Shown: positions 1 through 64,000 of the stretch, piece after piece | How positions within the stretch are numbered: the stretch's first letter is position 1 | Layout: each line of letters opens with the position of its first letter | Notes under the pieces: model-generated | Seen by the model: only the letters and a program-made list of their open reading frames with translations | Database searches by the model: none | Told to the model about the DNA's origin: nothing | Assembly (NCBI RefSeq): GCF_003334355.1 | Contig: NZ_QOWP01000014.1 | DNA from: Escherichia coli | GTDB lineage: Bacteria > Pseudomonadota > Gammaproteobacteria > Enterobacterales > Enterobacteriaceae | Strand: one strand, 5' to 3' | Length of the DNA stretch: 64,000 nucleotides | Translations under genes and position numbers: made by a program

Positions 1-1
1 C

Positions 2-223
2 TACCACGGTTTTTATGGTCGTACGGCCTTATTTGAAGTTCTGCCCATAACGCCGGTCATTCGTCAGCTTATTTCCGCTAATACCGACGTTGAATCGCTG
101 GAAACGCACGCACGACAGGCGGGTATGCGTACGCTTTTTGAAAACGGCTGCCTGGCCGTAGAGCAAGGCTTAACCACCTTTGAAGAGTTAATCCGCGTAC
201 TGGGGATGCCGCATGGCGAGTAA
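2..223 (+). CDS. hofB: Type IV pilus / T2SS-family assembly ATPase HofB (GspE-like), 3' end only
   Basis: Open frame from window edge ending at TAA 221-223; translation ...YHGFYGRTALFEVLPITPVIRQLISANTDVESLETHARQAGMRTLFENGCLAVEQGLTTFEELIRVLGMPHGE matches GspE-type C-terminus; overlaps hofC start by 11 nt. Confidence 0.85.
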   Translation, partial: YHGFYGRTALFEVLPITPVIRQLISANTDVESLETHARQAGMRTLFENGCLAVEQGLTTFEELIRVLGMPHGE

Positions 224-1415
224 GCAACTCTGGCGCTGGCATGGCATAACCGGCGACGGCAATGCGCAAGATGGGATGCTATGGGCAGAGAGCCGTACTT
301 TACTGCTTATGGCACTACAGCAACAGATGGTTACCCCACTAAGCCTGAAGCGAATCGCCATCAATTCTGCGCAGTGGCGAGGAGATAAAAGCGCGGAAGT
401 CATTCATCAACTGGCGACGCTACTCAAAGCAGGGTTAACGCTTTCTGAAGGGCTGGCTCTGCTGGCGGAACAGCATCCCAGTAAGCAATGGCAAGCGTTG
501 CTGCAATCGCTGGCGCACGATCTCGAACAGGGCATTGCTTTTTCCAATGCCTTATTACCCTGGTCAGAGGTATTTCCGCCGCTCTATCAGGCGATGATCC
601 GCACGGGTGAACTGACCGGTAAGCTGGATGAATGCTGCTTTGAACTGGCGCGTCAGCAAAAAGCCCAGCGTCAGTTGACCGACAAAGTGAAATCAGCGTT
701 ACGTTATCCCATCATCATTTTAGCGATGGCAATCATGGTGGTTGTGGCAATGCTGCATTTTGTTCTGCCGGAGTTTGCCGCTATCTATAAGACCTTCAAC
801 ACCCCACTACCGGCACTAACGCAGGGGATCATGACGCTGGCAGACTTTAGTGGCGAATGGAGCTGGCTGCTGGTGTTGTTCGGCTTTCTGCTGGCGATAG
901 CCAATAAGTTGCTGATGCGCCGACCGACCTGGCTTATAGTGCGGCAGAAATTGCTGTTACGCATCCCGATTATGGGTTCACTGATGCGGGGACAAAAACT
1001 CACGCAGATCTTTACGATTCTGGCGCTGACACAAAGTGCAGGCATTATTTTTTTACAGGGCGTAGAGAGCGTCAGAGAAACAATGCGCTGCCCGTACTGG
1101 GTGCAACTTCTGACACAAATCCAGCACGATATCAGTAACGGTCAACCCATCTGGCTGGCGCTAAAAAATACCGGTGAGTTTAGCCCGCTCTGTTTGCAAT
1201 TAGTGAGAACAGGAGAGGCATCCGGCTCTCTGGATCTCATGTTAGACAACCTCGCCCATCATCATCGGGAAAACACAATGGCGCTGGCGGATAACCTCGC
1301 AGCCTTACTGGAACCGGCGTTGCTGATCATAACGGGAGGAATTATTGGTACGCTGGTGGTGGCAATGTATCTGCCAATTTTCCATTTAGGCGATGCGATG
1401 AGTGGGATGGGATAA
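213..1415 (+). CDS. hofC: Type IV pilus / T2SS-family inner-membrane platform protein HofC (GspF-like)
   Basis: 400-aa ORF; GspF/PilC-like polytopic membrane protein; immediately follows hofB with overlapping start. Confidence 0.92.
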   Translation: MASKQLWRWHGITGDGNAQDGMLWAESRTLLLMALQQQMVTPLSLKRIAINSAQWRGDKSAEVIHQLATLLKAGLTLSEGLALLAEQHPSKQWQALLQSLAHDLEQGIAFSNALLPWSEVFPPLYQAMIRTGELTGKLDECCFELARQQKAQRQLTDKVKSALRYPIIILAMAIMVVVAMLHFVLPEFAAIYKTFNTPLPALTQGIMTLADFSGEWSWLLVLFGFLLAIANKLLMRRPTWLIVRQKLLLRIPIMGSLMRGQKLTQIFTILALTQSAGIIFLQGVESVRETMRCPYWVQLLTQIQHDISNGQPIWLALKNTGEFSPLCLQLVRTGEASGSLDLMLDNLAHHHRENTMALADNLAALLEPALLIITGGIIGTLVVAMYLPIFHLGDAMSGMG

Positions 1416-1442
1416 CGCTGGCGTGTTGCTCCACGCCAGCGT
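1414..1442. terminator. Perfect inverted repeat (acgctggcgtg / cacgccagcgt) between convergent hofC and guaC; probable bidirectional terminator
   Basis: 11-bp perfect stem with about 7-nt loop directly after hofC stop and 8 nt before guaC stop; no strong U-tract on either side. Confidence 0.5.
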
Positions 1443-1449
1443 TGGGAGA

Positions 1450-2493
1450 TTACAGGTTGTTGAAGATGCGGTTTTCTTGTTCCTGCACACGAATAAACGT
1501 GGTGCGCTTGGTCAGCTCTTTCAGGCGTGAAGCCCCAACGTATGTACAAGCTGAACGCAGGCCGCCCAAAATATCTCGCGCGGTATTTTCAACCGGGCCT
1601 CGCAGCGGCAGCTTAACGGTTTTACCTTCTGCTGCGCGATATTCCGCAACGCCGCCAACGTGACGTTTCATCGCAGACTCGGAGCTCATGCCGTAGAACA
1701 GCATAAATTTCTCGCCGTTCTCCTCAACGATGCGACCGCCGCTCTCTTCGTGGCCCGCCAGCATGCCGCCAAGCATGACGAAATCGGCACCGCCGCCAAA
1801 GGCTTTCGCCACATCGCCCGGCGTGGTGCAGCCACCATCGCTGACGATCATTCCGCCCAGACCGTGCGCAGCATCGGCACATTCGATTACCGCAGAAAGT
1901 TGCGGATAACCGACGCCTGTTTTGACGCGAGTTGTACAAACAGAACCTGGGCCAATGCCAACTTTAACGATATCAGCACCGGAGAGGATAAGCTCCTCAC
2001 ACATTTCACCAGTCACTACGTTACCAGCACAAATGGTTTTGGTCGGCCACGCTTCACGCGCTTTCGCAACGAACTGCACGAAGTGTTCGGAATAACCATT
2101 CGCCACGTCAATACAAACGAAGTTTAATGCCGGGTTCAGGTCGAGAATCTGTTTAGTTTTTTCGAAATCCGCATCAGACGTACCGGTAGAAACCATCACA
2201 TGTTTCAGCACATCAGCGGAAGAATTGTTGATAAACGCTTGCCACTCTTCGACAGAATAGTGTTTATGCACAGCAGTCAAAATATCAAAAGAAGCCAGCG
2301 CAGAGGCCATAGAAAATGTGCCTACGGTGTCCATATTTGCGGCGATAATCGGCACGCCGGACCAGCTCTGACCTGAATGTTTGAAGGTGAATTGACGTTC
2401 CAGTTCAACATCGGAACGGCTTTTAAGAGTGGAGCGTTTAGGGCGGATGAGAACGTCTTTAAAACCTAACTTCAGATCTTCTTCAATACGCAT
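1450..2493 (-). CDS. guaC: GMP reductase
   Basis: 347-aa ORF, full length for GuaC; IMPDH/GMPR fold motifs ([11 protein letters not shown], active-site Cys region). Confidence 0.96.
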
Positions 2494-2717
2494 GTGCGGA
2501 TTCCTGGGGTTAATGGCTATAAGGGTAAGAGCGCAACTCCAGTGACGCTATCATACGCACTAATCAATGCGGCGCAAGACTGCGAAATTGTCTTTTTTTA
2601 CGCTACAATCCCATAAATTTACCTGGTAAATAGTGAGCGAACGTTTCATCAATTTCGCTTTCGTGCACTCATTTTTAACGTTTTGATAATCATGATGAAT
2701 TCCCGGGAATATAAATT

Positions 2718-3338
2718 ATGAGGTATATAGTTGCCTTAACGGGAGGCATTGGCAGTGGCAAGAGTACCGTTGCCAATGCGTTTGCTGATCTCGGAATTAA
2801 CGTCATTGATGCCGATATTATTGCGCGTCAGGTGGTTGAACCAGGTGCACCTGCGCTACATGCCATTGCTGATCACTTTGGCGCTAACATGATTGCTGCT
2901 GATGGAACATTGCAGCGCCGGGCCTTGCGCGAGCGGATCTTCGCCAACCCGGAAGAGAAAAACTGGCTTAACGCCCTGCTGCATCCGCTGATTCAGCAAG
3001 AGACGCAACACCAGATCCAGCAAGCTACTTCCCCCTATGTACTGTGGGTTGTGCCATTGCTGGTAGAAAACTCACTGTATAAAAAAGCGAATCGAGTGCT
3101 GGTGGTGGATGTCAGCCCAGAAACGCAACTTAAGCGCACCATGCAGCGCGATGATGTAACTCGCGAGCATGTCGAACAAATCCTTGCTGCTCAGGCAACG
3201 CGCGAAGCCCGCCTTGCCGTGGCAGATGACGTCATTGATAATAACGGCGCACCGGATGCTATCGCATCGGATGTTGCCCGCCTGCACGCACACTATTTGC
3301 AGCTTGCGTCGCAGTTTGTCTCACAGGAAAAACCGTAA
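2718..3338 (+). CDS. coaE: Dephospho-CoA kinase
   Basis: 206-aa ORF; N-terminal P-loop [11 protein letters not shown]; stop overlaps zapD start (TAATG). Confidence 0.96.
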
Positions 3339-4081
3339 TGCAGACCCAGGTCCTTTTTGAACATCCACTAAATGAAAAAATGCGTACATGGCTGCGCATT
3401 GAGTTTTTGATTCAGCAACTCACCGTTAATTTACCCATCGTTGACCACGCTGGCGCGCTGCATTTCTTCCATAATGTCAGTGAATTACTGGATGTTTTCG
3501 AGCGCGGCGAAGTCCGCACTGAGCTGTTGAAAGAACTTGACCGGCAGCAACGTAAACTCCAGACCTGGATTGGCGTGCCTGGCGTGGACCAGAGCCGTAT
3601 TGAAGCATTAATTCAGCAGTTAAAAGCGGCGGGGAGCGTATTAATTTCCGCGCCGCGTATCGGGCAATTTCTGCGTGAAGATCGTTTGATTGCTCTGGTG
3701 CGTCAGCGACTGAGCATCCCAGGCGGCTGTTGCAGCTTTGATTTACCTACATTGCACATTTGGCTGCATCTACCCCAGGCGCAGCGCGACAGCCAGGTAG
3801 AAACCTGGATTGCCAGCCTGAACCCGCTCACCCAGGCACTTACCATGGTGCTGGATTTAATTCGCCAGTCGGCCCCCTTCCGTAAACAAACCAGCCTGAA
3901 TGGTTTTTATCAGGATAACGGTGGCGATGCCGACTTGCTGCGCCTGAATCTGTCGCTCGATTCACAGCTTTATCCGCAAATTTCCGGACATAAGAGCCGT
4001 TTTGCCATTCGTTTTATGCCGCTGGACACTGAAAACGGACAGGTACCGGAACGTCTGGATTTCGAACTGGCCTGTTGCTAA
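3338..4081 (+). CDS. zapD: Cell division factor ZapD (YacF)
   Basis: 247-aa ORF; position between coaE and yacG; length matches ZapD. Confidence 0.93.
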
Positions 4082-4090
4082 GGAGTAAAA

Positions 4091-4288
4091 ATGTCAGAAA
4101 CTATTACGGTGAATTGCCCAACCTGCGGGAAAACGGTGGTGTGGGGTGAAATCAGCCCGTTTCGGCCATTTTGCTCCAAACGTTGTCAGCTGATCGACCT
4201 CGGAGAATGGGCTGCTGAAGAAAAACGAATCCCCAGCAGTGGCGATCTTTCCGAAAGCGATGACTGGAGCGAAGAGCCAAAGCAGTGA
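4091..4288 (+). CDS. yacG: DNA gyrase inhibitor YacG (zinc-finger protein)
   Basis: 65-aa ORF with CPTCGK...CSKRC zinc-ribbon cysteines; RBS ggag 9 nt after zapD stop. Confidence 0.93.
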
Positions 4289-4295
4289 CATTTGT

Positions 4296-4512
4296 CTGAT
4301 GCCGCACGTAGGCCTGATAAGACGCGGGCAGCGTCGCATCAGGCATCTTGTGCAAATGTCGGATGCGGCGTGAACGCCTTATCTGACCTACAAAAACAAA
4401 TTTATCAATGAGTTATAAATCCCTGTAGGCCTGATAAGACGCGCCAGCGTCGCATCAGGCATCGTGTGCGAATGTCAGATGCGGCGAAAACGCCTTATCT
4501 GACATACACACG
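4296..4512. repeat. REP/BIME cluster (two REP-pair units) between convergent yacG and mutT
   Basis: Two copies of the motif ggcctgataagacgcg..cagcgtcgcatcaggc and two copies of gatgcggcg..aacgccttatctgac in inverted arrangement; classic enterobacterial REP palindromes. Confidence 0.9.
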
Positions 4513-4893
4513 CTTAAGCTTCGCAATTACCTGTTCATTGGCTGGCGGAAACTCATCGGCATTAAGACCGACCAGCGACATCCACTCACCGGGTTGCCCT
4601 TCTTTACCCCACGGCTCCCCTTCCCAGCGTTCGACCAGCCAAAACCACAGTGTTATATGCCTGTCCGGGAATTCATATTCCAGTTTTTCAAATAGCGAAA
4701 AATGTTGGGGGGTAATCCCGACTTCTTCCTGAAGTTCACGCACCACCGCCTGTTCCGGCGTTTCACCCATTTCAATTTTACCGCCGGGAAACTCCAGTTT
4801 ATTCGCCATGTGCGCATCTGCTGCGCGACGCGTTATAAAGATTTCATTGTTCTCGTTGCGAATAATACCTACCGCAATTTGCAGCTTTTTCAT
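4495..4893 (-). CDS. mutT: 8-oxo-dGTP diphosphatase (Nudix hydrolase) MutT
   Basis: 132-aa ORF; Nudix box GGKIEMGETPEQAVVRELQEEVGI; stop codon lies inside the distal REP unit. Confidence 0.95.
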   Translation of the reverse strand: MKKLQIAVGIIRNENNEIFITRRAADAHMANKLEFPGGKIEMGETPEQAVVRELQEEVGITPQHFSLFEKLEYEFPDRHITLWFWLVERWEGEPWGKEGQPGEWMSLVGLNADEFPPANEQVIAKLKRVYVR

Positions 4894-4904
4894 TGTCTTA
4901 AACC

Positions 4905-4935
4905 TATAAAAAAGGCGCAGAATCCTGCGCCTTTT
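4905..4935 (-). terminator. Hairpin with flanking A/T tracts between secA stop and mutT start (attenuator/terminator-like)
   Basis: ggcgcag-aatc-ctgcgcc stem-loop flanked by A-run on one side and T-run on the other; sits in the 59-bp secA-mutT spacer. Confidence 0.5.
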
Positions 4936-4952
4936 ACTTTAACAGTTAGCTT

Positions 4953-7658
4953 TTATTGCAGGCGGCCATGGCACTGCTTGTATTTTTTACCAGAACCGCA
5001 CGGGCAAGGATCGTTACGTCCTACTTTGCGCTCTCCAGTTTGCGCCGCCAGTGCAGCTGCGGCTGCAGAGTCGTCATCCTGATGGCTAAGCTGCTGCATT
5101 TGCGCTAAACGCTCGGCTTCCATACGACGCTGTTGTTCCAGCTCCTCAACCTCTTCAGGCATACGTACCTGGACTTTGCTCAACGTGCTGATAACTTCAT
5201 ATTTTAACGACTCCAGCATCGCTGCAAACATGGAGAACGATTCACGTTTGTATTCCTGCTTCGGATCTTTCTGTGCGTAGCCACGCAGGTGGATACCCTG
5301 ACGCAGATAGTCCATCGCTGCCAGGTGCTCTTTCCACAGGGAGTCAAGCGTTTGCAGCATGACGCCTTTCTCGAAGTGACGCATCATCTCAGCACCAACC
5401 ACTTCTTCTTTACGCTGATACACTTCGATGGACTGCGCCAGAATTCGCTCACGCAGCGTCTCTTCATGCAGTTCTGGTTCTTTATCCAGCCACTCGGCAA
5501 TTGGCAAATCGAGGTCGAAATCGTTCTTCAGACGTTCCTGCAGCCCCGGAATATCCCACATTTCTTCCAGCGACTGTGGTGGAATGTAGGCATCAATGGT
5601 CGCTTTGAACACATCTTCACGAATGCTGTTAATGGTTTCGCTCACATCGCTGACATCCAACAGTTCGTTACGCTGGGAGTAAATGGCGCGACGCTGATCG
5701 TTAGCCACGTCATCATATTCCAGCAGTTGCTTACGAATGTCGAAGTTACGGCTTTCAACTTTACGCTGGGCGTTGGCAATCGCTTTAGTCACCCACGGGT
5801 GTTCAATGGCTTCGCCTGGCTTCATACCCAGTTTACGCATCATGCCGGATACTCGGTCGGAAGCAAAAATACGCATCAGCGCATCTTCCATCGACAGGTA
5901 GAAACGGGAAGAACCAGCATCCCCCTGACGACCAGAACGACCGCGCAACTGGTTATCGATACGACGGGATTCGTGACGCTCGGTACCGATGATATGCAGG
6001 CCACCTGCTTCCAGTACCGCATCGTGACGTACCTGCCAGTCGGCTTTAATTTTTTCAATTTGCTCTGCGGTCGGATTTTCCAGCGCGGCAACTTCTGCCT
6101 GCCAGCTACCACCGAGCACAATATCTGTACCACGACCCGCCATATTGGTCGCGATAGTCACCGCAGCCGGATAACCTGCCTGAGCAACAATCGCCGCTTC
6201 GTTGGCGTGGAATTTGGCGTTCAGGACGTTGTGCTTAATACCGGCTTTGGTCAGTTCGTTTGACACCAGCTCCGATTTTTCGATGGAGATAGTACCCACC
6301 AGCACCGGCTGGCCTTTCGCAGTACGTTCTTTGATATCTTCAATGATCGCCTGAATTTTTTCCGCTTCAGTCATGTAGACCAGGTCCGGCAGATCTTTAC
6401 GAATCATTGGACGGTTGGTCGGAACAACGACGGTATCCAGCTTGTAGATTGAGCTAAATTCGAAAGCTTCGGTATCAGCAGTACCGGTCATCCCCGCCAG
6501 TTTTTCATACAGACGGAAGTAGTTCTGGAAGGTGATCGAAGCCAGCGTTTGGTTTTCGTTCTGGATCTGCACACCTTCTTTCGCTTCCACAGCCTGGTGC
6601 AGACCATCGGACCAGCGACGGCCCTGCATGGTACGACCGGTGTGTTCGTCAACGATGATAACTTCACCATCTTTAACGATGTAGTCGACGTCACGGGTAA
6701 ACAGCGCATGAGCGCGCAGCGCCGCCGTTACGTGGTGCATCAGCATGATGTTGGCCGGAGAGTACAGAGACTCCCCTTCATCCATGATGCCCTCTTTCAC
6801 CAGCAGTTCTTCAATCAGCACCAGACCACGTTCGGTCAGGTTCACCTGGCGAGATTTTTCGTCCACCGAGAAGTGGCCTTCGCCCTGGAAGGTTTCGGAG
6901 TCTTCTTTTTCCTGACGGATCAGGTGCGGAATAATTTTATTCACGCGTTTATACATTTCCGAGCTGTCTTCTGCCGGGCCGGAAATGATCAGCGGTGTAC
7001 GCGCTTCATCGATCAGGATGGAGTCCACTTCGTCCACCAGCGCATAGTGCAGTTTACGCTGTACACGTTCTTCAGGGCTGAACGCCATGTTGTCGCGCAG
7101 GTAGTCAAAGCCGTATTCGTTGTTCGTACCGTAAGTGATGTCAGCTGCGTAAGCTTCGCGCTTTGCCGGTGCTGGCATGCCCGGCAGGTTGATACCGACA
7201 GTCAGGCCAAGGAATTCAAACAGCGGACGGTTGTTTTCGGCGTCACGTTGCGCCAGGTAGTCGTTGACGGTAACTACGTGCACGCCTTTACCGGTTAGTG
7301 CGTTCAGGTAAGCAGGCAGCGTTGCGGTCAGGGTTTTACCTTCACCGGTACGCATTTCGGCGATGCAGCGTTCGTTAAGAACCATACCGCCGAGTAACTG
7401 AACGTCGAAGTGACGCATACCAAAGACGCGCTTACTTGCCTCACGTACCACGGCGAAAGCTTCCGGGATCAGATTTTCCAGCACTTCGCCTTTTTCCAGA
7501 CGTGCACGAAACTCTGCGGTTTTCCCTTTCAGTTCTTCGTCGGAGAGTTTTTCCATCTCCGGTTCCATGGCATTGATGATGTTGACCACTTTGCGCATCC
7601 GGCGCAGGGTGCGATCGTTACGACTACCGAAAACTTTAGTTAATAATTTGATTAGCAT
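4953..7658 (-). CDS. secA: Preprotein translocase ATPase SecA
   Basis: 901-aa ORF; DEAD-like motor motifs and C-terminal zinc-binding tail [14 protein letters not shown]. Confidence 0.98.
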
Positions 7659-7719
7659 AATAAAATCTCAAACGCCCCGCGTTGCGGAGTTAATAAAATG
7701 AAGTAAAGGTTTATTGTTG

Positions 7720-8436
<717 letters not shown>

Positions 8437-8462
8437 AATTTTATACGACAGTATAAATGTCG

Positions 8463-9401
<939 letters not shown>

Positions 9402-9480
9402 CTATCCAACCGAAGTGTACTATACATTCGGCGGGCCAGTTTAGCACAAAGAGCCTCGAAACCCAAATTCCAGTCAATTC

Positions 9481-10632
9481 TTAATCAGCTTGCTTACGCA
9501 GGAATGCTGGAATATCCAGATAATCCGGCTCTTTCGCAGTTTGCGGCGCATTGTCATTCACGACTTTAGCAATCGGCTTCTGCTCCTGGGTCAGCGGAGC
9601 CATCCCGTGCTGCTGGTAGCGATCCATCACTGGCTGCTGAACCTGCTTATTGGTCACCAGAGTGATTTCAGGACGTTTGTCCATGCCGATACCTGTCGCA
9701 ACAACAGTTACGCGCAGCTCGTCATTCATATCCGGGTCAAGAGAAGTACCGATAACCACGGTCGCGTTGTCGGAAGCAAATGCACGGATGGTGTTACCTA
9801 CCGTTTCGAACTCATCCAGACGCAGGTCGAAGCCCGCTGTGATGTTAACCAGCACGCCGCGTGCGCCAGACAGGTCGATATCTTCCAGCAGCGGAGAAGA
9901 GATAGCCATTTCAGCAGCTTCTTCCGCACGGTCTTCACCGCTCGCCACGCCAGAACCCATCATTGCGTAGCCCATTTCAGACATTACGGTGCGTACGTCT
10001 GCAAAGTCCACGTTCATCAAACCCGGACGAGTAATCAGTTCAGCGATACCTTGCACAGCGCCTTTCAGTACATCGTTCGCTGCGCCAAACGCATCCAGCA
10101 GGGAGATACCGCGGCCCAGAACTTTCAGCAGTTTGTCGTTCGGGATAGTGATCAGAGAGTCCACATGCTTGGACAGTTCAGTGATCCCCTGCTCCGCGAA
10201 TGCCATACGCTTCTTGCCTTCAAAGTTGAAAGGCTTAGTGACGACAGCAACGGTCAGGATACCCAAATCTTTTGCCACTTCAGCGACGACTGGTGCTGCA
10301 CCTGTACCGGTACCACCACCCATACCCGCAGCAATAAAGACCATGTCTGCACCTTCCAGCGCAGCACGCAATGCATCGCGATCCTCATCAGCCGCATTGC
10401 GGCCAACTTCTGGATTAGCGCCAGCGCCCAGTCCTTTGGTGATACCGCTACCGATTTGAATCGTCTGTCCAACCGCTGTTTTACGCAGCGCTTGTGCATC
10501 GGTATTTACCGCGAAGAATTCAACACCTTCAATGCGCTCACGCACCATGTGTTCAACAGCATTACCGCCGCCGCCGCCGACGCCGATGACTTTAATCACC
10601 GCGTCATTGGTAAGTTCCATTGGTTCAAACAT
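9481..10632 (-). CDS. ftsZ: Cell division GTPase FtsZ
   Basis: 383-aa ORF; tubulin signature GGGTGTG. Confidence 0.98.
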
Positions 10633-10692
10633 AGTTTCTCTCCGATTTGTGCCTGTCGCCTGAGGCCGTAATCATCGTCGGCCTCATAAAAA

Positions 10693-11955
10693 TTAAAACT
10701 CTTTTCGCAGCCAACTATTGAGTCGCTTGATCCACGAGCCAACTGATGCTGTAACACGTTTTTCTACTTCAGCTTCACCGTTAAGATGTGACTCTTTCCC
10801 ATAGTGAAGCAATCCCACCGCCGTCGAATAATACGGCTCCTGAGCATAATCCGTTAAACCGGTAATGTTCAGCGGCGCGCCGATACGCACTTGCGTATGA
10901 AACACGCGCTGAGCACAGGCTGCAAGACCTTCGATCTGCGCTGCGCCACCGGTTAATACAATGCCTGCCGCCAGGTGATGTTTAACCCCTTGTTGGCGAA
11001 GCTTTTCCTGCAACTGCAATATCTCTTCGTTGACCAGGTTGAGCAGCTCGGTATAGCGCGGCTCGATCACCTCTGCCAGGGTCTGACGTTGCAGACTCCG
11101 CGGCGGACGACCACCTACGCTCGGCACTTCCACGCTCTCATCTTTTCCAACGATGGAACCCAGCGCACAACCGTGGCGAACTTTAATCGCTTCGGCGTCG
11201 CTTGGCGGCGTGCCAAAGGCGTAAGCGATATCACTGGTCACGACATTGCCAGCATAAGGAATTACCTTAGTGTGGCGCAATGCCCCACCGGTATAAACGG
11301 CGATATCCATTGTACCACCACCGATATCGACGACGCAGACACCCAGTTCACGTTCATCTTCCGTCAATACCGAATAACTTGATGCCAGTCCGGCAAATAT
11401 CAGTTGGTCAACTTTCAGCCCACAACGTTCAACCGCTTTGACGATGTTTTTCGCCATATCGTTGTGACATGTGATCAGGTGCACTTTTGCCTGCATCCGC
11501 ACGCCCGAAAGTCCTACCGGATTCTTGATCCCTTCCTGATAGTCAATCGCATACTCTTGCGGGATCACATGCAGCACACGATGCTCATCGCGCACACGCA
11601 CCGATTTCGCGGTGTGGACGACGTTTTCCACATCTTCTTGCGTTACTTCTTCTTCAGAAATAGGCACCATACCAATTTCATTCTGGCAGCTGATGTGCTT
11701 ACCAGAAAGCGCCAGATATACCGAAGAGATCTGACAATCTGCCATCAATTCTGCCTGGTCAATGGCGCGTTGTACGCACTTGACCACGGATTCGAGGTCG
11801 TTCACCCCGCCTTTATCCATACCACGCGACGGGCAGCTGCCCACGCCAATGATATTGACCATACCGTCGGGCAGAACTTCCCCTACTAAAGCGGCAACCT
11901 TCGCGGTACCAATCTCCAGTCCTACTACCAGTTTTCTGTCCGTCGCCTTGATCAT
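10693..11955 (-). CDS. ftsA: Cell division protein FtsA (actin-like ATPase)
   Basis: 420-aa ORF; actin/Hsp70 fold motifs; 4-nt overlap with ftsQ. Confidence 0.98.
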
Positions 11956-12782
11956 TGTTGTTCTGCCTGTGCCTGATTTTGTTGCTGAGTAGATTCCTCT
12001 GGCGGCAAGGGCGCCCAGCCTACTGCCGCTCCAGAGTCATAACGCAAATCAACGTAGCTAATCCGTTTGCCATCGGTTTGCGCCTGCTGCTGTAAAACCG
12101 GATAAAGTTCTACAAAGCGAGCCAAACGTTTCATCGTATCGCCCCGGCCAAGATTGAGCTTAATATCGTTATTCAGCGTCAACTGCCAGGAACGCCGCGC
12201 GGTCATCGCCGCTTCCTTCAGAGTAAATCTGTCCTTTGCCAGCATCTGCCCCATTTCGCGATAGCCCTGCAACACTTCATTGGCGCTGCCTTCCGGGCCA
12301 TACAGCATTGGAAGCACCTGCTTGCTGGTGCGTTCTGGCGGCACGCTGAAGGTATTTCCTTCCGCGTCTACCATATGTTGATCATTCCACCGCGCAATCG
12401 GCACATATTCAACCAGATGAATCTTCAATTCATCAGGCCACTGCTTTCTGACGCTCACCTGCTTAATCCACGGCAGGCGTTGTTCTATTTGCGTCTGGAT
12501 GATGTTGACATCCTGGGTCATAAAGGTACCCGGCTCACCCAATGCCAGGATCGACTGCCGGATATCGTCATTACGTGTGTAATGGCGTTCACCGGTCAAC
12601 ACCAGCTTTGAGAGCGGCAGGCGTTGCGCATCTTCCATCCAGCCCAACACGACCCAGCCGCTCACCAACACTGTCGTTAAAACGGTCAGCAGGAAAAGGA
12701 TCCCCGCCAGACGCGTTCCATTATTGCGGCGAGAAGAAACCTCTTCTTCGCTGTTTCGCGTGTTCAGAGCAGCCTGCGACAT
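11952..12782 (-). CDS. ftsQ: Cell division protein FtsQ
   Basis: 276-aa ORF; single TM segment then POTRA-like periplasmic domain; dcw position. Confidence 0.96.
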
Positions 12783-12783
12783 A

Positions 12784-15172
<2,389 letters not shown>

Positions 15173-15225
15173 TCTTTACGCCATTAACTTCTTAAATTCA
15201 TACGATGCAAAAGGCATCGCTACAA

Positions 15226-16293
15226 TTACGCCCGGGCAACCCGGCTCACTTCATTTGCCACTCGCTCGGTGGCATCCGGAATGGATGCAGCGCGGGCGCG
15301 TTCTGCCATGGTTAATAAGGTTTCTCGCGACCACCCGGCCAGGGTGTTGGCGACAGCATCCACGCTAAGCTGTGGCTGCTCGATAATTTTGGCTGCGCCC
15401 GCTTTTTCCAGCGGTAGCGCATTCCAGTATTGCTGGCGGTCTTTATGTTGAAACGGCACAAACAACGCCGGTAGTCCTGCCGCGGCGATTTCACTCACCG
15501 TTAACGCACCGGAGCGGCAAACGACGACATCCGCCCACGCATACGCCGCCGCCATATCATCAATAAATTCCGTCACTTTATGCTGCGGTTGCCCCGCTTC
15601 GGCATACGCCTGTTCAACGGATTGTTGCGAACCTTTGCCGCTCTGATGCCAGATAGTGACTGAATCACCCAGTTTCGCAGCAACCTGCGGCATTGTCTGG
15701 TTAAGAATGCGTGCGCCCTGAGAACCACCCACTACCAGCACACGAACCGGACCTTCACGTCCAGCCAAACGTTGCTGCGGCAACGGCAGCGCCAACACAT
15801 CGGTACGCACCGGGTTACCCACTACTTCCGCATTAGGGAAAGCACCTGGAAACGCCTGCATCACTTTGGTGGCAATCTTCGCCAGCCATTTATTGGTTAA
15901 GCCCGCAATACCGTTTTGTTCATGAAGTACAACCGGAATGCCTAACGACCACGCGGCCAGACCACCTGGACCTGACACGTAGCCTCCCATACCGAGCACC
16001 ACGTCAGGTTTGTACGCTTTCATAATCGCCCGCGCCTGACGCCAGGCGTTGAAGATACGCAGCGGGGCAGCTATCAGTGCTTTTATACCTTTTCCACGCA
16101 GACCAGAGATACGAATGAAATCAATTTCGATGCCATGTTTTGGCACTAAGTCCGCTTCCATACGGTCGGCAGTCCCCAGCCAGCGAACTTGCCAACCCTG
16201 AGCCATTAGATGGTGCGCAACCGCCAGTCCCGGGAATACATGTCCACCGGTTCCGCCTGCCATCACCATTAATCGCTTTCCTTGACCACTCAT
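15226..16293 (-). CDS. murG: UDP-GlcNAc:lipid I N-acetylglucosaminyltransferase MurG
   Basis: 355-aa ORF; GT28 family. Confidence 0.97.
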
Positions 16294-17534
16294 CGTGAAC
16301 CTCGTACAAACGCCTGCGCTTTCTCCAGACGCGTTTCATAATCAATACGCAACAGCATCATGATGGCTGTCGACATAATCAGTAAGCTCGAACCACCGTA
16401 ACTGATCAGCGGCAATGTCAGACCTTTGGTCGGTAACATCCCCGCCGCCGCGCCTACGTTAACCAGCGCCTGGAAGCTAAACCAGATGCCAATAGAACAG
16501 GCGAGAAAACCGGAAAAACGGTGGTCAATTTCTAATGCTTTACGGCCAATCGACATCGCGCGAAAAGCGACGAAGAATACCATTAAAAGTGCCAGCACCA
16601 CACCGACATACCCCAGTTCTTCGCCGATAATGGCGAAAATAAAGTCAGTGTGCGCTTCCGGCAGATACTCCAGTTTTTGTACCGAGTTACCTAAACCTTG
16701 CCCCCAAAGTTCGCCGCGACCAAACGCCATCAGCGATTGCGTTAACTGATAGCCGCTGCCAAAGGGATCTTCCCACGGGTTCCAGAATGCGGTAACACGG
16801 CGGATACGGTACGGTTCGGCGAGTATCAGCAACACAACCGCTGAAATGCCCATACCGATAATGGCAATGAACTGCCACAATTTCGCTCCCGCCAGGAACA
16901 ACATCGCCAGCGTAGTCACAAACAACACCACCACCGTACCAAGGTCTGGCTGTGCCAGCAGTAACACTGCCAACACCAGAATCACGCCCATCGGTTTCAG
17001 GAAGCCGCGCAGGTTATTACGTACTTCGTCGCCTTTACGCACCAGATAGTTGGCGATATAGCAAAACAGCGACAGTTTTGTCAGCTCCGCAGGCTGGATA
17101 CGCAGCAAACCGAGATCGATCCAACGCGATGCCCCTTTAACCGAGCTACCCACTACCAGGACGATCATCAGCAGGATGATAGATCCGAGCAGCATCGTGG
17201 CACTGTAGCGTTGCCAGAACTCCATCGGCAGACGCAGCGTAATGATCGCCAGAATAAACGCCAAAATCAGATAGACACCATCACGCTTCGCGAAGAAGAA
17301 CGGATCGTTGGTTAAGCGTTGCCCTATGGGCATTGACGCCGAGGTCACCATGATAAAGCCAATCGCCGCGAGGCCGAAGGTCAGCCACAGTAAGGTGCGA
17401 TCGTACATGATCAGGCTGTCGGTATCTTTTTCCCGCGAGCCCATCACCCAGCCCTTTAGCGCCGTGGAGATCCAGACCAGGATACTGAATCCTGGCAGGC
17501 GCGGCATTTTCAGGCGAGGGAGAGATAAACGCAT
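16290..17534 (-). CDS. ftsW: Peptidoglycan glycosyltransferase FtsW (SEDS family)
   Basis: 414 aa from second Met (ORF track gives 415 aa from 17537); polytopic membrane protein; overlaps murG stop and murD stop. Confidence 0.93.
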
Positions 17535-18850
17535 CAACCTAACTCCTTCGCCAGACGGGCAAACTCATTGCCTCGTTGTTCAAAGTTCTTGAACTGATCA
17601 AGGCTGGCACAGGCTGGGGAGAGCAGAACCATATCGCCCGGCTGAACACGCGGAGCCAGCAAGCGCATCGCCTGTTCCATAGTTTCGGTTTGTTCTGCCA
17701 CTTCCGGGCGTAGCGCCGCCAGCTGCGCGCCGTCACGACCGAAACAATACAGACGTACGTTATCGCCATTCAGGTAACGCGCCAGTGGGCTAAAGTCCGC
17801 CGATTTACCATCGCCACCCAGCAACAAATGCAGTGTGCCGTCTACGTGCAGGCCATTCAGCGCCGCTTCCGTACTGCCGACGTTGGTCGCTTTCGAATCG
17901 TTAATCCAACGTACGCCGTTATGCTCCAGCACAACTTCAAAGCGATGCGGCAGACCAGTGAATGTGGTTAACGCTTTCAGGCTGCTGGCACGCGGTAACC
18001 CTGCAGCATCTGCCAGCGCCAGCGCCGCCAGCGCATTGGTGTAGTTATGCTGCCCGGAAAGTTTCATCTCTTTCACATTCAGCACTTTCTCGCCTTTAAC
18101 CCGCAGCCAGGTTTCGCCCTGCTGATGATTCAGGTGATAGTCACCCATGTTGACGCCAAAGCTGACGCAGCGTTCATCCGCACCGCGAATCGGCATTGTT
18201 AAGGCATCATCAGCATTAACCACGCAAACTTTCGCGTTTTCGTAAATGCGCAGTTTTGCTGCACGATACTGTTGTAAACCAAACGGATAGCGATCCATAT
18301 GATCTTCAGTCACGTTCAGAATGGTCGCTGCTACCGCCTGTAAGCTGGAGGTGGTTTCCAGCTGGAAGCTCGACAGTTCCAGCACGTACAGTTCACACTC
18401 ATCATCCAGTAGCATCAACGCAGGCAGGCCAATATTGCCACCCACACCAACGTTAACCCCCGCCGCTTTCGCCATTTCACCCACTAGCGTGGTGACCGTG
18501 CTTTTGCCGTTAGAACCGGTAATCGCCACAATCGGTGCTTGTGCTTCGCGACAGAACAGCTCGATATCGCCAACGATTTCGATTCCGGCATCAGCGGCAG
18601 CGCTTAAGGATGGATGCGCCAGTGCAATACCGGGACTGGCGACAATCAGATCTGCCGCCATCAGCCATTCATCATTCAGACTGCCCGTGTGGCGTTCTAC
18701 GGCTTCGGGTAATTTATCCAGGCCTGGCGGTGTCATACGCGTATCCATAACGCGCGGCGTCACACCGCGAGCGAGGAAAAAGTCCACGCAGGAAAGCCCG
18801 GTGAGGCCCAGGCCGATAATGACGACATTTTTACCCTGATAATCAGCCAT
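17534..18850 (-). CDS. murD: UDP-N-acetylmuramoyl-L-alanine--D-glutamate ligase
   Basis: 438-aa ORF; Mur ligase motif GSNGKSTV. Confidence 0.97.
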
Positions 18851-18852
18851 GA

Positions 18853-19935
18853 TTAACGTACCTTCAGCGTTGCCAGACCAATCAGAACCAGCATCAGCGA
18901 AATAATCCAGAAACGCACAATGACGCGCGGTTCCGGCCAGCCTTTCAGTTCATAGTGGTGATGAATCGGTGCCATGCGGAAAATACGTTGTCCGCGCAGT
19001 TTAAAGGAGCCGACCTGCAGGATGACAGAAAGTGTTTCTACCACGAACACGCCCCCCATAATCACCAGCAGGAATTCCTGACGTAGCAGTACGGCGATAA
19101 TGCCTAACGCACCACCTAACGCCAGCGAACCTACATCGCCCATAAAGACCTGCGCCGGATAGGTGTTAAACCACAGGAAGCCCAGTCCTGCCCCGACTAT
19201 CGCGGTACAGACAATAACCAGTTCCCCGGCGTGTCGCAGATACGGTATATGCAAGTAGCTGGCAAAGTTCATATTGCCGGTCGCCCACGCCACCAGCGCA
19301 AAACCACCGGCGACAAATACGGTCGGCATAATTGCCAGGCCGTCGAGACCATCGGTCAGGTTTACCGCGTTGCCAGTACCCACAATGACGAAGTAAGCCA
19401 GCAGAATGTAGAACAGCCCCAGCTGCGGCATCACATCTTTAAAGAATGGGACCACCAGCTGCGTTGCGGGCGTGTCTTTGCCGGCAAGGTACAGGGCGAA
19501 GGCGACACCCAGCGCAATGACCGACATCCAGAAATACTTCCAACGAGCGATCAACCCTTTGGTGTCTTTACGCACCACTTTGCGATAATCATCAACAAAG
19601 CCAATAACACCGTAACCTACCAGCACCACCAACACGCACCAGACGTACGGATTGGACGGGTAAGCCCACAGCAGTACGGAGATCACAATCGCCGTCAGGA
19701 TCATAATCCCGCCCATGGTCGGCGTACCGCGCTTGCTGAAGTGTGATTCAGGACCGTCGTTACGCACCACCTGACCAAAGGAAAGTTTTTGCAAATGAGC
19801 AATCATACGCGGGCCCATCCACAATGAGATGAACAGCGCGGTCAGCAGGCTGACGATGGCGCGAAACGTCAGATAGGAAAAGACGTTAAAGCCGGAATAA
19901 TATTTGACCAAATGTTCGGCCAGCCAAACTAACAT
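18853..19935 (-). CDS. mraY: Phospho-N-acetylmuramoyl-pentapeptide transferase
   Basis: 360-aa ORF; polytopic membrane protein. Confidence 0.97.
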
Positions 19936-21287
19936 GTCCCATTCTCCTGTAAAGCGCGTACTACCTCTTCCATGGCGGCACTACGTGAACCCTTAACTAA
20001 AATCGTAATTACCTGTTGCTCAGCAATCAGTGATTTAAGACGCGTAATTAACGCAGTTTTATCAGCAAAATGTTCGCCAACGCCGCTGGCGGTGCTGATA
20101 GCATGGCTTTGTTTACCCACGCTTAACACGCGGTCAATACCAGCAGCTTTTGCCGCCTCGCCCACCTGTACATGGCAGGCTTCGCTTTCAGCGCCCAGTT
20201 CCGCCATATCGCCCACCACCAGCACGCGGTAGCCCGGCATTTCAGCCAGTACCTGGACTGCTGCAGTCATTGAACCGACATTGGCGTTGTAGGAGTCGTC
20301 GAGCAGCAACTGGTTTTCTGCCAGTTGGATGGGGAACAGACGGCCTGGAACAGCTTTCAGATTTGCCAGCCCCGCTTTGATAGCATCAAGCGTTGCGCCC
20401 ACGGACATGGAGAGCGCAGCGGCTGCCAGCGCATTCGCAATATTGTGACGCCCCGGCAACGGCAGCAGAACATCGACGCTACCGGTTGGGGTTTGTAGGG
20501 TAAATTCCGTACCGTGCGAGGTCACATGGATATTGGTGGCGGTGAAATCGCTGTTGGCGGCATTGGGTGAGAAACGCCACACTTTGCGTGAGCCAATTAC
20601 GCTCTGCCAGTTCAGCCAGTCGTTGTTGTCGGCGTTCATAATGGCGATACCGTTTTCCGGCAGGCCGCTAAAGATTTCACCTTTCGCTTTCGCGACACCC
20701 GCAAGCGAGCCAAAACCTTCCAGATGCGCCGCTGCCAGGTTGTTGACCAGCGCAGCTTCCGGGCGAGTCAGACTCACAGTCCAGGCTATTTCGCCCTGAT
20801 GGTTCGCGCCAAGTTCAATAACTGCGTAATCGTATTCCGGCGTTAAGCGCAACAGCGTCATCGGTACACCGATGTCGTTGTTGAGATTGCCTGCCGTATA
20901 AAGCGTGTTGCCGCACTGGCTTAAAATCGCCGCCGTCATCTCTTTAACGGAGGTTTTGCCGGAGGACCCCGTCAGAGCAACCACGCGCGCCGGAACTTGC
21001 TGGCGAACCCATGCAGCCAGTTCACCAAACGCCAGACGCGTATCCTTGACGATTAACTGCGGCAGGTCGATGTCCAGCGGACGGCTAACCAGTAGTGCGC
21101 CTGCGCCGCCAGCTTTCGCCTGGTCGGCAAAATCGTGGGCATCAAAACGTTCGCCTTTCAGGGCAACAAACAGGCAGCCCGGCGTCAGTTTTCGGGTATC
21201 AGTGGTTACAGCATCAAGGGTGATATCTGCACCTTGCAGTTCACCGTTGAGAATGTCGGTAAGTTGGCTAAGGGTTACGCTAATCAT
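19929..21287 (-). CDS. murF: UDP-MurNAc-tripeptide--D-alanyl-D-alanine ligase
   Basis: 452-aa ORF; Mur ligase motif GSSGKTS. Confidence 0.97.
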
Positions 21288-22771
21288 GCAATCACCCCCA
21301 GCAGACGCGCCACCGTGACGCGATCGGAGTAGTCCAGACGCTGATTGCCAACAATCTGGTAATCTTCATGGCCTTTGCCCGCGACCAGTACCACATCATT
21401 CTCTTTAGCCTGCATAACGGCGCAAGTCACCGCTTCAGCACGGCCTTCCATCACTTTGGCATGTCCGGCATCTAACATTCCCGCCAGAATATCGTTGATG
21501 ATGGCACGCGGTTCTTCGGTACGCGGGTTATCGTCCGTCACCACCGCCACGTCAGCAAACTCTTCGGCAATTGCGCCCATCAGTGGACGCTTACCTTTAT
21601 CGCGATCGCCACCACAGCCAAAGACACACCACAGCTTGCCCGCACAGTGCAGACGCGCCGCCTGTAAGGCTTTTTCCAGTGCATCCGGCGTATGCGCGTA
21701 ATCCACCACCACCGTCGGTTTGCCTGGCGCAGTGAACACTTCCATACGTCCGCAAACCGGTTGCAGACGCGCGGCGGTTTTCAGCAGATCAGCCAGTGGA
21801 TAGCCGAGTGCCAACAGTGTCGCCAGCGCGAGCAGCAGGTTGCTGACGTTAAAAGCGCCCATCAGATGGCTTTCAATTTCGCCATCGCCCCAACTTGAGC
21901 TAAAGCGAATCGTCGCACCGCTGTCGTGATAGTTCACTTCGGTCGCTTTCAACCAGCGTCCGTGACAGTTCGGATTAATATGATCTTCCATTGATACCGC
22001 AACCGCGTCCGGCAGTTTTGCCAGCCAGCGGCGGCCCACTTCATCGTCGGCGTTAATAATCGCCTGACCGCAATGATGCTCAGAATAAAGCAGCCATTTC
22101 GCGGCTTCGTAGTGTTCCATATCACCATGATAATCAAGGTGATCGCGGCTTAAGTTGGTAAAGACCGACGCCGCAAATTTCAATGCCGCCACACGGTGCT
22201 GTACCAGCCCGTGGGAGGAAACTTCCATTGCGCAAAACGTCGCGCCCTGATCCACCAGCCCCGCCAGCTCATGCTGAACATCGACTGCCGAACCGGTTGT
22301 ATTTTCTGTCGGGATCACTTTCCCCAGCAGGCCGTTACCAACGGTGCCCATTACCGCGCTGGTTTCGCCAAGCAGTTGGCTCCACTGCGCCAACAGCTGG
22401 GTAGTCGTGGTTTTGCCGTTGGTGCCCGTTACGCCCACGAGACGTAAATTGTCAGAGGGTTCATGGTAAAAGCGGCCCGCCAGTGCAGATAAACGCTCGT
22501 TGAGCTGGCTGAGATAGATGACCGGTACGCCGTGCATTTCACGGATTTCACCATCGGTCGCCTCATCTTTCGCCTCTGCAATAATGGCAGCCACACCTTG
22601 CGCTATCGCCTGCGGGATATATCGACGCCCGTCCGCCTGATGACCTACTACAGCTACAAAGAGATCGCCCGCCGCAGCCACACGGCTGTCGAGTGTCATC
22701 TCTCGCAGTGCTCGCGAAGGTGCGTCTGGCACCCACGGAGCAAGAAGGTCGCGCAAATTACGATCTGCCAC
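21284..22771 (-). CDS. murE: UDP-MurNAc-L-Ala-D-Glu--meso-diaminopimelate ligase
   Basis: 495-aa ORF; Mur ligase motif GTNGKTTT. Confidence 0.97.
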
Positions 22772-24524
22772 CTGTCCCCTCGCCTTGATTAATCACAAAT
22801 TCATTTTTATCGCCCGTTGTCAGCGCATCCGGCTCGATGTTCATGGTACGCAATACGCCGCCCATGATGGCACCAAAGACCGGCGCGGAAACGGCGCCGC
22901 CGTAGTATTTACCCGCCTGCGGATCGTTGATAACAACAACCAGCGCGAAGCGCGGCTGACTCGCAGGCGCAACGCCTGCGGTATAAGCAATATATTTATT
23001 GATGTAGCGACCGTCCGGCCCGACCTTTTTCGCGGTACCGGTTTTAATGGCGATACGATAGCCTTTAATCGCCGCCTTCACGCCGCCGCCGCCTGGTAGC
23101 GCCACGCTTTCCATCATATGCACCACAGTGCGGACAATGGATTCCGGGAAGACACGTTCACCGGGAACCGGGGGGTCAACTTTGGTAATCGACAGTGGGC
23201 GATAAATGCCGTAGCTGCCGATAGTTGCGTAGACTCGCGCTAACTGTAACGGTGTTACCATTAGCCCGTAGCCGAAAGAGAAGGTGGCCCTCTCTATGTC
23301 AGACCACCGTTGTTTTTGAGGATATAAGCCACTGCGTTCTCCGACCAACCCCAAATTGGTCGCTTTTCCCAGTCCAAAACGTGAGTAAGTATCTACTAAC
23401 GCTGAGGACGGCATCGCTAACGCCAGCTTGGAAACACCGACGTTACTCGACTTCTGTAATACCCCGGTCAGGGTTAATTCGCTGTAGCGTGCCACGTCTT
23501 TGATTTCGTGGCCGTTAATTCGATAAGGAATGGTATTGAGTACCGAGTTTTCCCGCACCACGCCACGTTGCAACGCGGTCATTACCACCATCGGTTTAAC
23601 CGTTGAGCCCGGTTCAAACACGTCGGTGATGGTACGGTTACGCATCGCCTCTTTCGGCGTGCCGCTCAGATTGTTAGGGTTGTATGACGGGCTGTTAGCC
23701 ATCGCCAGCACTTCACCGGTGTTGACATCCACCAGCACGGCGCTACCAGATTCAGCCTTGTTAAAGGCCACCGCGTTGTTCAGTTCGCGATAAACCAGCG
23801 CCTGCAGGCGTTCATCAATACTCAGCGCCAGGTTGTGCGCTGCCTGGCTGTCAGTAGAAGAAATATCTTCAATTACGCGACCATAGCGGTCTTTACGCAC
23901 AATGCGCTCACCCGGCTGCCCGGTAAGCCATTTATCGAAACTCTTCTCAACGCCCTCAATCCCTTGACTATCGACGTTAGTAAAGCCGATGAGGTGAGCA
24001 GTCACTTCGCCGGACGGATAGTAACGGCGAGACTCTTCACGCAGATGAATCCCCGGCAGTTTCAGTTTTTTGATGTAGTCCGCCATGTCAGGGTTCACCT
24101 GACGCGCCAGATAAATAAAGCGCCCTTTCGGGTTGGCGTTAATGCGGGCTGAAAGCTGATCCAGCGGAATATTGAGCGCGTTAGCCAGCGCCTTCCAGCG
24201 GTCACCGACGCTGATACCGCCAGCGTCATGCACTTCTTTCGGGTCAGCCCAAATCGCTTTTACCGGCACGCTCACCGCTAACGGGCGACCAGAACGGTCA
24301 GTAATCATGCCGCGGGAGGTGGAAACTTGCTGAACGCGAAGAGAACGCATGTCGCCCTCTTTCACCAGCATATCCGGGGAGATAACTTGTAACCACGCTA
24401 CGCGTCCGAGCAGAAAAGCCAGCGCCAGGAGAATACAGCCGCATAACAACGCAAAACGCCAACTGATAAAGTTGGCATGTTCTTCCTGACGTTTTGGTTT
24501 CTGCGTTTTCGCCGCTGCTTTCAT
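22758..24524 (-). CDS. ftsI: Peptidoglycan D,D-transpeptidase FtsI (PBP3)
   Basis: 588-aa ORF; penicillin-binding motifs STVK, SSN, KTG. Confidence 0.97.
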
Positions 24525-24539
24525 GCGTCGCGTTTATCC

Positions 24540-24905
24540 TTATTTTTGCACTACGATATTTTCTTGTGACGGATCAACATGCTGCATTTGCAGCTTTTCC
24601 GTGGCGATCCTTTCCACCCGGCTATGGTCGCCGAGCGCATTCTCTTCAAGGATCAGGTTGCGCCATTCAATGTCTAAAGCATCTCGCTCCAGCACCAGTT
24701 GTTCGCGCTGAGCGGTCAGTAAACGGGTATGGTGCGCCGTGGTTACCACAGTCACCGCCGTCAAAATAATGCAAATGAACAGGCAGAGTGGCAGCTTCCC
24801 AAATCGCAAAAGATCGTCACCGATAACACCAGGCAATGCATGGCGCTCGTGGCTTCCCATCGATCCTTTAACTTTGCTTAGAGCTTCTGTCACTCTGCTG
24901 ATCAT
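24540..24905 (-). CDS. ftsL: Cell division protein FtsL
   Basis: 121-aa ORF; small bitopic coiled-coil protein; between rsmH and ftsI. Confidence 0.94.
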
Positions 24906-25843
24906 GCATTCGTCCTCTCTGCAATACGCAGAACTGAACTACGGGCACGAGGGTTCTCAGCCACCTCTTCTTCGCCCGGCATTAACTTGCCTAGTGCTCG
25001 CAGCTGACGGCCACCCAGTTTTTTGAGCTGCTCTTCAGTCATCGGTAACCCTGCCGGAACTTGCGGACCGCGGCTGTTTTCACGCATAAAACGTTTCACA
25101 ATACGGTCTTCCAGCGAGTGGAAGCTGATGATCGAAAGCCGCCCACCCGGGGCCAGCACGTTGAGCGAGCTTTTTAGCGCCTGCTCTATCTCCTCCAGTT
25201 CACTGTTTACCCAAATGCGCACCGCCTGGAAGGTACGGGTCGCGGGATGTTTAAACTTATCTTTCACCGGCGTTGCAGCAGCCACGACTTCCGCCAGTTC
25301 TTTGGTGCGGGTCATCGGCTGTTCGCGGTTACGCTCGACAATGGCGCGGGCAATGCGTTTGGCAAAACGCTCTTCACCATAGGTTTTCAATACCCAGGCG
25401 ATATCGGCTTCTTCTGCGGTTTGTAGCCATTCAGCGGCTGACTGCCCACGGGTTGGGTCCATACGCATGTCCAGCGGACCATCGCGCATAAAGGAAAAGC
25501 CGCGCTCAGCATCATCAAGTTGCGGTGAAGAGACGCCAAGATCGAGGAGAATGCCGTCGATCTTGCCGATAAGATCGCGCTCGGCAACGTATTCGCCCAG
25601 CGCGGAAAAAGGTCCGTGGATGATGGAGAAGCGCGGATCATCAATAGTCTTCGCAACGGCGATAGCCTGCGGGTCGCGATCGATCGCCAGCAAACGCCCC
25701 TCTTCGCCAAGCTGCGAGAGGATCAGACGTGAGTGACCACCGCGACCAAAAGTCCCATCAATGTAGATGCCATCAGGACGGATATTGAGGCCATTAACGG
25801 CTTCATCCAACAGCACCGTAGTATGTTTATAGTTTTCCATCAT
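24902..25843 (-). CDS. rsmH: 16S rRNA m4C1402 methyltransferase RsmH (MraW)
   Basis: 313 aa from internal ATG ([12 protein letters not shown]...); the 356-aa track ORF is an upstream in-frame extension through mraZ 3' region; SAM-MTase motifs. Confidence 0.93.
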
Positions 25844-25844
25844 T

Positions 25845-26303
25845 TTATAGAGACAAGTCCTGCAGTCGCTCCGATAAGTCTCCGGTAGCCAACTGCTCTG
25901 CGTCGATATCTTCCTTGACCTGTTGATGCCAGGTTGTTTCATCCCACAGCTCAAACTTGTTGAACTGTCCAACCAGCATCACTTCTTTTGTCAGCCCGGC
26001 ATGTTGCCGCAGTACTGGCGCGATTAACAATCGACCTGCGCCATCCATCTGACATTCGCTGGCATGACCTAACAGTAGGCGCTGCACACGGCGCTCAACC
26101 GGGTTCATGCTCGACAGACGCGATAATTTTTGCTCGATAATTTCCCATTCAGGCAGGGGGTAAAGCAGCAGGCACGGGTGATAAATGTCAATGGTGCAAA
26201 CCATTTGACCGGCAGCGTTCTCAAGCAGCTGTTCCCGATAACGGGTAGGCACTGATAAGCGCCCTTTGCTGTCGAGATTGACTAACGTTGCTCCCCGGAA
26301 CAT
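25845..26303 (-). CDS. mraZ: Transcriptional regulator MraZ
   Basis: 152 aa from internal ATG ([19 protein letters not shown]...); first gene of dcw cluster. Confidence 0.94.
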
Positions 26304-26320
26304 GCCAGCCTCACCCCTTA

Positions 26321-26347
26321 TTCCCACTTTGCCCCACAATTTCCCAC
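26321..26347 (-). promoter_or_regulatory. Three direct repeats (GTGGGAA / GTGGGGC / GTGGGAA on the coding strand, 10-bp period) in mraZ 5' leader: MraZ operator repeats / Pmra region
   Basis: Top strand ttcccac-ttt-gccccac-aat-ttcccac at 26321-26347, 18 nt upstream of mraZ ATG; MraZ is known to bind direct TGGGN repeats in its own promoter region. Confidence 0.75.
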
Positions 26348-26858
26348 TGAAAGGAGTTTACGGAGCTGAGGAAAAGCTTGTCAAGCCAGTCACAAGGCAT
26401 ACCGAGGTAAAAAACCCGATGTTTACGGCTAATATCAGCGTTGTTTATTTTACGTCCAACGTGCGAAGCAAATTAACGTTATGAATAGCTGTAAGAAAAA
26501 ATCCCTCATCGTCATCACTGTTTTAAAATGACTCACTATTTTCCACAGCAAATATAAAGTGTCAGTTTGCGACGCGAGCGGCATTTTAGGACATATCTTC
26601 CCCGGTTAACAGTCCTTGTTACGTCTGTGTGGCGCTTGATGCCAGCGGGTTTGCGCAAAAGCAAAGAAAAGTGTTTGTTAAATCGGCAATTCATCGCCGC
26701 ATGTAACAAAATAATGCAAAAACGCGCTGTCGATATCACTTAATTATTGTGAATTTCAGCTGGTGAGTTAATTAACGGGCGGGTTTAAAAGCATTTATCA
26801 ATAATAGTCAGGAATAGTCTTATTTACTTTAAGCATATTGATGTCCAGTCCCGTACTC

Positions 26859-26895
26859 TACGCGCCAGAGGGAAATTCACCTGGCGCGTATTTTT
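26859..26895 (+). terminator. Terminator-like hairpin with T-tract oriented on the top strand, 10 nt from cra stop
   Basis: 10-bp stem tacgcgccag / ctggcgcgta with 12-nt loop followed by ttttt on the + strand; no U-tract in the cra (reverse) orientation. Confidence 0.4.
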
Positions 26896-26904
26896 GTTCG
26901 CGGC

Positions 26905-27909
26905 TTAGCTACGGCTGAGCACGCCGCGGCGATAGAGATTACGTTTAATGCGCGTTAAACCAGGTTTTGGCTTACGCGGTTCGTCCAGGCTTGCCAGGAC
27001 AATCTCCAGCACACGCTCTGCGACATCGCGGTGACGTTGAGCCACTGCCAGCACCGGACACTGTAAGAAGTCGAGCAGTTCGTTATCGCCAAAGGTGGCA
27101 ATTGCCAGGTCAGAAGGCAGTTTGCCGTCGCGACGCAGCGTGACATCCATCACTCCTTGCAACAACGCAAACGACGTTGTGAACAGCGCCTGCGGCATCG
27201 GATGCATTTCCAGCCATTTTTCGAATAACTGGGCAGCCGCCTCCCGCTCATAGCTGTTGGCATACAGGAAATGCACTTCGCGCGGATCATCTTTCCAGGC
27301 AGTACGGAAACCTTGTTCACGCAGGAAGCTGACAGAAAGCTCCGGTAGCGCACCAAGATAAAGCACCGTCTCGGCGGGAAACTTACGTAACTCTTCCGCC
27401 AGCATTTCGGCATCATCCTGATCGGCACCAACCACGCTGGTGAAGTGTTCACGATCGAGGGCGCGGTCCAGCGCGACAATCGGGAACGGGTCGTTAGCCC
27501 AGCGTTGATAAAAAGGATGCTCAGGAGGCAACGACGTCGAAACAATAATGGCATCAACCTGACGCTGTAAAAGGTGCTCAATGCACCGCATTTCGTTGTC
27601 TGGCTGATCTTCTGAGCAGGCAATCAGCAGTTGATAACCCCGTTGCCGCGCCTGGCGTTCAAGATAGTTAGCGATGCGGGTATAGCTGGTGTTCTCCAGA
27701 TCGGGGATCACAAGACCAATAGAACGTGTGCGTCCAGCACGAAGCCCAGCTGCCACGGCGTTCGGGTGGTAATTGTGCTCACGCACCACAGCCATGACTT
27801 TTTCAACGGTTTTGTCGCTCACACGGTATTGCTTCGCTTTGCCGTTAATAACATAGCTTGCAGTGGTCCGCGACACTCCCGCCAGCCGAGCGATTTCATC
27901 CAGTTTCAC
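26905..27909 (-). CDS. cra: Catabolite repressor/activator Cra (FruR), LacI family
   Basis: 334-aa ORF; N-terminal [24 protein letters not shown]; LacI/GalR periplasmic-binding-like core. Confidence 0.97.
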
Positions 27910-28088
27910 AATTGCCCCTTGCGTAAAATGTAAAAACCATAGCCATTGTACTGGTATGGGTTAAATTCATTAACATCTAAGCGCAGAAAATTAACTGCGG
28001 CAACTGCTTTTATTCCAGGTTCCCACTGATTTCGCAAAAAAAGCCCAACGTGACATGTTGGGCTGTAAATTGCGCATTGAGATCATTC

Positions 28089-28580
28089 TCAACGCATTAT
28101 TTTATCGCCGCGCGAAAGTCCGACCACACCAGAGCGAGCAACCTCCACAATTTTCGCCACATCGCGAATCGATGCTAAAAATGCATCAAGCTTACCGCTG
28201 GTGCCTGCTAATTGAACGGTATAAAGCGAGGGTGTGACATCGATAATTTGCCCACGGAATATTTCCGTATTACGTTTCACTTCGTCACGCCCGTAACCGC
28301 TGGCCTGAATTTTCACCAGCATGATTTCCCGCTCAACATGCGCGCCCTGCCCCAACTCACTCACGCGCAAGACATCGACCAGCTTGTGTAATTGCTTTTC
28401 GATCTGCTCAAGTACTTTTTCATCGCCCACGGTCTGGATGGTCATACGCGATAATGTCGGATCGTCGGTTGGCGCAACGGTCAGGCTTTCAATGTTGTAG
28501 CCACGCTGGGAAAAAAGGCCAATCACGCGGGATAACGCGCCTGATTCATTTTCGAGTAAGACTGATAATATCCGGCGCAT
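28089..28580 (-). CDS. ilvH: Acetolactate synthase III small (regulatory) subunit
   Basis: 163 aa from internal ATG ([19 protein letters not shown]...); ACT domain; follows ilvI with 2-nt gap. Confidence 0.94.
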
Positions 28581-28582
28581 AA

Positions 28583-30307
28583 TCAGGTTCTCTCCGTTTT
28601 GCTTAACCACATTTCATCCATTCCGCCCCCGCGAATCTGCATCGGGTAGACGTGCTCGCTGCCATCGACGGTAACATCAACAAACACCAGGCGATTATTG
28701 CGCACCTGTTCCAGCGCCTCGCTAAGTTTGCTTTCCAGCTCATGCGGATGAGAAATCTGGATCCCGACATGCCCATAGGCTTCCGCCAGACGGACGAAAT
28801 CGGGTAGCGATTGCATATAAGATTGTGAATGACGGCCGGAATAGATCATGTCTTGCCACTGCTTCACCATCCCCAGATAGCGGTTATTGAGATTCACCAC
28901 CAGTACGGGCAACTCGTATTGCAACGCGGTAGACAGTTCCTGGATGTTCATCTGAATACTGCCGTCGCCAGTGACGCAAACCACGGTTTCTTCTGGCAAC
29001 GCCATTTTGACGCCCAGTGCCGCAGGTAAACCAAAACCCATCGTGCCGAGGCCACCGGAATTGATCCAGCGACGCGGTTTGTCGAATGGATAATAAAGTG
29101 CAGCAAACATCTGGTGCTGCCCGACATCGGACGTCACGTAAGCGTCTCCCTTCGTCAACCGCCAAAGAGTCTCGATCACCGCCTGCGGTTTAATCTTTTC
29201 ACTGTGAGTGTCATATTTCAGGCACTGACGAGCGCGCCACTGTTCAATTTGCTGCCACCAGTCGCGGATCTCATCCAGCGGTTGATGGGCGGATTCTTGC
29301 GACAAGAGTTCAAGCATTTGTTCGAGGACCTGGCGAGCATCCCCCACAATCGGGATATCCGCAGTCACGGTTTTAGAAATGGAAGTAGGATCAATATCGA
29401 TATGCAGAACAGTGGCATTTGGGCAGTACTTTGCCAGATTGTTCGTCGTTCGGTCATCAAATCGTACCCCGACGGCGAAAATCACATCCGCGTTATGCAT
29501 CGTCATATTGGCTTCGTAGGTACCGTGCATTCCCAGCATGCCCAGTGCCTGACGATGCGTTGCCGGAAACGCCCCCAGCCCCATCAATGAGCAAACAACG
29601 GGCAGATTCAACGCCTCCACCGTTTCTTTCAACTGCTGATGGCAGCCCGCCGTGATTGCCCCACCGCCTACGTAGACAACCGGTTTTTTTGCCGCTACCA
29701 GCGTTTGCAGAGCACGCTTAATTTGCCCTTTATGTCCGGTAGTAGTGGGATTGTAAGAACGCATACTGACCGACTCCGGCCAGACATAGGGTAATTTGTT
29801 CGCCGGATTAAGAATATCTTTCGGTAAATCAACGACTACTGGTCCTGGGCGACCACTTGCCGCCAGCCAGAAAGCCTTTTTCAGCACCTGCGGAATGTCT
29901 TCCGTTTGCTTAACCAGAAAACTGTGTTTAACCACCGGTCGCGAAATCCCCACCATGTCGCACTCCTGAAAGGCATCGTAACCTATCAACGAGGTCGCTA
30001 CCTGCCCGGAAAGGACAACTAATGGAATGGAATCCATATAAGCGGTGGCGATGCCAGTAATCGCATTGGTCGCCCCTGGACCCGACGTTACCAGCACGAC
30101 GCCGACTTCCCCGGTCGCGCGCGCCAGGCCATCGGCCATATGCACCGCCGCCTGCTCATGACGAACTAATACATGATCAATACCACCCACGGTATGCAAT
30201 GCATCATAAATATCAAGGACTGCGCCTCCGGGATAACCGAATACTTGTTTAACGCCCTGATCGATAAGCGATCGGACGACCATCTCGGCTCCAGACAACA
30301 TCTCCAT
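28583..30307 (-). CDS. ilvI: Acetolactate synthase III large subunit
   Basis: 574 aa from internal ATG ([14 protein letters not shown]...); ThDP-binding motifs. Confidence 0.95.
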
Positions 30308-30624
30308 GGCCTGCCTCACTGTTTGACGGAAAAAATGTGTAAAACACATTAACCGTCCGATCTTGCTTAAGCAATTGGCAGCCAGAGACATAAACACGGG
30401 GTAATAAGAATAAACAGGAGGAAAGGTGAAAAGAAACGATAAAATCCTCCATTACAGAGGATTAAATTGATAATAAATCGGCTGAATCCCACAACTTACA
30501 GCAATTTCTCTATTTTTTTAATTAATCCTAAAATAGAGAGCCCACACATTCAGAATAAAATTCTACATTCAATAAAAAATGCAGAATAAACCAGACATTC
30601 ATGTCTGACCTATTCTGCAATCAG
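30308..30624 (-). promoter_or_regulatory. ilvIH promoter region with multiple AT-rich Lrp-type sites
   Basis: AT-rich 317-bp spacer with repeated cagaataaa-like motifs resembling Lrp consensus; ilvIH is an established Lrp-activated operon. Confidence 0.55.
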
Positions 30625-31569
30625 TTAGCGTTTGCAAATTGAGACTAATTGCTCTTCCATCCACTGATGGCCTTTATCGCGCCCGGCAGCTTCATGCCAG
30701 GAGAGATAACAGGTTCTGCTGTTTTGTTTTAACGGCAGCGGTAATACCTGTAATTCTAAGGATTCAGCGAACTCTTCAGCCAGCCAACGCGGCGCAATAG
30801 CGACCAAATGCGTTTGCGACACCACGCTAAGTACGCTCATCATTGCCATGCCCTGATACGCGATACTGGCTTGCTTATCTACCGTGTCATACCAAGGTTG
30901 ACTAAATGACGCGAAACGATCGAGCGAAACCGCCGCATGTTGTTCGTTATAAACATCATGTTTCAGTAACGGGCCCTTAATTGTTGGATGATTTTTGCTG
31001 GCTACCAGCACCATTTCATCTTTAAATAATGGTACGCTGGTAAATTCAGGACGATGGAAGTCTTCATAACTAATCACAAACTCCGTTTCCTGATAACGCA
31101 GCTGATGTTCAGTGTTCTGATTTAATGAAGACTTGAACATAACATGTATATTTGGCGCAATCTGCTCAATGTGATTATAAATCTGCGAGGTCAGAATGCT
31201 GTCTAACGGGCTGCAAACACAAAGATGAAATACACGTTCACTGCTCGCGGGTTCAAAACCTGAACCAGGCAATTCATTTTGTACTAGTTGCAATGCCTGA
31301 CGAACTGAACCAAAAAGTTGAAATGCGCGAGCAGTCGGTTGAATACCACGGCCATAACGAACAAAAAGCTCGTCATTAAACATCACCTTCAGGCGTGCAA
31401 CAGCGTTACTGACCGCAGGTTGCGACATTCCCAGAACATGAGCGGCACGAGTAATGTTTTGCTCCTGCATCACGGCATCGAAAACGGTTAATAAGTTGAG
31501 ATCGACCATGCGTAGCTGTGGCTTGCTTAACTCCGCCGTCTCTGGATGATCTGTTTGTACCTCTGGCAT
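30625..31569 (-). CDS. leuO: LysR-type transcriptional regulator LeuO
   Basis: 314 aa from internal ATG ([30 protein letters not shown]...); LysR HTH; divergent from leuLABCD. Confidence 0.94.
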
Positions 31570-31624
31570 ACTTAACTCCACTGTCACACTTAACTCCCTT
31601 TCCCTTATTGGAATGCAGAGAAAT

Positions 31625-32060
31625 AATCCTCGAGAATATGATTTATCATGCATATAAAATAAGAAAAAGGAAAATGAGTAAAATTAGGAAAACATAAAGA
31701 TACGGGTTCTGATAAAAACAGAATCCATTGCCGTGGAATGAGTCATTTACCACAGCATAATAATCCATAATGTTTTTGTTGCGAAAACAATCTAATCATA
31801 ACTACCGCGAATACTCAATCATCTACAAAATGGATTAAATGTGCTTATTTAATAATTAATTTATATATTTAATGCATTAATTCTTAACATTAATTGATCA
31901 ATAATATTCACCAAATCAATATCAAAAAAAATCGCAAAACATATAATTCAATACAAATCATCAGGATAGGTTTTGCAACGCGTGCATTTTGTCCCCTTTT
32001 TCCTCGTTGATTAGATGCAAAAATTTATGCTGAAATATGTCAACCGATGAAAAGCGTCGG
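31625..32060. promoter_or_regulatory. Strongly AT-rich leuO-leuL intergenic island (H-NS-type silencing / promoter-relay region)
   Basis: About 430 bp of very AT-rich sequence with A/T tracts (aataattaatttatatatttaatgcattaattcttaacattaattgatcaataatatt); lies between divergent leuO and leuL. Confidence 0.6.
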
Positions 32061-32228
32061 TAGTTAAGCAGAAATTAATATCGCTTACTTTAACCACCGC
32101 AGCACAATTAGCTAATTTTACGGATGCAGAACTCACGCTGGCGGGACGTTTTTATTGCGTCAGGGTTGACATCCGTTTTTGTATCCAGTAACTCTAAAAG
32201 CATATCGCATTCATCTGGAGCTGATTTA

Positions 32229-32315
32229 ATGACTCACATCGTTCGCTTTATCGGTCTACTACTACTAAACGCATCTTCTTTGCGCGGTAGACGAGTGAGC
32301 GGCATCCAGCATTAA
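32229..32315 (+). CDS. leuL: leu operon leader peptide
   Basis: 28-codon [31 protein letters not shown] with four consecutive CUA Leu codons; followed by attenuator hairpin. Confidence 0.9.
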
Positions 32316-32338
32316 GCCAGCACGCAGTCAAACAAAAA

Positions 32339-32365
32339 ACCCGCGCCATTGCGCGGGTTTTTTTA
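32339..32365 (+). terminator. leu attenuator (intrinsic terminator)
   Basis: acccgcgc-catt-gcgcgggt stem-loop followed by 7 T, 24 nt after leuL stop and 43 nt before leuA. Confidence 0.9.
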
Positions 32366-32407
32366 TGCCCGAAGCGAGGCGCTCTAAAAGAGACAAGGAC
32401 CCAAACC

Positions 32408-35070
<2,663 letters not shown>

Positions 35071-35072
35071 TC

Positions 35073-37089
<2,017 letters not shown>

Positions 37090-37096
37090 TCCCCTT

Positions 37097-37119
37097 GCCC
37101 GGTCAAATGACCGGGCTTT
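37097..37119 (+). terminator. leu operon terminator hairpin, shared with convergent setA
   Basis: gcccggtc-aaat-gaccgggc followed by ttt, 8 nt after leuD stop. Confidence 0.7.
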
Positions 37120-37137
37120 CCGCTATCGTCCACGTCA

Positions 37138-38316
37138 TCAAATGTCTTTAACCTTTGCGGTTAAAAATAATGCGACAACAGAAATAACCGCAATTATCCA
37201 GTAGACAGCAAAGTGCCCCCAACTTTGTGCAATTGCTCCCTGAATAACGCCAGCCAGAATTACCCCGGTAGAAATACTGTTAGTAAATAAGGTGGTAGCT
37301 GCCCCCGCTCTTCCAGGCATTAAATCCTGAAACCATAGCATCCCAATACCCGCAACAATGCCGATAAATACAGCGTTAAAAAGTTGCAGCGTCATCAACG
37401 CCAGACGGCTATGAAATAAAATCAATCCGGTGTAAAACAGTACTCCTGCCGCCACTGCTATGACCATCATTCGCCGCTTACCATAACGTTTGACATAGTA
37501 GCCAGCCAGAATCATTGCTGGTATTTCCAGTCCAGCTGCCGTCCCCATCAGGAAACCCGCCAGTTTGTCTGGCAATCCTAACTCGCTACTGATCCACAAC
37601 GGCATATCAATAATGTACATGGTGTTGCAGGTCCACATTAACGTCGAGGCGACAAATAACATCCGTACGTTACTATCCTGCCAGCCACCTTGCATTGATA
37701 AAGCATTTTCCGACGGCAGTTCTACCCGCGCCACAGACGGAAGCATAAATGCAATCAATACCAGACTGAGTGTGAATATCCCGGCGGCAATCGAAAACAT
37801 CACCGTAAAGCCGTAATTCAACGCCAGCATAAAGGCCAACGGTGGACCGATAACCCATGCCAGAGAAAGCTGCGCACGCATCACCGAGCTAAACATCACC
37901 ACTTCTCGCGCCGAGTTATCCGCATATTCCCGCGCCAGAGCAAATAACTGTGGCATTGCCGTATTGGCCAGAGATGCCAGAAGCACACCACAGGTGATAA
38001 GCGTCAGATAATGACGATTAAATGCAAACAATAGCGCATTGCCGATAGCCATCAAACAGCAAAATATAATCAGTTTTCGCCGATCGCCCTGACTGTCAGA
38101 ACGTTTTGCCAACCAGAGGCTTACGCCGATCCCAGCAATAGCATTCACCGTATAAAAGAGTCCGATCCAGAAAGGTTGCGCGCCAACCTCACGACTCAGA
38201 AATAAGCTCAATGTAGGAGCCTGTAGCGCCCCGGCCACCCCCATCATAAAAGCGACCAGCATAAATGCCGCGTAAACACCGTTCATACGGCGAGCCATCG
38301 TCATTATCCAGATCAT
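37138..38316 (-). CDS. setA: Sugar efflux transporter SetA (MFS)
   Basis: 392-aa ORF; 12-TM MFS-like hydrophobic profile; position between leuD and sgrS. Confidence 0.93.
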   Translation of the reverse strand: MIWIMTMARRMNGVYAAFMLVAFMMGVAGALQAPTLSLFLSREVGAQPFWIGLFYTVNAIAGIGVSLWLAKRSDSQGDRRKLIIFCCLMAIGNALLFAFNRHYLTLITCGVLLASLANTAMPQLFALAREYADNSAREVVMFSSVMRAQLSLAWVIGPPLAFMLALNYGFTVMFSIAAGIFTLSLVLIAFMLPSVARVELPSENALSMQGGWQDSNVRMLFVASTLMWTCNTMYIIDMPLWISSELGLPDKLAGFLMGTAAGLEIPAMILAGYYVKRYGKRRMMVIAVAAGVLFYTGLILFHSRLALMTLQLFNAVFIGIVAGIGMLWFQDLMPGRAGAATTLFTNSISTGVILAGVIQGAIAQSWGHFAVYWIIAVISVVALFLTAKVKDI

Positions 38317-38343
38317 ACGTTCCCTTTTTAGCGCGGCGAGAAT

Positions 38344-38570
38344 AAAAAAAACCAGCAGGTATAATCTGCTGGCGGGTGATTTTACACCAATACTCAGTCA
38401 CACATGATGCAGGCAAGTCAACTTTCAGAATTGCGGTCATCCCACTGCATCAGTCCTTCAAGCATGGTTAATCGTTGTGGGACGCTTAACCAACGCAACC
38501 AGCACAACTTCGCTGTCGCGGTAAAATAGTGCTGATAAAACTGACGCATGGGGCACCTCCTTGCTTCATC
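38344..38570 (-). ncRNA. sgrS: Dual-function small RNA SgrS (glucose-phosphate stress)
   Basis: Reverse strand shows the SgrS 3' region ...gcatcatgtgtgactgagtattggtgtaaaatcacccgccagcagattatacctgctggtttttttt (ptsG-pairing segment plus terminator); contains sgrT ORF; divergent from sgrR; 5' end approximate. Confidence 0.88.
38418..38549 (-). CDS. sgrT: Small protein SgrT (glucose transport inhibitor) encoded within SgrS
   Basis: 43-codon ORF MRQFYQHYFTATAKLCWLRWLSVPQRLTMLEGLMQWDDRNSES inside the sgrS transcript. Confidence 0.85.
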   Translation of the reverse strand: MRQFYQHYFTATAKLCWLRWLSVPQRLTMLEGLMQWDDRNSES

Positions 38571-38637
38571 GTTAGGAATTATTGACTTAATATAGGGAAA
38601 ATAAAATTGCTGTCTTTTGCGCAGGAGTTCCCCTTTT

Positions 38638-40293
38638 ATGCCATCTGCTCGTCTGCAACAACAGTTCATCCGCCTGTGGCAATGCTGCGAGGGTAAATCG
38701 CAGGACACAACGCTCAACGAACTGGCAGCGTTATTGAGCTGCTCGCGTCGTCATATGCGTACCCTGCTCAACACCATGCAGGATCGCGGCTGGCTGACGT
38801 GGGAAGCGGAAGTCGGGCGCGGTAAACGCTCGCGTCTGACATTCCTCTATACCGGGCTGGCGCTTCAGCAACAGCGGGCGGAAGACCTGCTGGAGCAGGA
38901 TCGTATCGACCAACTAGTACAGTTGGTTGGCGACAAAGCGACTGTGCGGCAAATGCTGGTTTCTCATCTGGGCCGCAGCTTCCGCCAGGGGCGGCACATC
39001 CTGCGCGTGCTCTACTATCGTCCGTTGCGTAATCTGCTACCTGGCAGCGCATTGCGCCGTTCCGAAACCCATATTGCCCGGCAAATCTTCAGTTCGCTAA
39101 CGCGCATAAATGAGGAAAATGGGGAACTGGAAGCAGACATCGCCCACCACTGGCAGCAAATATCACCGCTTCACTGGCGTTTCTTTTTGCGTCCAGGAGT
39201 CCATTTTCATCATGGTCGTGAACTGGAAATGGACGACGTGATCGCCTCTTTAAAACGAATCAATACGCTGCCGCTCTATTCGCATATTGCTGACATTGTG
39301 TCGCCGACGCCCTGGACGCTGGATATCCATCTCACGCAACCGGACCGCTGGTTACCGTTATTGCTGGGGCAAGTTCCGGCGATGATCCTGCCGCGCGAAT
39401 GGGAAACCCTCAGTAACTTTGCCAGCCATCCCATCGGCACCGGTCCGTATGCGGTGATCCGCAACAGCACCAATCAACTGAAAATTCAGGCATTCGATGA
39501 CTTCTTCGGTTACCGGGCATTAATCGACGAAGTTAACGTCTGGGTTCTGCCGGAAATTGCCGACGAGCCAGCCGGAGGTCTGATGCTAAAAGGTCCACAG
39601 GGCGAGGAAAAAGAGATTGAAAGCCGCCTGGAGGAAGGTTGCTACTATTTACTATTCGACAGCCGCACCCATCGCGGGGCGAATCAGCAAGTCAGGGACT
39701 GGGTAAGCTATGTGCTTTCTCCAACTAATCTGGTCTATTTCGCTGAGGAACAGTACCAGCAACTGTGGTTCCCGGCTTATGGACTGCTCCCCCGTTGGCA
39801 CCATGCCCGCACCATAAAGAGCGAAAAACCGGCTGGTCTGGAAAGCCTCACCCTAACCTTTTATCAGGATCACAGTGAGCATCGGGTGATTGCCGGGATC
39901 ATGCAGCAGATTCTGGCAAGTCACCAGGTCACGCTGGAAATCAAAGAGATCGACTACGATCAGTGGCATACAGGAGAGATCGAAAGTGATATCTGGCTAA
40001 ACAGCGCCAACTTTACCCTGCCGCTGGACTTCTCTGTTTTCGCACATTTATGCGAAGTGCCACTGCTACAACATTGCATTCCCATTGACTGGCAAGCCGA
40101 CGCTGCTCGCTGGCGCAATGGCGAGATGAATCTGGCGAACTGGTGCCAGCAACTGGTCGCCAGCAAAGCGATGGTGCCATTATTGCACCACTGGCTGATC
40201 ATTCAGGGGCAACGCAGTATGCGCGGCCTGCGCATGAACACCCTCGGCTGGTTCGATTTTAAATCAGCGTGGTTTGCGCCACCGGATCCATGA
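38638..40293 (+). CDS. sgrR: Transcriptional regulator SgrR (HTH + solute-binding-protein-like domain)
   Basis: 551 aa from internal ATG ([15 protein letters not shown]...); track ORF has 7 extra N-terminal codons. Confidence 0.94.
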
Positions 40294-40321
40294 TTGCTGG
40301 TTGATAACAAAATCACTACAC

Positions 40322-40420
40322 TAACGCCGTTCTCAACGGGGTGCCACGCAAACGCGTGCGCTGAGAAAATACCCGTCGAACCTGATCCGGATAACGCCGG
40401 CGAAGGGATTTGAGGCTCCT
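40322..40420 (+). promoter_or_regulatory. sroA: TPP riboswitch (THI element; sroA) in thiBPQ leader
   Basis: Conserved THI-box core ggggtgcc...gctgagaaaatacccgtcgaacctgatccggataacgccggcgaagggatttg about 40 nt upstream of thiB start. Confidence 0.88.
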
Positions 40421-40456
40421 TCTCAAGTCCTTTGCCACTCTTTTTTGAGGTGCAAA

Positions 40457-41440
40457 GTGTTAAAAAAATGTCTGCCCCTGCTGTTGCTGTGCACAGCGCC
40501 CGTTTTCGCTAAACCCGTTCTGACTGTTTATACCTACGATTCCTTCGCCGCCGACTGGGGGCCTGGTCCGGTGGTTAAAAAAGCCTTTGAAGCCGACTGT
40601 AATTGCGAACTGAAACTGGTGGCGCTGGAAGATGGCGTTTCGCTTCTCAACCGTCTACGGATGGAAGGCAAAAACAGCAAAGCCGATGTAGTTCTGGGGC
40701 TGGATAACAACCTGTTAGACGCCGCCAGTAAAACCGGACTGTTTGCCAAAAGCGGCGTGGCAGCGGATGCCATTAACGTTCCCGGCGGCTGGAATAATGA
40801 CACTTTCGTACCGTTTGATTACGGCTACTTCGCCTTCGTCTACGACAAGAACAAACTGAAAAACCCGCCCCAAAGCCTGAAAGAGCTGGTTGAGAGCGAT
40901 CAAAACTGGCGAGTGATTTATCAGGATCCGCGCACCAGTACGCCGGGGCTGGGTCTGCTGTTGTGGATGCAAAAAGTCTATGGCGATGACACCCCGCAGG
41001 CCTGGCAGAAACTGGCGAAGAAAACTGTCACCGTCACCAAAGGCTGGAGCGAAGCCTACGGCCTGTTTTTAAAAGGTGAAAGCGATCTGGTACTGAGTTA
41101 CACCACCTCTCCGGCTTATCACATTCTCGAAGAGAAAAAAGATAACTACGCCGCCGCGAACTTTAGCGAAGGTCACTATCTGCAGGTGGAAGTCGCCGCC
41201 CGCACCGCTGCCAGCAAGCAGCCGGAGCTGGCGCAAAAATTTCTCCAGTTTATGGTTTCTCCGGCTTTCCAGAATGCGATCCCAACCGGCAACTGGATGT
41301 ATCCGGTGGCAAATGTCACGCTGCCTGCCGGGTTTGAACAATTGACCAAACCAGCAACCACGCTGGAGTTCACGCCAGCCGAAGTGGCGGCACAACGTCA
41401 GGCATGGATTAGCGAATGGCAACGCGCCGTCAGCCGTTAA
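40457..41440 (+). CDS. thiB: Thiamine ABC transporter periplasmic binding protein
   Basis: 327 aa from GTG (MLKKCLPLLLLCTAPVFA signal peptide); track ORF starts 4 codons earlier at TTG; exact start uncertain. Confidence 0.92.
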   Translation: MLKKCLPLLLLCTAPVFAKPVLTVYTYDSFAADWGPGPVVKKAFEADCNCELKLVALEDGVSLLNRLRMEGKNSKADVVLGLDNNLLDAASKTGLFAKSGVAADAINVPGGWNNDTFVPFDYGYFAFVYDKNKLKNPPQSLKELVESDQNWRVIYQDPRTSTPGLGLLLWMQKVYGDDTPQAWQKLAKKTVTVTKGWSEAYGLFLKGESDLVLSYTTSPAYHILEEKKDNYAAANFSEGHYLQVEVAARTAASKQPELAQKFLQFMVSPAFQNAIPTGNWMYPVANVTLPAGFEQLTKPATTLEFTPAEVAAQRQAWISEWQRAVSR

Positions 41441-43026
41441 TTCCCGGCTGGTTAATTCCAGGTGTAAGCGCCGCCACGCTGGTGGTAGCGGTTGCGCTCG
41501 CGGCGTTTCTCGCCCTGTGGTGGAACGCGCCGCAGGGTAACTGGGTGGCAATCTGGCAGGACAGCTACCTGTGGCATGTGGTGCGCTTCTCCTTCTGGCA
41601 GGCGTTTCTCTCGGCGCTGCTCTCTGTCGTACCCGCGATATTCCTCGCCCGCGCACTCTATCGCAGGCGCTTTCCGGGTCGGCTGGCGCTGTTGCGTCTG
41701 TGCGCAATGACCTTGATCCTCCCGGTGCTGGTTGCTGTTTTCGGCATTCTTAGCGTCTATGGTCGTCAGGGCTGGCTGGCATCGCTCTGCCAATCGCTCG
41801 GTCTGGAGTGGACCTTTTCGCCCTACGGCCTGCAAGGTATTTTGCTGGCGCACGTATTTTTTAATCTACCGATGGCGAGCCGCTTATTACTCCAGGCACT
41901 GGAAAACATTCCCGGCGAGCAACGTCAGCTTGCCGCCCAGCTTGGGATGCGCGGCTGGCATTTTTTCCGCTTCATCGAATGGCCGTGGCTACGGCGACAA
42001 ATCCCGCCGGTTGCCGCGCTTATCTTTATGCTCTGTTTCGCCAGCTTCGCCACCGTGCTGTCGCTGGGCGGCGGTCCGCAGGCAACCACTATCGAGCTGG
42101 CAATCTATCAGGCGCTGAGTTACGACTACGATCCTGCCCGCGCGGCGATGCTGGCGCTGATCCAGATGGTGTGTTGCCTCGGGTTGGTGCTGCTGAGTCA
42201 GCGATTGAGTAAGGCCATTGCGCCAGGCACCACGCTGCTGCAAGGCTGGCGCGACCCGGACGATCGTCTGCATAGCCGCATTTGCGACACGGTGTTAATT
42301 GTGCTGGCGCTGCTGCTGTTGCTGCCACCGTTGCTGGCGGTGATCGTCGATGGGCTAAATCGCCAGTTGCCGGAAGTGCTGGCACAACCGGTGCTGTGGC
42401 AGGCGCTGTGGACCTCGTTGCGTATTGCGCTGGCGGCAGGTGTATTGTGCGTAGTGCTGACCATGATGCTGCTATGGAGCAGTCGCGAACTTCGGGCGCG
42501 GCAGAAAATGCTGGCGGGTCAGGCGCTGGAGATGAGCGGCATGTTGATTCTCGCCATGCCGGGGATTGTGCTGGCTACCGGCTTCTTTTTACTGCTCAAC
42601 AACACCATTGGCCTGCCGCAATCTGCTGACGGCATTGTGATTTTCACCAATGCGTTAATGGCGATCCCTTATGCGCTGAAAGTACTGGAAAACCCGATGC
42701 GCGATATCACCGCCCGCTACAGTATGTTGTGTCAGTCGCTGGGCATTGAAGGCTGGTCGCGCTTAAAAGTGGTCGAGCTGCGCGCCCTGAAACGTCCACT
42801 GGCGCAGGCGCTGGCTTTTGCCTGCGTGCTGTCGATTGGTGATTTTGGCGTAGTGGCGTTGTTCGGTAACGATGATTTCCGTACCCTGCCGTTTTATCTC
42901 TACCAGCAAATTGGCTCCTATCGCAGCCAGGACGGTGCGGTCACCGCGTTAATTCTGCTACTACTCTGTTTTCTGCTGTTTACCGTGATTGAAAAACTAC
43001 CGGGGCGAAATGTTAAAACTGACTGA
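41416..43026 (+). CDS. thiP: Thiamine ABC transporter permease
   Basis: 536-aa ORF; duplicated ABC permease domains; 25-nt overlap with thiB. Confidence 0.95.
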
Positions 43027-43708
43027 TATCACCTGGCTTTATCACCATTTGCCGATGCGTTTTAGCTTAACGGTAGAACGCGGCGAGCAGGTGGCAATCC
43101 TCGGGCCAAGCGGCGCGGGTAAAAGTACCCTGCTGAATTTGATCGCCGGTTTTCTGACGCCAGCCAGCGGTTCGCTGACTATCGACGGCGTTGATCACAC
43201 CACGACGCCGCCGTCACGCCGTCCGGTGTCGATGCTGTTTCAGGAAAACAACCTGTTCAGTCACCTGACGGTCGCGCAGAACATCGGGCTGGGGCTAAAT
43301 CCGGGATTGAAACTGAACGCGGCACAGCAGGAGAAAATGCACGCTATCGCCCGCCAGATGGGGATTGATAATTTAATGGCGCGGTTACCTGGCGAGCTTT
43401 CCGGCGGTCAGCGACAGCGAGTGGCGTTAGCACGTTGTCTGGTACGCGAACAGCCGATTTTATTGCTCGATGAACCGTTCTCTGCGCTCGATCCGGCACT
43501 ACGCCAGGAGATGTTGACGCTGGTGAGCACGAGCTGCCAGCAGCAAAAAATGACGTTATTGATGGTGTCACACAGTGTGGAAGATGCCGCGCGGATCGCC
43601 ACGCGCTCGGTGGTGGTCGCCGACGGGCGCATCGCCTGGCAGGGTAAGACCAATGAGTTGTTGAGCGGTAAGGCGAGTGCTTCAGCACTATTGGGGATTA
43701 CGGGTTAG
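43010..43708 (+). CDS. thiQ: Thiamine ABC transporter ATP-binding protein
   Basis: 232 aa from internal ATG ([13 protein letters not shown]...); Walker [13 protein letters not shown] signature LSGGQRQR, Walker B LLLDEP. Confidence 0.95.
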
Positions 43709-43714
43709 TATGCA

Positions 43715-43802
<88 letters not shown>

Positions 43803-43821
43803 ACCCGCACAAGACAATCCC

Positions 43822-44586
43822 CTAAACCCCAACCACTTTACGCAAAATATCGATATACACCGGCATCAACGGGTGGCGAATTAACACCACCAGCGCCACC
43901 ACGCCGATGGCAGAAATCAACGGCGTCAGCCACAACAAACGGCCGCGCGACAAATAATGACTTAAACGATCGGTTGCTTTACCGCTGCGCCATAACCGCC
44001 AGCACAGCCAGCCACCAACCCACAAAAATACCGCCGTCGCCAGCAGCAACCATTTAAACTCGCCGCTCTGCATTCCGGCTGGAATATCGATCGCCGCGCC
44101 CGCCAGAATCCCAGGCAGGAAGTAAAACGGTGGCCACAGCAGGCAGCCGATAATATTCGGCGTAATGAATTTTGCCACCGGCAGATCCAGCATTCCCGCC
44201 ACCATTGGCACCAGCGGACGCGTCGGGCCAACAAAGCGACCGACCAGAATGGTGAACATGCTGTGTTGATGCAACGCATGTTCAGTTTTATCGAGTAATG
44301 CTTTGTTTTTCTTCAGAAATGACCAGCGATGCAACGGCTTTTTAAAACGCCAGCCCAGCCAGAAGGAGATCCAGTCGCCCAGCAGACAACCGACAATCCC
44401 TGCCAGCCAGGCGTGCCAGAAACTTAACTCGCCGCTGCCAATCAGCGCTCCCAGCCCCGCCATCAGCACCGTACCGGGTAGAATCAAACCGACCAGCGCC
44501 AGCGACTCCAGAAAGGCCACCAACACCACCGCCATCAATGAATACACGGTAGATTGGGTAATAAAGTGTTCCAGCAATGCTTGCAT
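43822..44586 (-). CDS. yabI: DedA-family inner membrane protein YabI
   Basis: 254-aa ORF; multi-TM DedA/SNARE-associated family; downstream of araC. Confidence 0.92.
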   Translation of the reverse strand: MQALLEHFITQSTVYSLMAVVLVAFLESLALVGLILPGTVLMAGLGALIGSGELSFWHAWLAGIVGCLLGDWISFWLGWRFKKPLHRWSFLKKNKALLDKTEHALHQHSMFTILVGRFVGPTRPLVPMVAGMLDLPVAKFITPNIIGCLLWPPFYFLPGILAGAAIDIPAGMQSGEFKWLLLATAVFLWVGGWLCWRLWRSGKATDRLSHYLSRGRLLWLTPLISAIGVVALVVLIRHPLMPVYIDILRKVVGV

Positions 44587-44671
44587 AATGTGCCTGTCAA
44601 ATGGACGAAGCAGGGATTCTGCAAACCCTATGCTACTCCGTCAAGCCGTCAATTGTCTGATTCGTTACCAA

Positions 44672-45550
44672 TTATGACAACTTGACGGCTACATCATTCA
44701 CTTTTTCTTCACAACCGGCACGGAACTCGCTCGGGCTGGCCCCGGTGCATTTTTTAAATACCCGCGAGAAATAGAGTTGATCGTCAAAACCAACATTGCG
44801 ACCGACGGTGGCGATAGGCATCCGGGTGGTGCTCAAAAGCAGCTTCGCCTGGCTGATACGTTGGTCCTCGCGCCAGCTTAAGACGCTAATCCCTAACTGC
44901 TGGCGGAAAAGATGTGACAGACGCGACGGCGACAAGCAAACATGCTGTGCGACGCTGGCGATATCAAAATTGCTGTCTGCCAGGTGATCGCTGATGTACT
45001 GACAAGCCTCGCGTACCCGATTATCCATCGGTGGATGGAGCGACTCGTTAATCGCTTCCATGCGCCGCAGTAACAATTGCTCAAGCAGATTTATCGCCAG
45101 CAGCTCCGAATAGCGCCCTTCCCCTTGCCCGGCGTTAATGATTTGCCCAAACAGGTCGCTGAAATGCGGCTGGTGCGCTTCATCCGGGCGAAAGAACCCC
45201 GTATTGGCAAATATTGACGGCCAGTTAAGCCATTCATGCCAGTAGGCGCGCGGACGAAAGTAAACCCACTGGTGATACCATTCGCGAGCCTCCGGATGAC
45301 GACCGTAGTGATGAATCTCTCCTGGCGGGAACAGCAAAATATCACCCGGTCGGCAAACAAATTCTCGTCCCTGATTTTTCACCACCCCCTGACCGCGAAT
45401 GGTGAGATTGAGAATATAACCTTTCATTCCCAGCGGTCGGTCGATAAAAAAATCGAGATAACCGTTGGCCTCAATCGGCGTTAAACCCGCCACCAGATGG
45501 GCATTAAACGAGTATCCCGGCAGCAGGGGATCATTTTGCGCTTCAGCCAT
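44672..45550 (-). CDS. araC: Arabinose operon regulator AraC
   Basis: 292 aa from internal ATG ([35 protein letters not shown]...); AraC/XylS C-terminal HTH; track ORF has 17-codon upstream extension. Confidence 0.97.
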
Positions 45551-47589
<2,039 letters not shown>

Positions 47590-47599
47590 GGACACGATA

Positions 47600-49102
47600 A
47601 TGACGATTTTTGATAATTATGAAGTGTGGTTTGTCATTGGCAGCCAGCATCTGTATGGCCCGGAAACCCTGCGTCAGGTCACCCAACATGCCGAGCACGT
47701 TGTTAATGCGCTGAATACGGAAGCGAAACTGCCCTGCAAACTGGTGTTGAAACCGCTGGGCACCACGCCGGATGAAATCACCGCTATTTGCCGCGACGCG
47801 AATTACGACGATCGTTGCGCTGGTCTGGTGGTGTGGCTGCACACCTTCTCCCCGGCCAAAATGTGGATCAACGGCCTGACCATGCTCAACAAACCGTTGC
47901 TGCAATTCCACACCCAGTTCAACGCGGCGCTGCCGTGGGACAGTATCGATATGGACTTTATGAACCTGAACCAGACTGCACATGGCGGTCGCGAGTTCGG
48001 CTTCATTGGCGCGCGTATGCGTCAGCAACATGCCGTCGTTACCGGTCACTGGCAGGATAAACAAGCCCATGAGCGTATCGGCTCCTGGATGCGTCAGGCG
48101 GTTTCTAAACAGGATACCCGTCATCTGAAAGTCTGCCGTTTTGGCGATAACATGCGTGAAGTGGCGGTCACCGATGGTGATAAAGTTGCCGCACAGATCA
48201 AGTTCGGTTTCTCCGTCAATACCTGGGCGGTTGGCGATCTGGTGCAGGTGGTGAACTCCATCAGCGACGGCGATGTTAACGCGCTGGTCGATGAGTACGA
48301 AAGCTGCTACACCATGACGCCTGCAACACAAATCCACGGCGAAAAACGACAGAACGTGCTGGAAGCGGCGCGTATTGAGCTGGGGATGAAGCGTTTCCTG
48401 GAACAAGGTGGCTTCCACGCGTTCACCACCACCTTTGAAGATTTGCACGGTCTGAAACAGCTTCCAGGTCTGGCCGTACAGCGTCTGATGCAGCAGGGTT
48501 ACGGCTTTGCGGGCGAAGGCGACTGGAAAACCGCCGCCCTGCTTCGCATCATGAAGGTGATGTCAACCGGTCTGCAGGGCGGCACCTCCTTTATGGAGGA
48601 CTACACCTATCACTTCGAGAAAGGTAATGACCTGGTGCTCGGCTCCCATATGCTGGAAGTCTGCCCGTCGATTGCCGTAGAAGAGAAACCGATCCTCGAC
48701 GTTCAGCATCTCGGTATTGGTGGTAAGGACGATCCTGCCCGACTGATCTTCAATACCCAAACCGGTCCAGCGATTGTCGCCAGCCTGATTGATCTCGGCG
48801 ATCGTTACCGTCTGCTGGTTAACTGTATCGACACGGTGAAAACACCGCACTCCCTGCCGAAACTGCCGGTGGCGAATGCGCTGTGGAAAGCGCAACCGGA
48901 TCTGCCAACTGCTTCCGAAGCGTGGATCCTCGCTGGTGGCGCGCACCATACCGTCTTCAGCCATGCGCTGAACCTCAACGATATGCGCCAGTTCGCCGAG
49001 ATGCACGACATTGAAATCACGGTGATTGATAACGACACCCGCCTGCCAGCGTTTAAAGACGCACTGCGCTGGAACGAAGTGTATTACGGATTTCGTCGCT
49101 AA
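47600..49102 (+). CDS. araA: L-arabinose isomerase
   Basis: 500 aa from internal ATG ([20 protein letters not shown]...). Confidence 0.97.
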
Positions 49103-49105
49103 GTA

Positions 49106-49375
49106 GCCGCATCAGGTATGTAACGCCTGATGCGATGCTGGCGCGTCTTATCAGGCCTACACGTTGCGATTTTGTAGGCCGGATAAGCAAACCGCATCCG
49201 GCATTCAACGCCTGATGCGACGCTGGCGCGTCTTATCAGGCCTACGCGTTCCGATTTTGTAGGCCGGATAAGCAAAGCGCATCCGGCATTCAACGCCTGA
49301 TGCGACGCTGGCGCGTCTTATCAGGCCTACACGCTGCGATTTTGTAGGCCGGATAAGCAAAGCGCATCCGGCACG
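49106..49375. repeat. Tandem BIME array: three copies of an about 85-bp REP-containing unit between araA and araD
   Basis: Unit cgcctgatgcgacgctggcgcgtcttatcaggcctac..cgattttgtaggccggataagcaaagcgcatccggcattcaa repeats with 85-bp period (motif gcgcgtctta at 49141, 49226, 49311). Confidence 0.92.
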
Positions 49376-49386
49376 AAGGAGTCAAC

Positions 49387-50082
49387 ATGTTAGAAGATCT
49401 CAAACGCCAGGTATTAGAAGCCAACCTGGCGCTGCCAAAACACAACCTGGTCACGCTCACATGGGGCAACGTCAGCGCCGTTGATCGCGAGCGCGGCGTC
49501 TTTGTGATCAAACCTTCCGGCGTCGATTACAGCGTCATGACCGCTGACGATATGGTCGTGGTTAGCATCGAAACCGGTGAAGTGGTTGAAGGTACGAAAA
49601 AGCCCTCCTCCGACACGCCAACTCACCGGCTGCTCTATCAGGCATTCCCCTCCATTGGCGGCATTGTGCATACGCACTCGCGCCACGCCACCATCTGGGC
49701 GCAGGCGGGTCAGTCGATTCCAGCAACCGGCACCACCCACGCCGACTATTTCTACGGCACCATTCCCTGCACCCGCAAAATGACCGACGCAGAAATCAAC
49801 GGCGAATATGAGTGGGAAACCGGTAACGTCATCGTAGAAACCTTTGAAAAACAGGGTATCGATGCAGCGCAAATGCCCGGCGTTCTGGTCCATTCCCACG
49901 GCCCGTTTGCATGGGGCAAAAATGCCGAAGATGCGGTGCATAACGCCATCGTGCTGGAAGAGGTCGCTTATATGGGGATATTCTGCCGTCAGTTAGCGCC
50001 GCAGTTACCGGATATGCAGCAAACGCTGCTGGATAAACACTATCTGCGTAAGCATGGCGCGAAGGCATATTACGGGCAGTAA
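49387..50082 (+). CDS. araD: L-ribulose-5-phosphate 4-epimerase
   Basis: 231-aa ORF; class II aldolase/adducin fold; RBS aggag just upstream. Confidence 0.97.
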
Positions 50083-50085
50083 TGA

Positions 50086-50101
50086 CTGTATAAAACCACA
50101 G
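50086..50101 (+). promoter_or_regulatory. LexA (SOS) box upstream of polB
   Basis: ctgtataaaaccacag fits CTGT-N8-ACAG LexA consensus; 55 nt upstream of polB GTG start. Confidence 0.85.
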
Positions 50102-50112
50102 CCAATCAAACG

Positions 50113-50143
50113 AAACCAGGCTATACTCAAGCCTGGTTTTTGA
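50113..50143 (+). terminator. araBAD intrinsic terminator hairpin (overlaps putative polB -10)
   Basis: aaaccaggc-tatactcaa-gcctggttt followed by tt; 30 nt after araD stop. Confidence 0.7.
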
Positions 50144-50155
50144 TGGATTTTCAGC

Positions 50156-52507
50156 GTGGCGCAGGCAGGTTTTATCTTAACCCGACACTGGCGGGACACC
50201 CCGCAAGGGACAGAAGTCTCCTTCTGGCTGGCGACGGACAACGGGCCGTTGCAGGTTACGCTTGCACCGCAAGAGTCCGTGGCGTTTATTCCCGCCGATC
50301 AGGTTCCCCGCGCTCAGCATATTTTGCAGGGTGAACAAGGCTTTCGCCTGACACCGCTGGCGTTAAAGGATTTTCACCGCCAGCCGGTGTATGGCCTTTA
50401 CTGTCGCGCCCATCGCCAATTGATGAATTACGAAAAGCGCCTGCGTGAAGGTGGCGTTACCGTCTACGAGGCCGATGTGCGTCCGCCAGAACGCTATCTG
50501 ATGGAGCGGTTTATCACCTCACCGGTGTGGGTCGAGGGTGATATGCACAATGGCACTATCGTTAATGCCCGTCTGAAACCGCATCCCGACTATCGTCCGC
50601 CGCTCAAGTGGGTTTCTATAGATATTGAAACCACCCGCCACGGTGAGCTGTACTGCATCGGCCTGGAAGGCTGCGGGCAGCGCATCGTTTATATGCTGGG
50701 GCCGGAGAATGGCGACGCCTCCTCGCTTGATTTCGAACTGGAATACGTCGCCAGCCGCCCGCAGTTGCTGGAAAAACTCAACGCCTGGTTTGCCAACTAC
50801 GATCCTGATGTGATCATCGGTTGGAACGTGGTGCAGTTCGATCTGCGAATGCTGCAAAAACATGCCGAGCGTTACCGTCTTCCGCTGCGTCTTGGGCGCG
50901 ATAATAGCGAGCTGGAGTGGCGCGAGCACGGCTTTAAAAACGGCGTCTTTTTTGCCCAGGCTAAAGGTCGGCTAATTATCGACGGTATCGAGGCGCTGAA
51001 ATCCGCGTTCTGGAATTTCTCTTCATTCTCGCTGGAAACTGTCGCTCAGGAGCTATTAGGCGAAGGAAAATCTATCGATAACCCGTGGGATCGAATGGAC
51101 GAAATTGACCGCCGTTTCGCCGAAGATAAACCTGCGCTGGCAACTTATAACCTGAAAGATTGCGAGCTGGTGACGCAGATCTTCCACAAAACTGAAATCA
51201 TGCCATTTTTACTCGAACGGGCAACGGTGAACGGCCTGCCGGTGGACCGACACGGCGGTTCGGTGGCGGCATTTGGTCATCTCTATTTTCCGCGAATGCA
51301 TCGCGCTGGTTATGTCGCGCCTAATCTCGGCGAAGTGCCGCCGCACGCCAGCCCTGGCGGCTACGTGATGGATTCACGGCCAGGGCTTTATGATTCAGTG
51401 CTGGTGCTGGACTATAAAAGCCTGTACCCGTCGATCATCCGCACCTTTCTGATTGATCCCGTCGGGCTGGTGGAAGGCATGGCGCAGCCTGATCCAGAGC
51501 ACAGTACCGAAGGTTTTCTCGATGCCTGGTTCTCGCGAGAAAAACATTGCCTGCCGGAGATTGTGACTAACATCTGGCACGGGCGCGATGAAGCCAAACG
51601 CCAGGATAACAAACCGCTGTCGCAGGCGCTGAAAATCATCATGAATGCCTTTTATGGCGTGCTCGGCACCACCGCCTGCCGCTTCTTCGATCCGCGGCTG
51701 GCATCGTCGATCACCATGCGTGGTCATCAGATCATGCGGCAAACCAAAGCGTTGATTGAAGCACAGGGCTACGACGTTATCTACGGCGATACCGACTCAA
51801 CGTTTGTCTGGCTGAAAGGCGCACATTCGGAAGAAGAAGCGGCGAAAATCGGTCGTGCACTGGTGCAGCACGTTAACGCCTGGTGGGCGGAAACGCTGCA
51901 AAAACAACGGCTGACCAGCGCATTAGAACTGGAGTATGAAACCCATTTCTGCCGTTTTCTGATGCCAACCATTCGCGGAGCCGATACCGGCAGTAAAAAG
52001 CGTTATGCCGGACTGATTCAGGAGGGCGACAAGCAGCGGATGGTGTTTAAAGGGCTGGAAACCGTGCGCACCGACTGGACGCCGCTGGCCCAGCAGTTTC
52101 AGCAGGAGCTATACCTGCGCATCTTCCGCAACGAGCCATATCAGGAATATGTACGCGAAACCATCGACAAACTGATGGCGGGTGAACTGGATGCGCGACT
52201 GGTTTACCGTAAACGCCTTCGCCGTCCGCTGAGCCAGTATCAGCGTAATGTGCCGCCTCATGTACGCGCCGCTCGCCTTGCCGATGAAGAAAACCAAAAG
52301 CGTGGTCGCCCCTTGCAATATCAGAATCGCGGCACCATTAAGTACGTATGGACCACCAACGGCCCGGAGCCGCTGGACTACCAACGTTCACCACTGGATT
52401 ACGAACACTATCTGACCCGCCAGCTACAACCCGTGGCGGAGGGAATACTCCCTTTTATTGAGGATAATTTTGCTACACTTATGACCGGGCAACTTGGGCT
52501 ATTTTGA
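50156..52507 (+). CDS. polB: DNA polymerase II (B-family)
   Basis: 783-aa ORF from GTG; exonuclease motif DIETT and polymerase motif YGDTDS. Confidence 0.97.
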
Positions 52508-52671
52508 GCAAAAAAAAGAGTTCGCCAGATACCATTTTGATGCGTGACGAATGCTTTGCCATCCAGTACCATAGCGCCCTTTCCATTCCTGGACCTGAAT
52601 AACACCACTACCTCATAAGCACGGTAGCGGGTGGTTATTGCCTGCAATTAAAGATATAGAGCCGAACACAT

Positions 52672-55578
52672 ATGCCTTTTACACTTGGTCAACGCTGGAT
52701 CAGCGATACAGAAAGCGAATTGGGACTTGGAACCGTTGTCGCGGTGGATGCGCGAACTGTCACTTTACTTTTCCCATCTACTGGTGAAAACCGTCTGTAC
52801 GCACGCAGTGATTCCCCCGTGACCCGCGTGATGTTCAACCCTGGTGATACCATTACCAGCCATGACGGCTGGCAGATGCAAGTCGAAGAAGTAAAAGAAG
52901 AAAATGGCTTGCTGACCTATATCGGTACTCGCCTGGATACTGAAGAGTCCGGCGTAGCCCTGCGTGAAGTTTTCCTTGATAGCAAACTGGTGTTCAGCAA
53001 ACCGCAGGACCGTCTGTTTGCCGGGCAGATTGACCGTATGGACCGCTTTGCGCTGCGTTATCGCGCGCGTAAATATTCCAGCGAACAGTTCCGTATGCCG
53101 TACAGCGGCCTGCGCGGTCAGCGTACCAGCCTGATCCCGCATCAGCTCAACATCGCTCATGATGTTGGTCGCCGCCACGCGCCGCGCGTCCTGCTGGCTG
53201 ACGAAGTGGGTTTAGGGAAAACCATTGAAGCCGGGATGATCCTGCATCAGCAACTGCTCTCTGGCGCTGCTGAACGTGTGCTAATTATCGTCCCGGAAAC
53301 CTTACAGCATCAGTGGCTGGTAGAAATGCTGCGCCGTTTCAACCTGCGCTTTGCGCTATTTGATGATGAGCGTTATGCCGAAGCTCAGCACGATGCTTAC
53401 AACCCGTTTGACACCGAACAGCTGGTGATTTGCTCGCTGGATTTTGCCCGTCGTAGCAAACAGCGCCTGGAACATCTCTGTGAAGCCGAATGGGACCTGC
53501 TGGTGGTCGATGAAGCGCATCACCTGGTGTGGAGCGAAGATGCGCCAAGCCGTGAATATCAGGCCATTGAACAACTGGCAGAGCACGTGCCGGGCGTTCT
53601 GCTGCTGACCGCGACCCCGGAACAGCTGGGGATGGAAAGCCACTTCGCCCGTCTGCGTCTGCTGGACCCGAACCGTTTCCACGATTTTGCGCAGTTCGTT
53701 GAAGAGCAGAAAAATTATCGTCCGGTTGCGGACGCCGTTGCCATGCTGCTGGCAGGTAACAAACTGAGCAATGACGAACTGAACATGCTCGGCGAGATGA
53801 TCGGCGAGCAGGATATCGAGCCGCTGTTGCAAGCAGCAAACAGCGACAGCGAAGATGCCCAGAGCGCCCGTCAGGAACTGGTTTCGATGCTGATGGATCG
53901 CCACGGCACCAGCCGCGTGCTGTTCCGTAACACCCGTAACGGTGTGAAAGGATTCCCGAAACGCGAGCTGCACACCATTAAGCTGCCGCTACCGACGCAG
54001 TATCAGACGGCTATTAAAGTCTCCGGCATTATGGGCGCACGTAAAAGTGCGGAAGATCGTGCTCGCGATATGCTCTACCCGGAGCGTATTTATCAGGAAT
54101 TTGAAGGTGATAACGCCACCTGGTGGAACTTCGATCCGCGCGTTGAGTGGCTGATGGGCTACCTGACCAGCCATCGCTCTCAGAAAGTGCTGGTGATCTG
54201 CGCTAAAGCTGCCACTGCGCTGCAACTGGAGCAAGTACTGCGCGAACGTGAAGGTATCCGCGCTGCTGTGTTCCACGAAGGCATGTCGATTATTGAGCGT
54301 GACCGCGCTGCCGCCTGGTTTGCTGAAGAAGACACCGGCGCACAGGTACTGCTGTGCTCGGAAATCGGTTCTGAAGGACGTAACTTCCAGTTCGCCAGCC
54401 ACATGGTGATGTTTGACCTGCCATTCAACCCGGATCTACTGGAGCAGCGTATTGGTCGTCTGGATCGTATCGGCCAGGCGCACGATATTCAGATCCATGT
54501 GCCTTATCTGGAGAAAACCGCTCAGTCGGTGCTGGTGCGCTGGTATCACGAAGGTCTGGATGCATTTGAGCACACCTGCCCGACCGGACGCACTATTTAC
54601 GATAGCGTATACAACGATCTGATTAACTATCTGGCTTCACCGGATCAAACCGAAGGCTTTGACGATCTGATCAAAAACTGCCGCGAGCAACATGAAGCGC
54701 TGAAAGCACAGCTGGAACAGGGTCGTGACCGCCTGCTGGAAATCCACTCCAACGGTGGCGAAAAAGCCCAGGCACTGGCAGAAAGCATTGAAGAGCAGGA
54801 TGACGATACCAACCTGATCGCCTTCGCCATGAACCTGTTCGATATTATCGGTATCAATCAGGACGATCGCGGCGACAACATGATCGTGCTGACGCCGTCC
54901 GATCATATGCTGGTGCCGGACTTCCCTGGCCTGTCGGAAGATGGCATCACCATCACCTTTGATCGTGAAGTGGCGCTGGCGCGTGAAGATGCACAGTTTA
55001 TTACCTGGGAGCATCCGCTGATCCGCAACGGTCTGGATCTGATCCTTTCTGGCGATACCGGTAGCAGCACGATTTCACTGTTAAAAAACAAAGCGTTGCC
55101 GGTAGGTACGCTGTTGGTGGAACTGATTTATGTGGTTGAAGCCCAGGCTCCGAAGCAGTTGCAGCTCAACCGCTTCCTGCCACCGACGCCGGTACGTATG
55201 CTGCTGGATAAAAACGGCAACAACCTGGCGGCGCAGGTAGAGTTTGAAACCTTTAACCGCCAGCTTAACGCGGTTAACCGTCACACCGGCAGCAAACTGG
55301 TTAACGCCGTGCAGCAGGATGTTCACGCTATCCTTCAACTGGGTGAAGCGCAGATCGAGAAATCTGCCCGTGCATTGATTGATGCAGCGCGTAACGAAGC
55401 CGACGAAAAACTGTCTGCCGAGCTGTCTCGTCTGGAAGCTCTGCGTGCAGTGAACCCGAACATTCGTGACGACGAACTGACCGCCATTGAGAGCAACCGT
55501 CAGCAGGTAATGGAAAGCCTGGATCAGGCAGGTTGGCGTCTGGATGCCCTGCGTTTGATCGTTGTAACGCATCAGTAA
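52672..55578 (+). CDS. rapA: RNA polymerase-associated SWI2/SNF2 ATPase RapA (HepA)
   Basis: 968-aa ORF; helicase motifs DEVGLGKT and DEAHH. Confidence 0.97.
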
Positions 55579-55589
55579 CGGAGCCGAAA

Positions 55590-56249
55590 ATGGGGATGGA
55601 AAACTACAATCCACCGCAGGAACCCTGGTTGGTTATCCTGTATCAGGATGACCATATTATGGTGGTCAACAAGCCGAGCGGTTTGTTGTCAGTGCCGGGT
55701 CGTCTGGAAGAGCACAAAGACAGCGTGATGACGCGCATTCAGCGTGATTATCCGCAGGCAGAATCGGTGCATCGTCTGGATATGGCTACCAGCGGCGTGA
55801 TTGTAGTGGCGCTGACCAAAGCCGCGGAGCGGGAGTTAAAACGCCAGTTCCGCGAGCGCGAGCCGAAAAAGCAGTATGTGGCCCGCGTCTGGGGGCATCC
55901 ATCCCCCGCAGAAGGTCTGGTGGATCTGCCGCTGATTTGCGACTGGCCAAACCGCCCGAAACAGAAAGTCTGTTACGAAACGGGTAAACCTGCGCAGACG
56001 GAATATGAAGTGGTGGAGTATGCGGCGGATAACACGGCAAGAGTGGTGTTAAAACCGATTACCGGGCGTTCGCATCAATTGCGTGTGCATATGCTGGCGC
56101 TGGGGCATCCGATTCTCGGCGATCGTTTTTATGCATCACCAGAAGCGAGAGCGATGGCACCGCGTTTGTTGCTACATGCAGAGATGTTGACGATTACCCA
56201 TCCGGCGTATGGCAATAGTATGACGTTTAAAGCGCCAGCGGATTTTTAA
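55590..56249 (+). CDS. rluA: 23S rRNA/tRNA pseudouridine synthase RluA
   Basis: 219 aa from internal ATG (MGMENYNPPQEPWLVILYQDDHIMVVNKPSGLLSVPG...); RluA-family catalytic motif HRLDMATSGV. Confidence 0.95.
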   Translation: MGMENYNPPQEPWLVILYQDDHIMVVNKPSGLLSVPGRLEEHKDSVMTRIQRDYPQAESVHRLDMATSGVIVVALTKAAERELKRQFREREPKKQYVARVWGHPSPAEGLVDLPLICDWPNRPKQKVCYETGKPAQTEYEVVEYAADNTARVVLKPITGRSHQLRVHMLALGHPILGDRFYASPEARAMAPRLLLHAEMLTITHPAYGNSMTFKAPADF

Positions 56250-56261
56250 TCGTCACGCTGG

Positions 56262-56356
56262 CGCAGTTCGGTAGGCGGATAAGGCGTTCACGCCGCATCC
56301 GGCAATTGTGCGCCGATTGCCTGATGCGACGCGGCCGCGTCTTATCAGGCCTACAG
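56262..56356. repeat. REP pair between convergent rluA and djlA
   Basis: gcggataaggcgttcacgccgcatccggca and gcctgatgcgacgcggccgcgtcttatcaggcctac REP motifs. Confidence 0.88.
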
Positions 56357-56364
56357 TTTAAAAC

Positions 56365-57180
56365 TTATTTAAACCCTTTCTGCTGCTTTATCAGCTCATA
56401 TGCCTGCTGAATTTCCTGCGCTTTCTGCTTCGCCATCTCCATCATCTCAGGCGGCAAACCTTTCGCCACCAGCTTATCGGGATGGTGTTCACTCATCAGC
56501 TTACGGTAGGCACGTTTGATGGTGGTCGCATCATCCGTCGGCTTCACGCCCAGCACATTACAGGCATCTTCCAGCGTCGGGCCACGCTGCGCTTGCTGCC
56601 AGTTACCACCGCCAGATTGCTGCTGATAACCGCCGCCAAACTGTGCACCGCCCTGCATCATGCGCAAAAACTGGTCAAACTGGGCGCGGGAGATCCCTAA
56701 TTCTTCAGCAATGACATACAGCACCGCCCGTTCATTCGGGTGCAGTGAACCATCAGCAAACGCCGCCTGAATCTGGATCTCCAGAAACATACGAATTAAG
56801 TCAAAACGACCAAAGCAGACACTGCGAAACTGGCGCATCTTTTCGCGCAGCGGGTAATTGTCTGATTTTCCCACCCGGAACGCATTTTGCGCCGCAGTAC
56901 GGGAAGCGCCATGAAGATTCATTCGGTCCATCAACTGGCTGGCGATATGAATATCAGCCTCCGTGACGCGACCTTTGGATTTGGTTAAATGCCCCATCAC
57001 TTCAAAAGTGGTGGCAAAAAACAGCGCCTGACGCTCACGCTGGTTGGCGAACCACGCCATTTTACGGCTACGGGCTTTATCAAACATATGGCCAATTAAC
57101 AGGCCTAACACTACGCCCCAAAAGCCGCCGCCCATCAGTAAGGCCACGGCCACGCCAATGATTTTTCCCCAATACTGCAT
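56365..57180 (-). CDS. djlA: Membrane-anchored DnaJ-like co-chaperone DjlA
   Basis: 271 aa from internal ATG ([19 protein letters not shown]...); C-terminal J-domain with HPD motif ([13 protein letters not shown]). Confidence 0.95.
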
Positions 57181-57434
57181 ATATTCCCCAAATCGACACA
57201 CGGATATCAGGGCTATCTCCCACAATATAAAGGTGCTTTTACCGTTTTCCGGCTGCGGTCAATTGTGGGACATCGCCTATAATTTGCATTATCATACCTG
57301 TCATTCAATGCCGTGCCTAACACCACTGACGCTATTCGGACAGGATTAACACTAGCGTAGAGATGACGAGTACGTTAGTCTCTGACCGTTTGTCACGCGC
57401 AACGTTACCGATGATGGAACAATAAAATCAACGT

Positions 57435-59789
57435 ATGAAAAAACGTATCCCCACTCTCCTGGCCACCATGATTGCCACCGCCCTTTATAGTCAACAGGGA
57501 CTGGCAGCCGACCTCGCCTCACAGTGCATGTTGGGCGTGCCAAGCTATGACCGTCCTCTGGTACAGGGCGATACCAATGACTTACCCGTGACTATCAATG
57601 CTGACCACGCGAAAGGGGACTACCCGGATGACGCCGTGTTTACTGGCAGCGTGGATATCATGCAGGGTAACAGCCGTCTGCAGGCCGACGAAGTGCAGCT
57701 CCATCAAAAAGAGGCACCAGGACAACCGGAGCCGGTACGAACCGTTGATGCGCTCGGTAATGTCCATTACGACGATAACCAGGTGATCCTCAAAGGGCCG
57801 AAAGGCTGGGCGAATCTGAACACCAAAGATACCAACGTCTGGGAAGGTGATTACCAGATGGTGGGTCGCCAGGGTCGCGGTAAAGCGGACCTGATGAAAC
57901 AACGTGGCGAAAACCGCTATACCATTCTGGATAACGGTAGCTTTACCTCCTGTCTGCCGGGTTCTGACACCTGGAGCGTGGTAGGTAGCGAAATTATTCA
58001 TGACCGCGAAGAACAAGTTGCGGAGATCTGGAACGCCCGCTTTAAGGTGGGTCCGGTACCGATCTTTTATAGCCCCTATTTGCAGTTGCCGGTGGGTGAC
58101 AAACGTCGCTCTGGTTTCTTGATCCCGAACGCCAAGTACACCACCACCAACTACTTTGAGTTCTACCTGCCATATTACTGGAACATCGCGCCAAATATGG
58201 ATGCCACCATCACGCCGCATTATATGCATCGTCGTGGCAACATCATGTGGGAGAACGAATTCCGCTACCTCTCCCAGGCGGGCGCTGGCTTGATGGAACT
58301 GGACTATCTGCCTTCAGATAAAGTCTATGAAGATGAACACCCGAACGATGACAGTTCACGTCGTTGGTTATTCTACTGGAACCACTCCGGGGTCATGGAT
58401 CAGGTGTGGCGTTTCAACGTCGACTACACCAAGGTCAGCGATCCTAGCTACTTCAATGATTTCGATAACAAGTACGGTTCCAGTACTGACGGCTACGCAA
58501 CGCAAAAATTCAGCGTTGGCTATGCGGTGCAAAACTTCAATGCCACCGTTTCAACCAAGCAGTTCCAGGTTTTCAGCGAACAGAACACCAGTAGCTACTC
58601 GGCAGAGCCGCAGTTAGACGTTAATTACTACCAGAATGATGTTGGTCCGTTTGATACGCGTATTTACGGCCAGGCAGTGCACTTTGTTAACACCAGAGAC
58701 GACATGCCTGAAGCAACCCGTGTTCACCTGGAACCGACCATCAATTTGCCGCTCTCTAATAACTGGGGCAGCATCAATACCGAAGCGAAGTTGCTGGCAA
58801 CCCATTATCAGCAAACCAATCTTGACTGGTATAACTCCAGAAACACGACCAAGCTGGACGAATCCGTTAACCGCGTAATGCCGCAATTCAAAGTTGACGG
58901 CAAAATGGTCTTTGAACGCGATATGGAAATGCTGGCTCCGGGTTATACCCAAACGCTGGAACCGCGCGCGCAGTATTTGTACGTGCCGTATCGCGATCAG
59001 AGCGACATCTATAACTACGACTCGTCTCTGCTGCAATCTGACTACTCTGGCCTGTTCCGGGACCGGACTTACGGCGGTCTTGACCGTATTGCCTCCGCTA
59101 ACCAGGTGACGACCGGTGTCACATCTCGCATATATGATGATGCTGCCGTTGAACGTTTTAATATTTCCGTTGGTCAAATCTACTATTTCACGGAGTCTCG
59201 CACTGGCGATGACAACATAACATGGGAGAATGACGACAAAACGGGTTCACTGGTGTGGGCAGGCGATACTTACTGGCGTATCTCCGAGCGTTGGGGATTG
59301 CGTGGCGGGATTCAGTACGATACACGTCTGGATAACGTAGCGACCAGTAACTCCAGCATTGAATACCGTCGGGATGAAGACCGTCTGGTACAGCTGAATT
59401 ACCGTTACGCCAGCCCGGAATATATTCAGGCTACGCTGCCTAAGTACTATTCCACTGCTGAGCAATATAAGAATGGTATTTCGCAGGTAGGTGCTGTCGC
59501 CAGCTGGCCAATTGCCGATCGTTGGTCCATTGTTGGGGCCTACTACTACGACACCAATGCGAACAAGCAAGCCGACTCTATGTTAGGTGTGCAATACAGC
59601 TCCTGCTGCTATGCAATTCGCGTCGGTTACGAGCGGAAGCTGAACGGTTGGGATAACGATAAACAACATGCGGTATATGACAACGCAATCGGCTTTAACA
59701 TCGAACTTCGCGGCCTGAGCTCCAACTACGGTCTGGGTACGCAAGAGATGCTGCGTTCGAACATTCTGCCGTATCAAAACACTTTGTGA
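57435..59789 (+). CDS. lptD: LPS-assembly outer membrane protein LptD (Imp/OstA)
   Basis: 784-aa ORF; signal peptide [24 protein letters not shown]; beta-barrel-rich C-terminus. Confidence 0.97.
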
Positions 59790-59841
59790 TTTGTTGATTT
59801 ACCACGTAATCCGCAGTGCGGTTAATTGAAATGGAAAAAGT

Positions 59842-62935
<3,094 letters not shown>

Positions 62936-62937
62936 CG

Positions 62938-63315
62938 ATGATCAATTCGCCCCGAGTGTGTATTCAGGTTCAAAGCGTCTACATTGAGGCACAATCTTCA
63001 CCTGATAATGAACGTTACGTTTTTGCTTATACCGTAACCATACGCAATCTGGGGCGAGCGCCAGTGCAGTTGTTGGGGCGTTACTGGCTGATCACCAATG
63101 GCAATGGCCGTGAAACCGAAGTCCAGGGCGAAGGAGTGGTTGGCGTCCAGCCACTTATCGCGCCTGGCGAAGAGTACCAGTACACCAGCGGTGCAATCAT
63201 TGAAACCCCGCTGGGCACCATGCAGGGTCACTACGAAATGATCGATGAAAATGGCGTCCCTTTCAGCATCGACATTCCCGTATTCCGACTCGCCGTTCCC
63301 ACACTCATTCATTAA
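62938..63315 (+). CDS. apaG: ApaG (DUF525) protein
   Basis: 125 aa from internal ATG ([21 protein letters not shown]...); track ORF extends 18 codons upstream into rsmA. Confidence 0.93.
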
Positions 63316-63320
63316 AAGAA

Positions 63321-64000
63321 TATGGCGACATACCTTATTGGCGACGTTCATGGTTGTTACGATGAACTGATCGCATTGCTGCATAAAGTAGAATTTACCC
63401 CTGGGAAAGATACCCTCTGGCTAACGGGCGATCTGGTCGCGCGCGGCCCGGGTTCGCTGGATGTTCTGCGCTATGTGAAATCCTTAGGCGACAGCGTACG
63501 TCTGGTGCTGGGCAATCACGATCTGCATCTGCTGGCGGTATTTGCCGGGATCAGCCGCAATAAACCGAAAGATCGCCTGACACCGCTGCTGGAAGCGCCG
63601 GATGCCGACGAGCTGCTTAACTGGCTGCGTCGCCAGCCTTTGCTGCAAATCGACGAAGAGAAAAAGTTGGTGATGGCCCACGCAGGGATCACGCCGCAGT
63701 GGGATCTACAGACCGCCAAAGAGTGCGCGCGCGATGTAGAAGCGGTGCTATCGAGTGACTCCTATCCCTTCTTTCTCGACGCTATGTACGGCGATATGCC
63801 AAATAACTGGTCACCGGAATTGCGGGGGCTGGGAAGACTGCGTTTTATCACCAACGCTTTTACCCGTATGCGTTTTTGCTTCCCGAACGGTCAACTGGAT
63901 ATGTACAGCAAAGAATCGCCGGAAGAGGCCCCTGCCCCACTGAAACCGTGGTTTGCGATTCCTGGCCCTGTCGCTGAAGAATACAGCATCGCCTTTGGTC
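63321..64000 (+). CDS. apaH: Bis(5'-nucleosyl)-tetraphosphatase (symmetrical) ApaH, 5' portion only
   Basis: Own translation from ATG 63321: [45 protein letters not shown]...; metallophosphatase motifs GDVHG and GNHD; runs off the window so absent from ORF track. Confidence 0.9.

Follow-up and report, generated by a model that had tools for sequence, protein, structure and literature searches.

The distal end of the ppdD-hofB-hofC operon in a K-12-like Escherichia coli and its convergent junction with guaC

Genes and features at the window edge

The window, by which we mean the whole 64,000-nucleotide stretch of E. coli DNA that was analysed, opens within the 3' end of hofB, which is followed by hofC and, in convergent orientation, by guaC (Table 1). 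ORF reading of window positions 1-3200 showed frame 2 to be open from the window edge to the hofB stop codon. RefSeq names the genes here gspE (hofB), hofC and guaC. A spacer of 34 nt, with a hairpin inside, lies between hofC and guaC.

Table 1. Coordinates of genes, transcript features and RNA structures at the hofB-hofC-guaC locus (window numbering).
Feature	Position	Strand	Description
3' end of hofB	2-223	+	Last 73 codons and TAA (221-223); GspE/PilB-type assembly ATPase
Putative hofC Shine-Dalgarno sequence, GGGGA	202-206	+	Within the hofB coding sequence, 6 nt ahead of the hofC start codon
hofB/hofC overlap	213-223		Exactly 11 nt (ATGGCGAGTAA)
hofC	213-1415	+	ATG at 213, TAA at 1413-1415; 400-aa PilC/GspF-type inner-membrane platform protein
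Region antisense to hofC with guaC read-through	812-912	-	qRT-PCR primers map to 812-830 and 893-912
Candidate rut-like stretch	1300-1410	-	C-rich and G-poor in guaC sense; directly follows the hairpin on the guaC transcript and runs antisense to the 3' end of hofC
Steady-state 3' end of guaC mRNA	1411	-	Term-seq primary end, K-12 114526(+) (PMC7815308, supplementary file 1)
Spacer hairpin	1414-1443	both	From folding; perfect 12-bp palindrome with a 6-nt loop; 5' arm AACGCTGGCGTG (1414-1425), beginning inside the hofC stop codon, loop 1426-1431, 3' arm CACGCCAGCGTT (1432-1443)
guaC (GMP reductase)	1450-2493	-	347-aa ORF; RefSeq annotation; converges on hofC

The region matches E. coli K-12 MG1655 at 1499 of 1500 bases, the sole difference being a C to T change at window position 1048 that results in the HofC substitution T279I. 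Residue 279 is naturally variable (T/S/P/A/N/I across Enterobacteriaceae), and with 399 of 400 residues identical to K-12 the alignment revealed no disruptive change in HofC. Of 5426 complete E. coli genomes, 5425 contain the same region, and in 11 it is 100% identical. Upstream of hofB, at a distance of 9 nt, ppdD is present in a genome that shares all 1500 bases, as well as in K-12, O157:H7, O145, O169 and a B2-like commensal. All six share one orientation for ppdD-hofB-hofC, with junctions of 9 nt and -11 nt, and in these genomes nadC precedes ppdD. The ppdD product scored 269 bits against model NF007862 (cut-off 138). An upstream pilin gene had been named beforehand as a check on the operon assignment, and its presence in the identical genome, in K-12 and in four other lineages bears this assignment out.

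The order nadC-ppdD-hofB-hofC with a converging guaC is shared with K-12 hofC (b0106), hofB (b0107) and the ppdD-hofBC operon (hcpABC in EHEC), along with the spacer hairpin and the overlap of 11 nt; against this common background, the T279I substitution is the one difference from K-12. We are highly confident that window positions 1-1415 come from a K-12-like E. coli and hold the last part of its chromosomal ppdD-hofB-hofC operon, a confidence that applies jointly to the operon identity, the gene functions, their expression and the role of the hairpin as set out below. The locus is already known and is essentially the K-12 allele, with no departure from its published description. A consensus promoter/terminator scan of window positions 1-3000 returned no promoter-like site, and an Rfam scan of the whole window placed no RNA family within positions 1-1500. 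Five terminator-like matches in the consensus scan of 1-3000 all fell inside coding sequence, and their count was no higher than in shuffled sequence.

HofB and HofC as pilus assembly proteins

The first-pass annotation had identified the two genes as hofB and hofC from the letters and ORFs, and profile searches confirmed both names. For HofC, the match to the HofC equivalog NF007861 reached 657.7 bits (cut-off 401) over residues 1-399 of 400, and two tandem T2SSF domains (PF00482) were found at residues 64-186 (E 4e-30) and 269-388 (E 1e-23). HofC also matched the Myxococcus xanthus PilC structure 3jc8 in the PDB (E 3e-44). A Kyte-Doolittle scan, used here in place of a topology predictor, placed hydrophobic segments at about 165-187, 216-234 and 366-390, the three peaks characteristic of a three-TM PilC/GspF platform, in which a segment follows each of the cytoplasmic domains and another lies between the two; a weaker, amphipathic peak at 263-284 lies within the second domain. 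The 73-residue HofB fragment encoded in the window matched positions 393-464 of the 465 in NF007755 (HofB/GspE) with 95.5 bits, a score that for a fragment of this size is necessarily under the whole-protein cut-off. Full-length HofB (461 aa) from the identical genome scored 823 bits against the same model (cut-off 617) and carries a Pfam T2SSE domain (E 1e-146). The Walker A/B and Asp/His boxes of HofB are encoded upstream of the window edge.

This pair resembles PilB-PilC of type IVa pilus machines (M. xanthus PilC, PDB 3jc8/3jc9; Thermus PilC, 2whn), with which it shares the two-domain T2SSF platform with three TM segments and the placement of a T2SSE ATPase gene directly upstream of the platform gene. 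It differs from PilB-PilC loci in that hofC is followed by guaC, without pilD downstream. Moreover, HofC lies far under the PilC equivalog cut-offs (198-208 bits versus 700), the N-terminus of HofB is about 100 residues shorter than that of PilB, with the TIGR02538 match beginning at model position 160, and the MshEN domain of HofB is only weak and partial.

A homologous ATPase and platform pair, GspE-GspF, operates in type II secretion systems, and PGAP/RefSeq gives the hofB product the name "type II secretion system protein GspE". If this name were taken at face value, HofB and HofC would serve secretion and not a pilus, and the matches of HofC to the GspF model TIGR02120 (262 bits) and of HofB to the GspE model TIGR02533 (458 bits) could be read in the same direction. 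Both scores, however, are under the curated equivalog cut-offs (424 and 630, respectively), and HofB scored higher against the PilB model (486 bits) than against the GspE model. Unlike GspE-GspF, which are linked to gspC-M, hofB and hofC adjoin and are co-oriented with the type IV pilin gene ppdD and not with a gsp cluster, and the demonstrated product is PpdD pili (10.1101/856302; 10.1101/2021.04.14.439816; PMC2649431). A role in type II secretion is extremely unlikely and was rejected on the sub-cut-off equivalog scores together with the pilin linkage. Because the GspE/GspF scores are under their cut-offs and the PilB-model score is the higher one, "GspE" is to be read here as a family label and not as a functional assignment; as a gene name it is misleading for hofB, which encodes a pilus ATPase.

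Several published studies address the expression of the operon and its products. The ppdD-hofB transcript is induced 90-fold by Sxy in a strictly CRP- and cAMP-dependent manner, and a single CRP-S site, supported by a CRP bandshift, was described in the promoter upstream of ppdD (PMC1635313). The amplicon used to measure the 90-fold induction lies within hofB, which shows that transcription continues from ppdD into that gene (PMC1635313). Looking by eye at the region upstream of ppdD in the identical genome, which falls outside the window, we noted two candidate CRP-S sites, TTCGTAACGCCTCGCAA and TTTCGCTGCAACGAAA. Sxy induction leads to processed PpdD and low-level, hofQ-dependent DNA uptake, while in ordinary culture PpdD was detected in 0 of 72 ECOR strains (PMC3330819). 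PpdD is assembled into pili in EHEC and reaches the cell surface in K-12 when ppdD-hofBC is expressed (PMC2649431). Furthermore, plasmid systems combining hofB (ATPase), hofC (platform), hofMNOPQ, the minor pilins and a peptidase yield PpdD filaments (10.1101/856302; 10.1101/2021.04.14.439816).

The first reading of this locus had called the operon poorly expressed under laboratory conditions and its natural role unclear. The former is in agreement with PMC1635313, PMC3330819 and PMC2649431. The latter went too far, since published work covers induction through Sxy/CRP-S, pili of PpdD in EHEC and a reconstituted assembly system in which hofB and hofC are used. With type IVa pilus assembly and Sxy-regulated DNA uptake substantially addressed in print, the importance of the locus lies mainly in its correct annotation.

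The functions of HofB and HofC are assigned by homology and by the multi-gene reconstitutions, and the following mechanism is proposed on that footing. HofB would act as a hexameric assembly ATPase of the PilB/GspE type, whose movement would be taken up by the three-TM protein HofC, which would in turn feed inner-membrane PpdD subunits into the growing type IVa pilus. The remaining parts of the machine are encoded elsewhere, by hofMNOPQ, ppdAB-ygdB-ppdC and a prepilin peptidase gene. As the literature shows, the operon is almost silent in laboratory culture (LB) until cAMP-CRP together with Sxy/TfoX switches on the CRP-S promoter upstream of ppdD.

Conservation and selection on hofB and hofC

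To what extent these genes are constrained was examined at two scales. Within E. coli, pairwise Nei-Gojobori dN/dS among five diverse lineages was 0.081 for hofB, 0.156 for hofC and 0.235 for ppdD (the latter from very few changes), compared with 0.022 for guaC and 0.090 for coaE; the hofC value is about seven times that of guaC. All ORFs were intact in the five lineages, and the nadC-ppdD spacer was nearly invariant. Across species, a DNA pattern for the guaC C-terminus, run against one genome per species, yielded 120 loci. At 26 of these, all from Enterobacteriaceae and with GuaC at least 89% identical, hofC converges on guaC; at 72 loci with enough downstream sequence (Vibrio, Shewanella and others), hofC was absent. 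Whole hofC was covered at 19 loci of other genera, where it was intact in every case (394-402 aa) and hofB and hofC were adjacent. HofC identity fell from 92% in E. albertii to 69-76% in Citrobacter and 55-62% in Enterobacter, and it was 43-49% in Mangrovibacter, Shimwellia and Siccibacter. Between genera, HofC is 43-76% identical where GuaC is 89-94% identical.

Judged from these substitution patterns, hofB and hofC are under purifying selection, and HofC is constrained, yet more weakly than its housekeeping neighbours. In one natural E. coli isolate, a Mu-like prophage cuts hofC at nt 921; given this isolate, loss of hofC is tolerated at least occasionally.

The prophage insertion, found in at least one natural isolate, would also be expected if hofB and hofC were decaying relics, functionally dead and retained only through chance or their linkage to essential neighbours, and so would the far faster evolution of HofC than of GuaC between genera, the lack of detectable PpdD in the ECOR collection and the fact that natural transformation has never been observed (PMC3330819). 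However, decay is hard to reconcile with the intact ORFs of all sampled E. coli and of 19/19 full-length loci of other genera, with rounded dN/dS values of 0.08 (hofB) and 0.16 (hofC) that are far below 1, or with a region retained in all but one of the complete E. coli genomes. It is also at odds with the processed pilin and hofQ-dependent DNA uptake that follow Sxy induction (PMC3330819) and with pili reconstituted from these very genes (10.1101/856302; 10.1101/2021.04.14.439816). We give the relic reading hardly any credence and rejected it on the intact ORFs and the low dN/dS: hofB and hofC are conserved, selected genes and not relics.

A further argument against decay comes from the hofB/hofC overlap. 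Its length had been put at 11 nt, which direct reading from the hofC ATG to the hofB TAA reproduced. The overlap is identical in five diverse E. coli, and an 11-nt overlap of the form ATGnnnnnTAA is present at 17 of the 19 loci of other Enterobacteriaceae genera, the other two having overlaps of 8 and 14 nt. This architecture is preserved despite protein divergence of 25-57%. In most other genera, the position equivalent to the putative hofC Shine-Dalgarno sequence is likewise G-rich (tgggg/tgggc/tgggt). Based on the overlap architecture and its conservation, hofC translation is probably coupled to that of hofB.

The spacer hairpin and the 3' end of guaC mRNA

The palindrome between the convergent genes folds stably in both directions, with -24.4 kcal/mol in hofC sense (z -3.6) and -23.9 kcal/mol in guaC sense (z -5.9) relative to shuffled controls. 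Its position is mostly just beyond the range 1-1415 that had first been noted. No U-tract is present on either side: the stem is followed by TTGGGAGATT in hofC sense and by TTATCCCATC in guaC sense, and the tails UUGGGAGAUU (hofC sense) and UUAUCCCAUC (guaC sense) lack the U-rich run that an intrinsic terminator carries right behind its stem, matched by an A-tract in front for the opposite direction. In line with this, the consensus scan of positions 1-3000 did not call the hairpin as an intrinsic terminator.

Per-sequence folding recovered a hairpin in the hofC-guaC spacer at all 26 enterobacterial loci. Most spacers share the hairpin core GCTGGCGC/GCGCCAGC, and Shimwellia, Mangrovibacter, Siccibacter and Kosakonia carry unrelated stem sequences at the same place. 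RNAalifold on a MAFFT alignment gave an 8-bp consensus stem with compensatory change in five pairs, although these pair counts understate the conservation, as the four genera with replaced stems are misaligned; the per-sequence folds are the better evidence.

Published transcript data place the end of guaC mRNA at this hairpin. The Term-seq primary end, whose flanking sequence is identical to the window, maps 3 nt past the hairpin base (1414). It coincides with a bicyclomycin-sensitive Rho termination region at K-12 114530 (Rho score 4.78, p 5.6e-12; PMC7815308, supplementary file 2). In an independent study, RNA 538-638 nt beyond guaC, from the region antisense to hofC, is a validated Rho target that rises sharply in a rho-ts strain (bioRxiv 10.1101/2020.04.19.049098). 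Between the hairpin and this region, the candidate rut-like stretch has a guaC-sense C/G ratio of 1.6-2.2 in 80-nt windows (1420-1300).

These features match a class described by Dar & Sorek in 2018, in which a stable stem-loop that lacks a U-tract marks an exonuclease-trimmed end and Rho terminates further downstream (PMC6061677). Shared with this class are the stable U-less stem, a precise 3' end after the stem, bicyclomycin-sensitive read-through and downstream sequence with C exceeding G. Unlike in the class as described, the palindrome here also lies at the end of a convergent, normally silent operon, with its first arm reaching into the hofC stop codon. Because of the missing U-tract, the Term-seq end, the Rho score and the rho-ts read-through, we assign the guaC hairpin to the Rho-dependent 3' stem-loops: it is probably an exonuclease-blocking guaC 3' stem-loop and not a demonstrated bidirectional intrinsic terminator. 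On guaC mRNA, the hairpin would form the exonuclease-resistant end, with Rho terminating transcription further downstream, within the hofC antisense region. On hofC mRNA, it would most likely have the same stabilising role or act as a weak terminator; under the conditions of the published Term-seq the operon is silent.

A true bidirectional, Rho-independent terminator for both the hofC and guaC transcripts is nevertheless what the geometry at first calls to mind. The palindrome is perfect over 12 bp, GC-rich and equally stable on both strands, it sits exactly between the two convergent stop codons, and all enterobacterial spacers examined have conserved it; its Siccibacter counterpart even has an A-run in front and a T-rich tail behind, as in a classic two-way terminator. 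What speaks against such a terminator here is that a U-tract is missing from both sides and the consensus scan did not call the hairpin, that the guaC 3' end lies within a Rho termination region of high significance (PMC7815308), and that Rho inactivation strongly raises the RNA beyond guaC (10.1101/2020.04.19.049098). We consider two-way intrinsic termination improbable. Mixed mechanisms of termination are allowed for by Dar & Sorek (PMC6061677), and the hairpin could add some Rho-independent pausing or termination. Of the earlier statement that the hairpin terminates hofBC convergently with guaC, the hairpin itself stands, being real and conserved; for guaC, termination at it does not, as it is without a U-tract and termination in the guaC direction is Rho-dependent and lies downstream of it. 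For annotation, this means that the hofC-guaC hairpin should be entered as the end left by processing of a guaC mRNA that Rho terminates, and not as a bidirectional intrinsic terminator, and that antisense read-through from guaC covers the 3' part of hofC.

The convergence of hofC and guaC, conserved across Enterobacteriaceae, might itself be regulatory. Under this proposal, guaC transcription would pass the U-less hairpin, continue until Rho halts it within the hofC antisense region and thereby dampen hofBC, by interference or antisense pairing, in a purine-linked manner. If true, the output of the pilus and DNA-uptake machinery would be tied to purine status. Purine repression of competence in Haemophilus offers a parallel. 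We regard a regulatory function of this kind as very unlikely.

Natural variation in the stem bears on which transcript the hairpin serves. O157, O145 and O169 strains carry G1435A, which results in a C.A mismatch in the hofC-sense RNA and a G.U wobble in the guaC-sense RNA. This pairing pattern says nothing direct on regulation; as a single-site hint from sequence comparison, it is compatible with guaC being the main client of the hairpin and with selection acting on the hairpin mainly for guaC.

Colinearity with K-12 and a mosaic of mismatches

Alignment of the window to the E. coli K-12 MG1655 genome showed that positions 1-49936 are colinear with 66065-116000 on the reverse strand of MG1655; the aligned stretch is free of indels and contains 381 mismatches. 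While 0-18 mismatches per 2 kb were counted across positions 1-32000, which span hofC, the dcw cluster, cra and ilvIH and extend into leuO, the leu, sgrR, thi and ara side (32001-50000) carried 17-69 per 2 kb. This mosaic distribution of the mismatches is suggestive of a recombination boundary at around 32 kb of the window.

hofB and hofC among E. coli genomes

The region comprising positions 1-1500 was found at 5430 places in E. coli genomes, three of them on plasmid-labelled records, and was absent altogether from one complete E. coli genome. In E. coli strain 2018-166 (NZ_CP075632.1, 3213-4133 onward), a Mu-like prophage encoding a Com-family regulator, DUF826 and DUF1378 proteins is inserted inside hofC and truncates the gene after nt 921; natural knockouts of the platform gene such as this one are rare. 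HofB (461 aa), encoded upstream of the window at 3838-5223 of L001, an E. coli genome identical to the window over 1-1500, has about 100 N-terminal residues fewer than PilB-type ATPases. Its alignment to the PilB model begins at model position 160, and its MshEN domain is a weak, partial match only (residues 8-69).

Variants of the hofC-guaC spacer

The 3' arm of the hairpin between hofC and the convergent guaC carries a G-to-A exchange at position 1435 in O157:H7, O145 and O169:H41 genomes, which changes the pair in the hofC-sense RNA to C.A and leaves a G.U pair in the guaC-sense RNA. In two enterobacterial genomes, L085 (Citrobacter youngae) and L105, the spacer is enlarged to 107 and 187 nt, and both enlarged spacers contain long palindromes of very high stability (-43 to -102 kcal/mol). 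Judged by their sequence, these palindromes (GCCTGATAAG..., CCGGATGCGGCG...) look like REP/BIME-type insertions at the place where a simple hairpin otherwise sits.

Small protein and RNA-family matches

The five non-K-12 E. coli genomes that were inspected all contain YacM in identical form (WP_120795372.1), and it is annotated in K-12 as well. Among the RNA families, Rfam naRNA4, which represents REP/BIME-type repeats, matched the window four times, and the PssrA and STnc40 matches are both sense-oriented relative to the genes flanking their spacers.

Small protein and RNA-family features of the window
Feature	Position	Strand	Location	Source
YacM, 14-codon small protein	2649-2693	minus	guaC-coaE divergent spacer	RefSeq annotation
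naRNA4, two tandem copies	4311-4504		yacG-mutT spacer	Rfam
STnc40	4908-4977	-	chromosomal secA-mutT spacer	Rfam, 85 bits
PssrA ('plasmid-encoded Shigella sRNA A')	10624-10713	-	chromosomal ftsA-ftsZ spacer	Rfam, 105 bits
naRNA4	49262-49327			Rfam
naRNA4	56273-56351			Rfam

Follow-up and report, generated by a model that had tools for sequence, protein, structure and literature searches.

The mutT gene in the window (the whole stretch of 64,000 nt of E. coli DNA analysed here) encodes a protein of 132 amino acids, and very probably represents a common natural allele of E. coli that arose by loss of a stop codon, the reading frame being extended into a REP element that was already present. The preliminary description of this locus had placed the TAA of mutT at 4495–4497 inside a REP, and had set the 132 aa against a length of 129 aa for the K-12 protein. 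Both statements were borne out: the position by the ORF, the sequence and an Rfam match (RF02564, 4428–4504), the length by K-12 mutT (b0099; 111044..111433, 390 nt, 129 aa) and by the PDB chains of E. coli MutT, which have 129 aa and end with ...KLKRL. The features of the locus are listed by window position, with strand and type of evidence.

4091..4288, plus strand: yacG, convergent neighbour beyond the BIMEs (ORF list, RefSeq locus)
4308..4391, no strand assigned: second BIME copy (Rfam match 4311–4388)
4425..4460, plus strand: Z2-type REP, inverted, GTAG at 4425–4428, forming BIME copy 1 together with the proximal Y REP (sequence, fold, Rfam)
4463..4512, minus strand: predicted extended hairpin at the 3′ end of the mutT mRNA (fold)
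4474..4507, minus strand: mutT-proximal Y-type REP (fold, Rfam, REP consensus)
4495..4893, minus strand: mutT CDS, 132-aa allele, 8-oxo-dGTP diphosphatase (ORF list, NCBIfam, PDB alignment, RefSeq)
4495..4497, minus strand: stop codon used, TAA, the T-A-A of the REP motif GATAAGG (sequence, fold)
4498..4503, minus strand: codons 131–132, GTC AGA (Val-Arg), the first six bases of the REP 5′ stem arm (GTCAGA) (sequence, fold, Rfam)
4504..4506, minus strand: codon 130, TAT (Tyr), the GTAG head of the REP being mutated to GTAT (alignments)
4507..4509, minus strand: codon 129, GTG (Val), which is CTG (Leu) in 129-aa alleles (alignments)
4531..4533, minus strand: codon 121 with P121Q (alignment)
4552..4554, minus strand: codon 114 with D114E (alignment)

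The gene order across 3338–7658 is zapD (+), yacG (+), a spacer of 206 bp, mutT (−) and secA (−), and is the same as that found at 108–113 kb in K-12. The window protein scored 244.2 bits with the NCBIfam model NF008044 (cut-off 148), which identifies it as a MutT equivalog, and 230.1 bits with TIGR00586 (cut-off 97.9). The Nudix box Gx5Ex7REUxEExGU can be read from the translation as G38-KIEMG-E44-TPEQAVV-R52-E53-L-Q-E56-E57-V-G59-I. In the alignment, residues 1–113 are identical to those of the crystallised K-12 protein (PDB 1mut, 129 aa). The window protein differs from K-12 MutT by D114E, P121Q, L129V and the added residues YVR, its C-terminus being ...PPANEQVIAKLKRVYVR (...KLKRVYVR). Exactly the same CDS is present in RefSeq (WP_000736008.1, strain 214-4, 399 nt). 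From the intact core and the presence of this form in 1,882 genomes, we infer that the 132-aa protein retains its activity.

P121Q and D114E are absent from the other 19 aligned Escherichia loci, and neither occurs in the 132-aa MutT proteins that we sampled from RefSeq. Across the Enterobacteriaceae species loci, position 121 is occupied by Pro in 77 of 79 and by Ser in the remaining two; Q121 and the VYVR tail occur together in 35 genomes. Asn119, which lies two residues from this position, presumably contacts the 8-oxoguanine base. Judged from the sequence, P121Q and D114E may have a mild effect on MutT activity. On the other side of the gene, the Rfam family STnc40 (RF02057; gathering score 45) gave a match at 4908–4977 (minus strand, 84.7 bits, E=6e-16). 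It covers the secA stop (4953) as well as the spacer between secA and mutT, and takes in the hairpin aaaaggcgcagaatcctgcgcctttt just 5′ of the mutT start.

The yacG-mutT spacer of the window contains two BIMEs. As a BIME model we used Rfam RF02564 (naRNA4; gathering score 59.5), which effectively describes a Y-REP/Z2-REP pair. It matched at 4428–4504 (minus strand, 78.7 bits, E=4e-14) and at 4311–4388 (minus strand, 71.4 bits). Folding and sequence revealed the traits of REPs and BIMEs, namely an imperfect palindrome, an internal AA mismatch bulge, many copies and REPs in alternating orientation; a query of 401 nt from this region matched at 72,457 places across 5,426 E. coli genomes, with a median of 13 per genome. 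The proximal Y REP consists of the head GTAT (4507–4504), the 5′ arm (4503–4491), the loop (4490–4487) and the 3′ arm (4486–4474). The second BIME copy, which is missing from many E. coli lineages, is composed of a Z2-type REP at 4308–4344 (plus strand, GTAG at 4308–4311) and a Y-type REP with its GTAG at 4391–4388 (minus strand). The E. coli REP consensus is GTAGGacgGATAAGgCGttCACGcCGCATCcGGCA and opens with GTAG (GTAGGacgGATAAGgCG...; PMC2817692). This foot is GTAT in the proximal Y REP and is retained as GTAG by the other three REPs in 4308–4460. Because these three and the K-12 site have GTAG, we consider the proximal element to be a degenerate REP copy and not a different element.

The spacer varies between strains. 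Two BIMEs are found in the window, K-12, O145, FEX669 and GPEC1165, the linker between them being different in the latter two strains, and a single BIME is found in O157, 042, NU14 and the B1 STEC. Half of another REP arm (gtctgatgccgcac) is located at 4296–4307 of the window. In FORC_028 the element IS621 (IS110 family) is inserted in the Z2 REP of the mutT-proximal BIME (NZ_CP012693.1, 4724122–4725146); the alignment with other strains breaks directly after GCGTCTTATCAGGCCT. This insertion leaves both the Y REP and the mutT stop intact. Two further hits of the 401-nt query have the same IS621 insertion in the mutT-proximal BIME. IS621 targets REPs.

At the 3′ end of mutT, the junction reads ...AAA CGT CTG TAG GTC AGA TAA GGC... 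in K-12 and ...AAG CGT GTG TAT GTC AGA TAA GGC... in the window. The alignment of the two is gap-free over the junction, with substitutions only, and the REP is located at the same nucleotide. The substitutions that define the allele are C to G (Leu129 to Val) and G to T (TAG to TAT). After loss of the stop the frame continues for three more codons until it meets the TAA within the GATAAGG of the REP, which results in 132 aa; on the plus strand this stop appears as the reverse complement tta (4495–4497) within acgccttatctgac (4490–4503). Since the RF02564 match starts at 4504, the last base of codon 130, codons 131–132 and the stop are inside the element, and the view that the last codons of this gene derive from a REP is confirmed. 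The stop of K-12 is already REP sequence as well, because the REP consensus begins with GTAG and supplies the TAG. In the crystal structure of TnpA_REP with its REP, A12 and A13 form a mismatched bulge of the stem (PMC3479197), and the two A's of the TAA used in the window correspond to this bulge. Each of the alternative stops thus comes from one of the two best-conserved features of the REP: the TAG from GTAG, the TAA from the bulge.

Nucleotides 1–341 of the window mutT are the same as in K-12, followed by six differing sites in 76 nt and by more differences through the BIMEs. This distribution makes recombination plausible, and the sequence suggests a recombination junction inside the window mutT. 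The 3′ end of the gene in the window is a mix of features of an O145-type and a K-12-type haplotype.

To describe the alleles within E. coli, 22 loci (K-12 and 21 others) were fetched over the identity range of the hits and aligned or translated. The mutT-proximal REP was found at the identical position in all 22. CTG TAG, resulting in 129 aa, is present in K-12, F2_81, CUVET19, NCCP13717, 500010, the B1-type STEC O121:H19, O111:H8 and FORC_028. GTG TAT or GTG TAC, resulting in 132 aa, is present in O157:H7, O145:H28, 042, NU14, A16, GF3-3, FEX669, GPEC1165, NQ3, MS20677, PE144, 214-4 and the window; the locus of strain 214-4 is identical to that of the window, and GTG TAC was seen once among the 22 loci, all other 132-aa loci having GTG TAT. 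In the aligned loci the change from CTG to GTG at codon 129 always accompanies the loss of the stop, and the CDS lengths annotated by PGAP (390 or 399 nt) match the allele. The 132-aa alleles end with the TAA (or TAG) found in the GATAAGG motif of the REP. Elsewhere in E. coli codons 131–132 are GTC GGA, GCC GGA or GTC GAA, so that the tail is VYVG, VYAG or VYVE in place of the VYVR of the window. The two residues encoded by the REP thus vary with the REP stem (VG, AG, VE, VR), a variability that speaks against constraint on the tail.

For counting alleles we used nine disjoint 36-nt megablast queries, for which the central 20 bases must match exactly (28-nt word). They replaced a single 90-nt query, which reached only 567 genomes because of the 28-nt exact word. 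The nine queries classified 5,116 of 5,426 complete E. coli genomes, leaving 310 unclassified. Alleles without a stop at codon 130 comprised VYVG (647 genomes), VYAG (355), VYVE (582), the window tail VYVR (64, O145:H28 included), a version with CGC GTG TAC (164) and an AGG CGT variant (KLRRVYVE, 70). The 132-aa class thus amounts to at least 1,882 of the 5,426 genomes (34.7%), including O157:H7, 042 and NU14. The 129-aa class with CTG TAG, in three variants (1,787, 1,370 and 77), adds up to 3,234 genomes (59.6%). The exact 90-nt haplotype of the window was present in 35 complete genomes. Three exact matches to the mutT 3′ end were on plasmid-labelled records, of which the K-12-type query gave one and the B1-type query two; the replicons are probably mislabelled or chimeric, or else plasmids carry these chromosomal segments.

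A scan of GTDB species genomes yielded 80 mutT loci, each of which was translated to its stop. The scan returned no locus named as E. fergusonii, E. marmotae or the E. coli type genome, and five other, non-coli Escherichia lineages served as the outgroup. Codon 129 and the stop are ATG TAG in E. albertii, CTG TAG in Escherichia sp. E1V33 and in 'E. coli' SCPM-O-B-8794, CTT TAA in E. whittamii and TTT TAA in Escherichia sp. MOD1-EC7003. The SCPM-O-B-8794 locus is 88% identical, and on this basis the strain is evidently another species-level lineage. In all five the protein has 129 aa and the stop at codon 130 is directly followed by GTCGGATAAGG or a variant differing in one to two bases; codon 130 reads TAG or TAA in K-12 as in each of the other sampled Escherichia lineages. 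Since all five outgroups stop at codon 130 beside the REP, both the REP and the 129-aa end go back to the ancestor of the genus, and the 132-aa form results from a later loss of the stop. In the older sense that the K-12 stop is the TAG of GTAG, the 3′ end of mutT is set by the REP throughout the genus.

Beyond Escherichia, the MutT core is conserved to about ...PPANEPVIxKL, after which length (129–135 aa) and sequence vary freely; past about residue 126 the tail is hypervariable in 79 Enterobacteriaceae species. In 17 of the 79 species loci a GTAG provides the TAG that serves as stop, and another 11 have a GTAG within 15 nt downstream of the mutT stop. TAG serves as stop in 24 of the 79 loci and is preceded by G in 17 of these 24, the species being related and the counts not independent. 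GTAG-type stops were seen in Enterobacter spp. (8 loci), Leclercia, Citrobacter (4 loci) and Klebsiella michiganensis. Among the loci that we read, a REP-like palindrome follows the GTAG stop in Enterobacter, Leclercia, several Citrobacter and Escherichia; in Enterobacter and Leclercia the GTAG heads a genus-specific palindrome, e.g., CCG TAG GCCTGCTAAGCGAAGCGCCAGCAGGC. One locus of C. amalonaticus (CAG GCC GGA TAA GGC) runs into the REP stem exactly as the window does. No REP was found at the mutT end of Salmonella (131 aa) among the species loci translated to the stop. Even with this reservation on the counts, the general idea that REPs shape the mutT 3′ end holds at the family level, and this part of the preliminary description stands. 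A Salmonella-like MutT with the tail ...RKLRQFAP and 79% identity to the query was also found on QXHL01000193.1 (424 nt, 0.83x coverage), assigned to Alicyclobacillaceae bacterium I2511; it is almost certainly a contamination in a Firmicutes assembly.

The preliminary description had raised acquisition of a REP as a possible cause of the altered end of mutT. According to this explanation, a REP would have arrived at the mutT 3′ end in the lineage of the window, by new acquisition or by a move, and would have replaced the last codons and the stop. The location of these codons within REP sequence would fit, as would the polymorphic spacer with its one or two BIMEs and, in one strain, IS621. But the same proximal REP occupies the identical position in K-12, in every further E. 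coli locus examined and in the remaining Escherichia lineages sampled, the junction with K-12 is gap-free, and two point substitutions explain the length. The K-12 alignment, the E. coli loci and the outgroups rule out a lineage-specific REP insertion as the cause of the difference between 129 and 132 aa, and we regard this explanation as very improbable. The expectation that the stop position co-varies with REP presence failed likewise: the proximal REP is always present, all four combinations of BIME number and stop occur, and since one or two BIMEs occur with either allele, the position of the stop does not co-vary with REP content. The probability that the window stop reflects a sequencing or assembly error is negligible, the identical 90 nt being present in 35 independent complete genomes and the class in 1,882, by which an artefact is refuted. 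The direction of the change is less settled. The lineages with TAT include NU14, 042 and O157:H7, which we take to belong to phylogroups B2, D and E, respectively; K-12, O121:H19 and O111:H8, with TAG, would be in A and B1. The TAT-bearing lineages include early-branching groups of E. coli and A/B1 carry TAG, so a single origin of TAT needs recombination or an ancestral polymorphism. The same distribution could mean that the ancestor of E. coli had GTG TAT and that A/B1 later got CTG TAG back, either through recombination with other Escherichia or out of a retained polymorphism; a donor exists, since the cryptic-clade E1V33 and SCPM-O-B-8794 carry exactly CTG TAG. Against this, TAG or TAA is ancestral at the genus level either way, as all five outgroups stop at codon 130, and the mosaic mutT of the window indicates that recombination scrambles the locus. 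We consider this reversed polarity rather unlikely.

It was also considered that the two substitutions were selected for an effect on RNA or DNA, with the three extra residues as a by-product. Both bases form pairs in a predicted hairpin, in which CGUGUGU and AU (4512–4504) pair with AU (4473–4472) and GCACACG (4469–4463) around the REP stem-loop. An energy of −30.6 kcal/mol (z = −7.9) was predicted for the window, compared to −17.0 kcal/mol (z = −2.3) for K-12, and swapping the two bases alone made the predicted hairpin 6.5–8.7 kcal/mol stronger in all three backgrounds (window, K-12 and O157/B1). In the B2 alleles the 3′ partner is CATAT instead of CACAC, and pairing is kept via G-U. At the DNA level, GTAG is needed for binding and cleavage by TnpA_REP, cleavage occurring at a CT, and each of four single-base changes of GTAG tested in vitro abolished cleavage and detectable binding; GTAT could not be confirmed to be among the four (PMC3479197). 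The intact GTAG guide for TnpA_REP (RAYT) is lacking at the proximal REP, and since the G-to-T change destroys it, this copy is probably inert. With regard to translation, REPs less than 16 nt from a stop codon down-regulate translation by stalled ribosomes, according to PMC12306157, which cites Liang et al. 2015. Several points speak against selection, however. The chance that both substitutions would pair is roughly estimated as 0.1–0.2, and the predicted energies of natural alleles overlap between the classes (−10 to −21.7 kcal/mol for 129 aa, −16.2 to −30.7 kcal/mol for 132 aa). The stop is less than 16 nt from the REP in both alleles, lying inside the 5′ arm in the window and directly before that arm in K-12, so the substitution moves mutT neither into nor out of the stalling class; other CT dinucleotides also remain upstream. 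An adaptive origin is therefore improbable in our view. The window has only three Y REPs in all, too few to judge whether complementarity of the coding end with the BIME linker is general in BIMEs; of the two others, one (43746, minus strand) also has flanking complementarity and one lacks it.

Loss of the stop into a pre-existing REP would have proceeded as follows. A BIME of a Y-type and an inverted Z2-type REP would have adjoined the mutT 3′ end before the Escherichia species diverged, with the GTAG of the ancestral REP supplying the stop of a 129-aa protein (...CGT CTG TAG|GTCGGATAAGG...). Within E. coli, two linked substitutions would then have converted CTG TAG to GTG TAT. Past the lost stop, the frame takes up six bases of the REP stem, encoding Val or Ala and then Gly, Arg or Glu depending on the local REP, before it reaches the in-frame TAA or TAG; the window has the VYVR version on an otherwise K-12-like mutT. 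The three extra residues would be an unconstrained appendage of the C-terminal helix, with the activity of the enzyme kept. By loss of GTAG the proximal REP would probably have become inert for TnpA_REP, and a stronger mRNA hairpin is predicted at the stop.

Public annotation already contains the mutT gene, its BIME and the 132-aa protein; the window has an ordinary allelic variant of a known arrangement. Like K-12 mutT (b0099), it has the neighbours secA-mutT-BIME-yacG-zapD, two BIMEs at the same positions and a stop taken from the REP; unlike K-12, it has GTG TAT, a stop three codons later in the REP stem, and D114E and P121Q. In GTG TAT, length and stop position it resembles the 132-aa RefSeq proteins of O157:H7 (WP_000736023.1), O145:H28 (WP_000736002.1), 042 (WP_000736038.1) and NU14 (WP_000736050.1). 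O145:H28 MutT shares the VYVR tail, whereas the others end with VYVG, VYAG or VYVE by polymorphism of the REP stem and mostly have a single BIME. The stop-proximal regulatory REPs of Liang, Rudd and Deutscher (2015), as described in PMC12306157, are similar in that a REP lies within 16 nt of the stop, the distance from the mutT stop to the REP being zero or negative. The likeness is one of distance, and the window stop differs from theirs by lying inside the stem and not upstream of it. Di Nocera et al. 2013 (PMC3733652) noted REPs of several families that adjoin coding regions or overlap them. Most of these are whole REPs or dimers, encoding 20–30 residues; in the window only 10 nt of REP are coding, and they became so by substitution in a stop codon and not by insertion. 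Our literature search found no paper describing the 129/132 stop-loss polymorphism of mutT.

If the change from CTG TAG to GTG TAT were not neutral and altered MutT synthesis, B2/D/E and A/B1 would differ heritably in 8-oxo-dGTP sanitation and in the rate of A:T-to-C:G mutation. The route would be that the last five mutT codons and the stop are buried in a hairpin stronger by the predicted 6.5–8.7 kcal/mol, with recognition by TnpA_REP disabled; we think this quite improbable. By itself the extended end of MutT matters little. It is a neat case of conserved REP bases serving as stop codons (TAG in GTAG, TAA in GATAAGG), in which one base change can shift the C-terminus into repeat sequence without visible harm. 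For annotation, MutT proteins of 129 and of 132 aa are both genuine. The polymorphism also provides a natural pair of alleles for testing REP-dependent translational control.

Follow-up and report, generated by a model that had tools for sequence, protein, structure and literature searches.

In Escherichia coli, RNA polymerase needs a U-rich tract for intrinsic release, and intrinsic termination leaves 7-9 nt of this U-tract at the end of the transcript. Bidirectional intrinsic terminators between convergent genes have reportedly been described by Ju et al. 2019 with SEnd-seq. For the dcw cluster, the promoter Pmra is said to have been described by Hara 1997 and the MraZ operator by Eraso et al. 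2014.

It was shown that Rho-dependent transcripts have precise steady-state ends just past stable stem-loops without U-rich tails (Dar and Sorek 2018, PMC6061677). Such stem-loop ends are shielded from PNPase and RNase II, C is enriched over G just downstream, and no association with A-tracts before the stem is noted for the Rho-type ends (Dar and Sorek 2018, PMC6061677). In Rhodobacter sphaeroides, the long dcw leader contains the sRNA UpsM (PMC5089854).

The hairpin in the cra-mraZ interval analysed here is the already catalogued 3' end of the cra mRNA. The spacer that carries it is a gene-free regulatory region of the dcw cluster, with two promoters, the MraZ operator and invariant blocks.

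Organization of the cra-mraZ spacer

The window (the whole 64,000-nt stretch of E. coli DNA analysed in this work) is the reverse complement of the MG1655 orientation, and positions were converted as MG1655 = 115937 - window position. The spacer is bounded by two co-directional genes on the minus strand, with cra upstream of mraZ:

26905-27909, minus strand: cra (fruR) coding sequence, from the ORF list; b0080 at 88028-89032 in MG1655
25845-26303, minus strand: mraZ coding sequence; b0081 at 89634-90092 in MG1655

The cra stop codon (TAA) is at 26905-26907, and the true spacer between it and the annotated ATG of mraZ extends over 26304-26904 (601 bp). The initial annotation had described the spacer as gene-free, which was borne out, and had let it start at 26340, which has to be moved to 26304 because a longer TTG-initiated ORF had been used. 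Neither MG1655 nor six further E. coli genomes annotated with PGAP has an annotated feature between cra and mraZ. As had been claimed for its rank in size, only the leuL-leuO spacer (659 bp) is longer within MG1655 51.9-100 kb. For the comparative analyses, 80 Enterobacteriaceae cra loci were fetched and alignments covering 71 species were made; the spacer is 562-662 bp long in 70 of the 71. It differs from that of MG1655 by one SNP.

The Rfam search at E<=10 over 25500-27500 gave no match in the spacer. A sub-threshold match to osmY RNA was found inside mraZ (25901-25968, minus strand; 19.9 bits against a gathering score of 46.9, E = 0.13), which is most likely a chance match.

Structure and conservation of the hairpin downstream of cra

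Two features lie directly behind the cra stop codon:

26859-26890, minus strand: stem-loop in the cra 3'-UTR, defined by its fold, by helix conservation in Escherichia and by its location in a single-copy region
26891-26895, no strand assigned: T5 on the plus strand (A5 when read along cra), taken from the sequence; in the cra sense it directly precedes the hairpin

The stem begins 14 nt past the cra TAA. Its arm TACGCGCCAG (26859-26868) pairs with CTGGCGCGTA (26881-26890) in 10 perfect base pairs, closing a 12-nt loop, and past the stem the plus strand reads A, then TTTTT (26891-26895), then GTT. The perfect 10-bp stem and the top-strand TTTTT noticed at the outset were thus both confirmed by the sequence. 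In the cra sense, AAAAA stands before the hairpin and AGAGUACGGG after it, and the U-tract is absent.

The hairpin RNA folds with -20.3 kcal/mol (z = -4.0), and none of 200 shuffled sequences folded equally well. A custom scan for perfect stems that had 9 bp or more, including 5 or more G/C pairs, a 3-12 nt loop and a tail containing T5 returned two sites in the 64-kb window, the cra hairpin and 32338-32359 on the plus strand, and zero sites in each of 20 dinucleotide-preserving shuffles. The second site (MG1655 ~83578-83599) is presumably the leu operon attenuator, judged from its position. Because of the z-score and the contrast between window and shuffles, the hairpin is regarded as non-random. 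It was not called by a standard terminator scan, since its 12-nt loop exceeds the limit of 3-8 nt set for loops there.

Of 5426 E. coli genomes, 5424 carry the 121-bp hairpin region as a single copy, which rules out a repeat element. The cra 3' region (26820-26940) is also unusually polymorphic, with 4046 of the 5424 genomes only 95-99% identical over the 121 bp; the sampled E. coli changes hit the loop, the outermost stem pair and the flanks, and spared the stem core.

A GC-rich hairpin was found right after the cra stop codon in nearly all anchorable Enterobacteriaceae species, with sequences that are unrelated between genera. Kosakonia, Phytobacter and Cedecea are among the genera with a canonical hairpin and U-tract at this position, whereas Salmonella, Klebsiella, Kluyvera, most Citrobacter and Escherichia have a hairpin without a U-tract. 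Within Escherichia the helix is kept, with two compensatory pairs and, in a small sample, 95.6% of cells paired against 20-56% in slid controls. At least four A's before the hairpin are invariant in 10 of 10 Escherichia sequences, which were sampled from E. coli, E. albertii, E. whittamii and two further Escherichia species. In Escherichia the A-tract is retained while the 9 nt that separate it from the stop codon diverge; in Citrobacter and Klebsiella, the homologous hairpins of CTGGCG type lack the A-tract.

A perfect 10-bp inverted repeat might also be a palindrome bound by a protein at the DNA level, with no role for RNA structure. This explanation is hardly credible here, as other genera form hairpins at the same place from unrelated sequences, the two arms are separated by 12 bp, and RNA 3' ends map to the base of the hairpin.

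Mapped 3' ends and the fate of cra transcripts

Published transcript maps place two cra-sense 3' ends in the spacer:

26855-26856 (MG1655 89081-89082), minus strand: 3' end of the cra mRNA, from TRS and SMRT-Cappable-seq
26457 (MG1655 89480), minus strand: weak cra-sense 3' end, the TRS 'IGR' terminus cra.mraZ.IGR

In TRS, a 'Primary' cra terminus is listed on the plus strand of MG1655, with a peak at 89076-89087 and the dominant positions 89081-89082 (Bar et al. 2023, PMC10687069). At least three sheets list it, with a drawing of the hairpin, an energy of -19.3 kcal/mol and a maximum U-tract of 1 (PMC10687069); over TRS and this analysis, the fold energy is about -19 to -22 kcal/mol. The dominant positions are 3-4 nt beyond the end of the stem at 89078. 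The same end was found by SMRT-Cappable-seq, whose reads come from intact primary transcripts with a 5'-triphosphate and in which true termination and 3' trimming are not distinguishable: primary transcripts of b0080 alone extend from a TSS at 87968 to a TTS at 89082 (Yan et al. 2018, PMC6131387). On neither strand did Adams et al. 2021 call a 3' end at cra, and their bicyclomycin table has no entry for cra.

The operon table of SMRT-Cappable-seq also holds a variant b0080|b0081|b0082|b0083 starting from TSS 87968 (PMC6131387), which is cra read-through into mraZ-rsmH-ftsL. The row for cra gives 94/20/6/24/119 in unlabelled columns (PMC6131387); with the column meanings inferred, these values would fit roughly equal numbers of read-through and terminated reads and a median extension of ~119 nt. 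Co-transcripts of ilvIH and cra from a TSS at 85598 appear in the same table (PMC6131387). Given the co-transcripts on both sides, cra-mraZ-rsmH-ftsL and ilvIH-cra, cra is not a cleanly isolated transcription unit.

The stem-loop is probably the 3'-end structure of the cra mRNA, which would arise by Rho-dependent release followed by trimming to the stem. RNA polymerase transcribing cra on the minus strand would pass the hairpin, which can be at best a weak intrinsic terminator because the U-tract is absent. Most cra transcripts would be released further on, in the untranslated AT-rich spacer and most likely by Rho, and would then be trimmed by 3'->5' exonucleases up to the stable stem, with ends 3-4 nt past it. 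A minority would escape into mraZ-rsmH-ftsL. From the C-over-G bias downstream, the overhang of 3-4 nt and the heterogeneous longer molecules, we infer that Rho takes part and that exonucleases trim the ends, and for these three reasons this route is favoured. The downstream region was delimited as follows:

26760-26850, minus strand: candidate Rho loading region, AT-rich with C>G; C/G 1.4-2.25 in 78-nt windows from MG1655 89091-89151

The C/G ratio reaches 2.0-2.25 in the 78-nt windows beginning 19-43 nt past the stem, alongside an absolute C content downstream of the hairpin of only 19-23%. A RhoTermPredict-style spaced-C rule is not satisfied directly after the hairpin.

A minor possibility is that the hairpin works in the cra direction as a weak intrinsic terminator with neither a U-tract nor Rho, through pausing and release at the hairpin that is perhaps aided by NusA/NusG. 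The precise 3' end located at the stem and the high read-through would fit. Furthermore, Kosakonia, Phytobacter and Cedecea have canonical terminators at the cra-stop position, and termination at this site is therefore an ancestral or common function. However, the established U-tract requirement of E. coli RNA polymerase argues against such a terminator, the end only 3-4 nt from the stem suggests trimming, and the C>G region downstream fits Rho.

The terminus at 89480 is weak and hairpin-less, with a signal of 0.42 and a fold of -3.8 kcal/mol (TRS, PMC10687069). It is located ~120 nt downstream of the predicted start of the distal promoter described below, and could be a processing, pause or Rho site. 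A further 3' end was mapped inside mraZ, ~150 nt into the coding sequence (~26150-26158, minus strand; MG1655 89779-89787), by both Adams et al. Term-seq and TRS.

Promoters and conserved blocks in the spacer

The part of the spacer next to mraZ holds two elements:

26355-26384, minus strand: Pmra, with -35 TTGACA, 18-bp spacer and -10 TAAACT; 10/12 in the promoter scan
26323-26347, minus strand: three GTGGG direct repeats with 10-bp spacing, from sequence and conservation

We take the GTGGG repeats to be the MraZ operator. Pmra has the top PWM score in the spacer and is 98-100% conserved. It is the second minimal promoter at 89547-89587 in the MPRA of Urtecho et al., and a SMRT-Cappable-seq TSS at 89588 matches it (PMC6131387). 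In 14 of the 71 species an insertion of ~10 nt is present between the MraZ repeats and the mraZ start (window 26305-26325); the loci with this insertion include L056, L060, L064, L072 and L080, and in these species the Pmra -35 stands 90-91 bp from the ATG in place of 81 bp.

A second promoter, with a conserved block behind it, was located farther upstream:

26583-26612, minus strand: distal promoter facing mraZ, with -35 CTGTTA (26612-26607), 18 bp and -10 TAAAAT (26588-26583)
26552-26582, minus strand: nearly invariant 31-bp block GCCGCTCGCGTCGCAAACTGACACTTTATAT, 91-99% identity in 71 Enterobacteriaceae species

Both hexamers of the distal promoter are conserved, and its 18-bp spacer varies in sequence and never in length (no indels). 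The hexamers fall inside a 40-bp minimal promoter at 89317-89357 on the plus strand of MG1655 (window 26620-26580), which was found by the tiling MPRA of Urtecho et al. A figure legend of that report speaks of 'two distinct promoters' in the promoter region of mraZ. So far as found, the distal promoter has been reported as this MPRA match and this legend, and no functional study of it was found. No native TSS and no long transcripts from ~89361 occur in the examined SMRT-Cappable-seq tables (PMC6131387).

The 31-bp block would supply the distal promoter with its GC-rich discriminator and with the initial ~25 nucleotides of the transcript. Conservation in this promoter module exceeds that of the adjacent coding sequence. 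In 66 of the 71 species the distal -10 is 203-205 bp away from the Pmra -35, and the distance from the cra stop to the distal -10 is variable (266-449 bp). For the 190-nt putative distal leader, RNAalifold over 34 species gave a consensus of -1.4 kcal/mol with zero compensatory pairs, and after this null result a structured leader or a classical sRNA was dropped. The sole SNP between this spacer and that of MG1655, at window position 26519 (A here and G in MG1655, cra sense), falls within the variable portion of the putative leader.

The small ORFs at 26536-26739 and 26266-26484 exist as listed and, in agreement with the earlier view of them as non-coding, neither has a reading frame that is conserved. 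A 44-aa ORF at 26450-26584, which overlaps the invariant block, was rejected as well; it is not codon-wise conserved and has indels in its middle. All three ORFs show frame-breaking indels and conservation that is block-wise.

Three more blocks stand out in the 71-species alignment:

26805-26822, no strand assigned: partly palindromic motif, AATAAGACTATTCCTGAC in E. coli and TTAAGATTATTCCTTAA or TTAGGATAATTCCTTAA in most other genera; from the 71-species alignment
26702-26715, no strand assigned: conserved block ATTATTTTGTTACA, 96% column identity for 26714-26705 over 71 species
26465-26504, no strand assigned: conserved block GGATTTTTTCTTACAGCTATTCATAACGTTAATTTGCTTC, 78-92% identity, with the palindrome TAACGTTA at 26474-26481

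The first motif is moderately conserved and located ~40-55 bp 3' of the cra hairpin. Around the second, the region 26665-26720 contains the block TGYATTATTTTGTTACA followed ~12 bp later by ATTGCYGAATTAACA, and the E. coli sequence has a 7-bp inverted repeat there, made up of TTTGTTA and TAACAAA 23 bp apart. The third reads TTTTTTCTTACA..TATTCATRACGTTAATTTGC and encloses TAACGTTA as a perfect palindrome. A terminator at the conserved T-run 26494-26499 of this block was considered and rejected, as no GC stem precedes it.

When the three blocks were compared by eye with the consensus sequences of CRP, LexA, Cra, DnaA and SlmA, no good match was seen. In the CRP genomic SELEX, mraZ is listed as a target. 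The conserved blocks of the spacer look like regulatory sites at the DNA level, a proposal made from sequence because no conserved RNA structure, Rfam family or ORF explains them. A literature search for cra-mraZ and fruR-yabB, and for the invariant-block and hairpin sequences, returned nothing.

Transcription on the top strand

The initial annotation had offered two explanations for the T-tract, and the transcript maps bear on both. No minus-strand 3' end of MG1655 (plus strand of the window) was present near 89042 in the examined parts of the TRS, Adams and SMRT-Cappable-seq tables, in which low-abundance RNAs would escape. A consensus scan found no plus-strand promoter upstream of the hairpin, and the best plus-strand PWM score, 7.0 against 13.0 for Pmra, lies in non-conserved sequence. 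The first explanation was a bidirectional cra terminator lacking a U-tract. A cra hairpin without a U-tract it is, with cra-sense ends at 89081-89082, whereas the word 'bidirectional' has to be given up as no top-strand end is reported. It had also been reasoned that cra 3' ends at the hairpin, together with a lack of top-strand ends, would make it simply the cra terminator; this is the pattern in the parts of the tables examined.

The second explanation, an unannotated top-strand transcript that ends at the hairpin, was not supported. The orientation of the T-tract speaks for a small RNA gene on the plus strand. Against it stand the lack of any Rfam match, annotated ncRNA, mapped plus-strand end or strong upstream promoter in the searches described above, and the poor conservation of the 150 bp upstream (plus strand) beyond Escherichia, and such a gene is very improbable.

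A related reading needs no gene: the hairpin could also, or even mainly, be an intrinsic terminator for the plus strand, which would stop antisense or pervasive transcription from the spacer or mraZ before it enters cra. This role, which could coexist with the 3'-end role for cra, is unlikely. On the plus strand the anatomy is canonical, with a 10-bp GC-rich stem, one A and then UUUUUGUU; a stem with T5 is as rare as the custom scan indicated (two sites per 64 kb, zero in 20 shuffles); and at least four T's on the plus strand are invariant in Escherichia despite the diverging 9-nt flank. Moreover, an upstream A-tract is atypical of Rho-type protective hairpins (PMC6061677), and because the A-tract is conserved, the role was kept in consideration. 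However, no 3' end near 89042 and no convincing plus-strand promoter turned up in the tables and scans above, a loop of 12 nt is longer than expected of an efficient terminator, and the A-tract is missing from the homologous hairpins of Citrobacter and Klebsiella.

These roles may be combined in a more speculative way, which we consider quite doubtful: the hairpin would be a strand-asymmetric insulator that bounds the dcw control module, acting as an antisense terminator and as an exonuclease stop for cra, with read-through and the distal promoter feeding Pmra and mraZ. If this were true, it would explain the retention of the T-tract in Escherichia, and the transcription fed by cra read-through and the distal promoter into Pmra and mraZ would be regulated. 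A TAAAGT -10-like element on the plus strand inside the invariant block would be a possible antisense source under such an arrangement.

Significance and comparison with known systems

The hairpin is ordinary and largely catalogued already. Read as the probable 3'-end structure of the cra mRNA, it adds one more to the E. coli 3'-end stem-loops without a U-tract, and it teaches that the orientation of a tract alone does not tell which strand uses a hairpin. Termination behind cra is leaky enough to allow co-transcription of cra with the first dcw genes. Of more interest within the interval is the distal promoter module; the tuning of dcw to growth is incompletely understood, and this module offers a concrete handle for testing it.

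Compared with a canonical intrinsic terminator, the cra hairpin has the GC-rich stem-loop near the stop codon, whereas its 12-nt loop differs and, in the cra direction, there is no U-tract and the 3' end is 3-4 nt from the stem and not 7-9. It resembles bidirectional terminators in being one hairpin with a flanking A-tract that is a U-tract on the other strand, but the tract is present on one side only and cra and mraZ are co-directional, not convergent. With the class of Dar and Sorek (PMC6061677) it shares a stable stem-loop, the absence of a U-rich tail and a precise end just past the stem, and its mild C-over-G bias downstream may be a further likeness; unlike that class, it has an upstream A5 tract, which is conserved in Escherichia.

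For the dcw side of the spacer, the E. coli promoter located far upstream could give a long untranslated dcw leader, as in the UpsM leader of R. sphaeroides (PMC5089854). The sequences of the two leaders are unrelated, and the enterobacterial one showed neither a conserved RNA structure nor a terminator. The mraZ-proximal 80 bp of the spacer are the known Pmra/MraZ-operator system (cited via PMC5089854), to which the spacer adds a second, distal promoter 204 bp upstream.

What the first reader, a model, noticed from the sequence alone, without database searches (positions are those of the whole stretch)
26321..26347. Triplet of 10-bp-phased GTGGG(A/G) direct repeats in the mraZ leader
Three direct repeats spaced exactly one helical turn apart lie between the expected Pmra promoter and the mraZ ATG. 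This is the arrangement described for MraZ autoregulatory binding. The ORF-track N-terminal extension of mraZ would run through these repeats, which supports the shorter 152-aa start.
Basis: partly seen in the sequence, partly recalled or inferred. Interest (0 to 1): 0.25.

Follow-up and report, generated by a model that had tools for sequence, protein, structure and literature searches.

The report
Known MraZ operator at E. coli Pmra
The three 10-bp-spaced GTGGG repeats are real and are the already described binding site through which the MraZ repressor shuts off its own promoter and the first cell-division genes of E. coli, so the finding is correct but ordinary.

Summary
The window is E. 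coli chromosome (100% to NZ_CP025851, 99.9% to K-12), in reverse orientation to K-12. On the minus strand, which is the mraZ sense strand, GTGGGA, GTGGGG and GTGGGA lie at 26347-26342, 26337-26332 and 26327-26322. The period is exactly 10 bp. The first repeat begins 8 nt after a strong sigma-70 promoter (TTGACA-18-TAAACT), and the last ends 19 nt before the mraZ ATG at 26303.

The pattern is unique in the window and appeared in 0 of 100 shuffles. In 79 mraZ loci from other gammaproteobacterial species, 70 carry GTGG-N6-GTGG-N6-GTGG and 77 carry GTG-N7-GTG-N7-GTG within 200 nt upstream. All are on the sense strand at period 10. None occur at periods 7-9 or 11-13, on the antisense strand, or inside rsmH.

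The protein is a full-length MraZ equivalog with the conserved DNA-contact residues K13, R15 and R91. Published work (Eraso 2014 as cited in held papers; a 2026 cryo-EM study of M. genitalium MraZ on DNA) describes this arrangement as the MraZ autorepression site.

The 152-aa start is correct. A canonical G-quadruplex motif overlaps the repeats, but it is E. coli-specific (0 of 79 species) and is not favoured by folding.

Verdict: observation confirmed, interpretation supported, already known, low interest.

The parts
26379..26384 (-). Pmra -35 hexamer TTGACA
   Evidence: Consensus scan. Invariant CTTGACAA block across 34 Enterobacterales sequences.
26355..26360 (-). Pmra -10 hexamer TAAACT (18-nt spacer)
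   Evidence: Consensus scan. The CCGTAAACT block is nearly invariant in Enterobacterales. The transcription start was not measured here; it is inferred at about 26348 +/- 2.
26342..26347 (-). MraZ box 1, GTGGGA
   Evidence: The GTGG core is invariant in 34 Enterobacterales sequences.
26332..26337 (-). MraZ box 2, GTGGGG
   Evidence: The GTGG core is invariant in 34 Enterobacterales sequences. The TTG of the mechanical 164-aa ORF (26339-26337) overlaps this box.
26322..26327 (-). MraZ box 3, GTGGGA
   Evidence: The GTGG core is invariant in Enterobacterales. The fifth base is G in E. coli but T in E. albertii and Citrobacter.
26309..26317 (-). Shine-Dalgarno region GGGGTGAGG of mraZ
   Evidence: Read directly from the sequence. 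It ends 5 nt before the ATG. Partly conserved in Enterobacterales.
25845..26303 (-). mraZ coding sequence, 152 aa plus stop; it encodes the repressor that reads the boxes
   Evidence: TIGR00242 equivalog; D11/K13/R15 and D87/R91 are conserved.
24902..25843 (-). rsmH (mraW), first downstream gene of the regulated dcw operon
   Evidence: RefSeq annotation of the matching E. coli record, mapped onto window coordinates.

Best explanation
This is the operator of the E. coli dcw (mra) promoter Pmra. It consists of three direct GTGG(G)N boxes at a 10-bp period on the sense strand, starting 8 nt after the -10 hexamer. That places them at roughly +1 to +27 of the transcript.

MraZ is the product of the gene immediately downstream. 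It binds as an oligomer, with one subunit per box. Each subunit inserts its SpoVT/AbrB-type 'cradle' (K13, R15, R91 in E. coli numbering) into successive major grooves on one face of the helix. Occupancy next to the -10 hexamer and over the inferred start site hinders RNA polymerase at Pmra. This gives negative autoregulation of mraZ and repression of the promoter-proximal dcw genes (rsmH, ftsL, ftsI and onward).

Shown here:
- the anatomy of the site and its statistical non-randomness;
- strict conservation of core, period, strand and promoter-proximal position across Gammaproteobacteria;
- conservation of the DNA-contact residues in the protein.

Taken from the literature: direct binding and repression in E. 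coli, and one subunit per box in M. genitalium.

Inferred: the exact transcription start, the E. coli stoichiometry, and steric hindrance as the mode of repression.
For: 1. Sequence and statistics. There are three exact GTGGGR boxes at a 10-bp period, unique in the window, with 0 of 100 shuffles matching.
2. Position. The boxes lie directly downstream of a 10/12 sigma-70 promoter and 19-44 nt upstream of the mraZ ATG.
3. Comparative test on 79 loci from other species, from E. albertii to Pseudomonas, Shewanella, Pasteurellaceae and Methylococcaceae. GTGG x3 at period 10 is present in 70 of 79, and GTG x3 in 77 of 79. Counts are 0 at periods 7-9 and 11-13, 0 on the antisense strand, and 0 in 200 nt of rsmH. 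Shuffled upstream regions give a mean of 0.005 loci. The two exceptions still carry two exact GTGG boxes plus ATGG boxes in phase.
4. Phylogenetic footprint in 34 Enterobacterales sequences. The -35, the -10 and the three GTGG cores are invariant islands, while the spacers and the DNA upstream of the -35 vary. The promoter-operator block is the most widely alignable part of the 601-bp intergenic region.
5. Within E. coli, the 40-nt operator is identical in 4843 of 5424 genomes and has 1-2 mismatches in 580. In the five variants sampled, the substitutions seen (two positions) fall outside the boxes; the one change that touches a box is a 5-bp deletion in strain WS3294A.
6. Protein. TIGR00242 MraZ equivalog. 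D11, R15 and R91 are invariant and K13 nearly so in 42 diverse homologues. The protein aligns to the M. genitalium MraZ chains solved with DNA, with K13/R15 and R86 (M. genitalium) matching R91 (E. coli).
7. Literature. E. coli MraZ binds the repeated sequence downstream of the Pmra -10 and represses mraZ through murC (PMC7761207; PMC8475190). B. subtilis uses three GTGG[A/T]G boxes with 4-nt spacers that are required for repression (bioRxiv 2022.02.09.479790). Cryo-EM shows one MraZ subunit per GTG(G/T) box, contacted by Lys13, Arg15 and Arg86 (PMC12957436).
Against: Nothing found here contradicts this explanation. The limits are as follows.
- The primary E. coli paper (Eraso et al. 2014, PMC4010979) is not held, so binding and repression rest on how other papers cite it.
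- The transcription start was not measured.
- The 79 loci are homologous, not independent, so the counts overstate statistical independence. The contrast with the diverged spacers and flanks answers most of that concern.
- About 28 E. coli genomes have an unexamined mismatch in the central part of the operator. They matched in blastn but not in megablast.
Confidence: 0.95

Rival explanations
1. The G-rich repeats together with the Shine-Dalgarno G-run form an intramolecular G-quadruplex (GGG-N7-GGGG-N6-GGG-N5-GGGG, 26345-26314, minus strand). It would form in the non-template DNA or in the mRNA leader and would modulate transcription or translation of mraZ. This is analogous to the G4 reported in the S. 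aureus PmraZ promoter.
For: A canonical G3+ / loop <=7 motif is present exactly here. [quoted passage not shown]
Against: The canonical motif is absent from all 79 other species, including E. albertii and Citrobacter, where box 3 is GTGGTA. What is conserved is GTGG at a 10-bp period, not G3 tracts. The fifth base of the boxes is G in only 47, 38 and 22 of 70 loci. G4-aware ViennaRNA folding of the leader returns the same non-G4 structure at -11.3 kcal/mol. Three other canonical motifs occur in the same 64-kb window, so the motif is not rare.
Confidence: 0.04
2. The repeats act at the RNA level as a structured or protein-bound 5' leader element of the mraZ mRNA, rather than as a DNA operator.
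For: By inference from the -10 position, the boxes lie in the transcribed leader.
Against: The leader folds no better than shuffles (z = -1.19; 22 of 200 shuffles fold at least as well). No Rfam family matches here at gathering threshold. Conservation is of short cores at a DNA helical period with variable spacers, which does not fit a paired RNA structure.
Confidence: 0.01
3. The repeats are a chance or compositional feature, or they belong to a longer 164-aa MraZ coding sequence that starts at TTG 26339.
For: A mechanical ORF from TTG 26339 does run through boxes 2 and 3.
Against: Chance is excluded: 0 of 100 shuffles match, and shuffled upstream regions give 0.005 loci against 70 observed. 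Coding is excluded on four grounds. Homologues begin at MFRG aligned to residue 1. Nearly all close relatives are 152 aa. RefSeq uses the ATG. The repeat-to-ATG distance differs by 9-11 nt between genera.
Confidence: 0.005

Closest known systems
E. coli MraZ operator at Pmra (three direct repeats between Pmra and mraZ; Eraso et al. 2014, J Bacteriol 196:2053)
   Same: It is the same locus. The 40-nt operator is 100% identical to K-12 at 89584-89623, with the boxes at 89590-89615 and the mraZ ATG at 89634. The position downstream of the -10 matches what held papers cite.
   Different: Nothing. From memory, Eraso et al. wrote the repeat as TGGGN with 5-nt spacers. That is the same register shifted by one base; it could not be checked because the paper is not held.
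B. subtilis MraZ binding repeats (MBRs): GTGG[A/T]G x3 with 4-nt spacers
   Same: Three boxes, a GTGG core, a 10-bp period, a position in the mra promoter, and a requirement for repression.
   Different: The fifth base is A/T rather than G, and the organism and promoter context differ.
Mollicutes MraZ site (AAAGTG[T/G]-N3)x3-4, with the M. genitalium cryo-EM complex (PDB 9qlr, 9qlg, 9sx6 and related entries)
   Same: Same 10-bp period and GTG core, with an A-rich stretch before boxes (CAAAGTGGG in E. coli). The transcription start lies in or next to box 1. The contact residues Lys13, Arg15 and Arg86 correspond to K13, R15 and R91 in E. coli.
   Different: M. genitalium has four boxes and E. 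coli has three exact ones. The fourth phased position in E. coli is GGGGTG, which overlaps the SD. The proteins are distant (phmmer E = 8e-12), and the E. coli oligomeric state was not examined here.
B. cenocepacia PmraBc MraZ site
   Same: The repeats lie downstream of the -10 and overlap the transcription start, 'as in E. coli'.
   Different: There are four repeats of 7 nt with 3-nt spacers.

Membership tests
MraZ operator (MraZ boxes / MBRs) of the dcw promoter | At least three direct repeats with a GTG(G/T) core | tested here: met
   The boxes are GTGGGA, GTGGGG and GTGGGA.
MraZ operator (MraZ boxes / MBRs) of the dcw promoter | 10-bp start-to-start period (six nucleotides between 4-nt cores) | tested here: met
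   The spacing is exactly 10 and 10 bp. Across 79 species, only period 10 is found.
MraZ operator (MraZ boxes / MBRs) of the dcw promoter | Located immediately upstream of mraZ (first gene of the dcw cluster), at or just downstream of the promoter -10 / transcription start, on the sense strand | tested here: met
   The boxes start 8 nt after TAAACT and end 19 nt before the ATG. The gene order is mraZ-rsmH-ftsL-ftsI. No antisense occurrences were found in 79 loci. The transcription start itself is inferred.
MraZ operator (MraZ boxes / MBRs) of the dcw promoter | Conserved in orthologous loci while the flanks diverge | tested here: met
   70 of 79 loci carry GTGG x3 and 77 of 79 carry GTG x3. 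The cores are invariant among variable spacers in 34 Enterobacterales sequences.
MraZ operator (MraZ boxes / MBRs) of the dcw promoter | Cognate MraZ protein with two DXXXR motifs and the Lys13/Arg15/Arg86-equivalent contact residues | tested here: met
   TIGR00242 at 227 bits. D11, R15 and R91 are invariant, and K13 and D87 are at least 90% conserved.
MraZ operator (MraZ boxes / MBRs) of the dcw promoter | Direct binding by purified MraZ, and box-dependent repression of Pmra | not testable with these tools
   Reported for E. coli by Eraso et al. 2014 as cited in PMC7761207, PMC8475190 and bioRxiv 2022.02.09.479790. The primary paper is not held.
Promoter / 5'-UTR G-quadruplex | Four G>=3 tracts with loops of 1-7 nt | tested here: met
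   The motif lies at 26345-26314 on the minus strand.
Promoter / 5'-UTR G-quadruplex | Motif conserved in related species, if it is functional | tested here: not met
   0 of 79 loci have the motif.
Promoter / 5'-UTR G-quadruplex | G4 thermodynamically preferred or biophysically demonstrated | tested here: not met
   ViennaRNA with G-quadruplex folding enabled returns the non-G4 minimum free energy structure for the RNA leader. DNA G4 biophysics cannot be tested here.

The most novel reading that the evidence does not exclude
In the E. coli lineage only, a T-to-G change in box 3 (GTGGTA in E. albertii and Citrobacter, GTGGGA in E. coli) completes a canonical four-tract G-quadruplex motif. The motif spans the three MraZ boxes and the Shine-Dalgarno G-run. 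The operator could therefore double as a lineage-specific G4 switch that competes with MraZ binding or masks the ribosome-binding site.
Probability: 0.04. Interest if true: 0.35.

Novelty: already known. Interest (0 to 1): 0.07.

Why it matters
MraZ autorepression at Pmra sets the transcription level of the promoter-proximal cell-division and cell-wall genes, including ftsL and ftsI. The site has been a textbook-level feature of E. coli since 2014, and a homologue now has a structural explanation. Re-finding it shows that the first-stage reader can recognise a real operator from sequence alone, but it adds no new biology. The comparative numbers produced here are a clean independent confirmation of published logos, not a discovery. 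They are 77 of 79 gammaproteobacterial species with strictly 10-bp phased, sense-strand GTG cores next to the -10.

Tried and rejected
1. Primary literature. I tried to read Eraso 2014 (PMID 24659771 and PMC4010979), Hara 1997 (PMC179470) and Mengin-Lecreulx 1998 (PMC107448). None is held. The exact published repeat notation and the mapped transcription start could therefore not be checked. A full-text search for 'MraZ' plus 'TGGGN' found nothing.
2. Related-locus scan. It was repeated with 10 closer sequences.
3. G-quadruplex reading. Considered and rejected as the conserved function.
4. RNA-structure reading. Rejected: z = -1.19 and no Rfam hit.
5. N-terminal extension. Rejected.
6. Other MraZ-type sites. 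I searched the window for further double or triple phased GTGG sites; there are none outside this operator.
7. Generic repeat finder. Run on the intergenic region, it does not report the 6-nt boxes because they are shorter than its 10-nt minimum length.
8. Variant genomes. I could not enumerate the roughly 28 E. coli genomes whose operator has a central mismatch (the difference).

Full report
**Identity of the window.** The 1060 bases from the cra stop codon to the mraZ stop codon match 5424 of 5426 complete E. coli genomes. They are 100% identical to NZ_CP025851 and 99.9% identical to K-12. The window is reversed relative to K-12, so ftsI, ftsL, rsmH, mraZ, cra, ilvH and ilvI all lie on the minus strand. 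RefSeq annotates mraZ as a 459-nt gene, which is 152 aa plus stop. This corresponds to window 26303..25845 on the minus strand.

**The observation.** Read on the minus strand, the sequence is:

TTGACA(26384-26379)-18 nt-TAAACT(26360-26355)-CCTTTCA-GTGGGA-AATT-GTGGGG-CAAA-GTGGGA-ATAA-GGGGTGAGG-CTGGC-ATG(26303).

The three boxes are at 26347-26342, 26337-26332 and 26327-26322, exactly 10 bp apart. The degenerate pattern, allowing one mismatch, is found once in 128 kb of sequence (both strands) and in none of 100 dinucleotide-preserving shuffles. The relaxed two-box pattern GTGG-N6-GTGG also occurs nowhere else in the window. Two corrections apply: the motif reads as written on the minus strand, and the span is 26322-26347.

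**What it is: comparative test.** I collected MraZ homologues and aligned them. I then fetched 80 mraZ loci from one-genome-per-species bacterial assemblies. They range from E. albertii (95% protein identity) to Pseudomonas, Shewanella, Aeromonas, Pasteurellaceae, Psychromonas and Methylococcaceae (about 50%). In the 200 nt upstream of mraZ in the 79 usable loci:
- GTGG-N6-GTGG-N6-GTGG is present in 70.
- GTG-N7-GTG-N7-GTG is present in 77.
- The same cores at periods 7, 8, 9, 11, 12 or 13 occur in 0 loci.
- The antisense strand gives 0, and 200 nt of rsmH give 0.
- Shuffled upstream regions give a mean of 0.005 loci.

The two loci that fail still carry two exact GTGG boxes plus ATGG boxes in phase. 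In every locus the boxes sit just after a recognisable -35/-10 pair.

A MAFFT alignment of 34 Enterobacterales upstream regions shows invariant islands at CTTGACAA, CCGTAAACT and the three GTGG cores. The spacers, the fifth and sixth box positions and everything upstream of the -35 vary. By blastn, the promoter-operator block is the most widely alignable part of the 601-bp cra-mraZ intergenic region, aligning in 31-32 loci against 1-16 elsewhere. These loci are homologous rather than independent, so the counts are not probabilities. Even so, conserved cores among diverged spacers, strictly one period and one strand, are the signature of a protein-binding site read on one face of the helix.

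**Within E. coli.** The 40-nt operator is identical in 4843 genomes. It has one or two mismatches in 580 genomes and is truncated in one. In five sampled variants the substitutions lie in the promoter spacer and at the base before box 1, not in the boxes. About 28 genomes have a central mismatch that I could not enumerate.

**The protein.** The 152-aa product scores 227 bits against the NCBIfam MraZ equivalog TIGR00242, whose cut-off is 98. In 42 homologues down to 36% identity, G4, D11, R15, R91 and W120 are invariant. F2, K13, G14 and D87 are at least 90% conserved. These residues make up the two DXXXR motifs. The protein aligns to the M. genitalium MraZ chains solved with and without DNA. 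E. coli K13 and R15 match M. genitalium K13 and R15, and E. coli R91 matches R86.

**Literature.** Held papers state the following.
- The B. subtilis site is three GTGG[A/T]G boxes with 4-nt spacers and is required for repression (bioRxiv 2022.02.09.479790).
- The Mollicutes site is (AAAGTGK-N3)x3 (PMC5282649).
- Cryo-EM of M. genitalium MraZ on its four-box DNA shows one subunit per GTG(G/T) box. Lys13, Arg15 and Arg86 sit in the major groove, and the octamer ring opens to fit the boxes (PMC12957436).

The primary E. coli paper is not held.

**Mechanism.** The best-supported model has an MraZ oligomer occupying three consecutive major grooves on one DNA face, from about +1 to +27. This hinders RNA polymerase at Pmra and gives negative autoregulation and repression of the proximal dcw genes. 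The anatomy, the conservation and the contact residues are shown here. Binding and repression come from the literature. The exact transcription start, the stoichiometry and the steric mode of repression are inferred.

**Start codon.** The mechanical ORF from TTG 26339 (164 aa) runs through boxes 2 and 3. The 152-aa ATG start is supported by four lines of evidence:
- Homologue N-termini align at MFRG.
- Close relatives are almost uniformly 152 aa long.
- RefSeq uses this start.
- A 9-11-nt length difference between box 3 and the ATG among genera (44-45 nt against 53-55 nt) is incompatible with coding.

**Rival explanations.**
- G-quadruplex. A canonical motif (GGG-N7-GGGG-N6-GGG-N5-GGGG, 26345-26314) overlaps the boxes and the SD, and a G4 has been claimed for S. 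aureus PmraZ (PMC11796246). However, none of the 79 other species has the motif, G4-aware folding does not select it, and the conserved unit is GTGG, not GGG.
- RNA leader structure. This is not supported: z = -1.19 and there is no Rfam match.
- Chance and coding. Both are excluded as described above.

**Verdict.** The feature is the already known E. coli MraZ operator, so interest is low.

Noticed in passing
L002 (E. coli WS3294A, NZ_CP035819.1 3576673-3576978), equivalent to window 26345-26349: One of 5424 E. coli genomes carries a 5-bp deletion (CAGTG). It removes the GTG of MraZ box 1 and the likely transcription start, leaving two intact boxes. This could be a natural operator/promoter mutant or an assembly error.
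   Followed up: partly
window 26314-26345 (-): A canonical G-quadruplex motif is formed by the three MraZ boxes plus the Shine-Dalgarno G-run. It is specific to E. coli and absent from all 79 other species examined, because box 3 is GTGGTA even in E. albertii and Citrobacter.
   Followed up: yes
window 26304-26321 (-); L007-L051: The distance from box 1 to the mraZ ATG is 44-45 nt in Escherichia, Citrobacter and a few allies, but 53-55 nt in most other Enterobacterales. The difference is a roughly 10-nt indel between box 3 and the SD. In the longer forms, the fourth phased position carries a weak (A/G)GGT.
   Followed up: partly
L054-L086 (Pseudomonas, Stutzerimonas, Amphritea, Methylococcaceae and related loci): In these lineages a fourth phased box, GTG(T/C), overlaps the end of a conserved TATAGT -10 hexamer. 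The operator there has four boxes and reaches into the promoter itself.
   Followed up: partly
window 26859-26890: A perfect 10-nt inverted repeat (TACGCGCCAG / CTGGCGCGTA, 12-nt loop) lies just downstream of the cra stop. The T-run follows it only on the + strand, which is antisense to cra. The cra-sense side has an A-run before the repeat and no T-run after it.
   Followed up: no
window 26400-26610 (-): About 200 bp upstream of Pmra can be aligned in 12-16 enteric genera, although no gene is annotated there. The distal part of the intergenic region (26620-26900) is alignable in only 1-3 loci. The function was not examined.
   Followed up: no
window 4311-4504, 4908-4977, 10624-10713, 32215-32364, 38344-38570, 40327-40426, 49262-49327, 56273-56351: Rfam gathering-score hits elsewhere in the window are: naRNA4/REP-type elements (four copies), STnc40, PssrA (a family described as a plasmid-encoded Shigella sRNA, here on the chromosome), the leucine operon leader, SgrS and a TPP riboswitch.
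   Followed up: no
window 24902-25972 (-) and 28583-30397 (-): The mechanical ORFs for rsmH (356 aa from a TTG) and ilvI (604 aa from a GTG) are longer than a plausible gene product. RefSeq annotates rsmH at 313 aa; the 574 aa I recall for ilvI is from memory and was not checked. These are the same kind of ORF-track N-terminal extension artefact as the 164-aa mraZ ORF.
   Followed up: partly
E. coli genome collection: Three of the 5424 matches to the mraZ promoter region lie on records labelled as plasmids, and two complete genomes have no match at all. Neither was examined.
   Followed up: no

Follow-up and report, generated by a model that had tools for sequence, protein, structure and literature searches.

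LeuO is a master antagonist of H-NS, with CRISPR-Cas, multidrug efflux, bgl, porins and virulence genes under its control, and the leuO locus is a textbook case of transcription-coupled supercoiling linking neighboring promoters. As LeuO antagonizes H-NS so broadly, silencing of its own promoter sets the state of a large regulon, and the question that this locus raises is what the very AT-rich DNA between leuO and the divergent leucine operon does there: whether it silences, whether it acts through topology, or whether it has a function at all. We have considered this question for a stretch of 64,000 nucleotides from Escherichia coli, which in its entirety is called the window here. The main outcome is that a known H-NS target is recognizable from raw sequence alone: the AT-rich island is real, and its biology as the H-NS-silenced control region of leuO is already known. 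What is mildly new, and of modest added value, is the conservation of the AT peak in two bacterial families, along with a few conserved boxes.

The window is a chromosome segment of a non-K-12 E. coli, collinear, in reverse-complemented orientation, with 51.0-115.9 kb of MG1655, and the identity to MG1655 along the whole window is 99.1-99.7%, with a replaced yabP/yabQ segment as the sole difference. A megablast search with positions 31400-32450 matched 5400 of the 5426 complete E. coli genomes, the annotation beneath the matches giving leuO, leuL and leuA, and strain VG1046-3E9 is 100% identical to the window except for an IS1 of its own. Gene calls, the Rfam leader match and the K-12 annotation agree on the locus, which an initial annotation of this DNA had rightly named as the interval between divergent leuO and leuLABCD (Table 1). 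The leucine leader is recognized by a covariance match above the gathering score together with the Leu-codon-rich leuL leader peptide of 28 residues, and it adjoins the AT-rich island, lying outside the island itself. The interval in question, 31625-32060, falls within the 659-bp leuO-leuL intergenic region (31570-32228). The gene order is that of the promoter relay: ilvIH follows leuO in the same direction and leuLABCD diverges from leuO, and this ilvIH-leuO-leuLABCD arrangement is common to all of the enterobacterial genera sampled.

Table 1. Features of the leuO locus, in coordinates of the 64-kb window
Feature	Position	Strand	Basis
ilvH	28089-28580	-	K-12 annotation mapped onto window
ilvI	28583-30307	-	ORF call and K-12 annotation
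ilvI-leuO spacer (ilvIH upstream regulatory region), 64.4% AT	30308-30624		K-12 annotation, composition
yabR, tiny 14-codon ORF in the ilvI-leuO spacer	~30426-30470	+	
Putative intrinsic leuO terminator, 18-pair hairpin followed by T-run	30580-30619	-	Directly after leuO stop codon
leuO CDS, 314 aa	30625-31569	-	ORF call and K-12 annotation
Tandem 18-nt repeat, two Shine-Dalgarno-plus-start modules at leuO start	31560-31595	-	Repeat search and alignment
AT-rich island, peak of leuO-leuL intergenic region, 70.9-72.0% AT	31605-32060		Composition
~68-bp block AATATGATTTACCATGCATATAAAATAAGAAAAAG...TAAAATTAGGAAAACATAAAG, kept across enterobacterial genera	31633-31700	-	13-species alignment
Candidate distal leuO promoter, TTCGCA, 17 nt, TATTAT	31757-31785	-	Sigma-70 consensus scan
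Island core, 80-88% AT in 50-bp windows, overlapping AT palindromes	31826-31935		Windowed composition
7-5-7 palindrome ATATTCAccaaaTCAATAT, putative LeuO core site	31904-31922		Comparison with K-12 cas3-casA spacer
Box CAGCACAATTAGCTAA, putative cis-element at leuL-side edge	32100-32115	+	Alignment and species-locus scan
Putative leuL promoter, TTGACA, 17 nt, TAACTC, conserved across genera	32166-32194	+	Sequence reading and alignment
Leucine operon leader/attenuator	32215-32364	+	Rfam RF00512, 145.8 bits (gathering score 50)
leuL	32229-32315	+	Inside Rfam leucine leader
leuA	32408-33979	+	ORF call and K-12 annotation

As to composition, the AT content computed here for 31625-32060 is 70.9%, which exceeds the mean of 47.0% for the window by more than 6 SD (436-bp windows, SD 4.0 points), and the top 436-bp window by AT in the entire 64 kb is 31605-32040, at 72.0%; the proposal of an AT-rich island at this place is thus borne out by the windowed values. 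Of the 24 intergenic regions of at least 40 bp, as defined by the K-12 annotation mapped onto the window, the leuO-leuL region (67.1% AT) ranks first in both length and AT. One possible explanation would be passive drift, with a long non-coding spacer harboring two promoters turning AT-rich through mutational bias, a composition without a function, and the intergenic DNA of the window does generally exceed the coding DNA in AT (56.7 versus 46.3%, pooled). However, the island is about 17 points higher than the rest of the intergenic DNA, which pools at 54.2% when the two leuO flanks are set aside. It is against the intergenic average that the initial annotation had staked its proposal, and as the island (70.9%) lies above the other intergenic regions, the AT-rich island must be considered real. 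AT content far above background over hundreds of base pairs, one mark of an H-NS/StpA-silenced regulatory region, was thus found.

The island also stands out by the low stability of its duplex. By nearest-neighbor energies, no other 100-bp duplex of the window is as unstable as 31833-31932 (z = 5.9), and TpA steps make up 9.4% of the island versus 4.1% of the window. These properties invite the alternative that the island is mainly topological, the most easily unwound DNA of the region absorbing negative supercoils and passing activity between ilvIH, leuO and leu, with silencing being secondary: the least stable duplex of the 64 kb lies between divergent promoters, the relay of Lrp/ilvIH, leuO and the leu-500 promoter has been described as supercoiling-dependent (PMC4264507), and in Salmonella the transcription of leuO goes up more than 10-fold when other transcription is placed 427 bp upstream of its start (PMC10981669). 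However, the authors of the Salmonella study take this very effect to support a transcription-dependent lifting of H-NS silencing and do not present it as an action of supercoils on naked DNA (PMC10981669), and leuO is de-repressed in hns stpA mutants (PMC3950696). A mainly topological island appears unlikely on balance, if by no means far-fetched, and a topological role is in any case complementary to an H-NS filament, not exclusive of it.

The case for silencing by H-NS and StpA is built on an extensive literature. In E. coli, leuO is repressed by both proteins and is silent under laboratory conditions (PMC5025477, PMC3950696, PMC6698644), while mutants in both hns and stpA de-repress it (PMC3950696, PMC5025477). 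At least two leuO promoters, P1 and P2, are present in E. coli, with LeuO autoregulating both positively and negatively and BglJ-RcsB activating P2 from a site approximately 70 bp upstream (PMC5025477, PMC3950696, PMC6698644). In terms of occupancy in vivo, H-NS was found by ChIP-chip in E. coli at what was termed the "well-characterized leuO locus" (PMC1636352), Salmonella ChIP-seq uses leuO as a reference for H-NS binding (PMC10981669), and in Vibrio vulnificus H-NS is reported to bind the DNA upstream of leuO over more than 160 bp (PMC9728156). As reviewed in PMC4264507, Lrp-activated ilvIH transcription alters local supercoiling, exposing the leuO regulatory region, and from its H-NS sites a filament can spread in cis, which LeuO blocks, permitting leu transcription. 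The promoter relay and the H-NS/LeuO antagonism that had been proposed for this DNA therefore match the published work on the locus (PMC4264507, PMC5025477, PMC3950696, PMC6698644).

From the composition observed here and from the occupancy and repression known from the literature, we infer that the island is the platform on which H-NS and StpA silence leuO. The mechanism that we hold to be very probable is as follows. H-NS and its paralogue StpA would bind the AT-rich, easily deformed island and polymerize along the DNA, and the filament would probably run on through the AT-biased leuO coding sequence, presumably occluding the leuO promoters and thus keeping leuO off in ordinary growth. LeuO, from the palindromic core at 31904-31922, as well as BglJ-RcsB and Lrp, from sites inside the island or at its edges, would counteract or modulate the filament, and negative supercoils generated by ilvIH and leu transcription would likely help open the least stable duplex. 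Supercoil-driven opening of the island would couple the three promoters, in what is known as the "promoter relay." Of these elements, H-NS/StpA repression, occupancy in vivo, the action of LeuO and BglJ-RcsB and the relay are drawn from the literature.

The initial annotation had spoken of phased A/T tracts, and this detail finds slight backing: the 27 A/T tracts of the region are irregularly spaced, the AA/TT Fourier power at 10-11.5 bp over 31625-32060 is not significant (p ~0.07 against dinucleotide-preserving shuffles), and no consistent 10-11 bp periodicity was found across the orthologous islands from 45 enterobacteria and 61 Vibrionaceae. Only the core at 31820-31960, selected post hoc, gives an 11-bp signal (p ~0.003, uncorrected). 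An 8-bp signal in the enterobacteria goes back to the conserved block of A-tracts at 31656-31692, which these species share by inheritance and not independently. Curvature, predicted with a wedge model, is above the window average for the island (9.5 versus 5.8 +/- 3.2 degrees per turn) and locally peaks at up to 19, yet it is not the highest in the window, higher values being present elsewhere. The published high-affinity H-NS motif TCGATAAATT (attributed to Lang et al., 2007) is matched twice within the island with two mismatches (at 31858 and 31892) and nowhere more closely, and motif matches in the island are not enriched beyond what its composition predicts. With a good match lacking in the island, a discrete nucleation site is not evident from the sequence; the proposed H-NS region thus stands as far as silencing and occupancy are published for leuO, but the "nucleation" in it cannot be placed from sequence.

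The AT bias is not confined to the intergenic DNA. At synonymous sites, leuO has an AT3 of 56.5%, versus 39-47% in ilvI, ilvH, cra and leuABC, about 10-18 points above its neighbors, and AT3 reaches 73-83% over codons 60-120. As the synonymous sites of leuO are AT-enriched, the AT-rich domain runs through the gene, covering approximately 1.9 kb (30308-32230), with 31625-32060 as its peak. The AT-rich interior of leuO could be an intragenic (downstream) H-NS-binding element like those of bgl and proU, judging by its composition. Within leuO, the enrichment is especially pronounced at 31200-31390 and 30980-31080, and an AT bump is seen at +400 to +450 in the enterobacterial orthologues. On the far side of leuO, the second AT-rich spacer pointed out by the initial annotation is exactly the ilvI-leuO intergenic region, so that leuO does lie between two such spacers, and an AA/TT periodicity of 10.25 bp in this region was reached by none of 300 shuffles. 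The putative leuO terminator lies inside this ilvIH upstream region, and the arms of its hairpin hold CAGAATA repeats resembling Lrp half-sites.

What sites for the antagonists of H-NS can be recognized? In PMC6698644, a 19-bp 7-5-7 palindrome is described in LeuO site IIa of the cas promoter, and LeuO site I, at leuO, is said to hold an "almost identical" palindrome. A cas-like palindrome of this kind is indeed present in the region: ATATTCAccaaaTCAATAT, in the AT-rich core, is a near copy of ATATTCAtactgTGAATAT from the K-12 cas3-casA intergenic region, and it is taken to be the LeuO core site, placed through comparison with the K-12 cas spacer. In an alignment of upstream regions from 13 enterobacterial species, E. 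coli and E. albertii alone share this palindrome. As to BglJ-RcsB, a partial consensus, wwTTCykA, is quoted in PMC3950696, and AATTCTTA at 31879-31886 (+) was matched to it by eye; an 8-mer in DNA of 80% AT is nonspecific, and therefore this sequence is not claimed as a BglJ-RcsB site. As to Lrp, a strong ChIP-seq peak is located at the ilvI start, and leuO is among the direct Lrp targets (bioRxiv 10.1101/276808). In the ilvIH spacer, the Lrp consensus is matched at 30551-30565 with a single mismatch and at a second place with three mismatches, and matches over the whole window are barely above chance (86 versus 65.8 +/- 9.4).

We now have comparisons across two families that bear on whether the composition is functional. 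One genome per species was scanned with a degenerate pattern encoding a 12-residue peptide of the LeuO helix-turn-helix, and this gave 120 loci, from Enterobacteriaceae, with LeuO 72-97% identical, and from Vibrionaceae, with LeuO 45-55% identical. Among the loci with enough flanking DNA, the 400-bp window of highest AT within the ~10-kb locus is found just upstream of leuO (window start 250-700 bp upstream of the ATG, with a chance of ~5% per locus) in 25 of 25 Enterobacteriaceae and in 43 of 50 Vibrionaceae species, numbers that do not represent independent trials, as the species are phylogenetically related. Mean AT at -480 to -50 is 69.0% versus 47.8% for the locus in the enterobacteria, and 66.3% versus 55.7% in the Vibrionaceae. 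In the latter, the upstream neighbor of leuO is co-directional with it and leuA is kilobases away, which ties the island to leuO and not to the leu promoter. The core of the enterobacterial island is not alignable between genera, yet it is AT-rich in all of them (13-species alignment), so that conservation of composition rather than of sequence is a reasonable reading. For passive drift, one could point to this very lack of conserved core sequence between genera and to the faster divergence of the island within E. coli, described below. Against it, the AT peak is maintained at the same place relative to leuO despite turnover of the sequence and change of neighbors, and function is demonstrated through published genetics and ChIP. 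We therefore reject drift, as a very unlikely explanation.

Within E. coli, the island is found in 5398 of the 5426 complete genomes and is intact in 5358 of these, approximately 40 of the 5398 possessing no intact copy. It diverges faster than its flanks: the class of 90-95% identity contains 1057 genomes when the island alone is the query, versus 6 for the 1051-bp query that includes the coding flanks. IS1A is present at the locus in at least three strains (VG1046-3E9, CUVM53, and FDAARGOS_943), in three different events. In one, the insertion is at the start codon of leuO, where 31563-31572 forms a 10-bp target duplication or overlap; in another, the 5' part of leuO and almost the whole island are lost; and in the third, leuO and the island are wholly replaced. 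Three of the matches to the leuO-leuL region among the complete E. coli genomes are on records labeled as plasmid, not chromosome. Do the IS1 events, the AT-rich island and the AT-biased synonymous sites of leuO betray a horizontally acquired, xenogeneic remnant silenced by H-NS, such as are found in pathogenicity islands? The near-universal presence in E. coli and the synteny shared by all of the sampled enterobacterial genera speak against this, and the IS1 copies represent strain-specific insertions and deletions. Neither the patchy distribution nor the mobile-element, integrase, repeat or tRNA boundaries of a genomic island were found here, with no tRNA in the 64-kb window. Such an origin appears scarcely conceivable and is rejected.

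While the core has turned over, parts of the leuO-leuL region are conserved across the 13 species aligned: the leuO ribosome-binding region, the block at 31633-31700, the box at 32100-32115, and the leuL promoter and leader, with additional short patches near 31798-31818 and 31884-31900. The positions of leuO promoters and regulator sites given here are those that we infer. The block at 31633-31700, situated 65-130 bp upstream of the leuO ATG and carrying A-tracts 7-9 bp apart, probably contains the proximal promoter of leuO or forms its 5' leader, and its position would roughly fit the geometry of the Salmonella leuO transcription start in PMC10981669. The candidate at 31757-31785 is the sole sigma-70-like consensus match on the leuO strand, with a -10 element that is not conserved in Salmonella. 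As the sigma-70 scan produced fewer matches than shuffled sequences (2 versus 5.7) and missed the conserved leuL promoter, it is uninformative for DNA this rich in AT. The leuL transcription start is presumably near 32202, as in the K-12 annotation. The box at the leuL-side edge, which can also be written CAGCACAAT(T/A)AGCTAA, is located approximately 95 bp upstream of the putative leuL start. Its position is fixed at -299 to -311 from the leuA ATG: of 34 true enterobacterial species loci, 27 have it there with at most two mismatches and the remaining seven with 3-5 mismatches. The box is Lrp-like, departing from the Lrp consensus by 2-3 mismatches, and in several Vibrio loci another box of this kind (CAGCACGTTTTTCTAT) is seen at -188. 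At the leuO start, the tandem repeat consists of GGGAGTTAAGT-GTG followed by TGGAGTTAAGT-ATG six codons on, in frame, and is conserved across the enterobacterial genera; the upstream GTG is a possible alternative start, for a LeuO longer by six residues. One may speculate further that selection upstream of leuO acts on composition and not on sequence, implying an ancient "self-silenced anti-silencer" module, and that the 31633-31700 block, the CAGCACAATTAGCTAA box or the duplicated Shine-Dalgarno-start module could be a site or a switch for a leuO-inducing signal, a proposal that we view as doubtful at present.

Conserved sequence could also be the mark of a hidden gene, for a small protein or a small RNA. 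The interval does contain ORFs of 38-41 aa, at 31646-31768 (-), 31894-32010 (+) and 32011-32136 (-), in addition to the conserved 68-bp block. However, these ORFs lie in indel-bearing segments and are unconserved between genera, the island has no Rfam match even at E <= 1, save for chance matches to microRNA models on the palindrome at 32043-32114, nothing is annotated in it in either K-12 or RefSeq, and the block is better explained as leuO promoter or leader. A hidden ORF or small RNA is thus very unlikely indeed, and it was rejected as well. The palindrome at 32043-32114 is an imperfect inverted repeat, with ACCGATGAAAAGCGTCGGT at 32043-32061 and GGTAGTTAAGC...GCTTACTTTAACC around 32058-32095, its microRNA-model matches being on both strands and its conservation limited to E. 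coli and E. albertii.

The closest known system is the leuO regulatory region of E. coli K-12, reportedly described by Stratmann and colleagues in 2012 and summarized in PMC5025477 and PMC3950696. Locus and gene order are the same, the 659-bp spacer is of equal length and ~99% identical, and the LeuO-type palindrome is present, with strain-level SNPs as the only differences. Next is Salmonella Typhimurium, for which the relay and the AT-rich gene-silencer elements are said to have been worked out by Fang and Wu in 1998 and by Chen and colleagues in 2001, 2003 and 2005 (cited in PMC4264507). Synteny, divergent arrangement, position of the island and the model of an H-NS filament with LeuO as a barrier are all shared, and the island of S. 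enterica arizonae is 71.9% AT at -480 to -50. Salmonella differs in that the core is unalignable with that of E. coli, only the flanking blocks being conserved, and in that the LeuO palindrome of E. coli is not conserved; the demonstration of the promoter relay is limited to Salmonella carrying the leu-500 allele and does not extend to the strain considered here. Likeness to the H-NS-silenced bgl and proU lies in AT-rich upstream DNA combined with an AT-biased transcribed region, the downstream element in leuO being suggested by composition, and in de-repression by LeuO or BglJ-RcsB. As to Vibrio, the leuO promoters are reported to be bound by H-NS and ToxR (PMC9728156, PMC3760244), and they too have an AT-rich peak directly upstream, but they differ in their shorter spacer (~350 bp), the co-directional neighbor, the absence of an adjacent leu operon and the use of other activators.

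A few additional observations concern the remainder of the window. Within the cra-mraZ intergenic region (26304-26904, 601 bp) lies the 436-bp window that ranks third by AT in the 64 kb (26409-26844, 61.7% AT), and, leaving aside the leuO flanks, some of the duplex segments of lowest stability are located there as well. The K-12 genes yabP/yabQ (~1.5 kb between djlA and rluA) are missing, and in their place are approximately 117 bp, at 56250-56366, that carry an element of the REP/naRNA4 type (Rfam match at 56273-56351). An Rfam match above the gathering score (105.5 bits) to PssrA, a plasmid-encoded small RNA of Shigella, is found at the chromosomal ftsA-ftsZ junction, at 10624-10713 (-).

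Follow-up and report, generated by a model that had tools for sequence, protein, structure and literature searches.

The leuL leader and attenuator of the leuLABCD operon in a 64-kb segment of the Escherichia coli chromosome

The leu locus and its genomic setting

The window (the whole stretch of DNA that was analysed, 64,000 nt) is E. coli chromosome, carrying the dcw cluster, ilvIH, leuO, leuLABCD, sgrRST, thiBPQ, araCBAD, polB and rapA through to lptD-surA-pdxA-rsmA, and it runs colinear with K-12 (115,936 descending to about 51,900), with 98.7–99.8% identity. At 32229..32315 on the plus strand lies a leader-peptide ORF of 28 codons plus TAA, which starts with ATG at 32229 and ends with the stop codon at 32313–15. 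Directly downstream of it is leuA (2-isopropylmalate synthase; 32408..33979, +; assigned from its ORF and annotation), the first structural gene under the attenuator, and upstream is the divergent leuO, with ilvIH-leuO on one side and leuLABCD on the other. The segment 31700–32420, which takes in the promoter region, the leader and the start of leuA, is base-identical to E. coli K-12 MG1655 (reverse strand). Within it, the ORF at 32229–32315 is leuL (b0075; K-12 83622–83708), and neither the leader nor its ilvIH-leuO/leuLABCD setting differs from that of K-12. The strand and frame of leuL had been called in an initial annotation of this DNA, and the direct reading and the MG1655 identity agree with both; the comparison with the annotated leuL, to which the initial annotation had pointed, gives identity to b0075.

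Using a 321-nt query, the locus was found in 5,400 of 5,426 complete E. coli genomes, in each case annotated as leuL, "leu operon leader peptide", followed by leuA. The Rfam family Leu_leader (RF00512) matched window positions 32215–32364 on the plus strand across the entire model (1–148 of 148), scoring 145.8 bits (E = 1e-33) against a gathering threshold of 50 bits, and a scan of all 64 kb gave the match again. This was the sole match near leuL among cis-regulatory Rfam families, riboswitch and T-box families included.

A probable leu promoter was placed at 32166..32194 (+) from the sequence, with a -35 element TTGACA (32166–71), a 17-nt spacer and a weak -10 element TAACTC (32189–94). It was not called by a generic promoter scan, which is a limitation of the scan, as the scan needs T at position 6 of the -10 element and TAACTC fails this. 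The spacing of the elements is compatible with a start near 32202. The presumed transcription start of the leader is 32202 (+), which equals K-12 83735 by the exact MG1655 match, and which we take to be the mapped leuLp start (EcoCyc/RegulonDB). A Shine-Dalgarno sequence, GGAG (32217..32220, +), lies 8 nt before the leuL ATG and inside the Rfam match. When the complete leader is folded free of ribosomes, the Shine-Dalgarno sequence and the AUG fall inside the outermost helix (32215–32233 with 32307–32327), and this sequestration could restrict renewed initiation on leader transcripts that are already complete. The outermost helix is poorly conserved between genera.

Elsewhere in the window, divergence from K-12 is uneven. 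Positions 1–31937 (the dcw/sec/ilvIH side) are 99.78% identical to K-12, with 70 mismatches in 31.9 kb, and positions 31437–56249 (the leu-sgr-thi-ara-polB-rapA side) are 98.66% identical, with 332 mismatches in 24.8 kb. This shift in divergence suggests a possible recombination boundary near the leuO-leuL intergenic region. The yabP/yabQ segment of K-12 (58,177–59,687, 1.5 kb) is missing from the window, and in its place are about 118 nt (56249–56367) with a REP-like element (Rfam naRNA4, 56273–56351). The Rfam scan also matched 10624–10713 (-) to "PssrA, plasmid-encoded Shigella sRNA A" at 105.5 bits. By colinearity, this corresponds to K-12 105,224–105,313, which spans the ftsA 3' end and the start of ftsZ; the match has the orientation of ftsZ and lies opposite StfZ, an antisense RNA annotated there, and the family name (plasmid-encoded) seems at odds with the chromosomal location. 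Other features identified by the Rfam scan together with annotation were SgrS/SgrT (38344–38570, -), the TPP riboswitch (SroA) ahead of thiBPQ (40327–40426, +), STnc40 at the secA-mutT junction (4908–4977, -), and two REP/BIME elements scored as naRNA4, one between mutT and yacG (4311–4504, -) and one between araD and araA (49262–49327, +).

Control codons, alternative folds and ribosome position

The leuL codons read ATG ACT CAC ATC GTT CGC TTT ATC GGT CTA CTA CTA CTA AAC ... CAT TAA. Codons 10–13 (32256..32267, +) are four CUA Leu codons in succession, which we assigned as the control codons considering the sequence, codon counts and published pausing. The cluster matches the amino acid made by the operon, and 4/4 of its Leu codons are CUA. 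The initial annotation had described this same run, from ggt to aac, as using a rare codon, and codon counts bear this out. Using the 38 long ORFs of the same 64-kb window as the reference (16,997 codons), CTA is the rarest among the six Leu codons: it occurs 3.9 times per 1000 codons and supplies 66 of the 1,799 Leu codons (3.7%). The chance of four CTA in succession by synonymous choice is about 1.8e-6. The 12-mer formed by the run, CTACTACTACTA, occurs once in the 64 kb considering either strand, and in 0 of 100 dinucleotide-preserving shuffles.

Beyond the leuL stop codon lies an intrinsic terminator (the attenuator; 32334..32364, +), identified by folding and the Rfam structure, with a 13-bp stem (32334–46/32351–63) and a U tract (32358–64). 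Its 7-bp GC core consists of CCCGCGC (32340–46), a CATT loop (32347–50) and GCGCGGG (32351–57), after which there are exactly 7 T (32358–64) before the A at 32365. With the flanking A6/U6, the minimum-energy stem reaches 13 bp over 32334–32363 at -20.2 kcal/mol. The strong GC hairpin and 7-T tract noted at the outset are therefore present, as an all-GC stem of 7 bp with T at 32358–64. The 24-nt distance given for the hairpin is correct if counted from the leuL stop (32316–32339) and incorrect if counted from the CUA run, which is 72 nt away. The attenuator ends at 32364, leaving a gap of 43 nt to the leuA ATG. A generic promoter/terminator scan did not call the hairpin at 32334–32364 on either strand. 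We regard this as a limitation of the scan, likely because the A6:U6 stem extension uses up the T run that the scan seeks. This symmetry of A tract and U tract also gives the hairpin a bidirectional look.

The leader as a whole is highly structured, as the 164-nt RNA folds at -55.7 kcal/mol compared to -37.1 ± 3.8 kcal/mol for shuffles (z = -4.9). A protector structure (32239..32302, +) was placed by both the minimum-energy fold and the Rfam consensus structure. It consists of a helix at 32239–48:32293–302, a core helix at 32254–60:32286–92, which takes in the first two CUA codons, and an inner hairpin in which CGCA (32270–73) pairs with UGCG (32281–84). The third and fourth CUA codons (32262–67) are unpaired in this fold, and in the free leader the protector and the terminator coexist. 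Only one position in the leader, U32296/G32297 (32296..32297, +; -1 = U32296), matches the G-10/Y-1/G+1 pattern of the elemental pause consensus, and it lies 11–12 nt past the inner hairpin and 4 nt past the protector core. A NusA-enhanced RNA polymerase pause with the pause consensus has been described in leuL, following the protector hairpin and near the end of the leader ORF (PMC9291695), and U32296 is a candidate for its pause nucleotide.

The 5' strand of the antiterminator (preemptor) was located by ribosome-position folding as GCGCGG (32282..32287, +), whose partner is CCGCGC (32341–46). As CCGCGC is part of the terminator 5' arm, the antiterminator and the terminator are mutually exclusive. 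We modelled the switch by folding just the transcript ahead of the ribosome's leading edge, as far as the polymerase, with the RNA ending at 32350. When Leu codon 10, 11, 12 or 13 occupied the A site, GCGCGG:CCGCGC formed 6/6 pairs (-19.9 kcal/mol). With no ribosome, or with the ribosome at the stop codon, the antiterminator formed 0/6 pairs and the terminator 13/13 once its 3' arm was present. A CUA-stalled ribosome frees GCGCGG because the protector sequesters this strand with the Leu-codon region itself. The alternative folds that the initial annotation had singled out for comparison thus behave, in this model, as attenuation requires. A further rare pair, the Arg codons AGA (0.7 per 1000) and CGA (3.4 per 1000), occupies leuL codons 21–22 (32289–32294). 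The rarity of AGA looks like a by-product of RNA structure, because AGA sits in GGUAGAC, the partner strand of the CUA codons. A ribosome stalled at AGA-CGA would mask GCGCGG, favouring termination.

Other ways of folding the leader show where the model depends on timing. Equilibrium folding of the complete leader under a 28-nt ribosome mask gave the terminator in every state and did not discriminate between states, and for the RNA lying beyond a stalled ribosome the terminator was favoured at equilibrium (-31.7 vs -19.9 kcal/mol for the antiterminator). Truncated co-transcriptional folding with the 28-nt mask gave the antiterminator for some stall positions only, because RNA behind the ribosome could pair with RNA ahead of it. 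As the terminator wins at equilibrium whatever the ribosome mask, antitermination has to be kinetic; this is the accepted view, and we adopt it as a likely description that goes beyond what the modelling demonstrates.

Taken in order, the mechanism, already established for this leader, would run here as follows. Transcription would start about 27 nt upstream of leuL, with the ribosome loading while the polymerase is still in the leader, and the two are probably kept coupled in part by the polymerase pausing once it has passed the protector hairpin. If charged tRNA-Leu is ample, the ribosome would pass the four CUA codons and reach the stop codon (32313–15), and GCGCGG (32282–87) would be either covered by the ribosome or back in the protector. 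The terminator 5' arm would then be free to form the 13-bp hairpin with its U tract, and most transcripts would stop at about 32364, before leuA. If charged tRNA-Leu is scarce, the ribosome would stall on the CUA run and keep the 5' strand of the protector open. CUA is the first Leu codon to feel such a shortage, because it is read by a minor isoacceptor. GCGCGG would pair with CCGCGC (32341–46) as soon as the latter is transcribed, and the antiterminator would hold the terminator 5' arm while the polymerase crosses the U tract, allowing read-through into leuABCD. In this scheme, we infer the promoter, the start site, the exact pause nucleotide and the kinetic details.

Published experiments address the same sequence, as the MG1655 leuL studied by Masuda et al (eLife 2021, PMC8384417) is identical to that of the window. 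Ribosomes pause at its four CUA codons, and RNA density drops 29-fold from leuL to leuA in controls vs 4-fold with stalled ribosomes (PMC8384417). In the same study, induction of a leuL-leuA'-nLuc reporter fell from 11.5-fold with four CUA codons to 2.7-fold with four UUA codons. For Salmonella, changing CUA to CUG in the leader lowered sensitivity (Carter et al, 1986, as relayed by Elf and Ehrenberg (PMC1183508)), and Elf and Ehrenberg argue for CUA as the optimal control codon (PMC1183508). The initial annotation had taken the leader for a classical attenuation sensor that appears intact, and this is upheld by the full-length RF00512 match, the MG1655 identity and these experiments on an identical sequence.

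Leu leaders across Enterobacterales and alleles within E. coli

We surveyed leu leaders in other species using one genome per species and a pattern anchored on AACGCAT and the terminator core, with Leu codons left unconstrained. The pattern scan yielded at least 120 loci, which are a sample, and 62 chance matches in GC-rich genomes were removed. Requiring at least three Leu codons directly before AACGCAT kept 58 true leaders among the matches listed, and codons were counted in 56 of them, as the other two were cut by locus ends. Among the matches listed, a LeuA N-terminus starts about 52 nt past the terminator in 57/58 leaders of other species, CUA fills most control codons in 56/56 Enterobacterales leaders, and CTA makes up 232 of the 353 leader Leu codons in these 56. 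Two layouts were seen. First, G-LLLL-NA, with four CTA, occurs in Escherichia, Citrobacter, Enterobacter, Salmonella arizonae, Leclercia and Lelliottia. Second, LL-G-LLL-NA, with mostly CTA, occurs in Yersinia, Serratia, Pantoea, Erwinia, Pectobacterium, Dickeya and Brenneria, and here the final Leu codon is now and then CTT or CTC.

Conservation of the RNA elements was assessed over 54 species among the matches listed. The segment TGCGCGGT (32281–88) is invariant in 54/54 distinct leaders/species among these matches and was unimposed by the search pattern. The protector core is 97% paired over the 54, of which 15 show a compensatory UA<->CG change, and the CGCA:UGCG inner hairpin is invariant. 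The antiterminator pairs in every one of the 54 species, with both strands invariant; the invariance of the terminator core and its partner is partly imposed by the pattern, so that helix carries no covariation signal. The outer helices are 45–65% paired between genera, with weak covariation, and their pair counts did not exceed those of shuffles among the matches listed. The outer helices are claimed for the Escherichia group only.

Among known systems close to this one is the leu leader of Salmonella (Gemmill/Wessler/Calvo; Carter et al, 1986), which has the same protector/preemptor/terminator design and the G-LLLL-NA control region, although the leader peptides of Salmonella and E. coli differ at several positions. 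The leader of S. enterica subsp. arizonae has four CTA codons and encodes the peptide MSHIVRFTGLLLLNAFSVRGRRVGGIQH, whereas S. typhimurium is reported to have three CUA in its four Leu control codons (PMC1183508) compared to four in E. coli. Yersinia, Serratia, Erwinia, Pantoea, Pectobacterium and Dickeya share the skeleton AACGCAU...UGCGCGGU...CCGCGC...UGCGCGG and are CUA-rich, with leuA about 50 nt downstream. They differ from E. coli in having five Leu codons split by Gly, the last of which is sometimes CUU or CUC, and in their outer helices. The trpL, hisL, pheL, thrL, ilvL and ivbL leaders are alike in being short and translated and in containing successive codons for the amino acid under regulation (PMC1183508; PMC9291695), and they share the 1:2 / 2:3 / 3:4 pairings, an intrinsic terminator and a coupling pause, without sequence homology to the leu leader. 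Among such systems, the leu leader is the clearest case where a rare synonymous codon, beyond the amino acid, acts as the sensor.

Within E. coli, a 50-nt probe matched 5,160 of 5,397 genomes perfectly, and another 40 had an identity within the range that a 3-nt indel would produce; the (CTA)4 allele is carried by about 96% of E. coli genomes. A (CTA)5 allele was identical in 30 complete genomes and in STEC299, i.e. at least 31 genomes. It occurs in some O157:H7 and O145 strains, whereas other O157:H7 strains have (CTA)4. A (CTA)3 allele was found in isolate F637. The sampled point variants of leuL, S17F and I26S, leave the CUA codons untouched. The leu-attenuation literature retrieved contained no mention of this (CTA)n copy-number polymorphism, and the natural (CTA)3/4/5 alleles are only a mildly new item at leuL. 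They raise the idea of a control run, (CTA)n, in which slippage adds and removes triplets in nature and whose alleles act as a reversible, non-neutral tuning of leucine biosynthesis. We regard this as speculative and unlikely on present evidence.

Weighing the alternatives

Considering the evidence together, we conclude with a probability of about 97% that this is a transcription attenuator of the ribosome-mediated kind, formed by the leuL leader of the E. coli leuLABCD operon. As it stands in this window, it is already known, intact and ordinary.

The explanation that survives best against part of this reading accepts that the attenuator works and holds that the choice of CUA is incidental, i.e. 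that it follows from an RNA-structure need (CUACU:GGUAG) and triplet slippage and was unselected for sensitivity to a scarce tRNA. The first two CUA codons do lie in the protector helix with GGUAGAC (32286–92), the rare Arg codon AGA (32289–91) appears forced because GGUAGAC pairs with the CUA codons, and the natural (CTA)3 and (CTA)5 alleles show that the run acts as a slippage-prone repeat. However, the third and fourth CUA codons (32262–67) are unpaired yet still CUA, and any codon could keep the helix via compensation, yet CUA persists in two layouts over the 56 species among the matches listed. Codon swaps also alter the response, both to UUA in E. coli (PMC8384417) and to CUG in Salmonella (cited in PMC1183508). 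We therefore favour CUA being chosen for tRNA scarcity rather than for pairing with GGUAG, and consider an incidental choice quite improbable.

Two explanations without ribosome sensing were rejected, each having a negligible likelihood. First, a ligand- or protein-binding RNA switch (a riboswitch, a T-box-like element or the target of an RNA-binding protein) would fit the strong structure of the leader (z = -4.9), but Leu_leader is the sole Rfam match with riboswitch and T-box families unmatched, the position of the ribosome explains the switch fully in folding, and a synonymous codon swap alters the response (PMC8384417), which is unexpected for a ligand-sensing RNA; the synonymous-codon effect and the lack of such an Rfam match exclude a ligand-binding RNA. 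Second, a plain terminator or insulator for upstream transcription next to a chance ORF is imaginable in that small ORFs are plentiful (77 with a length of 20 aa or more overlap 30000–35000), but leuO is divergent and there is therefore nothing upstream to terminate, the leuL ORF has a good Shine-Dalgarno sequence, a Leu run conserved in 56 species among the matches listed and a position about 50 nt upstream of leuA, four CUA codons have a chance of about 2e-6, and ribosome footprints on the CUA codons have been published (PMC8384417), so that divergent leuO, conservation and footprints exclude it.

Ribosome-mediated attenuation thus remains the reading of this locus, which serves chiefly as a control, showing that the earlier calls of strand, frame and function were correct. 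The leu leader is a classic case of a rare synonymous codon serving as a metabolic sensor, and that picture is unchanged here. To it we make the small addition that the number of control codons varies naturally in E. coli and that CUA use is conserved over two leader layouts in Enterobacterales. Engineered variants (Bartkus et al, 1991) reportedly suggest that the number of control codons sets the threshold of derepression. If so, the (CTA)n alleles found among E. coli strains would be a natural tuning knob for leucine biosynthesis.

Follow-up and report, generated by a model that had tools for sequence, protein, structure and literature searches.

Does the short stretch of DNA between setA and sgrR in this Escherichia coli genome encode a complete SgrS, that is, a small RNA that both pairs with target messengers and is translated into SgrT, and is the neighboring setA coupled to it as in K-12? 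The window analyzed here, a contiguous stretch of 64,000 nucleotides (64 kb), had been described in an earlier note, made from its letters alone, as carrying such a dual-function sgrS/sgrT locus at positions 38344-38570, with an intact pairing region and a strong terminator. The locus is almost certainly the E. coli glucose-phosphate stress module, composed of sgrR and of sgrS(sgrT)-setA, and working as in K-12. It is also already known: it is the textbook dual-function small RNA operon, one sgrS base off the K-12 reference, and the finding as first stated is a correct textbook identification which brings no new biology. The window is ordinary E. coli chromosome. The 4,957-nt stretch from leuD to thiB is 100% identical to E. 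coli PSS-12, in which the RefSeq annotation gives leuD, setA, sgrT, sgrR, the TPP riboswitch, and thiB.

The sgrS small RNA occupies 227 nt on the reverse strand (38344..38570). The comparison with Rfam RF00534 (SgrS) returned a full-length match at exactly the coordinates first proposed (230.7 bits, E 1.7e-65, model positions 1-232 of 232; the gathering score of the family is 37), and the same match was obtained when the whole 64-kb window was scanned (E 7e-65). The RNA is identical in 226 of 227 positions to the curated ncRNA sgrS of MG1655 (b4577) and the SgrT protein is identical to that of K-12, so the alignment with annotated SgrS and SgrT, which had been suggested as a check, confirms the assignment. 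As a structure, the 227-nt sequence folds better than all of 200 dinucleotide shuffles (z = -3.8).

The base-pairing (seed) region, delimited by a duplex test with ptsG, comprises SgrS nt 167-188 (38383..38404, reverse strand). The seed string itself, GTGTGACTGAGTATTGGTG, lies at 38385-38403 (-), corresponding to SgrS nt 168-186, and occurs a single time in the 64-kb window. Using the ptsG leader sequence of MG1655, the duplex formed by SgrS nt 167-188 and ptsG -29..-8 has a predicted energy of -27.8 kcal/mol, which none of 2000 shuffles of the SgrS segment matches (mean -11.5, best -22.3). This duplex holds an 8-bp core, CUGAGUAU:AUACUCAG, that adjoins the ptsG Shine-Dalgarno. The pairing region is therefore intact, as had been claimed, and complementary to the translation-initiation region of ptsG. 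In K-12, the mutations G176C and G178C, located in the same seed region, abolish regulation (PMC2760806), and SgrS nt 162-186 are conserved in 25 of 25 positions between the two E. coli alleles discussed below. Only the seed-sized test was kept. The pairing of full-length SgrS with the ptsG leader (RNAduplex) gave -59.3 kcal/mol in an unrealistic long-looped structure and was set aside, and that of SgrS nt 157-197 was marginal, with 2 of 300 shuffles as good.

On the other side of the sgrS promoter lies sgrR (38638..40293, forward strand), encoding the transcriptional activator of sgrS, an intact protein of 551 aa that reaches 1126.9 bits against the NCBIfam equivalog NF010149 (cut-off 476), has no internal stops, and differs from the K-12 protein by two amino acids. 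Its start at 38638 is separated from the 5′ end of SgrS by 67 bp, in agreement with the divergent arrangement noted earlier. The intergenic region between the two genes (38571..38637), in which conservation and the literature place the sgrS promoter and the SgrR-responsive sequences, has been described with regard to both its conservation and its role (PMC2760817). It differs from K-12 by one SNP, at position 38621, and the interval 38571-38640, which includes it, is identical to O157 in 70 of 70 positions. We infer that the sequence AATAAT at 38578-38583 is a -10-like element of sgrS. A simple promoter scan missed the known sgrS promoter; a weak -35 is to be expected in it, since the promoter is activator-dependent. 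The sole minus-strand match of the scan, AAGACA-16-TATATT at 38616..38589 (-), was not adopted, since transcription from it would begin about 10 nt before the 5′ end given by Rfam. Elsewhere, the K-12 derivative DH1Ec169 has an internal stop in sgrR (L002, 1278-2933), which its annotation gives as a pseudogene. O157:H7 carries espY2, encoding a T3SS effector, between sgrR and the TPP riboswitch of thiB (L003, 477-1046), an insertion absent from both the window and K-12.

Several other regulatory elements were recognized in the 64-kb window. The TPP riboswitch is found upstream of thiB (40327-40426, forward strand; 66.1 bits), where MG1655 annotates the small RNA SroA. The leader of the leucine operon (Rfam Leu_leader, 32215-32364, forward strand; 145.8 bits) precedes the leu operon, in which the ORFs of leuC and leuD were located at 35073-37089. 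Rfam PssrA ("plasmid-encoded Shigella sRNA A") is matched over its full length inside ftsA/ftsZ (10624-10713, reverse strand; 105.5 bits); the interpretation of this match as a strain-specific or plasmid-derived insertion was ruled out, these being core genes found in 5,425 of 5,426 E. coli genomes. The window also contains four matches to Rfam naRNA4 (CssrE) and one to STnc40; the coordinates for this group are 4311-4504 (-), 4908-4977 (-), 49262-49327 (+), and 56273-56351 (+).

The second function attributed to SgrS depends on sgrT. This coding sequence, of 43 aa plus the stop, extends over SgrS nt 22-153 (38418..38549, reverse strand), the same relative position as in RefSeq. The ORF begins with ATG at 38549, continues for 43 codons to a stop ending at 38418, and specifies the product MRQFYQHYFTATAKLCWLRWLSVPQRLTMLEGLMQWDDRNSES. 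Residues 3-37 match Pfam PF15894 (E 3.5e-13), a family which extends over several genera, while no match was obtained among the NCBIfam models. The reported 43-codon sgrT within the SgrS transcript is thus an intact ORF, and the frameshift named by the earlier note as a reason for doubt does not occur in the sequence. The dual-function assignment, meaning an SgrS RNA that contains an intact sgrT, is in this way supported at the level of the sequence. Other strains carry altered versions of the gene: in O157:H7 TT12B (L003, 3022-3153) sgrT has ATT instead of the ATG start, a change already published for O157 (PMC2760817), and in HS-02 (L004, 3022-3152) it is frameshifted.

The single base that separates the window from K-12/MG1655 falls in the region which governs sgrT. 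Just 5′ of the ATG at 38549 lies AAGGAGGUGCCCC, and the Shine-Dalgarno and 5′ inverted-repeat region, GGAGGUGCCCC, as located by alignment and fold, corresponds to SgrS nt 11-21 (38550..38560, reverse strand). At SgrS nt 13 (38558), the sole mismatch, the window has A and K-12 has G. A13 turns the sgrT Shine-Dalgarno into the consensus AGGAGG and breaks the GGGGGUGCCCC hairpin of K-12: according to the fold prediction the GGGG/CCCC stem is gone, and SgrS nt 1-35 fold with -6.7 kcal/mol in the window versus -12.4 kcal/mol in K-12. This 5′ hairpin represses SgrT production in K-12, and the hairpin-weakening mutants sgrS4 and sgrS5 (C19/C21 changed to U or A) have their SgrT activity restored (PMC2760806). 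The stem-loop was reported in 3 of 15 E. coli strains, most E. coli lacking it (Horler and Vanderpool, PMC2760817). In the larger sample of 5,400 complete E. coli genomes, 3,349 have a 65-nt 5′ region exactly as in the window, and 1,421 have the K-12 type. K-12 is hence atypical in this respect, since most E. coli, the window included, are devoid of the hairpin that silences sgrT. A more efficient SgrT synthesis is to be expected where A13 both disrupts the hairpin and provides a consensus AGGAGG, and SgrT translation from the window allele should exceed that of K-12.

One may argue, on the contrary, that SgrS is a purely base-pairing regulator in this strain and that sgrT, even if conserved, is effectively silent. 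This is what experiments in the native context suggested for K-12, where the base-pairing-deficient sgrS1 gave no growth rescue because the native ribosome-binding site yields little SgrT (PMC2760806). The natural sgrT-null alleles (the O157 ATT start and the HS-02 frameshift) point in the same direction, as their existence means that some lineages can do without sgrT. The window, however, lacks the repressing hairpin owing to A13, with the difference in folding energy given above, and its sgrT retains both the ATG and all 43 codons, preceded by a consensus Shine-Dalgarno. In addition, weakening of the hairpin by mutation raised SgrT activity in K-12 (PMC2760806), and the ORF fits a Pfam family found in several genera. 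On balance, we regard a silent sgrT as unlikely in this strain, and prefer to read the locus as encoding a dual-function RNA.

At its 3′ end, the dual-function RNA carries the elements expected for binding of Hfq. A small hairpin immediately 5′ of the terminator, formed by SgrS nt 183-196 (38375..38388, reverse strand) in both MFE and centroid folds, is a putative part of the Hfq-binding module, a role for which the literature has been summarized (PMC4021124). The Rho-independent terminator with its U8 tail (38344..38373, reverse strand) was recognized by the terminator scan, the folds, and the count of the U-run; its hairpin, at 38373..38351 (nt 198-220), has an 8-bp stem with five G-C pairs and a 7-nt loop, and is followed by U8. 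All the features of the Hfq module, namely hairpin, Rho-independent terminator, and U8 tail, are thus present as far as the sequence goes. The description of the terminator as strong holds in part: the hairpin and the U8 are there, but the strength is conditional, since read-through is frequent in unstressed cells and termination is enhanced under stress, when most transcripts terminate and give functional, Hfq-binding SgrS (PMC4509938).

In line with the earlier note, setA lies directly downstream on the same strand; its ATG is 27 nt beyond the 3′ end of SgrS. This gene (37138..38316, reverse strand), annotated in RefSeq, encodes a sugar efflux transporter of 392 aa which scores 601 bits against NCBIfam TIGR00899 (SET family sugar efflux transporter; cut-off 522.3) and 450 against the SetB equivalog, under the cut-off of 693, as expected for SetA; it differs from the K-12 protein by five amino acids. 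The 27-nt spacer (38317..38343, reverse strand), with a putative setA Shine-Dalgarno (AAAAAGGGAACGU-AUG), is identical to that of K-12, in which the initiation site of setA has been located 27 bp downstream of the sgrS terminator (Morita 2022, PMC9765468). The promoter scan gave no minus-strand promoter-like site in the spacer or just upstream of it. Co-transcription of sgrS and setA was reportedly described by Sun and Vanderpool in 2011. Their work is cited, and own data are added, by Morita 2015 (PMC4509938) and Morita 2022 (PMC9765468), and read-through in K-12 has been shown by Northern blot, lacZ fusion, and RNA-seq in these two papers. Read-through coupling to setA is expected in the window from its near-identity to K-12.

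The alternative is that setA is driven by a promoter of its own and that its place after sgrS is mere adjacency. SgrS ends in a canonical terminator (8-bp stem and U8), read-through under stress amounts to a few per cent of the transcripts (PMC4509938), and about 40% of E. coli genomes have no setA at this locus, all of which would fit an independent gene. Against this, the ATG of setA is just 27 nt from the SgrS 3′ end, and no promoter-like site was recognized on its strand within the spacer or shortly before it. Northern blots and lacZ fusions have, moreover, revealed a transcript spanning sgrS and setA and an induction of setA that depends on SgrR (PMC4021124, PMC4509938, PMC9765468); the tight spacing is kept in the Citrobacter freundii complex, where the distance from the seed to the ATG is +89, as in the window, and the gene order is kept in many genera. 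An own promoter is therefore quite improbable, and coupling of setA to sgrS by read-through is preferred. Beyond setA, a GC-rich hairpin (GCCCGGUCA-UUU-GACCGGGC) is located at 37097-37116, in the 48-nt gap between the stop codons of the convergent setA and leuD; it may be a terminator shared by these two genes, and was not called by the terminator scan because it has no T-run.

The mechanism by which these elements act together is established for the K-12 allele, one base off, and its application to the window follows from near-identity. Under sugar-phosphate stress, SgrR would activate the divergent sgrS promoter, and the 227-nt SgrS would bind Hfq via its 3′ hairpins and U8 tail. SgrS nt ~167-188 would then pair with the ribosome-binding region of ptsG, and also with other targets (manXYZ, yigL), so that translation would be blocked and mRNA decay triggered. 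In parallel, SgrS nt 22-153 would be translated into the 43-aa SgrT, inhibiting glucose uptake via PtsG. Transcripts passing the SgrS terminator would run 27 nt on into setA, and this read-through would place setA under the control of SgrR. For K-12, the dual function of SgrS and its pairing with ptsG are documented (PMC2760806, PMC4021124); together with Hfq it blocks ptsG translation and promotes decay of the mRNA, and manXYZ and yigL are regulated as well (PMC4021124).

The distribution of the RNA in the species was studied in 5,426 complete E. coli genomes, 5,400 of which contain an SgrS match and 26 of which gave none; three of the matches lie on plasmid-labelled records. The 227 nt of the window are 100% identical to those of E. 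coli 55989, 120899, and many other complete genomes. A reading of the sgrS of the window as a chance or decayed resemblance, or as what is left of a pseudogene, is refuted by the RF00534 score (E 1.7e-65, with complete coverage of the model), by the single substitution that separates it from the experimentally characterized K-12 RNA, and by this recurrence across genomes; nothing was found in favor of such a reading, and its probability is negligible.

The identity to the window is distributed in a bimodal fashion among the complete E. coli genomes: 3,238 have at least 99% identity, and 2,158 have 80-90%. The second class (O157, HS-02, CFT073-type) is without setA, and sgrS is then followed directly by leuD. 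The setA gene is present in 3,241 of the 5,426 genomes. A K-12-type SgrS 3′ end adjoins setA in 3,239 genomes (~60%), the window and K-12 included, and an O157-type 3′ end adjoins leuD in 2,144 (~40%); the sgrS allele and the presence of setA are therefore almost perfectly linked. The differences between the two haplotypes, which concern 37138-38440 (-) of the window, 3131-3266 of L003, and the loci L004, L007, L016, L017, L028, and L041, are very unevenly distributed. Identity is complete in the upstream region (70/70), 98% in SgrS nt 1-130, 55% in nt 131-161, complete again in the seed (nt 162-186, 25/25), 68% in nt 187-227, and 26% downstream. The breakpoint lies within sgrS at about nt 131, and the two haplotypes become homologous again from the stop codon of leuD; across the diverged block, only the 25-nt seed and the arms of the terminator stem have been kept. 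The comparison of the K-12 and CFT073/O157 sgrS alleles by Horler and Vanderpool in 2009 (PMC2760817) gave 88% identity and included a synteny figure marking setA. A literature search on the setA/sgrS-3′ dimorphism returned nothing that covers both setA and sgrS, which is not proof of novelty; the comparative papers of 2009 foreshadow in part both the predicted de-repression of sgrT by A13 and the dimorphism of the 3′ end that goes with setA.

A further indication comes from the divergence along the locus. Between the window and K-12, sgrS and setA (37138-38570) differ by 0.4-0.5%, whereas leuC, thiB, and thiP in the flanks (35344-36473, 40457-41570) differ by 2-4.6%, leuC and thiB accounting for values of 2-3%. 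So low a divergence inside more diverged flanks fits a recently shared segment. Outside E. coli, a scan for the seed pattern in one genome per species gave 47 loci, three of them chance matches in unrelated taxa; E. fergusonii and S. enterica subsp. enterica had no exact match to the pattern and are outside this species sample. The arrangement sgrR / sgrS-setA was found by the species scan in Citrobacter, Salmonella (arizonae, diarizonae), Klebsiella, Raoultella, Enterobacter, Siccibacter, Superficieibacter, and Pluralibacter, and in many of the sgrS-setA loci of other genera a convergent leuD follows setA. Several loci of the Citrobacter freundii complex, as well as Escherichia sp. MOD1-EC7003, share with the window the seed-to-setA distance of +89. 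This common spacing and the spread across genera of the Enterobacteriaceae mean that the coupling architecture is old and widespread.

The setA-less state, with the same junction, is also found in E. albertii, E. whittamii, Escherichia sp. E1V33, and the GTDB E. coli representative. The haplotypes of this kind are separated by species-level distances among themselves (87-93% identity to O157), E. coli and MOD1-EC7003 share 99-100% identity in the setA-bearing haplotype, and the two kinds are 53% identical to each other over the compared stretch. By eye, the SgrS 3′ end of the setA-less haplotype resembles that of Citrobacter, and the K-12 type that of Salmonella arizonae. A plain in-situ deletion of setA from the K-12-type haplotype was considered and rejected as insufficient, because the two haplotypes are so diverged and a deletion would leave this divergence unexplained. 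The reading that we favor, although we give it somewhat less than an even chance, is that the 3′ third of sgrS and setA form a cassette exchanged by recombination, the crossover falling near nt 131 of sgrS; it is a suggestion drawn from the sequences of few genomes. If the setA-less state were the one vertically inherited in Escherichia, the sgrS-setA operon of K-12 would be a horizontally re-acquired arrangement. Were this true, the output of the SgrR regulon would, together with the A13/G13 polymorphism, differ systematically between E. coli lineages. What has been concluded from K-12 on how much riboregulation, SgrT, and SetA each contribute may not transfer across the species, because most E. 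coli are without the hairpin and about 40% have neither the coupling to setA nor the K-12-type 3′ end, theirs being diverged.

Other dual-function small RNAs are known, such as RNAIII of Staphylococcus aureus and SR1/SR1P of Bacillus subtilis. These differ from SgrS in sequence, regulators, and targets, with no family relationship. Closer to the window are the SgrS homologues of Salmonella, Citrobacter, and Klebsiella, several of which have been shown to be dual-function (PMC2760806). They share with it the divergent sgrR, the conserved seed, and setA downstream, and differ in an SgrT of 40-50 aa and in a variable spacing between seed, terminator, and setA. Within E. coli, the CFT073/O157:H7-type allele resembles the window in the promoter (70/70), nt 1-130 (98%), the seed block (25/25), and the arms of the terminator stem. 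It is unlike the window in nt 131-161 (55%) and nt 187-227 (68%), in a tail of U6 instead of U8, in the absence of setA with sgrS abutting leuD, in a different SgrT C-terminus, and, for O157, in the ATT start. The allele of the 55989/SE11/HS type has been described as 99% identical to K-12 and without the 5′ stem-loop (PMC2760817); the window is 100% identical to 55989 over the 227 nt, with no sgrS difference detected. Finally, K-12 MG1655 (sgrS b4577, sgrT b4662, setA b0070, and the divergent sgrR b0069) has the same order, lengths, and spacing as the window: sgrS of 227 nt, sgrT at nt 22-153, and a 27-nt spacer before setA. The SgrT protein, the seed, the Hfq module, and the terminator are identical in both, and the differences are restricted to nt 13 (G in K-12, A in the window), the intergenic SNP at 38621, five amino acids in SetA, and two in SgrR.

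Follow-up and report, generated by a model that had tools for sequence, protein, structure and literature searches.

Introduction

Three TPP riboswitches are present in Escherichia coli, in front of thiC, thiM, and thiB. The crystal structure of the thiM riboswitch was reportedly described by Serganov in 2006. The thiB riboswitch is alike that of thiM in its aptamer class and in its logic, TPP stabilising P1 so that the Shine-Dalgarno sequence and the start codon are sequestered (as cited in PMC10578472). The thiM element differs by its platform sequence and by its operon, thiMD, which encodes salvage kinases, and a Rho layer is better supported there (PMC5499598). The thiC element has the same aptamer class and is also an OFF switch, and RNA polymerase pauses on it around the start codon as well (PMC5234074). 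Contrarily to thiB, its leader is longer and its control strongly dual, the Rho termination score being 12, versus 3.0 for thiB (PMC5499598).

The closest described system is the thiB leader of E. coli K-12, where the aptamer domain is also annotated as the RNA SroA (b4762). Berman et al. (2023, PMC10578472) observed that TPP represses a thiB-leader-sfGFP fusion, that point mutants of the aptamer such as G17C are constitutively ON with a loss of TPP repression, and that mutations weakening the sequestering stem abolish the response to TPP. In the same study, nts 95-99 of the leader were essential, their deletion or randomisation locking the switch OFF, while the linker nts 90-94 were dispensable, and the SHAPE-informed models contained an antisequestering stem competing with P1. 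RNA polymerase pauses near the ribosome binding site and the start codon were also reported (PMC5234074). Here, we describe the corresponding locus in a 64,000-nucleotide stretch of E. coli DNA, hereafter called the window.

A TPP riboswitch in the leader of thiBPQ

The initial annotation of the window had proposed a TPP riboswitch in the thiBPQ leader, to be checked by a covariance-model scan. When the whole 64-kb window was scanned with Rfam at the gathering threshold, a single RF00059 (TPP) match was obtained, at 40327-40426 on the plus strand. Its score was 66.1 bits (E = 8.9e-11), over the gathering score of 54.3, and the match covered positions 1-105 of the 105 of the model. The proposal was therefore borne out by this score, as well as by the RefSeq annotation and the published K-12 experiments. 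A permissive Rfam re-scan of 40250-40520 returned the same match (E = 3.8e-13) and nothing else of note beside it. In a RefSeq genome identical over 40200-40560, a feature named "TPP riboswitch" covers exactly the same interval, between sgrR and thiB-thiP-thiQ. The GTG of thiB lies 30 nt after the match, and thiB, thiP, and thiQ follow on the plus strand; this genomic context, a leader read in the same direction as the thiamine transport gene that it precedes, fits the TPP class. The ThiB product aligned to PDB 2qry (TbpA, thiamine-binding periplasmic protein) with E = 6e-211. Every feature of RF00059 membership open to computation was found.

We then compared the locus with other E. coli genomes. 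A 361-bp query (40200-40560) had matches in 5400 of 5426 complete genomes, and ATCC 8739 and many others were 100% identical over the 361 bases. K-12 MG1655 carries here the ncRNA sroA (b4762, 75516-75608), which corresponds to window positions 40329-40421. The alignment of the leader to K-12 was ungapped and showed just two mismatches, both in the loop that closes P3 (40350-40351), which reads AAAC in this strain and GUAC in K-12 (AA versus GT at the DNA level). These two positions fall where the aptamer is most variable between species. The locus (sgrR-thiB), P1, the ligand-binding core, the linker, the sequestering stem, the Shine-Dalgarno sequence, and the GTG are all the same as in K-12, and this 2-nt loop polymorphism is the sole difference between the two leaders. 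The presence of the element and its identity with that of K-12 are thus observed directly. By analogy with the published K-12 element, two loop bases apart, this leader would bind TPP and change expression in response to it; likewise, the response to the ligand, control at the level of translation, and the part played by the antisequestering stem are those found in the K-12 experiments and are expected to hold here.

The element had been delimited at first as 40322-40420. The whole aptamer does lie inside this interval, but its start, inside a -10 hexamer described below, is some 5 nt too far upstream, and the expression platform (40416-40459) is left out. The coordinates that we retained are given in Table 1. 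Altogether, these results indicate, with near certainty, that the element is the thiB (formerly tbpA) TPP riboswitch of E. coli, a translational OFF switch working through sequestering and antisequestering hairpins. It is an element already known, both annotated and characterised.

Table 1. Position of the features of the sgrR-thiBPQ region, in window coordinates.
Feature	Position	Strand	Basis or detail
sgrR CDS, 551 aa	38638..40293	+	RefSeq annotation transferred from genome identical over 40200-40560 (offset 37699), translation checked
sgrR stop TGA	40291-40293	+	sequence
Putative thiB (sroA) sigma-70 promoter	40295..40322	+	-35 TTGCTG 40295-40300, 16-nt spacer, -10 TACACT 40317-40322
Reported thiBPQ/SroA transcription start region	40327..40329	+	literature numbering; MG1655 sroA 5' end 75608 corresponds to 40329
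RF00059 TPP match	40327..40426	+	Rfam; RefSeq riboswitch feature covers the same interval
Aptamer proper	40331-40415	+	alignment to RF00059 model
P1	40331-40336 / 40410-40415	+	CUCAA/UUGAG; CUCAA from 40332
P2	40337-40342 / 40369-40375	+	model alignment
P3 hairpin	40343-40361	+	model alignment
CUGAGA block	40361-40366	+	model alignment
P4/P5	40381-40406	+	model alignment
SroA, 93-nt stable RNA (aptamer domain)	40329..40421	+	K-12 b4762, ungapped alignment transfer
Antisequestering (anti-P1) hairpin, ON state	40403..40433	+	40403-40414 pairs with 40422-40433; loop 40415-40421
Sequestering hairpin, OFF state	40430..40457	+	40430-40435 pairs with 40452-40457; 40438-40440 pairs with 40447-40449
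Shine-Dalgarno GAGG	40447..40450	+	6 nt upstream of GTG
thiB CDS, 327 aa, GTG start	40457..41440	+	RefSeq and K-12 annotation
thiP	41416-43026	+	transferred RefSeq annotation; ORF list
thiQ	43010-43708	+	transferred RefSeq annotation; ORF list

Aptamer and expression platform

In the alignment to RF00059, the three-way junction is complete, with P1, the P2/P3 arm, and the P4/P5 arm all present. Both conserved blocks were found, CUGAGA on the pyrimidine-sensor side and ACCUGAUC..GGAUAAUGCC..GCG on the pyrophosphate-sensor side, and the canonical THI-box named in the initial annotation is there, its core CUGAGA ... ACCUGAUCCGGAUAACGCCGGCGAAGGGA lying at 40361-40408. The only deletion in the alignment concerns P3a, an optional hairpin of the model (positions about 43-52). 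On the minus strand, a GTG-initiated ORF of 40 aa (40316-40438) is antisense to the aptamer; it is probably only a mechanical ORF.

Published positions were placed on the window by setting nt 1 of the literature at 40327, the only offset that agrees with all of them: G17 is then 40343, nts 5-9 are the same as nts 95-99 (UCUCA, the latter at 40421-40425), nts 5-9 pair with nts 85-89, and the 142-nt construct ends with 12 nt of thiB. The alternative, nt 1 at 40328, was rejected as it conflicts with the published pairing of nts 85-89.

Both helices of the expression platform were mapped in this leader by folding with ViennaRNA, and their base-pairing potential is read directly from it. The sequestering hairpin alone has a predicted energy of -11.6 kcal/mol and is contained in the unconstrained minimum-free-energy fold. 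In this hairpin, the GAG of the Shine-Dalgarno GAGG is paired, and so is the G that opens the start codon; the predicted unpaired probabilities are 0.01-0.06 for Shine-Dalgarno bases 1-3 and 0.17 for the first base of GTG. The antisequestering hairpin consists of 12 contiguous pairs (-15.0 kcal/mol), its invader strand being CUCAA(G)UCCUUU. This helix takes up residues of the 3' strand of P1 (40410-40414), some of P4, and the start of the sequestering strand, whose first four bases (40430-40433) are common to both hairpins; the two helices are mutually exclusive. The unconstrained minimum-free-energy fold (-48.5 kcal/mol) has a short anti-P1 hairpin alongside the sequestering hairpin. Equilibrium folding alone did not reproduce the ON state and did not separate the two states, which is consistent with the weight given in the published work to co-transcriptional folding and to pausing of the polymerase close to the start codon (PMC5234074).

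In the mechanism that we retain, transcription would begin from a weak promoter overlapping the sgrR stop, at about 40327-40329, and the RNA would open almost directly with P1. With TPP bound, the aptamer (40331-40415), a three-way junction, would keep P1 closed, leaving the strand CCUUUGC..CUC (40430-40440) free to pair with GAG..GCAAAG (40447-40457). This pairing would bury GAGG and the G of GTG and block the translation of ThiB; thiP and thiQ would probably be lowered too, via translational coupling and operon polarity. Without TPP, the linker CUCAAGUCCUUU (40422-40433) would invade 40403-40414, which comprises the 3' strand of P1 and some of P4, and the resulting antisequestering hairpin would tie up the CCUUU strand and leave the ribosome binding site open. 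That the expression platform sequesters the start region had been expected from the outset, and this expectation is in agreement with the published K-12 experiments and with the two helices mapped here.

Conservation of the leader in enterobacteria

A ThiB scan of species-representative genomes yielded 80 loci from about 20 enterobacterial genera. The leader was recognisable in all 80, one being cut off at a contig end and one matching over its 3' part only. From these, 52 distinct Enterobacteriaceae leaders were aligned. The aptamer core was invariant, the aptamer structure had 96.5% of cells paired against at most 51% in slid controls, and the P3 stem covaried, with changes on both sides at five of its seven pairs. 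In the same 52 leaders, the helices of the expression platform were conserved as well: 95.7% of cells were paired in the sequestering helix, where seven of nine pairs were invariant, and 99.7% in the antisequestering helix. Compensatory changes were essentially absent from these two helices over the 52 leaders. Being near-invariant, they give evidence of constraint only, and not covariation or proof of pairing. Past the aptamer, CUCAA, CCUUUGCC, and GGUGCAAAGUG were invariant, while the 5' half of the linker and the hairpin loops varied freely. This invariant CUCAA next to a free 5' half of the linker mirrors the published result that nts 95-99 are essential and nts 90-94 dispensable.

We also observed insertions in the P3 region, between GGGGTG and CTGAGA. 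Twelve of 79 species loci carry an insert of 134-218 nt with an ERIC-like core, which folds as a long extension of P3 (L006 2253-2501, L012 2126-2501, L013, L025 2199-2447, L032, L041, L043, L047, L057, L059, L070, and L073); their hosts include Citrobacter, Klebsiella, Raoultella, and Pseudocitrobacter, among others. The inserts are usually 134-141 nt long and reach 215-218 nt in L032 and L043, where a second insert is nested. The ERIC/IRU-like core is GTGAATCCCCAGGAGCATAGATAACTATGTGACTGGGGTGAGCG, and the whole insert forms one predicted hairpin of -47 to -65 kcal/mol. Shorter inserts of about 40-80 nt were found in the P3 of seven loci (L011, L014, L016, L017, L068, L076, and L078). At the gathering threshold, the Rfam TPP model detected none of the seven tested loci with a P3 insert of at least 134 nt, so the thiB riboswitches at long-insert loci would be left unannotated by routine annotation. 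Among the hits listed by a full-text literature search, none was a paper linking ERIC elements to riboswitches.

Start codon of thiB

The thiB start had been called ambiguous between GTG at 40457 and TTG at 40445. Both codons exist and are in frame, but the comparative data do not leave them on the same footing. GTG was invariant in 79 of 79 species loci and preceded, with a 6-nt spacing, by a Shine-Dalgarno sequence (GAGG in 76 loci, AAGG in the other 3), and the spacer GGTGCAAAGTG was invariant in the 79 loci too. At the position of TTG, the same 79 loci have TTG (35), CTG (18), ATG (10), AAG (7), CAG (3), TAG (2), or, once each, TAA, TCG, CAA, and AAA; the codon is thus non-initiating in 16 loci, three of which have a stop. 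TTG is the first in-frame start-type codon past the upstream stop and heads the longest ORF (331 aa), which is what would speak for translation starting there and not at GTG. However, it overlaps GAGG, it has no Shine-Dalgarno sequence of its own and a U-tract lies upstream of it, its position is not conserved, and the start is given as GTG in the RefSeq and K-12 annotations and, for tbpA of Salmonella, in a published study (PMC3511261). We consider a start at TTG extremely improbable, and retain GTG.

N-terminal sequencing of ThiB had been suggested as a way to fix the start. The N-terminus of ThiB has the appearance of a typical signal peptide, MLKKCLPLLLLCTAPVFA, ahead of the mature KPVLTVY..., and the TbpA chain of PDB 2qry aligns only from Lys19 (KPVLTVY) on, this Lys being preceded by a non-native residue. 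This fits with a periplasmic ThiB whose signal peptide would be cleaved. Since the signal peptide is removed, such sequencing would be unable to settle the start. The comparative data, for their part, lead to a firm assignment of the thiB start codon.

Putative promoter of thiB and possible read-through from sgrR

The sgrR stop is where it had been placed, about 30 nt upstream of the element: from the TGA to the Rfam match there are ~33-34 nt, and 38 nt to the CUCAA of P1. This tight spacing between sgrR and the riboswitch is ancestral, the distance from the stop to P1 being 38-42 nt in 61 of 75 species loci. In nearly all of 77 Enterobacteriaceae leaders, a -10 hexamer TACA(C/A)T is found 9 nt upstream of P1, with, in Escherichia, a -35 TTGCTG 16 nt further upstream. 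A consensus scan of 39900-40700 did not return any sigma-70-like site, the proposed promoter, with 7 of 12 consensus matches, being too weak for it. The E. coli transcription start was reported at the 5' edge of the aptamer (Vogel 2003, as cited in PMC10578472), and in Salmonella 5' RACE gave a common start for SroA and tbpA (PMC3511261). The conserved position of the -10 hexamer fits these reported starts at the 5' edge of the aptamer. From this conservation and the reported start, we infer that thiB is served by a conserved promoter of its own, which overlaps the sgrR stop. A thiB transcription start downstream of the element would have spoken against a riboswitch, and the reported one lies at the 5' edge of the element.

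The initial annotation had also stated that sgrR read-through transcripts would enter the riboswitch. The tight spacing and the lack of a terminator between the two agree with this; thiB having its own conserved promoter, the statement holds as a possibility only. A stronger version is that thiBPQ is transcribed largely by read-through, as an sgrR-sroA-thiBPQ operon in which the riboswitch would lie inside a longer mRNA and sugar-phosphate stress would be coupled to thiamine uptake. The short distance (33 nt) from the sgrR stop to the Rfam match, free of any terminator-like hairpin, and the ancestral character of this spacing would suit such an operon, and databases do list the unit. However, the listed unit is a computational inference without experimental confirmation, and in the one test that we found, thiQ did not rise when sgrR rose 6.5-fold under nitrogen limitation (PMC8743547). 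The starts reported in E. coli and Salmonella, with a conserved -10 at the right distance, also argue against it, as does an insert carrying espY2 that splits sgrR from the riboswitch in about 1047 of 5400 genomes, the promoter staying with thiB. Transcription of thiBPQ largely from sgrR is therefore unlikely in our view, and the database operon should be treated with caution. Read-through as such may occur, and it is not required. The juxtaposition of sgrR and the riboswitch might even be functional, some sgrR transcripts entering the aptamer so that TPP would affect the fate of the 3' end of the sgrR mRNA or thiamine uptake would rise under sugar-phosphate stress, with SroA, separately or additionally, acting in trans; we hold this to be quite improbable.

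The espY2 insert is about 1 kb long, with espY2 on the opposite strand, and the genomes that carry it (~19% of the complete E. coli genomes with the locus) include O157:H7 and SMS-3-5. It lies exactly at the sgrR stop, the junction corresponding to window positions 40290-40292 and identity to the window resuming at 40292. In O157:H7, the -10 region is kept next to the riboswitch, downstream of the insert, and the TPP model still scores 65.8 bits at the locus with the insert. The gene espY2 encodes a T3SS effector (L003 4997-6000, from a derivative of E. coli O157:H7 strain 86-24). At the insert, sgrR gains one codon (...DPE*), and setA is missing too from its place between leuD and sgrT in the O157 locus that was inspected.

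Possible Rho-dependent termination and possible trans role of SroA

In a different reading, the control of thiBPQ would be mainly transcriptional, through Rho-dependent termination inside thiB when its translation is blocked. By ChIP-qPCR of RNA polymerase in a Rho R66S mutant, thiB had a termination score of 3.0, like that of thiM (2.8; PMC5499598), and TPP alters the half-life of a pause near position 117 of the thiB leader (PMC5234074). [quoted passage not shown] In our pattern scan of the plus strand over 39900-40700, no terminator-like site was found, and the element does not qualify as an intrinsic-terminator riboswitch; the U-run at 40441-40446 sits in the loop of the sequestering hairpin and not 3' of a stem. 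Control that is mainly transcriptional is a reading that we take seriously, although we lean against it. A Rho-dependent layer may exist at the native thiB locus, the ChIP score speaking for it and the negative bicyclomycin result, obtained with a short reporter, against it.

Beside its role as a cis riboswitch, SroA (93 nt) could additionally be a trans-acting small RNA. A stable RNA of ~93-100 nt is annotated in K-12 and was seen on Salmonella northern blots; in Salmonella, tigecycline induced SroA but left tbpA mRNA unchanged, SroA depended partly on Hfq, and the phenotype of the deletion was complemented from a plasmid (PMC3511261). This evidence comes, however, from Salmonella and not from E. 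coli, SroA has no known target, and the RNA could simply be the nuclease-resistant remnant of a structured aptamer. A trans-acting SroA thus appears doubtful to us, and we keep to the translational cis riboswitch.

Other RNA families in the window

The Rfam scan also returned matches elsewhere in the window. SgrS is found at 38344-38570 on the minus strand (230.7 bits), divergent from sgrR. The leader of the leu operon scored 145.8 bits, and STnc40 and four naRNA4 (REP-type repeats) make up the remaining matches; the coordinates of the matches besides SgrS are 32215-32364 (+), 4908-4977 (-), 4311-4504 (-), 49262-49327 (+), and 56273-56351 (+). None of the SgrS, leu leader, STnc40, and naRNA4 matches is surprising in this region of the E. 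coli chromosome. A full-length match to PssrA (RF02797, 'plasmid-encoded Shigella sRNA A') was obtained at 10624-10713 (-), with 105.5 bits. This interval has a 100% identical counterpart in K-12 at 105224-105313, which spans the 3' end of ftsA together with the leader and the ATG of ftsZ. The match has the same orientation as ftsZ and faces StfZ, an antisense RNA annotated on the other strand. The family therefore matches here a chromosomal cell-division leader.

Significance

The importance of these results is limited to the correct annotation of a locus whose riboswitch is a standard model for co-transcriptional riboswitch folding. In this strain, the element would account for the shut-down of the thiamine ABC importer when TPP is abundant.
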